DNA of 50,022 bases, filler included, from Stramenopiles sp. TOSAG23-3 (Eukaryota), in NCBI GenBank assembly GCA_900128585.1. It is 4 parts of 4 records of this genome, joined end to end, with 100 filler letters (N's around TTAATTAATTAA, not from the genome) between each part and the next. Parts side by side here need not be neighbours in the genome. Positions count along the whole stretch, not along the records: positions 1 to 22,888 come from LT642324.1; 3 more parts are not named here. The stretch is one strand, 5' to 3'. The position numbers were made by a program, and so were the translations under genes. Positions 1-50,022 of this stretch are shown here, in pieces (position 1 is the stretch's first letter; each line of letters opens with the position of its first letter). The notes under the pieces are model-generated. The model did not search any database and was not told the origin of the DNA. It saw only the letters and a program-made list of their open reading frames with translations.

Positions 1-2
1 CA

Positions 3-2312
3 GAAGACGAGGTTCTTGGCACTCCCCGATCAGTAACGAATGATGAAGCCCTTGAAGACGGTACTCTTGAAGTGGGCAACGAAAAACCCAACAATATGGA
101 AACGGACGAATTGCCGCCTCTACCTGTGCCTAGTGATACTGAGGCCGGCGAAGACGAGGAATCGTCGGTAGCATCGTCTTTATCTACTCAGTCGTACGAT
201 GAAAAATACTTCGACAAAGACTGGGGTATTTGGACGACACCTGAAGGAGACAGATATGAGGGTTATTTGGTGGACAACAATTTTGATCCAAAAGGGAAAG
301 ACGGCTCGGAAGGCATCAATGGCAGATTTTACATTCTTGACCACTATGGAGAAAGTTACGACGGTGACCTCGTCGATGGGATAAGAGAAGGGAAAGGGGT
401 ATACAGGTACGATGATGGCACATATTACGAAGGTGATTGGATCTCTGGAAAAAAACACGGGGTAGGAAAAATGGACATGGCCAGTGGGGAAGTTTACGAC
501 GGTTCTTGGAGAGACGATGTCATGAATGGCTACGGAGTTCACATGTTCCCAAACGGTGACGTTTTTGAAGGAAATTATAAGGATGGAAAATGGAATGGCT
601 ATGGTACGTTCGTAGGATCGAATGGAGCAATATACAACGGAGGGTACCTTGAAAACGAGAGGTGTGGTCTGGGAAGAATGGTCTATGTTGACGGGGGAAG
701 GTACGAAGGGGATTTCGAGAAGGATATACGCAGTGGTCACGGTGTATTTTACTTGCCACACAAAACCTCTGAAGAACCCGGGATGAGGATGCTGAAGGAC
801 GGAACGCCTACATGGTACCGCGACAGAAAAGAATTTCACGAAACATACACTGGGCCGTGGGTCGATGACAAGATGCACGGCACTGCGACGTACAAAGTTG
901 AACAGCCCGGCGGGTGGATTAAAATAATTGATGCGCTTTGGGTCCGAGGTATCAAAATGAAGACGTTATACACCCATCCTTACAAAGCAGCAACAGATTG
1001 GTTTTGTGACATGCTGAGGGACCCCTCATTGTACAGAGGCAGTTATGGAATGTCCGTTGTAGAGAAGTTTCCTCTTCTACCCGACGGGGTCGACAAAGAC
1101 GACAAAAGAATACCCGGTATTGTAAGAGGGCTGTTGAAAGCATGGCGTTCTTACAAATGGGAAATTCCATTAATTGGCAGAACACTTTTTCTGAAGTACG
1201 ATAAGGTCGTGGATACCATAAAGGATGAAGTAGAAGAATGTCGTGATATGTATCGCGAAGCGAGGGAGAAAATTGATGACATTAAAGAGGAATACAAAGA
1301 GCAGAAAGATTTGGTCGAAGAAGAAAAAGAAGCGTACGAACTGGCCACGGCACTGTACACAAAGTTAAAGCAAAGAATACAGACGTATTGGGACACCGAC
1401 GAAATTCAAGAAGACGATGAGTATGAGAAAGTAGTTGCTGACCTTTTTGAAATGACAGAGCCCGAAGATTTCCGAGAAATCAACCTACTAGTTGCCGCCC
1501 CCAACCCTGTGTTCGAAAAGATGATGAAAATCGTTTGCATAATATTTTATTGCGAGCCGGATTGGAACAACATAAGAATAATGTGCAGCGAAAGCGAAAG
1601 AGCTATTTTAATGGGGGACAAAACAGCGGTGACCAAAGGCCCTTTCAGAGTGAAGCTTTACAACGAAATTAGACATTTCGATGTTTACAAGTTAGCTGAG
1701 GACAAGGAACGGTTAGAACAGATTTCCGACATGGCATACGACCCCCTAATTCAGCCATCTAGCAGATTAATTCGTGGGGTAAGCCCGGCCGCGGTCCATG
1801 TGTACAACCTTATCAAACCAATATTGCACTACGCCTTGCAGGCAAGAAAATTATTGCCCTGGAAACGAGAATTAATGGTAGCCAAAGTCGACTATGAGGA
1901 TTGCAAAATGTCCTACGAAGACGAGCTGGAGACGTACAATGATCTTGAAGAGGATTTAAATAGTGCCAAAGAGGAGATGAAACAGAAGGGGCAAGAGTGG
2001 AGGGACAAATTCCATGAAGCGCAGAAGACAATTGTTATATACGAAAAAATAAAGCGCATGAGAAGCGGTAGAGATAAGTCACTGACGCTCGAAAATATGA
2101 AAGTCGTGACACCAGCAAGTACTGCAAGGTCTGGGTCTGACTCTTCTTCGAGCAGCGGTAGTAGTGGCAGCTCCTCGTCAGGCAGTAGTGATAGTAGTGA
2201 TAGTAGCGATAGCAGTGGGAGCGAAGAAGATGATGACGACGACGACGATGACGATAGCAACTCAGAGAATGAAGAAGATGACGATGATGAAGACAGCAGT
2301 AACGACAGCTGA
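3..2312 (+). CDS. MORN-repeat protein with C-terminal coiled coil / dynein stalk-MTBD-like domain and Ser/Asp-rich tail (probably 5'-truncated)
   Basis: Tandem 23-aa MORN repeats (YEGDWISGKKHGVGKMDMASGEVYDGSWRDDVMNGYGVHMFPNGDVFEGNYKDGKWNGYG), about 340-900. The frame is open from nt 3 (the first ATG is at 96), so the gene may start before the contig edge. Coiled coils flank a segment resembling the dynein MTBD (about 1420-1880). Confidence 0.85.
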   Translation, partial: EDEVLGTPRSVTNDEALEDGTLEVGNEKPNNMETDELPPLPVPSDTEAGEDEESSVASSLSTQSYDEKYFDKDWGIWTTPEGDRYEGYLVDNNFDPKGKDGSEGINGRFYILDHYGESYDGDLVDGIREGKGVYRYDDGTYYEGDWISGKKHGVGKMDMASGEVYDGSWRDDVMNGYGVHMFPNGDVFEGNYKDGKWNGYGTFVGSNGAIYNGGYLENERCGLGRMVYVDGGRYEGDFEKDIRSGHGVFYLPHKTSEEPGMRMLKDGTPTWYRDRKEFHETYTGPWVDDKMHGTATYKVEQPGGWIKIIDALWVRGIKMKTLYTHPYKAATDWFCDMLRDPSLYRGSYGMSVVEKFPLLPDGVDKDDKRIPGIVRGLLKAWRSYKWEIPLIGRTLFLKYDKVVDTIKDEVEECRDMYREAREKIDDIKEEYKEQKDLVEEEKEAYELATALYTKLKQRIQTYWDTDEIQEDDEYEKVVADLFEMTEPEDFREINLLVAAPNPVFEKMMKIVCIIFYCEPDWNNIRIMCSESERAILMGDKTAVTKGPFRVKLYNEIRHFDVYKLAEDKERLEQISDMAYDPLIQPSSRLIRGVSPAAVHVYNLIKPILHYALQARKLLPWKRELMVAKVDYEDCKMSYEDELETYNDLEEDLNSAKEEMKQKGQEWRDKFHEAQKTIVIYEKIKRMRSGRDKSLTLENMKVVTPASTARSGSDSSSSSGSSGSSSSGSSDSSDSSDSSGSEEDDDDDDDDDSNSENEEDDDDEDSSNDS
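2120..2309 (+). repeat. Low-complexity coding Ser/Asp/Glu tract
   Basis: AGT/AGC/GAT/GAC triplet runs encoding SSSSGSSDSSD...DDDDD at the C-terminus of the MORN protein. Confidence 0.8.
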
Positions 2313-3789
2313 GCAATAACCAAAAAATAATAATACGACTGTAAATCACAGTACCCTACCTATTTTTAACTATCAGTAATAAGGACACAGTGTTGAGACA
2401 TCCATTTTACAACAAGTACACGTACTGTGCACGTAGCACCCACACAGCGGTACCCTTTTTTTATAGGCAGTCGTCTATCATCAAGGACAAATAATTTTAC
2501 TACGCTGAAGAAATATTTTTGTTGTGAAAAGAGTACGAGTAGTTGTCGTTAATTGTAGTTGTGAGTTGTGAACTCAGCACTCAGCAATAACAACAACAGC
2601 CCTTCTCCCATTTTTTTTTTTCTTTCTATAGTCTTTAGGTGACTTAATGGGAAAGAAATAGTTTTTTCATTAGCCGATTCCTGTTGACTCAACTCTACTC
2701 TTTACTCAAATACTCAAACAGTGCGAATTTAACCGCACTTCATGCACCTCGAGACTATACCTTACCTATAATACCTCTCCAGCCTAACTGCACAGCATTC
2801 CCTTCCTTTTTTTAATCCGTTTTCGATTATTTTTTATTATTATTATACTATAGAAATAGTATAGGATCAGGTTCTCGGAATCGTGTGGTCAAGTTAAAAT
2901 GAGGAGAGAAGCGACCTGGCTGCGTTAAAAGGGAGGGGGAGGACAAGTAAACAAAATACAAACAAACAAGTAATCGACTGATGCAAAAAAGATAACATTG
3001 TCTTTATTTACTTGTCCAAATTCTCGATACTTTCTTTGATAAATATAATTTGTTTCTTCTTCGCTTTCTTTATCCCCCATTCTGTACCATTGTAATAACT
3101 CTGCTAAGAGGGACCTACAATAACAAGGCAACTTCGGGCTATCAAACTGATTGCTATGTGAACATTACACAGCACCTTCATGAAAAAACGAGGTGGAAAA
3201 ATTCTCAAGAGGGGGGTCTTCTTCGTCATAAAAGTGGGGGGCTTATCGTATTAGGTTTAGTAGTACTTCTATCAAGGCTGTGCCTATATTTTATAGTGAC
3301 AGAAATATTCATTCTTCTTACAACAATGATCGATTCGCTCAATGGTAGCGGTGTGCGTTTTTTGTAAACCTACAGGTATACAGCACTATATAGACACCGG
3401 AAATTTCATTCATTTATTTACTTTTTTCTAATTTTTTCTAATCTATTTTGGAAAAATGCGTTCTTATTTTTAGTGTTGCTTTTTTAATTTAAATATCTGT
3501 AGTCACAAGCTTTTTCTTCCGAGCTATATCTCAATTGTCTGTGAAGGCCAGTGGTCTTGTTGAACAAATTTATTGTTTCAAACGGAAACAATATCTAGAA
3601 AATCGGAGTAGGAAAGTATTGCATTTCAGTAAGAAGATATATTTGCGGTCAGTTTATACACACGAGATTAAAGTATAAAGCTTGGTCGTGCTCATATCTT
3701 TTTTAAGAGGATTGAATAATACTGCACGTGAGACAGTCTCAAACGATTACTTGTTCGGATTGACTAAACAGCATACACTGTAGGACAAT

Positions 3790-6700
3790 ATGGTGAAACG
3801 TGTCGTTTTGGTAGCGCTATGTGCATTAGTATGCCTTGTTAGCTTTGGTGAAGCTGTGCGGGAGAAAGCGGCGGTGAAGTCATTTCTGCGAAACCGCTTG
3901 AGAACTAGAGCCACTCTTGAACCGAGGATCTGCTGTCAGGCAATGACTGCATCCTGTAGAGCCTGTAGTGCGGGGCAAACTGTGGATGAATATTGTGAAG
4001 AGCACAGAGAGACGCCTGGGTGCGAACAGGCTGGAGGAAAGTCCTCTGTTTATGCTAGGGATAATTTCAAAGATGGGCAAAACAGGGAGCTTTGGAAAAC
4101 TGTGCGAGCAGGAGGTGTCGATACCGAAGGTTGTGGAACTGGAAAGCCTGCGATGAGGTTTAAGGCCTTGGACACCGATAACTTTAGTCCCCCATCCATT
4201 ACAACCAAACCAATTGATTTGTTTGGTGGAGGTGAGTTAGAGTTCAGCCTAAAATTTTGCAGTGGAGACACAGAGGGTGGAGAATTTGCGGAATCGAATG
4301 GTGTAGTGGTCGAGTACAGTCTTGACGGAAAAAAGTGGGAGAAGTTCCAAGTATTCCTGAAGAGCGCAGTTGGCGAATCATTGTCAAAAGGGTTCCAGAA
4401 AACCACCCTGAAGATGAACAAAAAACACCACTTGCGCGCTGTGTCGAGTCACACCTCGTTTAAATTTACACAGGTGAAGGCAGAGCGAGGAAATTGGGCC
4501 ATTACAGATGTTGTTATTCGCCAGTACCCAGTTGCAACAACTGCCGAAGACGACTTCAAAACGAAAAAACCGGGTGTCTGGTCGTATCCACCGGTGAAAA
4601 AAGGAAAGGACGCGTACAAGTACATTCTGAGCCCCCGTGGTGTTGAATTTACCGGCAGCGCCAACGCACAGCACACAATTGGGTTGCAACGCGCATTCAC
4701 GCACGCACTCACCGTCTCCGCATCAGTTGTCAAGAACGACAAATGCAGTAGCCACTTCATGGCTCTCTCCCGTCGCACCAACTTCGCATTTTCGTGGGGT
4801 AAATCGCCCGGAGAAATAAAAGTAGGTTTCAACTGCAACCAACGTTTTGTTTACTCTCCGTGGGGAAACAAAGTCGTAAAATGCCCATCAAGCCCTGGGC
4901 AGCGGATAGAATATAAACTGAAATTAGTCGTAGACCAATTCAATATAATATTCTCCGACGAAGAGAACAAATGCGAAACGATCACAATCGACAACTCCCC
5001 CTTTGTGGGTGGACACGGAAAGCCCCACTTCCTCTTCATAGGGGCAGACCAGGACAAGCCAAACATGGTTTCATTATTTAAGAACATCAAAGTGGAACAA
5101 TCGGAGTGGGATGCCAAAGGCAGAGACCTGCCATCCGTTTTGATTTCTGATAACTTTGAAAAGAAAAACAGCGACAACTGGCAAATCACCGGCTTGAGCC
5201 AAAAACTATACCGTTTCGGTCCTGACGGCCTAACTGCTGCACAGTATGGCGACATCAAGGGATCCAACGCACCGATGCGAAGCACAGAGGCATACAATTT
5301 GCCAATTGCTGTTCAAACTACTGTTAAGTCATTTAGCAAAAGCGCAAACTACTACATTGCGGTCTCTCCCAATGCCGAATTTCAGTGGAACGGTTACCCG
5401 GACAAGGAATCGTTGAAGTTCGAATGGAGTTGCGAGAGCAAAACGTTCATTGGAATGGGCGAAGTTAAAGAGGCGAAGGCTTCCAAAGGTGAATGTGACG
5501 CCACCAAATGCACGGACGATGCTTTGCACAAAATTGAAGTGAAGATCTTCCCCGACTTGATTTCGTTTAAGGACAACTGCTGCAACATGATTTCAATGCC
5601 CAACAAATGGGGCATGGAAGCCCCAGTTCACGTGTTCGTAGGCGCCACTCGCAGGGACAAGGCTGCAGCCGCAGCCAAGTTCGTGAAATTGACTGTCAAG
5701 GGCCAAGAACGCCCTCCCGCAATTGAAGACGAATCGATATTGATGGACGATAACTTTGATTTTAACGACGAGAAAAACCCAAGCATGTGGACGCTTTCAG
5801 GCGACTGGAAAACTACCGGCGTTGTGAGTAAAAAGTGCGGCGCGTCTGAGGGATCCGCCATGGTATTCTCAAACACTGGCACTCGTGTGGCCACGTTGAA
5901 ACCTCTTACATTTCCATTTGGCGCGAAACTTAATTTCGACTTGAAATTTGGAGGGGGGGCAATATCGTGTGCAAGAATGGACCCAGAGAAGGGGGATAAA
6001 GTTGAGTTGCGAGCTAGTACAGACGGAGGGAAAACCTGGGAGCACATTGAAGAATGGAAAGCCAGCGTTTTCAAAGAGAACCTTGGAGAATGGAACAAGA
6101 TGGAGTTTAATTTCGTCAAGTCCTTGTTCCCGAATCTTGCGAGGTCCACTAATGTTCTCCTTCAATTTATCCAACCCGGTTATCACCGTCCCTGCTGCGG
6201 TCATTGGGCAATCGATACGGTTCGCGTTACGTCACTAGAAGTGAAGGGTGAACCGATATTCACTGAAACATTTGAATCCAAAAATACGGCATTGTTCACC
6301 TACCCAGATAAATCAGCGAACAAACATGCGTACACGTACGGGTTCGAAGATGGTATGTACTTCACCGGAGATGCAAACGGAAAGACGACTGTCCGCACAA
6401 CCAAGCCTTTGCAGGCTGGAACCGTTATCAAAGCAAGTTTTGACAAAAACGAGGCCTGCTCCAATCAATTCATTGCCATTTCGAAACGACCGGAGTTAAA
6501 ATTCTTCTGGGGAACGCCAAAAGATGCCATTTATTTCATGTGGAACTGTAAACAGAAGTACGTATATGCACCAGACAACAGAACTTCAGTGGAATGCCCA
6601 CAACTTCGAAAGTTCAATGTAATCATTAGAGCCACGGAAGAAGGGGTTGTATTCGAAGACGATAAATGCGAGTCCATCATTATGAACACTAACTCGGAAA

Positions 6701-9700
6701 TAGGTCAAGGCGCTTACTATCTTCATGTGGGAGCTGCGCAAGACCGCTCCGATAACAAGGCGCGCTTCACATCACTGCGCGTAGAACGTTTGCCAGACAA
6801 AGAAAAGAGTTTCATGGATACCGCCGAAGCTGATAACTTCGAGAAACAAGACAAAAAGAAGTGGTCCTATCCTAACCTCAACGATATGAAAAAAATTGAA
6901 ACGGAAGCCAAAGCAGCGAAGCAGAAAGCAACCAAGGCCCTAGAGGAAACCGGCCTTCGTATGGAGGACATCTCGGAACAGATTACCACTGGCCTCGATG
7001 CAGTCGCCAAAGCACAACGACAACGCCGTGAAGTACTAGTCAAGCTAGAGGCAACTGACAAAGAATTTTCGTCGAAACAGAAAGAGCTCGAGTCCATTGC
7101 GGGTGAAATTGCAAAGTTTAACGATAAAATGAAGAAAACTAAATTATCCCTTGCTGGAAAGAAAGCCAAGTACCAGATTGACAAGGAAGAGGTCGCCAGC
7201 AAACGAGCCGAGGGCGCTAGCCCGACCCAAATTAAAGGCGCCGAAGAGGCGATGAAAGCTTCGGAGGAAGACATGCTGTACGAACAAAATACCCTAAAAA
7301 AATGGGTTAAACTGGTAAAGGACTTAACATTGAAAGCCGACAAGATCAAAGGGTCCATTAATTCCCCGATCCGACCAATTTTGGTCGAATCGGCCAAAAT
7401 TGAGAAACTGGAAAAAGAAGTACTAGAAGGAATTGCCAAACTTGGTGGTTTGAAAGACAAACGAAAGACTTTGTCTGCCCAAGCAGAGAAAGCAGAGAAA
7501 GAAGTCGAACGAGTACAAAAAGCCATAGCTGATGGTATATCAAAAGAAGAGGACATCTTCCCGGCCATGGCAGCAGCGAGGAAGGTTTCAGCAGAAGTAA
7601 AAGAAGCAACAACATGGGTAGTAAAAGCTGTCGCTAATCTGACCGATATCGAAACTAGCCTTAATGCAACCCAACGCAAAGTTTCGGATATGGCTATGGA
7701 TACATTGACGAAATTAAAGGGCCTAGAGAAGCGTGCAGAGCACAGGATGAAAGATGCGAACCACTTTCTGAAGATGAAAACGCGGTACAAGGATGCGTCT
7801 GATTATGAGCTGAAGAACGCCAGGATCTTGTTGATCAAGGCCAAAAAGGGAACTACTGAAGAAGCCGCCGATGCAGCAGCGAAAGTAAGCAAACTTGAAA
7901 CGGAGCTCGGGAAACGCGTCCAGGCCCAACGGGCAGCCCAAGAGAGCGCATTGAAGGCAACGGAAACCTTCCAAGGCGCCCAAAACAAAAGCTTGGCGTT
8001 TGAGGCCTTCCATTCCATGCATATCAATGCCTCCAAATCCCAGGAAGAACTTTCCGCGTCTGTGAGACAGGAACGTCTGGTTACGCAGCAATCGAAAGAA
8101 GCCCAAACTGCACTTGAAACGGCGACTGCCAGTTTGCACCACGCGATGGCAATGAAAAGCCAGATGACCTCAGGTGGCCTGGGTTTCGCAGTCGCATACG
8201 GGTCATTAACCATTGACCCAGGAATGGCCACTACCATCCGTATGAAAGAGATGGTAGAACAGCCCGCGACGATTAAAGTCACTGTGAAAAGGAAAGACGA
8301 ATGCGACAACCAGGTCGTTGTGTTGAGCCCGAGCCCAGTCTTCACGTGGCCCTTGAAAAGAAGCAGCAAGGCAATTGCATTCCGATTCGCTTGCAATGAA
8401 AAGATATCGGAAGGTAAAGGTACGGTTAAGATGATATCCGGTGCCAACACGTACCTCCCACTAGCAAAGAACAAGTGCAACCCGAAAGATCAAGTTGACA
8501 TGATTATTAAGTCGAGCGGGGGATACGTTACCTTCAAAGACAACGCCGGGTGCGATCCTTTGACAACCTCGTTGCCATTTGGTACCGACAAGTTCTTCGT
8601 GTTCATTGGAGCAATAAAACCGAAAAAGACATCAACGATTGTCAACTTTGAGTTGAAAAAGCCTGAACTTCCTCCAAAACTTGCACGTAACGTTATTTTG
8701 TACGACGATTTTGATTTCCATGACAATATCTGGAAACCCCAGTGGAACTTGGACAAGACTGACGGCGAAGACAACACGAATGGCGTCGTGGACAAATTTT
8801 GCGGATCAGCGATGAAACCAGACGGCAACTCGTTGCGGTTTGCAAAAGAAGGCAGACGCATTGCCACAACGAAAGTTATGGATTTGACTGCTGGAGGTCT
8901 ACTGACATATTCGTTACGATTTGGGTTCGGCAATAATACCCACAATGCGATGTGCGCTCCAATGGCTAACCTTGATGACTGCATAGTGCTGGAGTACTGC
9001 ACTCGGGACTGCGAAAAGGCACAGATTGCACCTGCAAAGACACCCGTCGCGACCCTTCTCGATTTGGGGGCGGTCCCGGTGGCGAAAATTGCACAAAAGG
9101 GCGAAAGAACAGTGAAGACGTTTGCCTCTTACCCGAACCGCGCGAACCTGGTTCGTTTCCCGGAGGAAGACACCTCAGTTAATGCACGACTGCCAGTGGT
9201 GTGCTGTAAAGGCGACACTAAATTCGACTCGTCAAATTACGGAGGATGCCACATGTCGAAATCTTACGACGAAGCAACCAAGATCTGCCACAAGGCCGGA
9301 GCGGACCTTTGCACACTCGATGAGATCAGGCAATACAGGGCGAAAGGGACTGGGATTGGATGCCCCGAATTCGACAGAAAACGTATCTGGAGTCGTTCAG
9401 GCGAGAAGATTGTTCAGGCCAAGAACCCATCTACTGAAGACGAATTCGATGTTCCACACAACAAGCCGAAGGCCTACGCAGGTGGGTGGGAAGAGTTGAA
9501 ACGATACTCCGTCAAGGAATACCAACACACGCTATCTCGTGAATGGTCTAAGCAGCAAATGCTGCTTGATTGGGACAACAAGTTCATGATGACCTCCAAC
9601 ACCGCGCTTCGATTCCGCCAATGCAATGTGGATAACGATGCTGCTGAAAACCACTGGGCACTGGATGACATCAAAATTGTCAGCCGCAACAAACCTGTCC

Positions 9701-12700
9701 GCCCTGGAAATCAACCAAAGAATATTTTGGTGAATGATAAATTCGATGGTGACGACAGCGACCGATTCAACATGCAACAGTGGTGGTGGGACATGTGGCG
9801 CACTACCGGGCGAACCGATTCGTCTCTGGTAGGTGGCTACAAAGACGTTGGTCAATCCTTGACTTTCGGCGGAAATATTTCCTTGAGGACTGATAACAGT
9901 GCGTGGCAAATTGCACAAACGCCACCAATCGACACTGTAAGTGATGGGGGTGTCACCTTCGCTTTTTACATGAAATTCGGTAGGAAAGACATGAATGTGA
10001 GCGAGCATATGCGCGGTGTTGAATTTCAATACAGCACAACTGGACCCGATGGTGAGTTCAAGATTTTGAAGTCTTGGACTGACGTCAAGAAATTCAGTGA
10101 CTGGTCGCGTCAACTAATTCAGATCGACAACTGCTCTACGCCAGCTGCCATGACAAACGGAACCATTTTCCGTTTTATAATGGCCCGGAATGAGGAAGTT
10201 GCAGCAAACCCCCGAAGAGATATCTGGGCGATCGATAACTTCCAGGCGTTGACTGGAGACAGACGCATTGGCTGGGAAACGCACGGGTTGAAGGCGAGAG
10301 ACGACATGTTGTTTTGTTACCAGGAACCTCGTCAAATCACGCCGTACAAGTACGAGTACGTTGAAGATGAAGCGGGGGGACTCGAATTTTCAGGAAACGG
10401 GGTAGGAAAAGGTTCCGTTCGTGCCCACTCCTCGTTCCAAAGTCCATTATCCGTTGCAGCAACATTGGTCAAAGATGATGAATGTTCCAACCACTACGTT
10501 GTCCTTACCCCGGAAAAATATTACACGTTTAGCTGGGATCGCGAACCAAATACGTTCAAGTTCGTTTGGCGTTGTGATCGCAAAGTGCTGATCACCCCTT
10601 ACAGCACGACGTCAACATCCTGCGCTGACTTCAGAACATACAAAACCCGTATGAAGGTCAGTCATGAAGGTGCCGAGTTCAGAGATGATGGCGGATGCGG
10701 TACGCTCCGTGCAGATATCGGAATGCCCCTGGATATGGACTTTTACGTTTATTTTGGAGCAGTTCAAAAAGGAGATGAAAGCCAGATGACGGACAGGGTT
10801 TTGATGGACAATGATCAACCTGCCATTAACGAAACGTGGCTCAACACTTCCAGTATGGATTACAACGAAACCGAACTTGCTGATGAAATGCAAACGAACG
10901 AAACAAACTCTCCCCACCTAGACATCGCGTTCTTAGAGCAAAAGCAATCCGTTCCCACTCTTACCACTTGCGCGAAAGCGTTGGAAAGAACTTGTGGAAA
11001 CGTACTTGGGCAGATGTGCTTAGAGTGCTACGTGAAAAATTCCAAGCGCATTATTGTGGATGCCGATGGACTTGTGTGTAACCTTCGCCAAGCTAAATCG
11101 ATTTGTGCAACGAATGCCCACTTGGACAAAGATATTGTTGTAGAAAATGAGAGATTGCCTGAGCTTTCAAAAAAGTCTGGAAAACCGGCGAGGTTTGTCT
11201 CCATGCGTATTGGGGGTACTGGGTCATTTATTAACAAGGTAGATGCTTCACATGCGTGCCCTTCGCTTCGCGATTGCGGTCTATCGTCCTGGGGACGATG
11301 GGGAAAGTGCGACAAGGTATGCGGAGATGGTACCTCTCGTGCGTTCAGAAAAGTAATTCGCCCTCCTAAATTCGGTGGTAACAAATGCCCCGAGGATAGC
11401 AAGCTCGTGCGAACTCGCTCGTGCAATGTTCGCAGCTGCGATTGCCATGTGAGCGAGTGGACAGACTTTTCGTGCTGTACACAACCATGTGCTGATCCTA
11501 AATATGACCCGCCGATCGCTGGGAAACAATTCAGAACCCGAAGGGTAATCCTACCCCCCCTCAAGGACGGCATGGCATGCCCAACGTTGAACCACACGCG
11601 AGAGTGCAACCAAGAGCGATGTGCCGCTGTTGGTATTCCCCCGCTTGGCCAAACCAAGAAGTTCCTCAATAACACCAAATTTGAACCATTTGTTGCTGCA
11701 AATTACGAGGAATTCTGTTTGCAAGAACCGGGAAAACTTGGTTCCTACAAGTATGATTACGTTGCCAAAACGGACCCGTCTGGGGAAAAATTTGGTGTCT
11801 TTTTTAGCGGGGACTCCCGAGGCCAATCGTCTTTGCGAGGAAAGAAGTCTTTCCGTGTAGACGACCTTGTTCTCGAGACGAAGATCGACAAAAATAGTCG
11901 TTGCGCCAACCACTGGATAGCCTTGTCCGCAGACGAGTTCTTCACCTGGAACTACGAGCAAGAGCCAAAAGCGATCAAAGCTGGATGGTATTGTGACTAC
12001 AAGTTTTTGATTACTCCGACAGGAAACTTCACGACAAAATGCAACCGAATTCGCAAGTACAATGTCAGTTTGACGATTAAGGACAACATTATTACGTTCG
12101 CGGACGACCAATGTGCTCCATTGAAAGGACGTTTGGATCTTAAGCGCGACTACCACAATGTTTACACGTATTTGGGTGCAGATCACATTGCAGGGAAGGA
12201 GAGCATTACATTAGCAAAGCCCCTAACCGTTGACCAAGTCAATGCCCTCGAGGAGCAGAGAGGCACAATGGGTCCAAAAGGGGGTTCCGACGACGGGTTG
12301 CAGAACCAGGCCATGTCGAAGCAAGAGTTGGAGGATTTAGAAAACAATGTCACTGCCGGTCATCTGAATGTTACCACTAACTCGTCCACGGATCCCACCC
12401 CACCGGAGTTGGACACGGCGCATCCACGAAAGAACATGCCGTTGGACAGGTTGATGACACGAAACATCCGCACTCAAGAAATCGAAAGTCATAAAACTGC
12501 AACTGCCAAGCAGTTCCGGGAGACGCGCCCGAGTGAAATAGTCCAAGGTGCTTCCGCATGGTTGATTGCCAACCCTGTCAAGGGTGAATTGACTTCCGAC
12601 TACTTGAAATACCGAGGCAGTGAAATTCAATTGTACCGGTTCAATGGAATCGCGAATAAGTGGGAGAAAACCAGCAATCCTCTTCCCTTGAACTGCAGGG

Positions 12701-15700
12701 ATGAATTTGTTGCGGCCGGTGATGGCTGGGACGATGGGCTCTTCGTTAGGAACACGGAATACTTGCGCGTTTATGCTGTAGGAAAGATTGACATGATTAA
12801 ATCCCCTGCGGAATTAATGATGAACGGTACGGAGTACCACGGAAGAGAGCCCGGGCCAAGAGGCTCAGAGGGGGGCAGCGGGGGCATCACAGCCCATCCT
12901 CTGCTCGCTGGAGGGGACGCCGCTGCTCTTGCGTTTGTAGAGATGGTGCCAGGACGCACCATGAAGACTCTTCCGGGCAATCCACTTTTCGACAAACGTG
13001 TTGCCAAGGACTCGCCAATCACTGAGCGCCATGCCGTACGATGCTGCTGGAACAAAGACTCAAAGTTGATGATGGAGGCCTATGGATGCCATAAAGATGT
13101 GACGTACACGAAGGCCAAGTCAACCTGCGAAGAGCACGGGTTTCGGTTGTGCAGCATCGAAGAAGTGAAGGCCGGCAAAGTTGCCGAGACCGGGTGCGGC
13201 TACGACGTGGAGACCATCTGGACATCGTCCGGCGGCGAAGATGGGGATGATGATGCCACACCTCAACCTGAAAAGGCGATTAAACTTGCCAAGGATCCAG
13301 TAGGCGATTGCGTTACTGTACCAGCCGGTTTGAACAATCTCTTCAGGGGTGTAGATTTGTCAGGCAAGAAGATGTGCTGCGACCATGGGCACGCGTTGGA
13401 TTCAACCACCAGGAATAGCTGTAAAAGTTTGGAAGGAGAAAAATGCTACTTGTACGGTGGCGATCTTATGACTGCCACTCCCCACCCATGCTCTTCGGTC
13501 CGCCGGGAGACTGGATGGAAACTTGTGTTTAAGCAAACTGTCGAAAAGGATTTCCAAGGAAGGGTTGTTCGAAGAACGGTCAATGCAAACGGGGAAGAAA
13601 CTGTTAATAAGGGTGATTCCTCCAGCTGCGCGCCAGCCATTGGCTGGTTCAAAGACCAAATGCTCAACACTGGGCTGAAAGTAGAACACTACATGGTCGA
13701 GACTGTGTACCAAGGTGCAATTAAATCACAAGCGGTTGGTAAAGTTAAGGACATCACTGGAGACGAAACCTTCTTCGGGGGTATCACCAAAGGTGATCGG
13801 GGTGTATGCCTGAAGAAGATGAAACTTCTCGTTCCATTCGGGGACAAGACGTTCAACGCCCAAATCAGTTATGGGGAGCAGAAAGATGCATCGGACTTTT
13901 GCAACTACGGCTCAGGGAAAACGTCCGTCAATAGTTACATGGTTGCCGACAACGGTGCCAGTGATCAATTCGGGGCAGACTTCAGCTTTTTCGCGCACAG
14001 GAACAGCCCAGGGCAGTTCAGCACATGCCAAATGAACAAAATTTTTAACACGGACAATGACGATAAAGTGAAGCGAAGCATTGCGTTCTACGTGAAAGGC
14101 AAAGTTGAGAAGACGACCAACTCATTGGGAATGTGCCCCGGTGGTGCCCTCGAGTTGAAGAATCAGGACGGAGACGCCAGGTTTTGCAACGCCAAGACGC
14201 CTTGCCCGATTGGATACTCGTGTGACACGAAGACGAACAAACACATGGCGGTTTGCTGTGGCACGGCCGTCGAAATGAACACGACCAAGGATTTAGATGG
14301 TCGCTTGCCAGTGCCAGGGGAGCCAGAGAAAAACATGGCTGTATTCACGTTTCTGCGCGTTAGTGGCCCAGGAACCCTTGTCAATACAGATGATGGTTCT
14401 AAGACGTGCCCGTCTCTGATAGACTGCCAAGTTACTGGCTGGGGCGAATGGGAGCCATGTACCCAGCTGTGCGGTGGGGGAAACAAAACCCGCCGACGCA
14501 AGGTATTGAAACCAAGTCAGTATGGCGGACGTGAATGCCCAGCATTGGCACAAGTTGGAAGTTGCAATGCGCAGTCGTGTGATTGCGGTGTAACCAAATT
14601 TACAGAGTGGAGTGAATGCAGCAAGGACTGTGGTGGTGGTCTTACGGCAAGATCGAGAAAGGTGTTCCGGGAACCACAACAAGACGGAGAAGCATGCCCG
14701 CACTTGAATGAGACGGAGGTGTGCAACAACATGACATGCCCATTTGTTGGCATGCCACCAATTGGAGTGTCCAAGTTTCAATTAAAAAATACCGAGCCAG
14801 AAGGGTTCAAAGGACGGGAGGACAAATTGTGGTGTTACGAAAAGGCCGAACGGTTGGCGCCGTACAAAATGGGTTACGTTACAGGTGACAACATCGCCTT
14901 CTCCGGAAGTGGTGTAGGTCGAACTACGCTTCGTTCCCGCTTCTCGTTCCAGGCGCCATTGCAGATAGACCTCGCCCTTGACTACGAACAGGTGTGCGAC
15001 AACCATTACGTAATTTTGAGCACGGATGAATACTACATGTTCAAGACAGGCAACGAGCCAGACACGATTAAATTTATGTTTGACTGTGGCCACAAGCGTG
15101 TTCAAACCGAAAACATGAACGAAACTGCCGTGTGCATGCCCCATATTGATCGTAAGCAAAAAATTACCATCAACATCGATGAATTCGGAAATGCCACATT
15201 CGCCGACTTGCACTGCCCATCCGTTTCTGTACAAGACATGGCGGGGTCCTTGGGCAAGAACAAAGATTTTTTTGTATACGTTGGAGCAAACCGGGACGAT
15301 CCACCTCAGCAGGCAAGCCAGCAGCTTCGGACTACATTCCACTCTGTTGTGGTTAGTGGAGAAGGATCTGTGATCAACAACTACAACACTACCACCGAGT
15401 GCCCCGGCCAAGGCGACTGCAAAGTAGAACCATGGACGGAATTCAGCAACTGCACTGCCCCGTGTAACAATGGAGAGAACGGCGGCGGAAACCACACTCG
15501 CACACGGAAGGTTATTAAATTCCCAACGAACGGTGGAAAAGCGTGCCCAGCGCTCACTGAGACACGCCGCTGCAACATTCAAAAATGCGGCGAGGACTGC
15601 GTTGTATCCGATTTTAGCCCATGGGGCAACTGCTCGGAGCCTTGCAATGGCGGTGAGCAATGGCGTGTACGCGCGATTGTCAACCAGCGAGTGGAGGGTT

Positions 15701-17364
15701 CGCATTTCGGAAAGAACGAATGCCCGGCATTAAAGGAAAAACGCACATGCAACACAATGCACTGCGGAAAGGACTGCGTTGTCGACCGATGGTCTGGGTG
15801 GAGTAAGTGCTCTGCCCCTTGCGGCGGTGGCGTCAGGGCGCGTAGGCGAGTGATTCTGTCCGCGCCCGTCAAGGGCGTGAATGCGGGCAAAGCCTGCCCA
15901 GCCCTCGAAGAGACGAAACCATGCAACACGCACTCGTGCATGTTGGAAGGGGTACCACAGCCAATTACGTACGACAACGAGTGCTCTCGGTTGTCTGGGT
16001 CTTGCGGTGGGTGCACTGCCAACCCGAAGTGTGGGTACTGCCCTGGCACAGGCCAATGCATGCTCGGTTCTGTGCGAGGGCCAACCCCGCGGTGGGACAG
16101 GGACGAAGACACGCCAACGTTCATGCACGACGAACAGAAGGCATTTATGTACGCCACCAACTGCTCGTCGTGGGAATTCTCATACTGCTCGGCGAACAGT
16201 TGCCAAGACTACAAAGGGTGCGGCGATTGCTTGAAAGACCAATTCTGTGGGTGGTGTCCATCAACCAACAAGTGCTTGGAAGGTGACTCCGCTGGCAGCA
16301 CAGAGGTCGGAGAGTACTGCCCACGCGGCTGGTTGCACTCACCACTGCATTCTGGCTACGGCGAGGAACAGCGATACGATAGCCTTCTGTCGCCCTCCCA
16401 AAAGAAGGTGCAGCAAGGACACTTGACCGAATATTGCGCAGCAAACAATTTGGAAACGAGAGCGTCTATTGCAGAAAAAATGCTGGACGAGACGAAACGC
16501 CAAGAGCAACTTCGCCTGGCCCGCGAAACCTGTTTGCCGTGCACTGGTACGTGGCCAAATTGCCACTGTGGGCAAGACCAGGTGATGAGCCAACCGAAGC
16601 CAGTTGACAAGCTTCAGGTAACTCGCGAACAGGACCAAGCAGATGGTGTGGACCAAACGTTGCCAAGAAACGATACTGTCGAGACCTTGATCGACCATGG
16701 GAAGCCATCCTTCGGGGTAGGCGCCGTGTGCAAAACGAGCAGCGAGTGTTCCTCCAAGATGTGTGGTGGCGGTCATTGCTGCAGCGTCGACGCAAATGGG
16801 TGCACAGGCAATGGCATATGCAACGAACTAGGAAACTGCGTTTGCAAGGAAGGCTGGTTCGGCCCTCAGTGCAACCGCGATTCGAACATCACGGTGGGCA
16901 AGGAATTCGACGGCAACTCGACAGCAGAGCTTGAAAAGGAGGGGTTATCAAAGAACATGGTCGACGAAATGAAAAACGCGCTGGCGGCAGGCAACGCAAG
17001 CATGCTTTTGAAAGTAATGCACGAAAAGAACGAAATTGATCGTCAAAACCAGGCGTCTAGCCAAGAGTACCTTGGTGCGGTAAAGAATTTCTCGTCCAAA
17101 GTAGATAGCCTGAAAGTTACACCCAACGCTGAGAAGCAAGTTTCCGTAGAAGCAGCCAATGCCGATCTTAACAGAGAGGACAAACTGCTCAAACAGAAGC
17201 GAATTGAGCAAGAAGTAACTTCCAAACGAATCGAACGCACATCAGACCCTGTCGCCAGAAGCCAATTACAGAACCAGTTGGACATTCAAAAGAATGTTGC
17301 TGAAAACATGGAAGCTGGCCTCGCTGCAAAGCTATCCGTCACAGCGGCGACGGGCGGCAAATAA
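3790..17364 (+). CDS. Giant secreted mosaic extracellular protein (reelin-like subrepeats, repeated beta-domain, coiled coil, TSP1-spondin, PSI, EGF), 4524 aa
   Basis: Uninterrupted ORF with signal peptide (MVKRVVLVALCALVCLVSFGEA). Reelin-type DxF...W...CG...F...R...T...F.L.FG...YS.DGG..W...WAID units at about 4057-4524, 5743-6231, 8701-9680 and 9733-10250. Seven DCxVSxWxxWxxC...CP.L...C TSP1 repeats (11272-11622, 14422-14739, 15415-15939). Two PSI-like CxxC...CG(Y/W)C units (about 15980-16335). EGF CTGNGICNELGNCVCKEGWFGPQC (16801-16872). No C-terminal TM segment visible. Confidence 0.9.
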   Translation: MVKRVVLVALCALVCLVSFGEAVREKAAVKSFLRNRLRTRATLEPRICCQAMTASCRACSAGQTVDEYCEEHRETPGCEQAGGKSSVYARDNFKDGQNRELWKTVRAGGVDTEGCGTGKPAMRFKALDTDNFSPPSITTKPIDLFGGGELEFSLKFCSGDTEGGEFAESNGVVVEYSLDGKKWEKFQVFLKSAVGESLSKGFQKTTLKMNKKHHLRAVSSHTSFKFTQVKAERGNWAITDVVIRQYPVATTAEDDFKTKKPGVWSYPPVKKGKDAYKYILSPRGVEFTGSANAQHTIGLQRAFTHALTVSASVVKNDKCSSHFMALSRRTNFAFSWGKSPGEIKVGFNCNQRFVYSPWGNKVVKCPSSPGQRIEYKLKLVVDQFNIIFSDEENKCETITIDNSPFVGGHGKPHFLFIGADQDKPNMVSLFKNIKVEQSEWDAKGRDLPSVLISDNFEKKNSDNWQITGLSQKLYRFGPDGLTAAQYGDIKGSNAPMRSTEAYNLPIAVQTTVKSFSKSANYYIAVSPNAEFQWNGYPDKESLKFEWSCESKTFIGMGEVKEAKASKGECDATKCTDDALHKIEVKIFPDLISFKDNCCNMISMPNKWGMEAPVHVFVGATRRDKAAAAAKFVKLTVKGQERPPAIEDESILMDDNFDFNDEKNPSMWTLSGDWKTTGVVSKKCGASEGSAMVFSNTGTRVATLKPLTFPFGAKLNFDLKFGGGAISCARMDPEKGDKVELRASTDGGKTWEHIEEWKASVFKENLGEWNKMEFNFVKSLFPNLARSTNVLLQFIQPGYHRPCCGHWAIDTVRVTSLEVKGEPIFTETFESKNTALFTYPDKSANKHAYTYGFEDGMYFTGDANGKTTVRTTKPLQAGTVIKASFDKNEACSNQFIAISKRPELKFFWGTPKDAIYFMWNCKQKYVYAPDNRTSVECPQLRKFNVIIRATEEGVVFEDDKCESIIMNTNSEIGQGAYYLHVGAAQDRSDNKARFTSLRVERLPDKEKSFMDTAEADNFEKQDKKKWSYPNLNDMKKIETEAKAAKQKATKALEETGLRMEDISEQITTGLDAVAKAQRQRREVLVKLEATDKEFSSKQKELESIAGEIAKFNDKMKKTKLSLAGKKAKYQIDKEEVASKRAEGASPTQIKGAEEAMKASEEDMLYEQNTLKKWVKLVKDLTLKADKIKGSINSPIRPILVESAKIEKLEKEVLEGIAKLGGLKDKRKTLSAQAEKAEKEVERVQKAIADGISKEEDIFPAMAAARKVSAEVKEATTWVVKAVANLTDIETSLNATQRKVSDMAMDTLTKLKGLEKRAEHRMKDANHFLKMKTRYKDASDYELKNARILLIKAKKGTTEEAADAAAKVSKLETELGKRVQAQRAAQESALKATETFQGAQNKSLAFEAFHSMHINASKSQEELSASVRQERLVTQQSKEAQTALETATASLHHAMAMKSQMTSGGLGFAVAYGSLTIDPGMATTIRMKEMVEQPATIKVTVKRKDECDNQVVVLSPSPVFTWPLKRSSKAIAFRFACNEKISEGKGTVKMISGANTYLPLAKNKCNPKDQVDMIIKSSGGYVTFKDNAGCDPLTTSLPFGTDKFFVFIGAIKPKKTSTIVNFELKKPELPPKLARNVILYDDFDFHDNIWKPQWNLDKTDGEDNTNGVVDKFCGSAMKPDGNSLRFAKEGRRIATTKVMDLTAGGLLTYSLRFGFGNNTHNAMCAPMANLDDCIVLEYCTRDCEKAQIAPAKTPVATLLDLGAVPVAKIAQKGERTVKTFASYPNRANLVRFPEEDTSVNARLPVVCCKGDTKFDSSNYGGCHMSKSYDEATKICHKAGADLCTLDEIRQYRAKGTGIGCPEFDRKRIWSRSGEKIVQAKNPSTEDEFDVPHNKPKAYAGGWEELKRYSVKEYQHTLSREWSKQQMLLDWDNKFMMTSNTALRFRQCNVDNDAAENHWALDDIKIVSRNKPVRPGNQPKNILVNDKFDGDDSDRFNMQQWWWDMWRTTGRTDSSLVGGYKDVGQSLTFGGNISLRTDNSAWQIAQTPPIDTVSDGGVTFAFYMKFGRKDMNVSEHMRGVEFQYSTTGPDGEFKILKSWTDVKKFSDWSRQLIQIDNCSTPAAMTNGTIFRFIMARNEEVAANPRRDIWAIDNFQALTGDRRIGWETHGLKARDDMLFCYQEPRQITPYKYEYVEDEAGGLEFSGNGVGKGSVRAHSSFQSPLSVAATLVKDDECSNHYVVLTPEKYYTFSWDREPNTFKFVWRCDRKVLITPYSTTSTSCADFRTYKTRMKVSHEGAEFRDDGGCGTLRADIGMPLDMDFYVYFGAVQKGDESQMTDRVLMDNDQPAINETWLNTSSMDYNETELADEMQTNETNSPHLDIAFLEQKQSVPTLTTCAKALERTCGNVLGQMCLECYVKNSKRIIVDADGLVCNLRQAKSICATNAHLDKDIVVENERLPELSKKSGKPARFVSMRIGGTGSFINKVDASHACPSLRDCGLSSWGRWGKCDKVCGDGTSRAFRKVIRPPKFGGNKCPEDSKLVRTRSCNVRSCDCHVSEWTDFSCCTQPCADPKYDPPIAGKQFRTRRVILPPLKDGMACPTLNHTRECNQERCAAVGIPPLGQTKKFLNNTKFEPFVAANYEEFCLQEPGKLGSYKYDYVAKTDPSGEKFGVFFSGDSRGQSSLRGKKSFRVDDLVLETKIDKNSRCANHWIALSADEFFTWNYEQEPKAIKAGWYCDYKFLITPTGNFTTKCNRIRKYNVSLTIKDNIITFADDQCAPLKGRLDLKRDYHNVYTYLGADHIAGKESITLAKPLTVDQVNALEEQRGTMGPKGGSDDGLQNQAMSKQELEDLENNVTAGHLNVTTNSSTDPTPPELDTAHPRKNMPLDRLMTRNIRTQEIESHKTATAKQFRETRPSEIVQGASAWLIANPVKGELTSDYLKYRGSEIQLYRFNGIANKWEKTSNPLPLNCRDEFVAAGDGWDDGLFVRNTEYLRVYAVGKIDMIKSPAELMMNGTEYHGREPGPRGSEGGSGGITAHPLLAGGDAAALAFVEMVPGRTMKTLPGNPLFDKRVAKDSPITERHAVRCCWNKDSKLMMEAYGCHKDVTYTKAKSTCEEHGFRLCSIEEVKAGKVAETGCGYDVETIWTSSGGEDGDDDATPQPEKAIKLAKDPVGDCVTVPAGLNNLFRGVDLSGKKMCCDHGHALDSTTRNSCKSLEGEKCYLYGGDLMTATPHPCSSVRRETGWKLVFKQTVEKDFQGRVVRRTVNANGEETVNKGDSSSCAPAIGWFKDQMLNTGLKVEHYMVETVYQGAIKSQAVGKVKDITGDETFFGGITKGDRGVCLKKMKLLVPFGDKTFNAQISYGEQKDASDFCNYGSGKTSVNSYMVADNGASDQFGADFSFFAHRNSPGQFSTCQMNKIFNTDNDDKVKRSIAFYVKGKVEKTTNSLGMCPGGALELKNQDGDARFCNAKTPCPIGYSCDTKTNKHMAVCCGTAVEMNTTKDLDGRLPVPGEPEKNMAVFTFLRVSGPGTLVNTDDGSKTCPSLIDCQVTGWGEWEPCTQLCGGGNKTRRRKVLKPSQYGGRECPALAQVGSCNAQSCDCGVTKFTEWSECSKDCGGGLTARSRKVFREPQQDGEACPHLNETEVCNNMTCPFVGMPPIGVSKFQLKNTEPEGFKGREDKLWCYEKAERLAPYKMGYVTGDNIAFSGSGVGRTTLRSRFSFQAPLQIDLALDYEQVCDNHYVILSTDEYYMFKTGNEPDTIKFMFDCGHKRVQTENMNETAVCMPHIDRKQKITINIDEFGNATFADLHCPSVSVQDMAGSLGKNKDFFVYVGANRDDPPQQASQQLRTTFHSVVVSGEGSVINNYNTTTECPGQGDCKVEPWTEFSNCTAPCNNGENGGGNHTRTRKVIKFPTNGGKACPALTETRRCNIQKCGEDCVVSDFSPWGNCSEPCNGGEQWRVRAIVNQRVEGSHFGKNECPALKEKRTCNTMHCGKDCVVDRWSGWSKCSAPCGGGVRARRRVILSAPVKGVNAGKACPALEETKPCNTHSCMLEGVPQPITYDNECSRLSGSCGGCTANPKCGYCPGTGQCMLGSVRGPTPRWDRDEDTPTFMHDEQKAFMYATNCSSWEFSYCSANSCQDYKGCGDCLKDQFCGWCPSTNKCLEGDSAGSTEVGEYCPRGWLHSPLHSGYGEEQRYDSLLSPSQKKVQQGHLTEYCAANNLETRASIAEKMLDETKRQEQLRLARETCLPCTGTWPNCHCGQDQVMSQPKPVDKLQVTREQDQADGVDQTLPRNDTVETLIDHGKPSFGVGAVCKTSSECSSKMCGGGHCCSVDANGCTGNGICNELGNCVCKEGWFGPQCNRDSNITVGKEFDGNSTAELEKEGLSKNMVDEMKNALAAGNASMLLKVMHEKNEIDRQNQASSQEYLGAVKNFSSKVDSLKVTPNAEKQVSVEAANADLNREDKLLKQKRIEQEVTSKRIERTSDPVARSQLQNQLDIQKNVAENMEAGLAAKLSVTAATGGK

Positions 17365-18719
17365 TTAGGAACCTTAATAGGAAATTATCATCGGGCTAAG
17401 TAGAACATGAAACCTTTGGCTTTACTTGCGGGGCGGGAAAATCTCGTGTCTCGTCCAGCGCTACAGAAATGTGTCAAGCCGTGGTTGTTTTTTTACTACT
17501 TACGATGAAATTTCACCAAACATATAATATCATATAAAAAAATATCTCAACTACTGTTTTATTATTTAAAATTTAAAAATGTGCTACATAGGCAAAATTA
17601 GGGAAGTATTAATACGCATTCAAGTATTTTAAGTACACCATTGTGGTTGTACATACAACCAGCAGGAATGAAGAAGAGGAGAGAGAAGGGAAAAGGAAAG
17701 CATTTTTTGAAATTGTTTTAGGTAGAATATGTATTTTATTTCTATTTGACCTTCAGCGTCTTCTTCTTCCACGCCATATTATTTTTATATTTTACTATTA
17801 ATTATTAATGATGATGTCCTGTAATAACTATAATAATAATAAAAATAATACTATTATTTTATTAGTTCTTTCTTTCTTCTATTTTATTATTTTGTTTCTA
17901 TAATAAATAATAAATACAAAAATATAACTGTGTTGTTGTTGTGGGGTGTTGTTGTATATTATAATATAGATAACAAAAAAAAAACAACAAAAAAAAAAAT
18001 CATTATTATTATTTAAAATAATAATCAGAACAAACAGACGAATAATGGACAAACGGACGAATGATCTATCTACGGGAGTAATCTGTTAATCATGATTAAT
18101 GTATTAATCGAAACTACTTAAAGAATCCAATAGACAGATCAAAACAAGAATATCATAAAATAAAACGTATCAATTCAAACAGGCCCTTGCTCCTAGTAAA
18201 TGGAAAGAGGACCAAAAAACAAAATCAAGTTAAAGGCGTAAGTACACCCCCGTTCCATCTTTCCGAACCCATTGCAAAGAATTTCGATGAAGACAAACCC
18301 TGTGGTAACCGACCATAATGAGAAGATAACACGCGTCATAAGGACCTCTCGAGAAATTCAACTGCTTCGCCACAACCTGGTGCTCTCTAAAATGCCCTGT
18401 CGCGCCTTTCGCCTTCTGATCCACTAACACTCGATTAACTTCATTCCTTATTAGTGTATAACAATCTCGGTGACGACGAGTAGCGCAACTAATTATTATA
18501 TAGTATGCACGTACATATTGCACGTACTTTCTTACATTGCAAATAACTGTATATCTACATACGAGCAGACCCCAGCAAACTAACCGTCACACGTCCGAAC
18601 TTGACTTGCTCTATTCGTCATACCCCCACGCGCTGCGGCAGCTTCAATTCGTCGCTGCCTCTCCAAATACCTTCGTCGCCCTTCTGCCAAAATGTTTTTC
18701 TTTCTGTTTTGGAAAGCTT

Positions 18720-18839
18720 NNNNNNNNNNNNNNNNNNNNNNNNNNNNNNNNNNNNNNNNNNNNNNNNNNNNNNNNNNNNNNNNNNNNNNNNNNNNNNNNN
18801 NNNNNNNNNNNNNNNNNNNNNNNNNNNNNNNNNNNNNNN
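18720..18839. other. Assembly gap (120 N, no linker)
   Basis: Run of N without the TTAATTAATTAA insert, so probably an intra-scaffold gap. Confidence 0.9.
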
Positions 18840-19250
18840 ACGAGAAACGAATTCCTGTTCATCAACAACATGTTCCCTCCAATCTGGAGGAGGGGAAAAC
18901 TGTGGCCACCAATTGTTGAAACCGGATAGTTTTAACGCCGGAACTGGAACTCAACGAGTAGAATTGACTCAGTAAGCAATTGATAGTTTCGTTAATCTTC
19001 ACCGAAGTTATTTGGAAGTAAAGTTAAAAGTGGTGCTAACTTATGATATCATACATAACATAATGATGGCAGAGGAAATGTTGAATAATACTGGAGATAT
19101 AATAATTGGCTTAACGTAAACTCCCCCGAGGCTACAATCATACTTCAGATCTAAAGCAGACCGTCAGACCGTCAGCGAACAGGCATCCCTTAGTATTCCA
19201 CCCACTATCACATCAAATTATCCCGGGACCGTGCAGTGCGTTCCATTCCT

Positions 19251-19757
19251 TTACTGATCTTGCAAAATGGTGCAGCCTACGATAAGTTCGGTTGCCTCTT
19301 TGGCTTTGGCGTTTTCTGGGGCAGATTGAACTTTTACAACAATTTCTTTGTCGGCTTCGAAAGCGTCTTTGATCTTTTGGCCCAATTCTGGGTCAAGAAG
19401 GAACTCGTTGGTTGGAAGCTGAAGGTCTTCCTTTTGTTCTCCGTTGTCGTCCATCAAAGTAACGAAATCTTCGTCGTCAATATCAACAACAGTCCAGTCA
19501 GTGGTTTTTACAACTGGCTGGTACATGGTGTGGGAGGTTGGGGAAATATCCATAACCTTTTTGCCAGTAATAATGTCAATACCAGTCATGTTAGCTTTGG
19601 CGTGGCCGTGCTTTCCTGTTTTGGACGTAGTAACTTCGATAACCTTGCATGGCTTGTCCTTCAAGATGGCAAACATTCCTTTCTTAACTTCACCAGCACG
19701 GATTGGTGTTACCAAGGCGGCGCCCGAACCACCGTCGTCGAATTCTTCGTCAGACAT
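19251..19757 (-). CDS. EIF5A: Eukaryotic translation factor 5A (hypusinated)
   Basis: Invariant hypusine motif TSKTGKHGHAK, PCKVIE, and a typical length of 168 aa. Confidence 0.97.
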   Translation of the reverse strand: MSDEEFDDGGSGAALVTPIRAGEVKKGMFAILKDKPCKVIEVTTSKTGKHGHAKANMTGIDIITGKKVMDISPTSHTMYQPVVKTTDWTVVDIDDEDFVTLMDDNGEQKEDLQLPTNEFLLDPELGQKIKDAFEADKEIVVKVQSAPENAKAKEATELIVGCTILQDQ

Positions 19758-20535
19758 ATTTGTTTGTTATTTCTTTCGTTTGTTTAATTTCTTTTCTTAA
19801 AAACTCAAATGAATATTTTCTACCAACTTTTACCAATTTGTTACATACATTTCATTTTTGGAAAGGTTGACTAGTATAAGGCAAATCCGTCTTGGTCGCT
19901 TTCGTTCTGAAGCAGTGATTTGTTATGGTGGTATGAAGTGGTACAAAAATACTTGTGTGGTGGTGGTGGTGTGTGATGCGTTTGGGATGCTGTGTTAATA
20001 TAAATTCCATCATCATATTCTCCCTCCTCCTCTCCTGTCCTCTCTTTCTTCCTTCTCTCTCTCTTATTATCTTTCTCTTTCATGTCAACGTAATATATAA
20101 ATAGCATAGGAGGAACATAATAAAAGATTCATGGTTGTTCATTTGTTCCTAATAAATTTTATATTTTTTTATGGATAAACCAACAAAACGCAAATCAATG
20201 CTATTTCCTCTTTTTCCTTTAAAGTTCTTCAGATGTGTTAAGTGACGCTCCTCCCCCCACCATTCACTTCATTTTTATAATACCAAAGGTAATTCTATGT
20301 ATATCGATATTATTGGAATAATCGAATAATATTAAAAATAATATATTATTATAGAAGAAAGAAGAAGAAAAACTATTTAATTAAAACCAATAGATTGTTG
20401 AGTTTATAATAAACAATACAATTTATTATAACACAAATACTAACAAAAATTCATCAAAAAAAAAAGTGAATCCGAACTGTAACGAACTAAGCCATGCTAT
20501 TTAGTATATTACCATAATAAAATATTTATAGTTCC

Positions 20536-20700
20536 GCCTCCTCCTTTTTCCTCCTTTCCTCCTTCCTTCCTCCTTCCTTCCTCCTTCTTTCTTCCGGTCC
20601 TGGCTCCTGGCTCCCCTGGCTCCCCTGGCTCCTGGCTCCGGTCCTGGCTCTTGGCTCTTGGCTCCGGTCCTGGCTCCTGGCTCTTGGCTCCGGTCCTCCT
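20536..20700. repeat. Pyrimidine-rich minisatellite: (CCTCCTT)n followed by (CCTGGCT/CTTGGCT)n with CCGGT spacers
   Basis: Directly visible heptamer tandem units. Confidence 0.85.
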
Positions 20701-20923
20701 CCTCTATCTGGCCTTTTTCTTTCTTCTTCTTTTTTTAGCTTTTCTTTTCTTTTCCTTATTTATATGTACATTACATCAGTTGTCTAAAGCAACGAAAAAA
20801 TAAAAGATATCATCTTCTATCATAAATAGATTGAACCTTCTTCTTGATCATGACTTTGTTAGACTATAGGGTACATTACATTCTATTCGACCTTCTTAGG
20901 TACGAAGTACCTACGAGGAAGTC

Positions 20924-21191
20924 GAAGAAGAGAAGAAGAAGAAGAAGAAGAAGAAGAAGAAGAAGAAGAAGAAAGAAGATGAAGAAGAAGAAGAAAGAAG
21001 AAGAAGAAAGAAGAAGAAAGAAGAAGAAAGAAGATGAAGAAGAAGAAGAAAGAAGAAGAAGAAAGAAGAAGAAGAAAGAAGAAGAAAGAAGAAGAAAGAA
21101 GAAGAAAGAAGAAGAAAGAAGAAGAAGAAGAAAGAAGAAAGAAGAAGAAGAAAGAAGAAGAAGAAAGAAGAAGAAAGAAGAAGAAAGAAAG
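20924..21191. repeat. (GAA)n / (GAAAGAAGAA)n polypurine microsatellite
   Basis: About 270 bp composed almost entirely of G and A. Confidence 0.95.
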
Positions 21192-21258
21192 ATAATTAAT
21201 AAAAGAGCTATTTACAAATGCTCCACTTTTTGTCGACACTTTAGGGTTATCAATAGGG

Positions 21259-21752
21259 TAGTAATAAAATTGAAATATGTTATAATATCCCTTAACATTA
21301 ATAGCAGTTCACGTAAACATGAAGTATTCTGGAGAAGGAAAAACGGTTCACCAGTATATGAATGATGAATTAGCAATAGATATTATGCACGTTGAAAATG
21401 AAGCAAAACATAAACTTGAGAAAGAGTAACCAGGCCTGTACTTTGAGTGTTGTGGAGAATTTCTCCACTGGTCGGCAAGGTATAAAAACATGAAAGAGAT
21501 GACACCTCACGTATGTTACATTGCTGGTGAAAATGAACATTCTTCTAGTGACACCCCTGGTGAAATAGTACCTGCTGGTGAAAATGAACATTCTTCTAGT
21601 GACACCCCTAAAAGGCTTATGAAAGATAAATGCAAGGTTGGGTTTAGAACAGATAGACAAATTGTAGTCTTTGAACCATATAGACACAAGTGGAAATGGA
21701 TCGATGGTATATATAGATATGTAAGGTTAGTAATAAAATTGAAATATGTTAT
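21259..21752. repeat. Direct repeats: 25 bp (21259-21283 / 21728-21752) and 37 bp (21522-21558 / 21573-21609)
   Basis: TAGTAATAAAATTGAAATATGTTAT twice, and TGCTGGTGAAAATGAACATTCTTCTAGTGACACCCCT twice with a 51-bp period. Confidence 0.85.
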
Positions 21753-21918
21753 CATACGAAGTGACGCACGTCTTTAAATACTTTCCTCAAATTATCGCAG
21801 GTTACGACGATGGAAAAGATGAAGCTGAAAAGAAAGATTTTTTAGAAGAATTGGAATTGGAGGAAGCAGACTTAAAAGAAAATGAAGACAAAAGAGCACA
21901 AGCCGTAACGCATTGAAC

Positions 21919-21966
21919 TCAAAACCCGCAATCAAAACCCGCAATCAAAACCCGCAATCAAAACCT
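21919..21966. repeat. 13-bp tandem repeat (TCAAAACCCGCAA) x3.5
   Basis: Directly visible. Confidence 0.9.
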
Positions 21967-22547
21967 GTTACGCCAACACGAAACAAGCATAGCCGTGAAG
22001 AGGATGGGTCCAGCGAATCTCCAGCGAAGAAATTAAGCAAAAAAGTTTCCTTTGTCTTCTCCTGCTGGAACCCGCCGTTATCCGAAAGTTTGTAATCCTA
22101 AATTGTCAGCTATGTTTTGGTCGAAATTTCCGCTAAAAAGTGGATCGGCCCGAATGCCACGGTCGCCTTTCAAAGTGATCCAGCCCGAGCCCTCAATGCT
22201 ATTTGGTTCGCCTTGGTACGAACAAGGTGTTTTTATACGAAATTATGCTTATGTCGTATCAAGTATCTTGGCCATAATACTTGGGCCGCCATGTCGCAAG
22301 TTTTGGTAAATAACGTTCACGTTTAGCCGTAAATAATTCTTTTTGCTTCTTAAACGAGCTTGTTCAATCAGCTTCATAAATAATCCCGCCTTGACATACT
22401 CCTCATATTTTTTGGATTTTTCTGAATATGTGTCTTGTTGAAACATTTCTTTGGCGCGACCGATACCATCGTCCAGCTTAGCCAAGAGGATTTTCATCCA
22501 AAAGTTCAGGGTTTCGACGAATTCCTTGGGCTTGCTTGTGCTGCGGA

Positions 22548-22665
22548 TCTTGTGCGTGCTGCGGGACTTGGGGTCGGACTGCTTCTTGTGCGTGCTGCGG
22601 GACTTGGGGTCGGACTGCTTCTTGTGCGTGCTGCGGGACTTTGGGTTGGACTGCTTCTTGTGTGC
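22548..22665. repeat. 36-bp tandem repeat x~3.3
   Basis: TCTTGTGCGTGCTGCGGGACTTGGGGTCGGACTGCT repeated head-to-tail with no spacers. Confidence 0.9.
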
Positions 22666-22888
22666 ACATTATACACACACAAACTATTTTTTCCTTTCCT
22701 GTTGTTTTGTCGACAACTGTCTCGTATGGACCATGTTTTGGTGGTTTTAAATTTGGGTTCAATTCATACCCTGACTCCTTGACAGTAATCAATGCTCCCA
22801 TCATTTCAAACATTTCTTTATGCTTTTCTAGTCTCCAATTGTCATGAGAAAATTTATAGAGGTCCAAATTCCGTCGTTTTAACACAGC

Positions 22889-22988
22889 NNNNNNNNNNNN
22901 NNNNNNNNNNNNNNNNNNNNNNNNNNNNNNNNTTAATTAATTAANNNNNNNNNNNNNNNNNNNNNNNNNNNNNNNNNNNNNNNNNNNN
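22889..22988. other. Artificial contig linker N44-TTAATTAATTAA-N44
   Basis: Palindromic six-frame-stop 12-mer flanked by 44 N on each side, identical to the other two linkers. Confidence 0.97.
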
Positions 22989-23272
22989 GAAGAAGAAGAA
23001 GAAGAAGAAGAAGAAGAAGAAGAAGAAGAAGAAGAAGAAGAAGAAAGAAGAAGAAAGAAGAAGAATAAAAAGAAGAAGAGGAAGAAGAGGAAGAAGAAGA
23101 AGCGAAGAAGAAGAAGAAGAAGAAGAAGAAGAAGAAGAAGAAGAAGAAAGAAGAAGAAGGAAGAAGAAGAAGAAGGAAAAAGAAGAAGGAAAAAGAAGAA
23201 GAAGAAGAAAAGAAGAAAAAGAAAAGAAGAAGAAGAAAAGAAAAGAAGAAAGAAGAAGAAGAAAAGAGAAGA
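22989..23272. repeat. (GAA)n polypurine microsatellite at contig start
   Basis: Pure G/A tract, a likely cause of the assembly break. Confidence 0.95.
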
Positions 23273-24080
23273 ATGCTTCTTTCTTCTTCTTCTCCTTCCG
23301 GTGCTTGTACTTGTACTTGGTATTAATACCCCACCATGGGATAGTAGGTGGGTGTCGTGTTGTCTTCATCCGTTTGCTTCTTCTAAATGTCACTATTTAT
23401 TATTATTATTTTTAACTGTTGTTAATCATCTACTTCCTGACCTGACATATAGAAATAGGACAGTAGTGTACATTTATATAGGAGATATATATATATTATA
23501 CAAATACAAGTACAAAATTAATCAAACTTTTTCTCTTCTTTGCTCTTGTTATGTTAATGAGGCTGATGCCCTTGTCTTGTCATCCAATCAAATGATCTCA
23601 TTATTACTAAAAACTTAAGTCTACTATTTATTATAGTTAATTATCATTTAATAATACCTATCTATATACGAATACGTATATGTAATTCAAATCTGCACAC
23701 TATTTAAGCAAATACTATATCCTTCTAATAACTATTACCCTATATGTATAATATATACTAATTATACTATAACTACAACGTCATCATTTAAATTCTTTTT
23801 TTTTGCTTCTTCTTCTTCTTGCTTGCATAATAAATAATTCAGAGTGCCTTACTTACTCTCTCTTAAAGAATCGGTCTGTCAGTCTGTCGGTGGGTTTACT
23901 TTTTCATTGGCATCTTCATAATGGTATGGTATAGGAGATTTAAATCCTTTAACTGATCCGTCTTTTTTTAGGAAAAACTTGTAGAAGGAGAGGCATTGTA
24001 AATTGTGTAGATCGATCGTTTAAAATACGTACATACACACACACACACACAAAGCGTTCATTCTTTGGTTCGGTTTTGGT

Positions 24081-25040
24081 ATGCCGTCCGTGTACTTTGC
24101 AGTAGGTTACTGTTTTCTGTTGGTGGCGTTCGTTCGGGGACAATCCTTTGAGCCCCACTTGCACCCAAAGTCGGAGAGGCCTAGGCGACAGCTGTCTGAA
24201 GGCTTTCATGCAGATATAGATGATATTACAATATCTGCTGGTTTCCAGCACTCGTGCGGGGTGCAGTCCAGCGGAGAGGAGTTTGGCGGGACCCTGACAT
24301 GCTGGGGGTTCAACCAAAAAGGGCAAGCCGCCCCTCCAAGTGGGACCTTTATTCAAGTTAGTTGTGGAAATTTTCATTCGTGTGGTTTGACGATCGACGA
24401 GGAAATCAAATGCTGGGGGGCCGCGGGCGTTGGGATGAGCGTCGAAGGGCAATTCTTACAGGTTAGCGCCGGTGGCTTTCACACCTGTGCCGTGAAGAAG
24501 AACGGCCAGTTGCAGTGCTGGGGCAAGGACTACGAAGGGCAAGTCAGCAACATGCCCGAGGGCACCTTCGTCCAAGTCTCGGCCGGAAAATCGCACAACT
24601 GTGCCATTAAAACCGACGGGACGGCAAAATGCTGGGGTAGCAACCAATGGGGGGAGTCCCAACCCCCCGAAGGCCATCAGTTTGTGCAAATATCGGCGAG
24701 TTTGTGGCACCACACGTGCGGTGTTACAATTGATGGCGACGTTCTCTGCTGGGGTGCCGACGGTTTTGGCCAATCCGGAAAGGTTCCCGAGCAAACCTTC
24801 ACCATGGTGAGTACCGGGCGAAAGTTCACTTGCGGTATCCTGGCAAGCACCGAAGCGATATGCTGGGGCATGGAAACCCAATTTGATACCACTATCGTCC
24901 CCCAAGATACGACGTGGGCAACGCTGTCTTCTGGATACATGCACAGCTGCGGTGTTACCATGGACAACAAAGCGATCTGCTGGGGAAATGACGTAGGTAC
25001 ACAGGCAAGCGTACCGAACTCGTACATCCCAGCGATTTAA
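24081..25040 (+). CDS. Secreted RCC1/BLIP-II-like (crinkly-repeat type) 7-bladed beta-propeller protein
   Basis: Hydrophobic signal peptide, then seven ~37-aa repeats F.QVS.G..H.C.....G...CWG. No kinase or TM domain. Confidence 0.88.
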   Translation: MPSVYFAVGYCFLLVAFVRGQSFEPHLHPKSERPRRQLSEGFHADIDDITISAGFQHSCGVQSSGEEFGGTLTCWGFNQKGQAAPPSGTFIQVSCGNFHSCGLTIDEEIKCWGAAGVGMSVEGQFLQVSAGGFHTCAVKKNGQLQCWGKDYEGQVSNMPEGTFVQVSAGKSHNCAIKTDGTAKCWGSNQWGESQPPEGHQFVQISASLWHHTCGVTIDGDVLCWGADGFGQSGKVPEQTFTMVSTGRKFTCGILASTEAICWGMETQFDTTIVPQDTTWATLSSGYMHSCGVTMDNKAICWGNDVGTQASVPNSYIPAI

Positions 25041-25425
25041 CTTTGAACCGCGCACGGTGTCTTAAAAATCCACTGGTTACCCGTACACATATAATTCCTA
25101 ATTCTTATTATTTTTACATCAAATTGAAACATTCGTGCGTGTACTTAATTTTATAATTTTTAGATATTTAATTTTGGTTTTTTTTAAATAATTTAAATAT
25201 CCCGCTTTGGTCTAATTTCGCCTAACTTTTTCTAACTTTTCCTAACGCAAATATAAATAATAATTTATTAGAGTTTTTTTAAAGGATAATACATAATTTG
25301 TTTTTTAATAATGGTCATATCACATGACGAATCAACAGCTCTACACAATTACTCTTAGGCGCAATTGGTTTTCTAAACATTCTGGTCAGCTCCGCAATGG
25401 CGTGTCGCCACCGCATTCATTCTAC

Positions 25426-26280
25426 TCAAGATAAAAGAATTGCTAGCGCATTTTCCACATTGCCACCGCATGCATCAAGGGTCTGTGCAGCCTGTGCTCT
25501 TGGGAACCCCATGCCTATGAGTTGCTCCAAGGCCCCCTCGGGCGCTGTGGACGCTGTCGGCGCCCTGGCAGTGGGCGCAGGCGCCTCTACCCTCTGGGCC
25601 CTTGGGGCCGCAGCCTTCGCCGGCGGGGATTTTACGGTTTCTACATGTACAGGGGGCGCCTTGGCTTTGGGCTTTGCCGTGCTTGCAGCGCGTTTTGACG
25701 CATTCGGCGAACGTTTTTCAAGCGCGGCAAGGCGAGCAGCGCGCATTTCTTCTCGCGTCATCTGTTTTGAAGAAGAGGCTGCACCAGCGCTCAGCTTCGT
25801 GCCTTTCGTTGCTGTCCAGTCACCGCACTCTTGCTGCCACTGCTTCAGTGTCTTGGACACGTCTGTGCCTTGGGCGCTCTGAATCACAAGTTCTCTCACT
25901 TGTCGGTTCGGGGCAAGAGCCTTTCCATCTTTGTCAATAACACACAGTGTTGGAATACCTTTGATATCGTACTCTTGGGATAAGTTTGACAAGTCGCTTT
26001 CCCCAAACTTTATTGCCAAATAGTCCCCATGATCGTTCTGAAAGTAAGACATCATTTCTTCCTCGTTTTTATCATTGCTAACGAAGACGATCTCAATTTT
26101 GTGGCCATTTCCTTTCATTTTGGAATAAAATTCTTTGAGCATTGGGGTAAACTGCTTACAAGGAGGGCACCAGTGTGCTGAGAAATATAAAAACACAACT
26201 TTCGAGTTGAGTTCCCTGGAAGCACTCACCTCATTGCCGCTTTTGTTAATAAGCCTCGTAGACTTCAACCTAACGCTCAT
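25426..26280 (-). CDS. Nucleoredoxin/tryparedoxin-like thioredoxin with C-terminal UBA domain
   Basis: LYFSAHWCPPCKQFTP, EIVFVSND and IKGIPTL motifs. C-terminal LEQLIGMGFPRAQAAQTLDACGGNVENALAILLS is a UBA domain (MGF loop). Confidence 0.92.
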   Translation of the reverse strand: MSVRLKSTRLINKSGNEVSASRELNSKVVFLYFSAHWCPPCKQFTPMLKEFYSKMKGNGHKIEIVFVSNDKNEEEMMSYFQNDHGDYLAIKFGESDLSNLSQEYDIKGIPTLCVIDKDGKALAPNRQVRELVIQSAQGTDVSKTLKQWQQECGDWTATKGTKLSAGAASSSKQMTREEMRAARLAALEKRSPNASKRAASTAKPKAKAPPVHVETVKSPPAKAAAPRAQRVEAPAPTARAPTASTAPEGALEQLIGMGFPRAQAAQTLDACGGNVENALAILLS

Positions 26281-26999
26281 GTACGAATTCTATATTGAGT
26301 GTTCTTTACTATGAAATTCGTTGTGCCTAATTTTCTTTTTAAACGAAGTCTGGCTGAAGATTTCTCGGTTTACTCTCTCTCTCTCTCTTGATTCGTGATA
26401 ACAATCCTGAAATTGTTGATTTTGCCAATGTAATTGTTCCGTAAGAAAAGAAATGAAAAGGAGGAATGAATGTGGTGGGTGCTGTTTTTCTTCTTCTTAT
26501 TATTATTATTATTTTTTTATTAATTAAGAAGAAGTACTACGACGAAGAAGGTATAAAAATAATAATATAACATAATACAGGCTTCCTTCTATCTCACGCA
26601 CAACAAACAAAAAAAAACAAAAACAAAAAAGTAGCTGGTGCAGCGAGAACAGGAAGACGACAGAGTTCGGTAGATATTCGAGGTACGGTATTAATACCTG
26701 TACCGGTACGGTAGTAGTGAAATACAAAAATTATAATCTCGTCGGCTTTCCTACCCCCGCCACGTCATGCCCAACTCCGCCTAAGCCCTGTGCTGTGTAG
26801 ATGTCTATCACACCCTATTATTATATTATCAAAACACCTCTGTCTCTACTCTTGTTAGTACCAAGGGTAGTAAATAATATTTTAATAATAATTGAATACT
26901 TTGAAGATTGTTTTCTTATTTTTATTAATCTAGTACGGCAGTACGGCTCATTTATCTATTGAAATACCACCACAATTGGAGGAGAGCATTCTTCTCTTT

Positions 27000-29150
27000 C
27001 TACTGGAAAAGATCGTCATCATCGTCCGAAGATATTTCAATCACTCCCATGGGGGGGGACTCTGGTCGTTTCTTTTTCTTTCTTGGTTTTGAAGCAGTGG
27101 ATGATGTTCGGGACGATGACGAACTTTGGCCAGCGCCGCCGGCAACCTTTCGCTTTTTGCTACCTCCTTTGGGTTCTTGGTCTATTTGCAATCGGAAGGG
27201 CGGCGAGCACCTGCTTCGCCACTTTGCGCCCTTAGATGATAGAGAGACGTACGCGTTCCAACTATATGATGTGCTGACAAAAACTTCTCGAAAGACGTCT
27301 TGCAGAATCATATGTACAACTATTTTCATCAGATTGTCGTTTGAAACTTCACTCGGGGCCCGCAGCTGCTCTAATGCTGGATTGGACCCCCCAAGCGCTT
27401 CTTTCAGTTCTTTGGATATTGGGCCTACGCCTCGCCAGCACTCGACCAACTGGATCATACTCACGTTTTGCCTCAGGCCTAACGAGTGAATGCGGGCGAG
27501 GAGGTCAATCACACGTTTTGCAGCGCCTGTGGCGTTGTACGCCATGGTGCTTTCATCTCCGTTGCTGCGATTGCCTTGGCAAACATCACATCGCTGGTTA
27601 CAATTGATGTTCCGGACAGATTCCCCCAATGCCTTCGCCATTGCTGTCCGGCGACACTCCTTGCCGTCTGACTCACAAAACGTGCCTATGAACGTGTATA
27701 GTTTCTCTCGTGCTACCTTTTTGTTGCTCGAATCATGAATGAGCGATGAAACTTTCGGAATGTCTTCTCGTCTATAAAACAATGTGCAACGGGCCAGCTT
27801 CCCATCCCTCCCGGCTCTGCCAGATTCCTGCAAATAGGTTTCCAGCGTTTTTGAAATAGTTGCATGAATAACAAACCGAACGTTTGGCTTGTCGATCCCC
27901 ATACCAAATGCTACCGTGGCAACAATAACCATTAGCACGCCACGTCTCCATAACTCGTGCGTTTCGTTTTTGTCTCCGTCGTCCAAACCGGCGTGGTAGG
28001 GAGCAGCATTAATTTTTCTCTTGTTCAAAGCAGCCGCTACCTTTTCCGCGTCCTGCCTGGAATGGACGTACACCAAGCCACACGCAGACTGGCCATTGTT
28101 AATGGTTGTTTCGCACGTGTGAATCTCTTCCAAAATTCCCTCAATGAATTTGTTAAAATTTTTCTCTTTGCGTTTCACTGCGTATAGCAAGTTCGGCCGA
28201 TCGAATCCCCCAAGGAAAAGTTCAGTGTGCTTCATTTTCAGGGCCTTCTGGACATCTCGCCGCACATTGGCCGTCGCGGTGGCTGTGAGGGCCATCAACG
28301 GGATTTTGTCGATTGATTGGGAAGTCCGGAGCACATCCAAGCGGCGGTATGCCGGCCGAAAATCGCAGCCCCACTGAGAAACACAGTGCGCCTCGTCGAC
28401 CACGAAGCGATTGACCCGTCCTAATTTTGCAGCACGCTGAAGTTGGGACATAAAGCGCTTGCTCTTGTCTATTTTTTCCGGTGTCACATATATTATTTTC
28501 AAACTACTCTTCGGATTTACCATGTCGGATAAAATTATTTTTGCCGTTTCCCTCGTCGTCGTCGAGTCAAACACCACGCAATTGACGCCGCGTTGACGCA
28601 ATGACAGAGCCTGGTCGTACGAAAGCGACACCAACGGCGATATCACTACTGTGAACCCCTTCTCCAACACCGCCGGTACCTGGAAACACAAAGACTTCCC
28701 GCCACCAGTTGGTTTAACTAAGAATACATCAGTTTTTGACATTGTAGCGTTGATTGCCTCCCTCTGGTGAGCTCGAAACCCGCTCTGGATACCGAAAACG
28801 TTTTTCATGGTTCGAACTACGTCTTTGTCCCATGAAAACCGCTGCGACCATTGCCCGTCGGTTGATCGAGGAAGAAAGTCAAGCTCTTCTTGCTTCTGCG
28901 CAATTGCAGCTTGGATTGCACTCCTTTCATACTCCAGTGGCCGAAGCTGGGACTCTAACTCGTTGATCTTTTCGCTCACGGTTGCTAAATATGCATACTG
29001 CTGGCCAAGCTCTTTCTCTATTTTCTGTTTTTTCAAGTCTTGTTCACTTGAGGATGAAGACGATGCGTCTTCGACTCCATTTTGACCCGATGAGTTCTCC
29101 CCAGAAGTACCTTCGTCCGGGCAAGAGAGATCAATAAGAAGCCCAGACAT
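27000..29150 (-). CDS. RECQL: RecQ-family DNA helicase, RECQ1-like
   Basis: PTGGGKSLCFQ, VVDEAHCVSQWGCDFRPAY, ALTATA, ATVAFGMGIDKPNVRFVIH, QESGRAGRDG. Zn-binding CRR...C...CDVC and a winged-helix region follow. N-terminal coiled coil and no obvious HRDC, as in RECQ1. Confidence 0.9.
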   Translation of the reverse strand: MSGLLIDLSCPDEGTSGENSSGQNGVEDASSSSSSEQDLKKQKIEKELGQQYAYLATVSEKINELESQLRPLEYERSAIQAAIAQKQEELDFLPRSTDGQWSQRFSWDKDVVRTMKNVFGIQSGFRAHQREAINATMSKTDVFLVKPTGGGKSLCFQVPAVLEKGFTVVISPLVSLSYDQALSLRQRGVNCVVFDSTTTRETAKIILSDMVNPKSSLKIIYVTPEKIDKSKRFMSQLQRAAKLGRVNRFVVDEAHCVSQWGCDFRPAYRRLDVLRTSQSIDKIPLMALTATATANVRRDVQKALKMKHTELFLGGFDRPNLLYAVKRKEKNFNKFIEGILEEIHTCETTINNGQSACGLVYVHSRQDAEKVAAALNKRKINAAPYHAGLDDGDKNETHELWRRGVLMVIVATVAFGMGIDKPNVRFVIHATISKTLETYLQESGRAGRDGKLARCTLFYRREDIPKVSSLIHDSSNKKVAREKLYTFIGTFCESDGKECRRTAMAKALGESVRNINCNQRCDVCQGNRSNGDESTMAYNATGAAKRVIDLLARIHSLGLRQNVSMIQLVECWRGVGPISKELKEALGGSNPALEQLRAPSEVSNDNLMKIVVHMILQDVFREVFVSTSYSWNAYVSLSSKGAKWRSRCSPPFRLQIDQEPKGGSKKRKVAGGAGQSSSSSRTSSTASKPRKKKKRPESPPMGVIEISSDDDDDLFQ

Positions 29151-29395
29151 CTTCCGTGCCTAAACGCTTGGGCAAATCTCAGCACTCGGGCATGCATGTA
29201 CAAGAAGCGACAGTGGTTGGTTGGCTCTGCCTCGGTTTTATATTTAATTGAAAACTTTGAAGTACTCCAATGATCTAGATAATACACTAAACTTGATGAT
29301 TATTTGTATAAGATACATTTATTATTGTATGTATTACTGTGTTGAGATATGTATAGCTTTTATATATAAATAAATACTAATTCAAAGAGAAGTGT

Positions 29396-29530
29396 TTTTG
29401 TTTTTTTCGTTCTTCTCTTTTTTCCTTTTTTTTTCCTCTTTTCTTTTTTTTTTCTTCTTCTTCTTTTCTTCTTTCTTTTCTTCTTTCTTCTTCTTTTCTT
29501 CTTCTTTCTTTTCTTGTTGTTTTTTTTTGT
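29396..29530. repeat. T/C-rich (TTC)n low-complexity tract
   Basis: Polypyrimidine run in the RecQ-TRAPPC9 divergent spacer. Confidence 0.8.
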
Positions 29531-30109
29531 CGTCGTCATCGATCGCCGTTGTCTGTTGTCTATAATACACTCTATATATAATAAGTATATTATTTTATAT
29601 AAATACTATGAACAACAATAAATAAATAATGAAAATATAAATAGTAGAAGCGTATCTTTTTTTTAATTACTATTATATATAAATACATTATTACGTATAC
29701 TATGATAGTATTATAAAAATACAATGAAATAAATAATAGAACCTCATTATTATTATATCGTCTGTTATTACATTGTAATTATAAAATACAGCAGTTCTTC
29801 TTTTTTTTCTCTCTCTTCTTCTTCTCTCTTCCTTCTTCTTTCTTCTTTCTTCTTCTCTTATATTACTTTTTTATTATTAAAAAGTAATTTGAAGTAGTAT
29901 TTTAGTATTGATTGAATTATTTCACATAAATAAAATACATATATATATACGTATATGATTGATATTCCTTTGATTAAAAAAAAAAAAGAAGGTGTAAGTG
30001 TGTGTGTGGGCGAGAGAGAAGGAGATTGCGGATTGGCGAGCTCAAAAAGCATTTTCGTGGTTCATTTTCACCAAAAGTTGGTATTGAAATCGAGGGAGGG
30101 AAAACTAAA

Positions 30110-33100
30110 ATGTTTCGAGAGTCCGAGGTGTTTTCCTCTTCGTTGGTATCGCGAGGAAAGATCAGAGTCTTGGTCTTGCCCGTTGGGAAAATTCCAAGCG
30201 AAACCTTTGACCACTACTTTAAAATATTGTGTAAATTTTCCTGCATACCGTTGCAACTGCTCGTTCCCCCGAAACTGACCGAAGATACGAAAGACAGTGT
30301 ATTTCAATACCAGTCTTGGTCATACGGCGCTGTGTACTTTGAGTTTGTAAATGGGTACAAGGCGAAGGGCTTGGCGTCTGCAAAAAACGATTCTCTTCCT
30401 TTGCTGACCGACTTGCACTTGTATAAATCCACCCTCGCTGTTTTTGGTATATGCCATTGTCCATCTACAGGAGATTTGGCAAAAACGTTTGGCAATTTTT
30501 TGATAGAAGCCGACCGAAAGGCCCCAAAATCGATACTGCGGCACTGCTTTGCGTTTGACGTGACAGACACCCAACTCGCAGAACCAGGGAAGTTCTCGGG
30601 TTTGGAAGACTTCACGATTTTTGTTGCCGACCGCAACTCTTCTGATGGTGCGGGGTCGATATTGGAAATGCAAATGCAGGTTGATCTTGGCGATATATGC
30701 ACCCGGCTGATTCATTCTTTGAGCAAAATGGTAGAAGATGGGCTAAATGGGAAGTCCTCTCCTACCTTGCGGAACGGCATGGATGCACAACTGGCCAAAG
30801 AGGACGCCATCATGAGAAATAAACAGAAGAAGAAATGGGAACTGCGCCACCAGGCGCGGTTGAGGAAATGGGCGGGGGATTTTTGTCTTTTAGCTGCCGC
30901 ACCAACCGATGCTTTGCAGCATTATACAATGGCACTCAGTATGATGAAGCAAAACGGGAAGCCTGTCGACCACCTGTGGTACGCGTCTGCACATGAAGGA
31001 CACGCAGCAGCCACGGTCATGGCGACGATAGAGGCCCTGGACACGTTCTCTTCTGTTGTTGCTGTAGCTGTTGGAGCGGTGGATATTATGAATAAATCAA
31101 AATTGCCGTTCCAAGTTGATGTGAAAAAAAACTGCCTCGAAGCATGCCAACATTTTCGTATGAATGGCGCCGTAGAATTAGAACTAAGTGCAATTCTTAA
31201 ATTATGCAGGTATTATACGAGGTTGCAGATTCCGAAAGCTTTTGACGCCATGAAACTGATAAACGAAGATGCCCACAAAGCGTTGCACAAATTGCGTACT
31301 TCGGGAAAAGTCTGTTTCTTGGTCGAGGTGTGCTTGTTATGCGAGCGACTGGGAATGCGCCGAAAATTTGCATATTACAGCCACAAACTATCTATATTAT
31401 ATGCTACGTTGATGAATTGGAACACTGCTCAAAGTTTTGCTCACTTATCGGGGCAGGCGTATAACATCCCTGGCTGCTCCAAGCAGCCGAATAGATCTGG
31501 ACAATTCGAGGATATTGGGGCAAGAACAGATAATAGTGTAGGCGGGTCTTTAAATCATACTAATCTCTCTGTAGAAACACACAAAGGGAATGTGGCGGCT
31601 TTGGATTCCGAAACAATTGATACTTGGCCACGGATAAGTAGGCAACATTTGTTAGAGCTGTTTCAGCTGGCAAAGTTGACCGACAATCACGACCTTGCGA
31701 CTGTTTTTGCGGTCGAAACTTTGCGTGCTTTGCAAAATTGCACTACGAAGAGCTTGACAAATAGAATTCCCAACGGCGACGGTTCATCTCCACAGCTTGT
31801 CCACCCAGAAAATCGTTTGAGCAGAGCAGAATCTGCCAAGACGCCACCAAAGGAAGCTCGCATAAAGAAAATCCTGAAGGCAAAGCTAGAGGTCGAAGAC
31901 TTGTTCGGACTTAGTGGTTCCAGCAGACGAGGAAGAAATAAAAATGTGAAACAAAGCCCGTCTTCGCCGTCTTCACAAACAAGACCAAAATCGCCCGGAA
32001 ATCAATCTCCGTCTCGAAGTGTGACAGGTAACGGGACTGACATTTCGTCATGGGCGCTGCCCAACAGTATTTATGATGCACAACGTGCCATTGCCAAGAA
32101 TTTAAGCGTTATCACCGGCGGTCTGATGCCAGATGTGAATGTAAACATGTCGAACATTCCAAAACTGGTTTCAATCGAAGCGCTGCCCCTAAAGAGCTCC
32201 TTGCGCCACTACCGAAACGAAGACGAGCAAGATGCGAACAAAATGGGCGCGCATGGTACAAAAATATACTACGACCCATTTGCAAAAATCGAAAAAAAAG
32301 CGAAACAAATCGAATGGATTGAACAGGAAATAGCGGAGGTAAAAGTTACGCTGGAAAATTCTTTGTTAATTCCCGTCCACGTTCAGCACATAGCGATGGT
32401 ATCCCCAGGCAACGGCCAAAACATCGAAGCGTATGGCCAATCTGTTTATATTCCTGCAAAAACGACACAAAGCGTCATTTTAACTTTAAAGCCTTTGTCT
32501 AAAGGGCGTTTGGTTCTCGATCGGGTATCCGTCACTATGTTTAACCTACGGTGGGTTCACACCGTGGCTTCGTCCGTAGACACCTCTGTCAGAAAAGAAC
32601 TTGCGACAAGAGAAGCTTTAAGCTGTTACACGGTCGATGTGCTTCCGAAACTACCCATGTTGATGGTCCGAGATGTAAGATCCCAAACGCACCAACGTTC
32701 ACGCATCAGTGGGAGTAATGTCACAAGCCTTTCTTTGCTTGACGGGCAAGTTCACAAACATAATTTGCTAATTCAAAACACAGGATCTGTACCAGTTGCG
32801 TACATAAAACTCCAACTCACACTGAAGAGGCGAAAATTGACGTCGTACGACGAAAATTTGTCAATAAAAACATCTCAAACAGAATTGATGCCAAACCAAT
32901 CGAAACAAATAATGGTATTTTCTTCGGCGGACCCAGGAAGCTTCCAAGAATACCTGGACAAATGCGGTAACGACGAAGTGTTTTCGTTTGATCAAAATCT
33001 TTTTACTTCGCTCCAGGAAAAACTGCCATTGAAACCAGGGGATAAAACATATTTGCCAGTCACCATAGATGCCCAACGCGATACCCCACTTGCTGAACTG

Positions 33101-34354
33101 AGCTTAGAATACGGCCAGGAAGAGAAAGCCGACGTGTACCGGAAGATCAATATGCCGTTTAAAATGGTCACCACGCGCAGCGTGGAAATTGTTTCGATTA
33201 ATATTGTTCCGTTTGAAGATGGGGTTGCAGCATTTCGAAGAGACGGCTACGATATTTGTGAATCTTTCGATTTCGTTGTTGTTCTATTAATTAACAACCC
33301 GACAAAACGGTCGTTTGAAATAACTTGCTTTGGAAATCAAGGAAATAGCAAAGATTCGGCCAGCCTTGTCTCCGGCGAAGAAGACCTGGCTCCGACTGCC
33401 GGTGGTGGGGGGCAGCCCATACAGCAGAGGTCTCAGTCTTCGCCGTTAGACTCGGGGGATAAATTTCAAACGCCACTCCTTGTTCGTTCCTCTTCGCTTC
33501 ATGTGCCATCACCTGGAAAGAGCGACGATATGACCTATAGGCTTTTCGCTACGTCCTTAGAAGCAGGAGAGGCCCAACGCATATCAGTCCCTGTGAAAAA
33601 GATGAAGAATCCACTTCATTTTGTACATGACACTGCAAATGTTCGCACCGTAAAAGCGCTCCGAAATTCATGCTTGGCTTATCTCGAGAAGAACATACGA
33701 TTGATGTGGAAATCTTCCAGTGGTACGATTGGGTCTCTATCCTTACGCCCCGTTTGTAACTCGATGCCTCCTTCACTGTGCATGCGTATGGTCCGTTCGT
33801 CTCTCTCGATGTCGTGGGAAATCCAAGGAGGTAACGGTGGTAATGAAAAGTTAAGTCCAGGACCTAATTTTGTAACGGGAAAAGAGGGAGATACTTTAAG
33901 AAACAATAATCTTGGCAATTTTGTTAATCGGACGTACCCTTCCCCGATTAAATTATCGTCAAGTTTGGCCACTGTATATGGAGACAAAGGAGGCGACGGT
34001 GCGCAAGGGGAGCCATGGTCAACACCTGTCGGGTCCCCCGTTCGGCTTGATGTCTCAATTAAAAACCTTGAGCATTTTCGGATTTCAGCATCCTGCAAAT
34101 TACGGGTGTATAAAGCTGATCACAAAGTTTCACGTGCAAAATTATTAAATGACTCTCTTGTGGAATCGTACATGCTGTGCAGTGGATCTGTGAAGTCATG
34201 TCCACACACATTTGAGTCGTTCGGGTCCAGTATCACACGGAATTTTGAAGTTATTTTTCTTAAACCAGGGCGTTTTAAATTGTGCCTTGAGTGTGACGGG
34301 GATCGTGGAAAATGGTTGAGTGTTCTGAGCAGGGTTATTTATATATCCGGATAA
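30110..34354 (+). CDS. TRAPPC9: Trafficking protein particle complex subunit 9 / Trs120
   Basis: IRVLVLPVGKI N-terminus, RLRKWAGDFCLLA...DALQHY, DHLWYASAHEG, LGMRRKFAYY, YYDPF followed by Ig-like VTLENSL domains. First ATG is at 30110 (the ORF track starts at GTG 30002). Confidence 0.9.
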   Translation: MFRESEVFSSSLVSRGKIRVLVLPVGKIPSETFDHYFKILCKFSCIPLQLLVPPKLTEDTKDSVFQYQSWSYGAVYFEFVNGYKAKGLASAKNDSLPLLTDLHLYKSTLAVFGICHCPSTGDLAKTFGNFLIEADRKAPKSILRHCFAFDVTDTQLAEPGKFSGLEDFTIFVADRNSSDGAGSILEMQMQVDLGDICTRLIHSLSKMVEDGLNGKSSPTLRNGMDAQLAKEDAIMRNKQKKKWELRHQARLRKWAGDFCLLAAAPTDALQHYTMALSMMKQNGKPVDHLWYASAHEGHAAATVMATIEALDTFSSVVAVAVGAVDIMNKSKLPFQVDVKKNCLEACQHFRMNGAVELELSAILKLCRYYTRLQIPKAFDAMKLINEDAHKALHKLRTSGKVCFLVEVCLLCERLGMRRKFAYYSHKLSILYATLMNWNTAQSFAHLSGQAYNIPGCSKQPNRSGQFEDIGARTDNSVGGSLNHTNLSVETHKGNVAALDSETIDTWPRISRQHLLELFQLAKLTDNHDLATVFAVETLRALQNCTTKSLTNRIPNGDGSSPQLVHPENRLSRAESAKTPPKEARIKKILKAKLEVEDLFGLSGSSRRGRNKNVKQSPSSPSSQTRPKSPGNQSPSRSVTGNGTDISSWALPNSIYDAQRAIAKNLSVITGGLMPDVNVNMSNIPKLVSIEALPLKSSLRHYRNEDEQDANKMGAHGTKIYYDPFAKIEKKAKQIEWIEQEIAEVKVTLENSLLIPVHVQHIAMVSPGNGQNIEAYGQSVYIPAKTTQSVILTLKPLSKGRLVLDRVSVTMFNLRWVHTVASSVDTSVRKELATREALSCYTVDVLPKLPMLMVRDVRSQTHQRSRISGSNVTSLSLLDGQVHKHNLLIQNTGSVPVAYIKLQLTLKRRKLTSYDENLSIKTSQTELMPNQSKQIMVFSSADPGSFQEYLDKCGNDEVFSFDQNLFTSLQEKLPLKPGDKTYLPVTIDAQRDTPLAELSLEYGQEEKADVYRKINMPFKMVTTRSVEIVSINIVPFEDGVAAFRRDGYDICESFDFVVVLLINNPTKRSFEITCFGNQGNSKDSASLVSGEEDLAPTAGGGGQPIQQRSQSSPLDSGDKFQTPLLVRSSSLHVPSPGKSDDMTYRLFATSLEAGEAQRISVPVKKMKNPLHFVHDTANVRTVKALRNSCLAYLEKNIRLMWKSSSGTIGSLSLRPVCNSMPPSLCMRMVRSSLSMSWEIQGGNGGNEKLSPGPNFVTGKEGDTLRNNNLGNFVNRTYPSPIKLSSSLATVYGDKGGDGAQGEPWSTPVGSPVRLDVSIKNLEHFRISASCKLRVYKADHKVSRAKLLNDSLVESYMLCSGSVKSCPHTFESFGSSITRNFEVIFLKPGRFKLCLECDGDRGKWLSVLSRVIYISG

Positions 34355-34430
34355 TTAATAAAAAAATAATCTTTACACTGATCTTATAAAACAGATGTGG
34401 CAACTGACAAGTTTTATGATATTAGATCTT

Positions 34431-34712
34431 TAAAACCAAAAAATTTGGCTATTTTTATATTTTAAGTAATTTTAAAATTTATCTCTTCTTCATATACCGC
34501 GAAAGTGAATCTGCTCCTTTTGCCCAATAAAGGTTTACGTTCCTTCATAATACTGCAAACTTATCTCTGCTCCTGAGATTTTACTAATCAATATACCCTT
34601 GTCACTTGGTCTTGACTATCATTCTCATGTGAACTCCATGCATGATCCGAATCGGTATGTGGATTTGCGTGGATGTCAAATGACCCGTAGTCAACTTCCT
34701 CATCCGATGCTT
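34431..34712. repeat. Dispersed repeat family, copy A (possible degenerate mobile-element end)
   Basis: Shares blocks with 44252-44660 and 47073-47112, e.g. TGAATCTGCTCCTTTTG, ATATACCCTTGTCACTT, ACTCCATGCATGATC.GAATCGGTA.GTGGATT and AACTTCCTC. Confidence 0.8.
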
Positions 34713-35088
34713 CCTTGGTAAACGAATAAGTCCTTGTGTGATTTTCCAAGCGGGTGCGTTAATGTTTTGAAGGTGCTCGTTGTCTGGTTTGGATCTTCAA
34801 AAACAATTAAAAAAGAGTTTAGTTCATATCACCGATATCAATTAAGAGTATGCTATAAAAATATAAGTAACACTTATTTATACTGTGTAAGTAACACTAT
34901 AATTTTTTTTCAATCTAGAAGACATACTATATCACATTAGTTTTTTTTTTGATTAAAACGTACTAGATGCATATTTGGTTTTTCAATATCACCTGACACA
35001 TACTATATATTTTGTTTTTCACCTGACACATTATACTGATGTGAGTAAACTCTTGTGTTTACACCTTTTATCATAGCGTACTTATTTT

Positions 35089-36249
35089 TCAAGCAATCTT
35101 CTTTTTGCAGCAGAACACAAGACGAAGAAATGTGTAGATTTGGTCAAAGAGAGAGACTTCCTCTTTAACGGCAACAGGCACGTCGTCTTTATCTTCGTAC
35201 AAAGAAACGCCGTCTTTTTTCATTATTCCACCAAAAATTTGTTTTTCATTTTTCTTTGCGTCCATAATCCTTTTCTTTACTGCCACATACTCTCTCCGAA
35301 TCCCTTTATCCTTCGGCAGTAATTCATGAGCACGGTAAAAATTATCTTTGGCCATTTTCTCTTTCCGTAACATTAGATAGCCTTTTCCCTGCCGGTATAG
35401 AGCTTTTGCTAACATAGTCTTCTGTTCTTCGGCTTCGGAGTTTGGTATAAGACTTTTCATGGACTCAAGAATGTCGATTGCCTTCGAACACTTCTTTACG
35501 ACATCCGCAGCAATTTCATTTTTATTAATCTTGCTTTTGCCCTTATTGCCTCGGGAGATATCGAATCGTTTCAATTTACAGCTCACAAAATTTAGAATAC
35601 CTCGAACTATTAACTTTCGACCAAGCATAACTCCATCATCTGTGTGCAATGGACTTTCATCATGACGAATGTGCTTGATCGCTTGTAGAGCTTCTAAAGC
35701 TTTTAAGTACCTCTGCTCACTTTTTTCTAACTCCCCTTGCCGAAAACAGCTGGTGCCTTCAAGCAGCAACTTCTCTCCTTGCTCACAGATTTCCGAGGTC
35801 GACATAAAAGTAACATCCTTGTCTATGCTGACCACCTCCAGATTGTATGCTACTGTGGTGCCTGGGGGGACTATATGGCCCGGTCGGTTAGGATGTTTAA
35901 CCCCAGCTTCGCCAAACGCATACTTTGATGTCAAATAAAGCATAGCACTTTCCCCCACCTTCATTGTTCGGATAGCTATATCCCACCCCAGAGGTCGAAT
36001 CATTCCGTCTGCTAGTTGCAAAAATTTAGGACCCCGGTCTCCTAGTTTAAATTTGTACCCACCGTCCAGGTGCTTCCGACTAGAGTCAAAAAGAACGCCA
36101 TCCTTCCCATGACTTGCAACGTATTGAACAGACACAAAGTCGCCATCTTTTGGACAAGGCCCTTTACCAGGGCTTGTCAGCACTTTGACAACCCCTCCGT
36201 CACCAGACAGGTCCTGGCGCTTCCGCTCAGATTCCGGTATTAAGGGCAT
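35089..36249 (-). CDS. FKBP-type peptidyl-prolyl isomerase with TPR domain (Hsp90 co-chaperone type)
   Basis: DGGVVK, VQY, FDSSR, GWDIAIRTMKVGE, YAFG and VPPGTT FKBP motifs. TPR region with KALYRQGKGY. First ATG is at 36249. Confidence 0.9.
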   Translation of the reverse strand: MPLIPESERKRQDLSGDGGVVKVLTSPGKGPCPKDGDFVSVQYVASHGKDGVLFDSSRKHLDGGYKFKLGDRGPKFLQLADGMIRPLGWDIAIRTMKVGESAMLYLTSKYAFGEAGVKHPNRPGHIVPPGTTVAYNLEVVSIDKDVTFMSTSEICEQGEKLLLEGTSCFRQGELEKSEQRYLKALEALQAIKHIRHDESPLHTDDGVMLGRKLIVRGILNFVSCKLKRFDISRGNKGKSKINKNEIAADVVKKCSKAIDILESMKSLIPNSEAEEQKTMLAKALYRQGKGYLMLRKEKMAKDNFYRAHELLPKDKGIRREYVAVKKRIMDAKKNEKQIFGGIMKKDGVSLYEDKDDVPVAVKEEVSLFDQIYTFLRLVFCCKKKIA

Positions 36250-36713
36250 GAGAGTCACACGCGCAACTCTTGGCTTGGTTTTACAGTCACTATTTTACTG
36301 TTGCATTCAGAAAAAAATTGTTGTCTTCGTGGATTTCGTTAAACTGCGCAATTATAAATAGCTATTTTCGTTTCAATACAACGAAGAAGAACAACCGACG
36401 AGTGGTGACTAGTAGTTTTATTGTTGTTTGGAGGTTGATGTGTTTGTTGTTATTATTTTTTTATTTTTAGTAGTAGTAGTAGCGTTTTTTTATAATACAG
36501 GTACAGGTACCGGTACCGGTAGTAGTAGTACGCAGTTGTTGGAAAAATGTTTATAATAATCTCCTCCTCTTCTTTCTCGGAAGAAATTTGTTGTTCCGTA
36601 TACTACTACCGTACCCGTCCCCGTACGAACTTGGAACATCATCCTCATAAAAAAACTTGAAAGATATGTAATAAATTATTACGCGTAAATTGCTGCCGTC
36701 CCTCTTTCATTTC

Positions 36714-38531
36714 CTATTTACCCAGCAGACAATTTCGAACAACCTGGTTTGTTAGATCACTTGGAACTTTCATCATGCCAAGGATTGACTCTAGCGTTTG
36801 CCCGCCCTCTTCATTGCACAAATCCAGTGCATCAAGGATGTCTTCGAAAAGAGAGGAAAACGAGTCCAGCACCTGTAGTGTTTTCGAGACATCAATTACA
36901 ATTTTACCTTCCGCGTCAAATGATAAGAAGCCCTCTTTAAAATAAACATTGTACGCATGTATCTGGAAGACGATGTACGGCTGCAAAGAAATCGTGTTAA
37001 ATTTCATAAAGTACCGAACGCCATCAAGGCAAAAATGGGTGACATGCTTCTGCAATTCTTCCAAAGAAAGCATCTTCTCTTTAAATAGGAGGCGAAGGGT
37101 GAACATGGCAGTCAGTTCTGCCCGAGGTTCTTCGAGCATCATGTTCGTCTCTTTTCGAATATACTTTTTAATCGACCTGATCCCATAGATGGCGTGACCA
37201 ACCTCGTGGGCAGCAACGTGCCAAACCAATTGCTCCACGGCGTCGGGTTTAAATTTTTCAATGACACTTCGTTGTGCATCCGCGTATATCGACAGAACCT
37301 TTTCCTTTACCTGTTCTACCCTGGCCATGGTTTCAATCGCATCGAAGTAAATTTTAACGCCCTTTTCCTTTTTTACGTCAAGGCGATTGGGAATGCTCTG
37401 TCCGCTGTACGAAAACACAAGGCTGCAGCCTGTTTTGAAGGGAATATAATAAATTCCTGCCATGGTATTTCCTAACGCAGTCAAACCGTCTGCACTCAAC
37501 CGGGTATCACGCGATCTGTAGTATTTGCATATCAAGGCATGAATTTGTTGAATCGTTCCGTTTTGAGAGTCATAAGTTTCATCTAAGAAACGAAGGGAAA
37601 AATCAGGACCCTGCTTGGCTCTCAATGGGTCACTGTACCCGTCTTCAATGTCGTGGACTACTTGGATTGTCGCTTTGGTATCCATCCATAACCGGTCGCA
37701 CAAATTCCACTGCTTCTCAAGGTTGTTTATATCCGTTTCAGCTAATGCAGCACGGTACTGGGCAAGATAAGCAACCATTGCGGTGTTGTTCGCATCTGCA
37801 TCCTTGTCTTCGCAGGCTGATAATGCATCCACTGCGTCTTGAAACGTGGCAATGACTGGGCGTAACGTATCCGCGAAAAACGTGCCGTAGGGCTCTACCA
37901 AGAAGTCATACCCTTCGCCCGCGTCTGATCCGCATGCACGTATAATGGTATACGGGGATAAAAATAATTCCTCCCCGATTTTTTCACGGCTTTGCTGCGT
38001 TCGCACTGAGTCTTTGTCTTTGATGGCCGCTGCAAATGTTGGATCCTGTACCGCTTTCATCCAGCTCAAATAGTAGTCGTCGTACGCGTTGCTGATGAAT
38101 GCGCTGTGTATAATTAGTGTTTTTTCAAATGCTGTGAACCCACTGGGGCAATCTTGCAGAACGATAGCAATTAACCGGCGGCAAACGGACTGGGATAGGC
38201 ATTTGTAGCGTAGTACTTCAAAAAATAAATCTGAGCCGTCCTTCACGCCAGTAAAGTTCGACTGAAAGGCCACCCGTAGAATTAATTGTTTTTTTGCATC
38301 ATCCAGGGCCGTATCCCCTTCAATGTACTGTTTGAATGCGGCCGCAGACATTGAATCAAGTTGTTTCAGCAACTTGACGCGCTGGAGAGCTTTATCCTCA
38401 TTGCTCACAGAAATACTGGATATGATTTTTGAAGCTTCCGAATTGAACCAAGCCCGAAGTGCACGGTCATATTTTGGGCGCTCTGGCGTGAAAAGCTGGG
38501 CGGCTTCAGGGGCACTGGTAGAGGAGGACAT
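36714..38531 (-). CDS. Zinc-dependent metallopeptidase, CiaB-like / M49 (DPP III)-related
   Basis: HEVGH (37194-37208) followed by LEEPRAE (37116-37133), plus GQSIPN...VKKEKGVKI and WMDTK...QVVHDIE..YSDPLR motifs. Confidence 0.75.
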   Translation of the reverse strand: MSSSTSAPEAAQLFTPERPKYDRALRAWFNSEASKIISSISVSNEDKALQRVKLLKQLDSMSAAAFKQYIEGDTALDDAKKQLILRVAFQSNFTGVKDGSDLFFEVLRYKCLSQSVCRRLIAIVLQDCPSGFTAFEKTLIIHSAFISNAYDDYYLSWMKAVQDPTFAAAIKDKDSVRTQQSREKIGEELFLSPYTIIRACGSDAGEGYDFLVEPYGTFFADTLRPVIATFQDAVDALSACEDKDADANNTAMVAYLAQYRAALAETDINNLEKQWNLCDRLWMDTKATIQVVHDIEDGYSDPLRAKQGPDFSLRFLDETYDSQNGTIQQIHALICKYYRSRDTRLSADGLTALGNTMAGIYYIPFKTGCSLVFSYSGQSIPNRLDVKKEKGVKIYFDAIETMARVEQVKEKVLSIYADAQRSVIEKFKPDAVEQLVWHVAAHEVGHAIYGIRSIKKYIRKETNMMLEEPRAELTAMFTLRLLFKEKMLSLEELQKHVTHFCLDGVRYFMKFNTISLQPYIVFQIHAYNVYFKEGFLSFDAEGKIVIDVSKTLQVLDSFSSLFEDILDALDLCNEEGGQTLESILGMMKVPSDLTNQVVRNCLLGK

Positions 38532-39150
38532 TTGGTGTTAATTTTGAAATAGCAGATGATATAGAAAGTTATTTTCTTTTATCTCAATGCGCTCTTGGTT
38601 TACAATGCATAAAAAATATGCTCCTCTGCAGTCTAATTAGTATACAGGTACATGATTCAAAACTGGGCGTGGGGAGGGTGGTGTGATGAATAGTGAACGG
38701 GAAGTGGTGGTGGTGGTGAACAAAAAATAAATAAAAATAAAACGAAGTATGTATAGTATATGTTGTAGTATGTAGTAGGAGGACGGACTAATAGTCTCTA
38801 ATAATAATAATAATAGGGAAGAAGAATGGTTGATGGTGTTGTGCGTTGTTTGTTGTTGTTGTTGAATTAAAATAAATATTTTTTAGTTATTATTATTATT
38901 GAATTTGGGAATATACGAGTATATAAATAATAATATTTTTATTGTACAGCAGCAGCAGCAGCAGCAGTAGGTATTATTAATAAAATTATAAGTTGTGTCT
39001 ACTTCTAAATAATAAATTATACTTGAATAATAATAATTAAAAAAATATTGAATAATAATAATAAAATTTGAACTCGTAGAACGACTACTATAATATATAT
39101 ATTATACGAGTTTTCAGGGAGGAAGAATCATTAATTATTAAATTATCCTC

Positions 39151-41178
39151 TCAAAACATTTCGTCCCATCCTACCTTAGGATCTTTGGAACGGTCATAGT
39201 CCGAAAAAAATTCATGGTGGGATAATTGGTCATATTGCATGGAATCTATTTGACTGCTGCCATCAAGATCTAAGTCTGGTATGATCGGACCCTTCAACGC
39301 CATGGTGCGCAGGAGTGGCCATTCAAAGCCTGAATCAAAATACCATGGATGTTTGAAGATATTCTCAAATGCATGATACCCAACTCCCAGTCGATAGTCT
39401 GGCTTCTTCGTCAGCAAACCGCTTGTAAACTGCTGGAATGCAGGGCTTACTGGAGGGGACGCAGGAAATGTGTACGCGCCAGCCATTACCTTACGCAGCA
39501 ACTCCACTTCTGAGCAGTTGTCGGGGAAGGGGCTTACACCAAATGCCAATTCGAATAATACAACTCCCAGGGACCAGAGGTCGGCTGATTGGCCGTACCC
39601 CTTTCCGGTCAGAACCTCAGGGGCGCTGTAGCGGGCACTTCCACATGTAGTGTATGTTCGGTCGAGGACTCTTTTTGCCAGCCCAAAGTCTACGATTTTT
39701 CCGTACCCGTTTTTATCCAACACGATATTTTCCAATTTTAAGTCACGGTATATTATATGTTCGCCGTGTATGGCCTCCAGGGCCATTACGATGCATCCAA
39801 TATAAAATTGCAAATGGGATTCTGGGAGGGCACCATAGTTCATGAGTATGTCAAACATGTCCCCACCAGGCAAATACTCGGTAATCAAATAAATAGAGTT
39901 AATGTCCGCCGATGTCCCATACAAATTGCAAACAAAGCGTGAGTGGACCTGTTGCATGTACTCCTTTTCCCTGATGATTACGTCCTGCATCTCATTCATA
40001 ACTATCAATGCTTTTTTCATCTCTTTCACTGCCACCATTCCAAATTCCTCCCCGTCTCGTAAAGTAACTATCCCAAAACCACCGACGCCAATGACACCTC
40101 TGGTACTGTATGCACTCAGATCAATACGCGATGGCACTACGACAGTCATACTGCGAACCTTTTTTACGACGGGCGAGTTCACCACATGCCCTCTGAACAA
40201 ATCAAACGGCCCGAGCACTTCTTCAAACGATGCTCTATCGAGACCTACACAAACGCATGGACCCTCGGCAACTATCGATGCTGACCTGGGCTGATCCGTC
40301 ACAAGTGCAGCTTCTCCAAAAAAATCTCCAACTTGCAACCTTTTCGGCTTCTCAAAATCGTTTATTACAACTTTTGCCGTCCCTATTTCAAGTATGTAAA
40401 ATATATCGCCGGGTTCCCCTTGCTTTATAATGTACTGCCCATCTTCAAACCTCATTGGGTTCAAAATCTGGGCGAGCCTCTTCAACTCTTTGGAACCTAT
40501 GAAGTCTTTAAAGTCTGGCATTTTTTCCAAAAGGTCAAGGTTCTTTTGGACGACAGATTCATGATAATGAAGCAATGATGCGCGCAATGCTATGTGCTCC
40601 ATAACCCAAAAATAACAATCTTCTTTTGCTATCACAGTAGCTGTGCGCGCGCATTCATAAAACAGCGCAAGCTCCCCAAAAGTCCCCCCTGTTTTGAGTT
40701 CGTCGCCAACACGGACCCCATCAACAACTATAGTGCAAGTTCCACTTTGTATCAGAAAGAATTCGTTTCCTTTGTCCCCTTGCTTCACTATGGTTTCTCC
40801 CGCTTTAACTGCCTGTCTATACATATGCTGGACGATTATTGCCATGGCTTTGGCCGTCGTTTCGTCGAACAGCCAATGGTTCTTTAAAGTTTCGCATATA
40901 AACTGGGTCTCTGCAGAAGTTTTGGAGGTGGCCTCTGGGTTTGCTTTGGCAGCCTTTCCGTTCGCCAGTCTGTCTCGCAAGTCGGAGTGCCTTCTGCCGA
41001 TGCGCATATTTGAAATATTTGTAACTGGCCTGGATACTGCAACTCTCGACTCCGATTCAGCCACCCGTTCTCGACGCAGTCGTGCCCCATCGACCATTTG
41101 TTTCTCAACGGTGCTGGTTGTTCGGAGATACACCGGTTTGACCACGGGACTTTTCGTTCCTGAAAAAGCGCACCCCAT
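39151..41178 (-). CDS. PKG: cGMP-dependent protein kinase-like (2 cNMP-binding domains + AGC kinase), N-acylation motif
   Basis: MGC start. Phosphate-binding cassettes FGELALFYECARTAT and FGEAALVTDQPRSAS (Thr/Ser after Arg favours cGMP). Kinase motifs GVGGFG, VAVK, YRDLKLEN, DFG, APE, and C-terminal GWDEMF. Confidence 0.92.
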   Translation of the reverse strand: MGCAFSGTKSPVVKPVYLRTTSTVEKQMVDGARLRRERVAESESRVAVSRPVTNISNMRIGRRHSDLRDRLANGKAAKANPEATSKTSAETQFICETLKNHWLFDETTAKAMAIIVQHMYRQAVKAGETIVKQGDKGNEFFLIQSGTCTIVVDGVRVGDELKTGGTFGELALFYECARTATVIAKEDCYFWVMEHIALRASLLHYHESVVQKNLDLLEKMPDFKDFIGSKELKRLAQILNPMRFEDGQYIIKQGEPGDIFYILEIGTAKVVINDFEKPKRLQVGDFFGEAALVTDQPRSASIVAEGPCVCVGLDRASFEEVLGPFDLFRGHVVNSPVVKKVRSMTVVVPSRIDLSAYSTRGVIGVGGFGIVTLRDGEEFGMVAVKEMKKALIVMNEMQDVIIREKEYMQQVHSRFVCNLYGTSADINSIYLITEYLPGGDMFDILMNYGALPESHLQFYIGCIVMALEAIHGEHIIYRDLKLENIVLDKNGYGKIVDFGLAKRVLDRTYTTCGSARYSAPEVLTGKGYGQSADLWSLGVVLFELAFGVSPFPDNCSEVELLRKVMAGAYTFPASPPVSPAFQQFTSGLLTKKPDYRLGVGYHAFENIFKHPWYFDSGFEWPLLRTMALKGPIIPDLDLDGSSQIDSMQYDQLSHHEFFSDYDRSKDPKVGWDEMF

Positions 41179-42538
41179 CCTTTCTTCGCTGCAGAAGTGG
41201 TCGTGCCTTAGTCTGTTTGGTGAAGGGCCGGGCTGGCGATTTTACGGGGACGTCGTTGCACCGTATATTTACGACATGTATTTCTTTCAAGGATAGTGAA
41301 CAGTTACTAATGTTTATATCATAGTTACGTGTTTAGGCAGCACAACACACTTGTCGATGCAGACGAAGACACGATGACGACAACAACAATTTCAGTAAAA
41401 AATAATAAATTATTATTATAGTAGTTGTTGTATTTTTTTCTACTAAAATACTCTACGGTGGTATTATTATTATTAATACGATATATAAAAAATGGTAACA
41501 AATATATATTATAATATTATTATTATTATTAATAGAGGGGGAGGATGGAGGAAGGATGGATTTTGATGAATGATCGCGTTATAATTTAGTAATGTCTGTA
41601 CACACCATCGTAGTTCATTCGAAGCAGTTTGTTGTCGTCGGCAGTAGTAGAAAGAAGAAGAATCCATCATTTTAATTGAGTATATTCACATATAGGGAAT
41701 AATAGCTTCCTAACTATTGTCATTATATATCAGTCGTCACCACCATATTTTAGTATTTTGATTTTTGTTGTTGTAGTAGCAACGCATATAATTAATTAAT
41801 TATACACAGAACACAGACATCCTTTTAATTTTTTCACTTTCTATTTTAGTAGTCTGGACAGGTTTTTGCTATTATTATCATAGACACGTACTCCTAATTT
41901 CAGTATTAAATGCTTACTACGTATACTGTATACTAATATAGTATTCCTATATAGTACGGGCAGAGCTAAATAAATTACTCTTCGAGATTCAGATATTCAG
42001 ATTCATCTGCGATATCCTCGTAGTTTTTGATGTGTACGTTGGTGAAAAACAAATATTTGATAGGTACATTTAATAATTATAATATAATATAATTATACTT
42101 ATGAATAAATATATTCACATTATATTTCCTATTTAATATTTGTATTGTAAGGTTATCCTTTAAATATAGAAATTGCGCGAATTTCATAATTACAGGTAAT
42201 AGCACTGTTGTTTTGGTAGTGAAATGGATCAAAAAATAATTGTGCTGTTGTGCCCTTTTATAAAGGTGTAACGGTGAGTAAAAAAAGTCATCACCTTCTT
42301 CTTTTTTCGTTCTTCTTCTTGTGATCGATCCTATTGTATGTGTATGTAAAGTAACCAAGAGTTAGTTGCCCGGTGATTAATTAATTGCAAAAAGAAAGAG
42401 AGGTTTTTAGTGGCAGATATTGTGAATAATATATGGATATTTAGACTTATAGAACTAACACCAGTACTTTGTCACAGAGACGCTACAAGAAGGCCAACAA
42501 AGAAAGCGCAATCCAAGCTACTGTTAATAGGGCCGGGG

Positions 42539-44101
42539 ATGTTCTCAAAAGCTGAATGCCAGGTTCCCGCAACTAAAGGGGGGCAAAGCCTTTCTGGGGC
42601 AAATGCTAAGCGACCGGCCAGGGTTCGTCAGCCTGCCGTCAGAGGACGAAGAACACGTCGTCCCAACACTTCGTCTTACTCGAGCCAGCATGGAGTCGGC
42701 CACATAGGTGCGATCGGAATGGATTACCAGTCACAAACTTCCGATAGCAAAGCGAGGTTTGGGGTCCCAACTCGTCGGAAGCGTGCAGACGTTGGGCAGG
42801 TTGTTCGCTCAAATGGGAAAAATATTATGAACATGCACAAAAATGCAGCCTCCCCGCAAAAACAATACCCCAAGAAGTATGAAACGGGCGAAAGCAAACG
42901 CGGGGGGGTTAAGCAATGGAAATTAAAGTACCAACGACCGTCAACAACGTCCAAAGTACAAGCTGGAAGGTACCGCCGGCGAAGGATGCCACCTTCCTCC
43001 CCGGTACACCTGTCGGCACCGAGTGAGCCGAAATACAGCCTGCCATCTTCCGGTAAAGAACGTTCTGCTAATAAAAAAAATATGCCCCTGAGAATAACGT
43101 CAGTCAATGATGCAGACAATGAAACGAAACAACCTGCAAAACATGAAAATGGTATTTCATTAATGAACCGCCCAAAAGATTTAGTTTGCGGTCATGTCAG
43201 TGGAGCTGTTTCTGTTCAAGGATTTAAGCCAAACAAGCCGGGTTGGTTAAACCAAGACAACGTTTTAGAACTAAGAGACTTCAATGGCCGCGGGCTGCTA
43301 AGTTTAGTATGCGTGTTTGATGGCCATGGTAAACTTGGCAGGGAGGTATCGGAGTATTGTGTCCAGCACCTTACATCCCATATGTTGGGCGCGGATGTCA
43401 ATTTGCCCTTTACTCCAATGGTTGGGCAAAAAATTACCCAAGCGTTCTTGCGCTTGGACGATCAACTGCGACTTATGATAGATACTAGCAACAGCGGCAG
43501 CACTGCTGTAGCCGCAGTCTTATCCCACAATAGTGTGCTGCTTGCTCATGTTGGAGACAGCAGGGCTTGCGTAGGGCGTATCATACCGGCCGGCGGGAAA
43601 TCAAAAAACAGCAGGGTTGAAGTGATGGCGCTCACTGCTGACCACAAACCGAATCGCCCAGACGAATCTCAGAGAGTTCATAACTGTGGAGGTCGTGTAT
43701 CAGCAAGCCCACACTACGCCGTGAACGCTGAGAATGCGACACAGCGAGTATGGTCAGCAATGCCAAACATATATGGGCCGGGACTGGCCGTAAGCCGATC
43801 GTTTGGGGACGCAATGGCGCACACTTGCGGTGTTACAACAATTCCCGAAGTTCGTCTATACAAATTGCAGCCGCATGATAAATGGATGTGCATGGCAACT
43901 GATGGGGTCTGGGATGTCATGTCCTTGAACGACGTCGCTGCCATCGTGAATAGAATTATTGATAGGGATCCAAAAAAATGGAACCCCAAGCAAGCGGCTC
44001 GAATGATAGTGGCTACTGCAAGGAAGCGATGGCGTGCGTCCCCTCAGGCAAACGGTAGGATCGATGACATTACTGCCCTTGTCGTCAAGCTAAAGGCATG
44101 A
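42539..44101 (+). CDS. PP2C/PPM-type Ser/Thr phosphatase with disordered basic N-terminal extension
   Basis: NQD, VFDGHG, SGSTA, AHVGDSR, DHKP, GLAVSRSFGD, ATDGVWD, DDIT. First ATG is at 42539. Confidence 0.93.
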   Translation: MFSKAECQVPATKGGQSLSGANAKRPARVRQPAVRGRRTRRPNTSSYSSQHGVGHIGAIGMDYQSQTSDSKARFGVPTRRKRADVGQVVRSNGKNIMNMHKNAASPQKQYPKKYETGESKRGGVKQWKLKYQRPSTTSKVQAGRYRRRRMPPSSPVHLSAPSEPKYSLPSSGKERSANKKNMPLRITSVNDADNETKQPAKHENGISLMNRPKDLVCGHVSGAVSVQGFKPNKPGWLNQDNVLELRDFNGRGLLSLVCVFDGHGKLGREVSEYCVQHLTSHMLGADVNLPFTPMVGQKITQAFLRLDDQLRLMIDTSNSGSTAVAAVLSHNSVLLAHVGDSRACVGRIIPAGGKSKNSRVEVMALTADHKPNRPDESQRVHNCGGRVSASPHYAVNAENATQRVWSAMPNIYGPGLAVSRSFGDAMAHTCGVTTIPEVRLYKLQPHDKWMCMATDGVWDVMSLNDVAAIVNRIIDRDPKKWNPKQAARMIVATARKRWRASPQANGRIDDITALVVKLKA

Positions 44102-44251
44102 ATGAAATAGGCAATTTGCATCTGAACCATATAAAGCGAAAATATACACATGCGTATGCGTGTTATTCAATGACTTGTCAATCATATCACAAACTTCACA
44201 GGGGGGGGGGGGGGACAAGATTCCATTGCAATATGCTACACTTCGTTCTTT

Positions 44252-44660
44252 GTAAATAAGTACACAAGAAAATTGGCTGTTATTTAAGTAATTAAAATTA
44301 GTGCACTATGAACTGAAATCTACTAAACATTCGAGGTTTACATTCCTTCATGTACTGCGAACTTATCTTTGCTCTTGTGGTTTTACTATGATATCATATC
44401 ATAATCGATATACCCTTGTCACTTAGTCTTATCTTAGCTATCATATCAAACTTAGATGTACTCCATGCATGATCTGAATCGGTAGGTGGATTGGCAATGC
44501 TTCCAGACGACCCATAATAAACTTCCTCGCCCGCTGTCTCACTCATAGATGACTCATTCCGTAAATAAGTTAAAACAAAAAATTGGCTGTTAATTTAAGT
44601 AATTAAAATTTAGCTTTCTCATGTACCGCGAAAATGAATCTGCTCCTTTTGTCCATTAGT
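44252..44660. repeat. Dispersed repeat family, tandem copies B (44252-~44540) and C (44561-~44660)
   Basis: Both start GTAAATAAGT...AAAATTGGCTGTTA(A)TTTAAGTAATTAAAATT, and internal blocks match copy A. Confidence 0.82.
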
Positions 44661-44864
44661 TTATAAGAATTAATCAACTTAAAGTGTGTTCACGACAAGT
44701 TCATAAAACACACAGCGCACAGCTTTCTGTAAGTCCTCATTTCATTGTAAAAACAAAGAGTTGTCTCTCGTTTACATTTTATAAATACGCGCACCACCCC
44801 AACTCTTAAAAAAAATATTTAGCACTGGCAGCGCCCCGATGAAACGAATGAGTTAGTTTACCTC

Positions 44865-45824
44865 TTACTTACGGCGCTTTTTCTTGCGACGACCATCCGC
44901 TGTAGCTTCATCGGCCCAACTCCTCTCCTTCTTGCTCAAAGAATCCTGCCCTGATTTCTCCAAAATAGAAGCAAAATCTTCCGCCGCAGCAAATGGTGAT
45001 TTCCCGCTGTTTTTCTTGCCAGCTTTTTCGTCTTTATCTGAGCTTTCACTCTCATTCTCTTGAAAATCTTCCTCTTCATCGCTACCACCATTATCTTCAT
45101 CATCAGAAAAGTCCCACATTGGTTCATCGTCATCTTCCCCATCTGACATACCACCCGCTTTTTCGTGTAACAATCCTTCGGCCAGTTGTTGGGAAAATCT
45201 ATCATACCCGGCTTCTTCATCCTCTTCACTTTCCGAACCGTCGTCCTGGTTTTGCTCTTTGCTTTCGTTAGATTTCTTCGCCCCGGACCTCTCTCGTCTG
45301 TCTTTCTCTTTAAAAAACCGCAGAAAGAATTCTTCTTCTTCCCTGACAGACTTTTGATAGAGAAAATTTTTGGAATTGACTGGATTAGACGTAGACACAT
45401 GGCCGTATTTCCCCGAATCTTTTCGTTGCATTGTGGAAAACGAAGCGTTCGAACTCTGCTTTATCATGCTCAAATCCTTTTGCTTAGGATTTCTGTATGA
45501 AAACCTCTCAAGAAATGCAGTTGATCCGAAATCTCGCAATGGGTCCCCCTCATAGTCAATAAAAGAGCCTTCCAGTAACGATTTCGCGAAGACTTGCACA
45601 GAAGGGTGATAATGGTTAGCAAGGCTGTTCAAAGCCCAGCCACAAGTCGACTTTGCCCCTGCATACTTAGGGTCTCGTTTGAAGGGGTCATACGTAACAT
45701 ATTTGTTATCAGGCACGGCATCACTTTCTTGCTTTTTATCAGGATCGTTACTATTTGTAACAGTCTTGGCTTTATCGTTCGTTTTGTCCTTGTCTTTACG
45801 ATCGTTGCTATCCCCATCGCTGTC
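44865..45824 (-). CDS. CEBPZ: CEBPZ / Noc1 / Mak21 ribosome biogenesis factor, C-terminal part (5'-truncated at contig end)
   Basis: YDPFKRDPKYA...W.L..LANHYHPSV..FA..LL.G..I.Y.GDPL.DF...FLERFSYRNPK and SPFAAAEDFA motifs. The frame is open up to the N run. Confidence 0.9.
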   Translation of the reverse strand, partial: DSDGDSNDRKDKDKTNDKAKTVTNSNDPDKKQESDAVPDNKYVTYDPFKRDPKYAGAKSTCGWALNSLANHYHPSVQVFAKSLLEGSFIDYEGDPLRDFGSTAFLERFSYRNPKQKDLSMIKQSSNASFSTMQRKDSGKYGHVSTSNPVNSKNFLYQKSVREEEEFFLRFFKEKDRRERSGAKKSNESKEQNQDDGSESEEDEEAGYDRFSQQLAEGLLHEKAGGMSDGEDDDEPMWDFSDDEDNGGSDEEEDFQENESESSDKDEKAGKKNSGKSPFAAAEDFASILEKSGQDSLSKKERSWADEATADGRRKKKRRK

Positions 45825-45826
45825 GC

Positions 45827-45926
45827 NNNNNNNNNNNNNNNNNNNNNNNNNNNNNNNNNNNNNNNNNNNNTTAATTAATTAANNNNNNNNNNNNNNNNNN
45901 NNNNNNNNNNNNNNNNNNNNNNNNNN
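45827..45926. other. Artificial contig linker N44-TTAATTAATTAA-N44
   Basis: Same structure as 22889-22988. Confidence 0.97.
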
Positions 45927-45927
45927 C

Positions 45928-47019
45928 CGTCTTCGACAAGCGATGATGGCGGCCCGTGGGAAAACGCCCAAGGCCACAGAAAACTCGTTTGAGACGAACG
46001 CGGTCGTTGACGATGGCCTTGTACCATGCCCACACTGTAGCCGTCGGTTCAACCAGAAAGCCGCTGATAGGCACATCCCAAAGTGCCAAGACATAAAAGC
46101 CAAGCCAAGGACGTTGCGGAAAGGCGCAGGCCATCCCGCTGGTGTTGCAAGGCCATCCACGGCGCCACTATCCACCCAAGGACCGAAGAAAGAGAAACCG
46201 GCCGTTCACGCCAAAGATTGGCACGTAGGCCCGCATGATCCAAACGAAATTGTCGCCCAACCTCCTCTTCCGAGCGTAAAGCGTCGTCAGAGAAGTGCTG
46301 CAAGCAGGAACCGAAAATCTGTAAGCGACCCCACAAGAGCAGGCCTGAACAAACCGACAATGGAGTGCCCGACGTGTGGTCGTTCTTTTAATCGGCGGGC
46401 TGGCTTGAGGCACATTGAAAAGTGCAAGCACATAAAGGCCAAACCAAAGCCAATTCGACGAAGTTCAACGGTAAAGTACACCATCGGAACACTGGGGCTG
46501 ACCGCAAATTCTAAGAGTAGGAACTCACAAATTCCCAAGAACACTCGTGGAACGTCGAATTCGCAGCATGAAAAAGAAAGCGGGAGCAGTGTCATGGCCT
46601 GGACAAACAAAGCTGAAAGGCGTGGAGAGGAAGAACCGGGTAGCAGAAGAACATCACGCCGTGCAGTAAAGCCACAGGATAAAGATTCGGGGTACAATTT
46701 TTCTCAAAAGTGGTTTGAAAGTGGCTCGCCCGCGGCTGTAGAGGAGAGGTTTGACATGCTCAACAATCGGCAACCAAGTACGATAACGGACACGAATAGG
46801 ACCATTTTTCAACGGCCATCGTCGGCACATGATAACGCACGCTCGCGAGTTTCTTCGGGGGATATGGGTGTGAAACCGGTGCGTGCGAAATCAGCGCACC
46901 ACAACAGGCGAACGAGACACAATAGCAATGGTGTGGACTTTGGCGAGACCATGGAAATGAAGCGTTTAGAGGAAGAGCTGGCCGAGTTAGATATGATGCT
47001 GACAGAACGGAGAAGGTAA
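45928..47019 (+). CDS. C2HC-type zinc-finger protein (ZC2HC1-like), probably 5'-truncated
   Basis: Two CxxCxRxF...RHIxKC fingers (LVPCPHCSRRFNQKAADRHIPKC and ECPTCGRSFNRRAGLRHIEKC). The frame is open from the contig start. Confidence 0.8.
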   Translation, partial: RLRQAMMAARGKTPKATENSFETNAVVDDGLVPCPHCSRRFNQKAADRHIPKCQDIKAKPRTLRKGAGHPAGVARPSTAPLSTQGPKKEKPAVHAKDWHVGPHDPNEIVAQPPLPSVKRRQRSAASRNRKSVSDPTRAGLNKPTMECPTCGRSFNRRAGLRHIEKCKHIKAKPKPIRRSSTVKYTIGTLGLTANSKSRNSQIPKNTRGTSNSQHEKESGSSVMAWTNKAERRGEEEPGSRRTSRRAVKPQDKDSGYNFSQKWFESGSPAAVEERFDMLNNRQPSTITDTNRTIFQRPSSAHDNARSRVSSGDMGVKPVRAKSAHHNRRTRHNSNGVDFGETMEMKRLEEELAELDMMLTERRR

Positions 47020-47072
47020 ACTTAGAAAGTGTTTTTTACAGAATGCGTCAAATCTAAATTTGTACTTCCTCG

Positions 47073-47112
47073 TTAAAAACAAAAAATTGGCTGTTATTTA
47101 AAAGTAATTAAA
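47073..47112. repeat. Dispersed repeat family, short copy D
   Basis: TTAAAAACAAAAAATTGGCTGTTATTTAAAAGTAATTAAAA matches the shared end of copies A-C. Confidence 0.75.
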
Positions 47113-47222
47113 AAACAAATTATGGTACGAAGTTTTGAAGATTATGATCGGGAACTGGGTCGAAAGATACGATACGGTTTTTTTTTAAAAAGAGTAAACT
47201 GAAGAAGTAAATGTTTGAGCAT

Positions 47223-47924
47223 CTATTTGCAGTTAATCGTATAAACCTCCCCTTTTAAACTTACCATCTGGGATTCCAAAGCCTCCAGTTTTCTGCCCGA
47301 CATGCCCAGAGAAGAATCAAGCCGCTTCAGTATATGTTCTTGCACAATGCTGATCCTTTCCAATGACGCCAATAGGAACTCTGCGTTGAGAGGAGTTTCT
47401 TTCCCTACGATATTGGGGGTTGGTAAGTCTACAGACCCTTTGCATGCGTAATACCCTTCCTTGTCTTTTATTTGCATTGCCGACAATTCCACTCGATTCA
47501 TTTGGCTGGTACCAAAATATCGCCCTACCGCCAGCTCCGGCACTGCCAGCGATATTTTACGCCGCTTTTCGCCCCTCTTGAACCTAGCTTTTGAAGTCTT
47601 TAGCAGTGTTACATGTGGCTTAAGGTTTAGCTTTGGAGCGTTATTATTGCCCTTAGCGGTTTTACCATTTTTCGCTTGGATGAGACCGGCGGAGAAGAAT
47701 TTCGAATACAGGAAGTTTGCCATTTGTACAAACCTAAAGTAATGGTCGTCTTGGACAATGTCTACATAAATGACGTCTTTTCTAAAGCTACTGACGTTTT
47801 CAAACGTCAGCGCCAACCCGTTGATGCCGATGATGTTATTGATGTCCTTTTCAGTCGAAGCCAACATCTCCCGGGCATTGTCTATTTCCTCTTCTGTGCT
47901 CAAGTGAAAGACGAATAAGGTCAG
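47223..47924 (-). CDS. AKAP7/ASCC1-like 2H phosphoesterase, 5'-truncated
   Basis: The contig edge reads (H)LTLFVFHL, the tail of the first HxT motif. The second motif is PHVTLLK, followed by FG...VELSAM..KDKEGYY. Confidence 0.78.
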   Translation of the reverse strand: MTLFVFHLSTEEEIDNAREMLASTEKDINNIIGINGLALTFENVSSFRKDVIYVDIVQDDHYFRFVQMANFLYSKFFSAGLIQAKNGKTAKGNNNAPKLNLKPHVTLLKTSKARFKRGEKRRKISLAVPELAVGRYFGTSQMNRVELSAMQIKDKEGYYACKGSVDLPTPNIVGKETPLNAEFLLASLERISIVQEHILKRLDSSLGMSGRKLEALESQMVSLKGEVYTINCK

Positions 47925-48024
47925 NNNNNNNNNNNNNNNNNNNNNNNNNNNNNNNNNNNNNNNNNNNNTTAATTAATTAANNNNNNNNNNNNNNNNNNNN
48001 NNNNNNNNNNNNNNNNNNNNNNNN
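47925..48024. other. Artificial contig linker N44-TTAATTAATTAA-N44
   Basis: Same structure as the other two linkers. Confidence 0.97.
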
Positions 48025-48283
48025 CATCATCCGATGCCTCACTTCATTTAACTTACAATTTATAATTAGGTTTTAAAACAACTTTTTATCTAGACAAAAC
48101 ACTGCCACAAGCAAGGTTAGAAATTTTAACAACGAAAATCCATCAGCCGGAATGCTTCTTCCGGCGGCATCCCAGTCGTCCTCCACGTATCGAAATTTCT
48201 TCTTGTCCACGCAGCAGACACGGCCCCACGATGCGGTCGCCTCTGCAAGCTCTTCGTCCAGCCCACTGCACGCGGTCCATTCC

Positions 48284-48327
48284 CGGCACTCTCTGAATCA
48301 TACCACGGCACTCTCTGAATCATACCA
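48284..48327. repeat. Perfect 22-bp tandem duplication overlapping the RING-CH stop codon
   Basis: CGGCACTCTCTGAATCATACCA at 48284-48305 and 48306-48327. Confidence 0.9.
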
Positions 48328-49450
48328 GGCCAATCATCGACAACTCGCTTCGGTCAAAGTCGGGACTCATGGGAATCCTGCCCTCATCATCGGGCGAGAG
48401 ATCAACCGCGTCCAGGTCACAAATTTCATATTCTTTCGCCATCACCTTTTTCGTTAAGATTTGGTTATGGCGTTGAATGATAAAAAATATCATGGAAGTA
48501 ACCAGAATGCAAATGATGACGAAGAGGTACAGGAACATGCACACAACAATAAGCACAAGGAAGAAAATCGCGGCTTCTCCACCGCAGCTGCCACCACTTC
48601 CTCTACAATTGCAGCCGTTGCCCCCCCCCCCGCAATTGCAGTCGGAGCAGCAGTCTTTGCTGCTGTCCTCACCTTCGGATACGCAGCACCCTCCTTGATA
48701 ATTATATCCATAATTTCTGTATTTCGGGCAACAAACGTCGAAGAAAAGATCCGTGGTGCTCTTGGCTTCGTCGTTAATTCGTTCACGGTATTTCCCTTTT
48801 CCCATGCAAAACTTAATCACTATAGCAAAAAGGAAACAGAGCAGGAGCAACGACAAAGCAAGAAGGTAGTAGGACGTCTTCATATTTTGCGCCAGCCCTT
48901 TTGGCAAGCTGTTTAACCATTTCCCCCCTGTCGCGAAAGGCGTGCCGCACAGGTTTTCCTTATCGGACTTCGACTTCCACGCCCAAGACGTGGGTGGGGT
49001 GCACGGTGTTGGGGGGAAATGCCCCGAATCCATGTATCCAATTGCGCAGGCAAAGACAATCATAAAAGTTTGGAAGACGAGCATAGCAAGGAACGAGTCT
49101 TTGAATAGGTACCAGCGCAGCTTCCGTTTCCCCCTTTTGCTCAACTGCCCCACCGCTTCGTTCTCGGTAGCATACTTGCTTTTCCGAGTGATCCAATAGT
49201 TCTGGCCACACGTCGTGCACCTGGTGAAAGCAAACGAATTCCTGGATTCGGCTCGCAGTTCGTTCAAACATTGGCGGTGAACGTAGCGCAGCGGACCATC
49301 GCAGGCGCAAGGCTTGATCATGGTTTCCGGAGAGGATGTCTTGTAGCAGAGCCGACAATGCTTCCCCTCAGCTAAATATTGCTCCTGCCCACCAAGCAAC
49401 GCCTGTTGCAGCTGCTGCTGCTCTTGCCCCCCGTCTGGTTTTGTATTCAT
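48320..49450 (-). CDS. Membrane-associated RING-CH (RINGv/MARCH-type) E3 ubiquitin ligase
   Basis: CRLC...IKPCACDG..RYVHRQCL...FAFTRCTTC (C4HC3), three hydrophobic segments, a Cys/Gly-rich loop, and a QRHNQILTKKVMAKEY tail resembling the plant RING-CH subfamily. First ATG is at 49450. Confidence 0.9.
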   Translation of the reverse strand: MNTKPDGGQEQQQLQQALLGGQEQYLAEGKHCRLCYKTSSPETMIKPCACDGPLRYVHRQCLNELRAESRNSFAFTRCTTCGQNYWITRKSKYATENEAVGQLSKRGKRKLRWYLFKDSFLAMLVFQTFMIVFACAIGYMDSGHFPPTPCTPPTSWAWKSKSDKENLCGTPFATGGKWLNSLPKGLAQNMKTSYYLLALSLLLLCFLFAIVIKFCMGKGKYRERINDEAKSTTDLFFDVCCPKYRNYGYNYQGGCCVSEGEDSSKDCCSDCNCGGGGNGCNCRGSGGSCGGEAAIFFLVLIVVCMFLYLFVIICILVTSMIFFIIQRHNQILTKKVMAKEYEICDLDAVDLSPDDEGRIPMSPDFDRSELSMIGLV

Positions 49451-50022
49451 GTTGGTAGGTCGTCCGTTTGTTGATGTCAGGATTATTATTTGGGCCAATT
49501 GCCAGTGCGGTGAACGCAACGAAATTATTCAAACTGCTCATAACTTTAAAACAAAACAAAAATGAAAGAAACAATTCGTATTCAGTTTATTTATTATTAT
49601 AAAATACGAAGAATAGAACTAATAAAGAAGTATAGAAAAGAAGAAAGAAAGAAAGAGGTTCAAAACGGAGGGAACGAGGATGGACGGAGGACGGAAGAAG
49701 AAGAAGAAAGAAGAAAGAGAAGAAGAAGAATGAATGTCGATTATAATAATTTAATTAAAAAAATGTTTAATTTTAAATTATATAGAAATAATAAAGAAGG
49801 AAGAAATAATAAAATATCCAACCACTATTATACAGAAGAAGAAGACCCTGGAGGACCCCTCTGCCAGGTGGACAGGTGGACCGACCGACCCCTCCTCCTC
49901 CTCCTGCTGGATCGATTATAATTAATATTATTAATGGATGGATGGATGATGGAGGAAGAAGAGAAAAAAAAAGAAAAAAAAAAAAAAAATAATTTTGAAT
50001 TAAATGAAAAAATATTATGGTA

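Follow-up and report, generated by a model that had tools for sequence, protein, structure and literature searches.

Reelin, a giant secreted glycoprotein of vertebrates, binds protein receptors. Secreted mosaic adhesins bearing TSP1 repeats are already known in protists as well, and arrays of such repeats are present in the adhesins that parasites and oomycete spores secrete. In the apicomplexan TRAP/MIC2-type adhesins, TSP1 is combined with a vWA domain, and the chain crosses the membrane once and ends in a short cytoplasmic tail, while the TSP1 adhesin of oomycete spores was reportedly treated by Robold and Hardham in 2005.

With respect to the individual modules, the accessible part of a review on reelin structure likens the reelin subrepeats to carbohydrate-binding modules: they are jelly rolls of 11 strands, and every one contains an Asp-box and a Ca2+ site, the Asp-box being considered seemingly structural, not functional (PMC4882317). 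The available part of a table in another source (PMC8163842) counts TSP1- and PSI-containing orthogroups among the markers of phagotrophic marine stramenopiles, under "cell interactions" and "cell adhesion". Word searches of the literature did not turn up reelin-type repeats in any protist. Here, we describe a gene in which these modules are joined with a further, so far unnamed type of domain. The gene lies in a window of 50,022 nucleotides, this being the whole stretch of DNA that was analysed, and its product, which has no membrane anchor, is on balance probably secreted as a scaffold for adhesion or for a matrix, with multivalent binding to glycans.

The gene and its transcript

As the earlier note had claimed, the locus consists of a single 13.6-kb open reading frame. 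It occupies positions 3790..17364 (+), starts with ATG and comprises 4,524 codons for 4,524 amino acids, read with standard stop codons and with the stop within the coordinates. According to our own arithmetic, the chance of that many open codons, about (61/64)^4524, is effectively zero.

RNA coverage, proposed in the same note as a check for an assembly chimera, speaks for an intact gene: a metatranscriptome contig of 13,866 nt (X3, record 9) covers 3618-17481 collinearly with 9 mismatches and 0 gaps, and no joint inside the frame is seen in the RNA contigs of three other studies (two with polyA selection), which run in the same order. Contigs of this kind extend over 3623-11987 and 11958-17517 (X4), 6047-17471 (X8, a polyA library) and 13109-17551 (X20). 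The 5' UTR of about 170 nt has no upstream ATG, so that the frame starts at the first AUG of the mRNA; the 3' UTR measures about 110-190 nt. At least half of the sampled words were present in 20 of the 24 runs listed, from nine studies, with 14 of these 20 recorded as RNA and two DNA runs that may be the source. The 13.9-kb mRNA recurs, almost unaltered, in seawater metatranscriptomes of several independent studies. Scanning metagenomes for related loci gave two contigs and no more; over the part tested, each of them is 100% identical. The population variants in the RNA contigs (10 synonymous and 13 non-synonymous; n = 23, too few to show constraint) include non-synonymous changes that fall mostly in linkers and in the coiled coil.

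The locus is situated in eukaryotic DNA, its neighbours including genes for eIF5A, TRAPPC9, RecQ, PP2C and a kinase that carries cyclic-nucleotide-binding domains. For a DUF7897 neighbour, the closest named relatives are from Mesostigma (47% identity), Monosiga (39%) and Coccomyxa (37%); an Atlas search with the RecQ neighbour gave broad eukaryote clusters only. The window contains neither rRNA nor tRNA, and the locus has no match in the viral collection. The gene is real, transcribed and intron-free, and it comes from a marine single-celled eukaryote.

Modular architecture

Pfam was run both on the whole protein (E <= 0.01) and segment by segment (E <= 1); the resulting features are collected in Table 1.

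Table 1. Features of the locus and of the encoded protein, in order of position along the window
Feature	Residues (aa)	Position	Strand	Basis and remarks
Transcribed unit		3618..17551	+	RNA contigs; about 13.9 kb, intron-free
Signal-peptide-like N-terminus	1-23	3790..3858	+	sole strongly hydrophobic 19-mer
Cys-rich N-terminal stretch	24-100	3859..4089	+	41.6% identity to P0003; no Pfam match
Reelin-type subrepeat 1	108-243	4111..4518	+	PF21471, 37.8 bits
X domain 1	259-421	4564..5052	+	self-comparison; predicted ConA-like fold
X domain 2	459-621	5164..5652	+	X copy
Reelin-type subrepeat 2	677-813	5818..6228	+	PF21471, 57.5 bits
X domain 3	831-984	6280..6741	+	X copy
Internal coiled-coil / helical rod	1030-1410	6877..8019	+	no Cys, 5 Pro
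X domain 4	1457-1610	8158..8619	+	X copy
Reelin-type subrepeat 3	1665-1963	8782..9678	+	PF21471; interrupted by insert aa 1737-1909, ~170 aa
Cys-rich C module, copy 1	1773-1871	9106..9402	+	inside insert of reelin unit 3
Reelin-type subrepeat 4	2037-2151	9898..10242	+	PF21471, 27.6 bits
X domain 5	2170-2326	10297..10767	+	copy used for structure model
TSP1 repeats 1-2	2499-2611	11284..11622	+	Pfam
X domain 6	2637-2799	11698..12186	+	X copy
Region without Pfam match	2800-3448	12187..14133	+	contains C module copy 2 and conserved block aa 3168-3445
Cys-rich C module, copy 2	3056-3148	12955..13233	+	self-match to copy 1
Lustrin-type Cys-rich domain	3449-3491	14134..14262	+	Lustrin_cystein PF14625, 28.3 bits, cut-off 27
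TSP1 repeats 3-4	3550-3650	14437..14739	+	Pfam
X domain 7	3676-3835	14815..15294	+	X copy
TSP1 repeats 5-7	3877-4050	15418..15939	+	Pfam and self-match
Two PSI (plexin-repeat) units	~4060-4175	15967..16314	+	PF01437, 31.2 bits, cut-off 23.1, 2 stretches
Conserved block after PSI units	4180-4330	16327..16779	+	common to P0031 (E 2.1e-24) and P0048 (1.2e-15)
EGF-like domain	4331-4361	16780..16872	+	EGF_2 26.8 bits, EGF_Teneurin 26.4 bits
Polar Cys-free C-terminal tail	4380-4524	16927..17361	+	no transmembrane segment; 34.5% identity to P0003

The earlier note had listed four reelin-type subrepeats, seven F-spondin-type TSP1 repeats, two PSI units and one EGF, and all of these named modules were recovered. 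Its inventory was incomplete, having missed the seven X domains, the C module, the internal coiled coil and the Lustrin_cystein match. On the whole protein, Reelin_subrepeat-B (PF21471, cut-off 27 bits) matches in four stretches with an E of 6.9e-40. The string that had first been quoted for these units lies at aa ~660-815, that is, around the second one, which carries a canonical Asp-box (STDGGKTW) at aa 743 and matches only Reelin chains among PDB sequences (four of four distinct sequences at E <= 1; best E 2.6e-11). The third unit is split, its halves corresponding to PF21471 positions 2-64 (aa 1665-1736, 26.8 bits) and 77-126 (aa 1910-1963, 22.6 bits).

TSP1_spondin matches in seven stretches (E 1.6e-88), with the WxxW motif in three of the seven. 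The PSI units also match each other (aa 4063-4099 against aa 4136-4171), and the EGF is supported by the segment scan, where EGF_2 exceeds its cut-off of 22.1 bits, as compared to 20.8 bits on the whole protein. The two copies of the C module share 32% identity in self-comparison (E 2.4e-10). This module has no Pfam match and its best PDB sequence match, a kinase, has an E of 0.46; it may bear some resemblance to C-type-lectin-like motifs, a likeness that we do not claim. The conserved block at aa 3168-3445, of about 280 residues, shows 58.6% identity to P0003, and P0026 too contains a relative; an AF2 model of aa 3150-3450, built on 3 sequences, had a pLDDT of 42.6 and was unusable. Altogether, approximately 1,000 residues are without assignment (aa 24-100, 2330-2470, 2800-3448 and 4180-4330), and these could carry the real activity.

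At the N-terminus, aa 5-23 form the only 19-residue window in the protein with a mean Kyte-Doolittle hydropathy of at least 1.3 (value 2.57). Judged from sequence, this fits the signal peptide that had been proposed, without a transmembrane anchor. The hydrophobic N-terminus is conserved in the relatives P0003, P0004 and P0006, which likewise are devoid of a membrane anchor. The note had further described a coiled-coil tail lacking such an anchor. The hydropathy scan agrees as to the anchor, but the tail (aa 4365-4524) has a heptad periodicity that does not rise above shuffles (z 1.0). Heptad periodicity is found instead in the interior, over ~370 residues at aa ~1030-1400 (z 6.8 against 200 shuffles). 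This region (aa 1030-1410) aligns without gaps to P0003 at 34% identity, and a two-copy complex prediction for it gave "no answer" (score 0.00).

The X domain

The most abundant module is a domain of ~160 residues, here called X, which with its seven copies accounts for some 25% of the protein. All seven have in common four Cys, an F.D motif and a GA motif. An AF2 model of X, resting on 7 sequences only, reached a mean pLDDT of 74.2 and a pTM of 0.76. In this model, X is a two-sheet curved beta-sandwich with the concanavalin-A-like lectin/glucanase fold. The top VIA-align Z scores are 10.7, 10.6 and 10.6 and the first 50 rows are nearly all ConA-like; the best match is the legume-lectin domain 7exo_A (Z 10.7, rmsd 3.2, 144 aligned), followed by GH32 C-terminal sandwiches, CBM66, ERGIC-53/VIP36 and galectins (Z 9-10.7). 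A TSP C-terminal fragment is also among the many ConA-like fold matches (Z 9.6 and 8.8). Foldseek gave eight matches at E <= 0.001, all of them GH16 or LamG with an E of about 4e-4. For such a very common sandwich fold, a Z of about 10 in a predicted model amounts to a fold assignment and not to a function, and a lectin-like fold does not by itself prove sugar binding.

At the level of sequence, X appears to stand apart. Pfam assigned no family to the seven copies and no ConA-like family to 45 single-domain relatives; among 85 other X relatives scanned, Laminin_G_3 was found in one. Against PDB sequences, profile A1 had no match at E <= 10 and profile A4 chance-level rows only, and the ESM Atlas contained no usable match. 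X is not a diverged reelin subrepeat, since hhalign gives a probability of 0.1% against the reelin-type units. A GH16-like enzyme was rejected as well: ExDxxE is the catalytic motif of the GH16 type, and the X alignment has no conserved acidic catalytic motif of this kind.

A profile search among 1.84 billion proteins yielded 196 X representatives at E <= 0.001. In the 150 matches listed, every partner domain named by Pfam is of an extracellular type: TSP1, reelin subrepeat, PSI, Kazal, MAM, SRCR, PAN, cadherin, fn3, and the bacterial DUF2341 and T9SS tail. The X family lies outside Pfam coverage, occurs also in bacterial and animal-type extracellular proteins and in itself merits a family definition.

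Relatives and conservation

Among 5.8 billion clustered proteins, a search at near-full length found four matches and one of shorter proteins 12, and no function or organism is named for any of them. Collinear relatives are known only from environmental data, as metagenome or transcriptome predictions, and all are without a name. The closest comparison is offered by P0003 (4,676 aa), collinear with the window protein at 59.5% identity overall, with the same seven X copies and one extra C module; globular modules are 58-80% and helical regions about 34% identical. P0001 and P0003 have 7 X copies each, and P0004, which is truncated, has 6. The more distant P0006 (3,577 aa; 27-44% identity) has 8 X, 7 TSP1, 3 reelin-type stretches and an added Kazal domain, while P0031 and P0048 have a TSP1-PSI-conserved-block cassette in common with the window protein. 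The architecture is conserved. No named or characterised protein shares it among the 5.8 billion clustered proteins, nor did a literature search bring up a report, so that the suggestion that this is not a described family stands.

Proposed function and alternative readings

What we infer about secretion, sugar binding, adhesion, oligomerisation and the place and timing of action can be put as follows. The product, a mosaic glycoprotein of about 0.5 MDa, would enter the secretory pathway by means of its N-terminal signal peptide and would serve adhesion or the matrix outside the cell, as a long scaffold with multivalent binding to glycans. Many weak sugar-binding sites would be provided by eleven beta-sandwich modules of carbohydrate-binding type, namely four reelin-type, CBM-like jelly rolls and seven putative ConA-like X domains. 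The seven spondin-type TSP1 repeats may bind anionic or sulfated glycans, or matrix partners, with the PSI, EGF and Lustrin-type Cys-rich units acting as disulfide-braced spacers and the internal coiled coil of about 370 residues as a rod, an oligomerisation site or both. Since there is no anchor, lectin-like contacts would have to keep the protein in place, be it at the surface or on its target.

There are several ways in which such a protein could be used. It might serve a phagotrophic flagellate as a lectin for catching prey or particles, being released, placed on feeding structures or stored in extrusomes, and might bind polysaccharides of bacterial or algal surfaces ahead of ingestion; an extrusome or prey-capture scaffold had been named in the earlier note, next to a surface coat. 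The many lectin-type modules with TSP1 and PSI repeats, the presence of TSP1 and PSI orthogroups among phagotrophic MAST markers in the available part of the source (PMC8163842) and the mRNA in seawater metatranscriptomes of several studies are consistent with it. Nevertheless, we hold prey capture to be unlikely, as a green alga provides the closest named relative for one of the neighbouring genes (47% identity) and the protein revealed no extrusome-specific feature. The same lectin-type and TSP1/PSI modules would suit a scaffold that gives structure to the covering of the cell itself, be it scales, wall, mucilage or a mating or aggregation matrix, in which self-secreted polysaccharides are cross-linked. 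A matrix protein might well be without an anchor, of large size and equipped with a rod-like coiled coil, as is the case here, and the gene is present in RNA contigs of all four examined runs, from four different studies; yet the compositional bias of wall proteins was not seen, and this use too is rather improbable.

An adhesin by which a parasitic protist attaches to its host or invades it, and which is secreted on contact like the micronemal TSP1 proteins of apicomplexans, would have the TSP1 arrays of parasite and oomycete-spore adhesins as a precedent, but transmembrane segment, vWA domain and cytoplasmic tail are all absent, making this reading quite improbable. The homology of four units to reelin subrepeats might even suggest a signalling ligand that acts, like reelin or F-spondin, through a specific protein receptor. 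With the reeler domain and the A-EGF-B unit missing and the units standing singly between X domains, such a role seems very improbable indeed. That the frame is an assembly chimera or a pseudo-ORF is hardly conceivable in view of the 13.9-kb RNA contig, the collinear independent contigs from other studies, the two metagenome contigs identical over the tested part and the collinear relative P0003 at 59.5% identity.

Returning to the glycan-binding scaffold, it could be imagined, though the odds seem somewhat against it, that the protein is the type member of an undescribed "lectin-rod" family in marine picoeukaryotes, serving as the main extracellular glue for prey or particle capture or for coat building. 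Reelin-type jelly rolls, elsewhere a feature of a brain protein of animals, and the cross-kingdom X domains would then be strung together with TSP1 on a coiled-coil rod, and the family would be a widely expressed, unannotated player in the attachment of small marine eukaryotes to matter rich in polysaccharides. Should the lectin reading be true, the protein would also offer an expressible handle on polysaccharide, prey or particle binding by an abundant small marine eukaryote.

Comparison with known systems

Like reelin, the window protein is predicted to be a giant secreted protein, and its four units are homologous to reelin subrepeats (PF21471; PDB E 2.6e-11), with one canonical Asp-box at aa 743. 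These subrepeats occur here outside the reelin protein context: whole-protein and segment Pfam scans found no reeler domain, and instead of the eight-fold A-EGF-B repeat there are four single units, alternating with X and with no EGF between them. Reelin, in turn, is without the TSP1, PSI and coiled coil of the window protein. The seven TSP1 repeats fit the spondin-type model best, as in F-spondin, whereas the spondin_N and reeler domains of that protein are absent according to Pfam, as are the TSP type-3 repeats and the TSP C-terminal domain of thrombospondins. With attractin only PSI is in common; CUB, kelch, C-type lectin, laminin-EGF and the transmembrane anchor are lacking. The ConA-like lectins and glucanases resemble X in predicted fold, but not at the level of sequence.

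Apicomplexan TRAP/MIC2-type adhesins and the TSP1 adhesin of oomycete spores resemble the window protein in that unicellular eukaryotes carry TSP1 in them outside the cell and, likely, in an adhesive role. It differs from them in having no vWA domain, transmembrane segment or cytoplasmic tail (Pfam, hydropathy), and the lectin-type sandwiches that form most of its mass are not known from these adhesins. Because the Pfam scans show none of the domains that mark reelin, F-spondin and attractin beyond the shared repeats, the independent assembly proposed in the earlier note is reasonable, and the gene would add a further case of "animal" matrix modules being assembled independently in unicellular lineages.

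A single long transcript

The giant protein is encoded, as the earlier note had read it, by a single ORF of 4,524 codons with an ATG start, and no other frame there has a comparable length. When 9.9 kb of this ORF was searched against public runs, 24 runs were listed, including two DNA runs from which the window itself may derive. Of the 24, 20 contain half or more of the sampled words and 14 of these are recorded as RNA; they represent nine studies. Contigs of four RNA runs (X3, X4, X8 and X20; labels independent of the X domains), each from a different study, were placed on window positions 2300-19800. Run X3 yields one contig of 13,866 nt on 3618-17481 with nine mismatches and no gaps, X4 two contigs on 3623-11987 and 11958-17517, and the polyA library X8 one of 11,449 nt on 6047-17471, while the contigs of X20 extend to 17551. 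The sole indel is a single extra base, probably an error, in a contig whose depth is 2.3. Because the contigs are collinear, no contig joint falls inside the ORF in any of the four runs and the 5' leader (~3618 to 3789) is without ATG, the gene is expressed as one mRNA of ~13.9 kb without introns. The suspicion that the ORF might be an assembly chimera can thus be dismissed. These contigs measure the presence and continuity of the transcript, not its expression level. Over the part compared, the gene is matched at 100% identity by two metagenome contigs.

Domain architecture

The domain map combines Pfam scans of the full protein and of 23 overlapping segments with self-comparison and an iterated HMM, and leaves ~1,000 residues without match (see table). 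All the named modules of the earlier note (four reelin-type units, seven TSP1, two PSI and one EGF) are present in the Pfam scans, but its inventory overlooked the X domain, with seven copies of ~160 residues each, about a quarter of the protein. A transmembrane anchor is predicted to be absent, as noted earlier, because residues 5-23 form the only 19-residue window with a mean hydropathy of at least 1.3. The 39 N-x-S/T sequons and a Cys content of 3.6% are compatible with an extracellular glycoprotein.

Features of the giant protein and its neighbourhood (aa, residues of the giant protein; nt, window positions)
Feature	aa	nt (strand)	Remarks
Giant ORF		3790-17364 (+)
Signal-like N-terminus	1-23		then small Cys-rich stretch
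Reelin-type unit 1	108-243		then X1, X2
Reelin-type unit 2	677-813		then X3
Helical region	~1030-1410		between X3 and X4
Reelin-type unit 3	1665-1963		after X4; insert of ~170 residues
Insert in unit 3	1737-1909	8998-9516	…TRDC…[insert]…GGWEE…; holds C module (Cys-rich repeat)
Reelin-type unit 4	2037-2151		then X5, linker, two TSP1, X6
Region after X6			~650 residues without domain match, second C module; then Lustrin-type Cys domain
After Lustrin-type domain			two TSP1, X7, three TSP1, two PSI
C-terminal part after PSI			conserved unmatched block, EGF, polar tail
Strand-like motif	~2471-2498	~11200-11283
Strand-like motif	~3510-3545	~14317-14424
Strand-like motif	~3845-3870	~15322-15399
eIF5A gene		19251-19757 (-)	single-exon; Pfam IF5A-like_N E 7.2e-28, eIF-5a E 3.9e-19
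Long GAA/TTC-type trinucleotide arrays		20924-21185, 22989-23273, 29395-29528
DUF7897 protein		36714-38531 (-)	neighbour in window
PKG-like kinase		39151-41178 (-)	675 aa; two cyclic-nucleotide-binding domains ahead of kinase domain
PP2C gene		42410-44101 (+)	after PKG-like kinase

Coiled-coil periodicity was assessed from hydrophobic residues at a/d positions in the best heptad register (28-residue windows, against 200 shuffles). The resulting z is 6.8 for residues 1020-1440, a region with no Cys and only five Pro, versus 1.0 for the C-terminal residues 4365-4524 and 0.8 for a globular control. The predicted coiled coil is internal because of this difference, and the coiled-coil tail proposed previously is not borne out.

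Pfam Reelin_subrepeat-B matches the whole protein with E 6.9e-40 in four stretches. In the PDB, unit 2 matches four distinct sequences at E <= 1, every one a Reelin (best 2.6e-11). Its alignments to the reelin chain include A as well as B subrepeats, and the unit holds a canonical Asp-box, STDGGKTW. According to a review of reelin structure, the reelin subrepeat is an 11-stranded jelly roll like those of carbohydrate-binding modules, with a Ca2+ site and an Asp-box that seems structural, and an EGF domain lies between subrepeats A and B (PMC4882317). Since this A-EGF-B arrangement is absent from the giant protein, as is the reeler domain (Pfam, whole protein and segments), the units are homologous modules in a different protein, which is not a reelin. 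From the sequence, the insert in unit 3 appears to occupy the place of the Asp-box hairpin.

The X domain

The X copies share 18-35% identity, with four Cys, an F.D motif and a GA motif invariant. No Pfam family was found for any of the seven, and the X profile has no match among PDB sequences. A relationship to the reelin-type units was considered and rejected (hhalign probability 0.1%). For X5, AF2 gave from the alignment of the seven copies a model with a mean pLDDT of 74.2 and a pTM of 0.76; a Foldseek search with this model yields eight PDB matches at E <= 0.001, each of them to a GH16 glucanase or a LamG domain. The exhaustive VIA-align comparison over 48,161 chains, in which unmatched models often reach Z 7-8, places first the legume-lectin domain 7exo_A (Z 10.7, rmsd 3.2, 144 aligned), followed by GH32 C-terminal sandwiches, CBM66, peanut lectin, ERGIC-53/VIP36, galectins and SPRY domains. 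As the best rows, at Z 10-10.7, belong nearly all to one superfamily, a concanavalin-A-like lectin/glucanase sandwich is accepted for the modelled domain, which is an assignment of fold and not of function.

Among 1.84 billion representatives, the X profile finds 196 proteins at E <= 0.001, 102 at 1e-10 and 14 at 1e-30. The 150 listed of these 196 (20 + 45 + 85) were scanned with Pfam. Among these listed matches most are without a named domain; the named partners are TSP1, reelin subrepeat, PSI, Kazal, MAM, SRCR, PAN, cadherin, fn3 and NIDO-AMOP-VWD, and in bacterial-type proteins DUF2341 (seven proteins), PKD and a T9SS sorting tail. Since the named partners are all extracellular, those of bacterial-type proteins included, X is an extracellular module that spans kingdoms and is so far unannotated.

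A short strand-like motif, F..[LMV]R[IV][SG]G.G..[IV]N, lies directly before each TSP1 array and occurs again in relatives. It stands 140 residues away from X5 and 700 from X6, so that these two domains may hold large inserts in a loop ahead of the last strand.

Relatives and conservation

A near-length search of 5.8 billion clustered proteins returned four matches: the giant protein itself, the environmental predictions P0003 (4,676 aa) and P0004 (3,084 aa, running to the contig end), and one weak TSP1-only match. The search for shorter proteins in the same set gave 12, all fragments or unnamed. P0003 is collinear with the giant protein at 59.5% identity, reaching 58-80% in the globular modules versus ~34% in the coiled coil and tail. 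A single insertion in P0003 exceeds 42 residues, an extra C module, making three versus two. P0003 has seven X copies, and the truncated P0004 six. The more distant P0006 (3,577 aa, 27-44% identity) combines eight X stretches, seven TSP1, three reelin-type stretches and a Kazal domain. All three have a hydrophobic segment at the start and none later. P0031 and P0048 have the cassette of TSP1, PSI and conserved block in common with the giant protein. Because these five predictions share its architecture or cassettes, the family is, on sequence comparison, conserved across several eukaryotes that are uncultured or unnamed. A viral relative was not found.

Genomic surroundings

The flanks are plainly eukaryotic in gene content, with a MORN-repeat protein, an RCC1-repeat protein, a thioredoxin-UBA protein, RecQ, TRAPPC9, FKBP, a kinase with two cyclic-nucleotide-binding domains, PP2C and eIF5A. 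Neither a tRNA nor an Rfam match occurs in the window. Since most neighbours of the giant ORF are uninterrupted ORFs, the genome looks intron-poor.

At eIF5A, the RNA runs X3 and X8 have contigs covering 19069-19800. This gene is the only long ORF in a low-GC stretch (35-39%) from 17.4 to 24 kb in which GAA/TTC arrays are placed, the GAA arrays having ~82 and ~95 copies. Downstream of the giant gene, at 18719-18840, one contig (X3 record 10) has 178 other letters for 120 bases, which looks like a structural variant or a related copy. The named relatives of the DUF7897 protein form a patchy set (Mesostigma 47%, Monosiga 39%, Coccomyxa 37%, Naegleria 36%); closer ones (65-78%) are all environmental. 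One environmental relative, P0157, is fused to CobW-type domains.

Function and comparison with known systems

The giant protein combines eleven sandwich modules of carbohydrate-binding type with seven TSP1, Cys-rich spacers and a long helical rod. It would be secreted via its secretory-type N-terminus and kept in position through lectin-like contacts of its own, and we somewhat favour a long multivalent glycan-binding scaffold for adhesion or matrix. The gene is transcribed in the sea, and the protein is well supported and ecologically visible, its function being read from folds alone.

Several contexts could be imagined for such a scaffold. Prey or particle capture seems improbable as a specific assignment; a comparison of marine stramenopiles tabulates TSP1 and PSI orthogroups among phagotroph markers (PMC8163842), which is suggestive background only. 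The organism's own coat or matrix is an equally doubtful context, and host attachment is more unlikely still.

Word searches of open-access main text did not turn up any account of protist reelin-type repeats. In its proposed mode of action, the glycan-binding scaffold would resemble secreted protist TSP1 adhesins and animal matrix glycoproteins, but the giant protein does not qualify as a reelin, F-spondin, thrombospondin, attractin or TRAP/MIC2 protein. On its predicted architecture it is rated as a variant of the known protist TSP1-type adhesins, with an undescribed domain family, X, inside.
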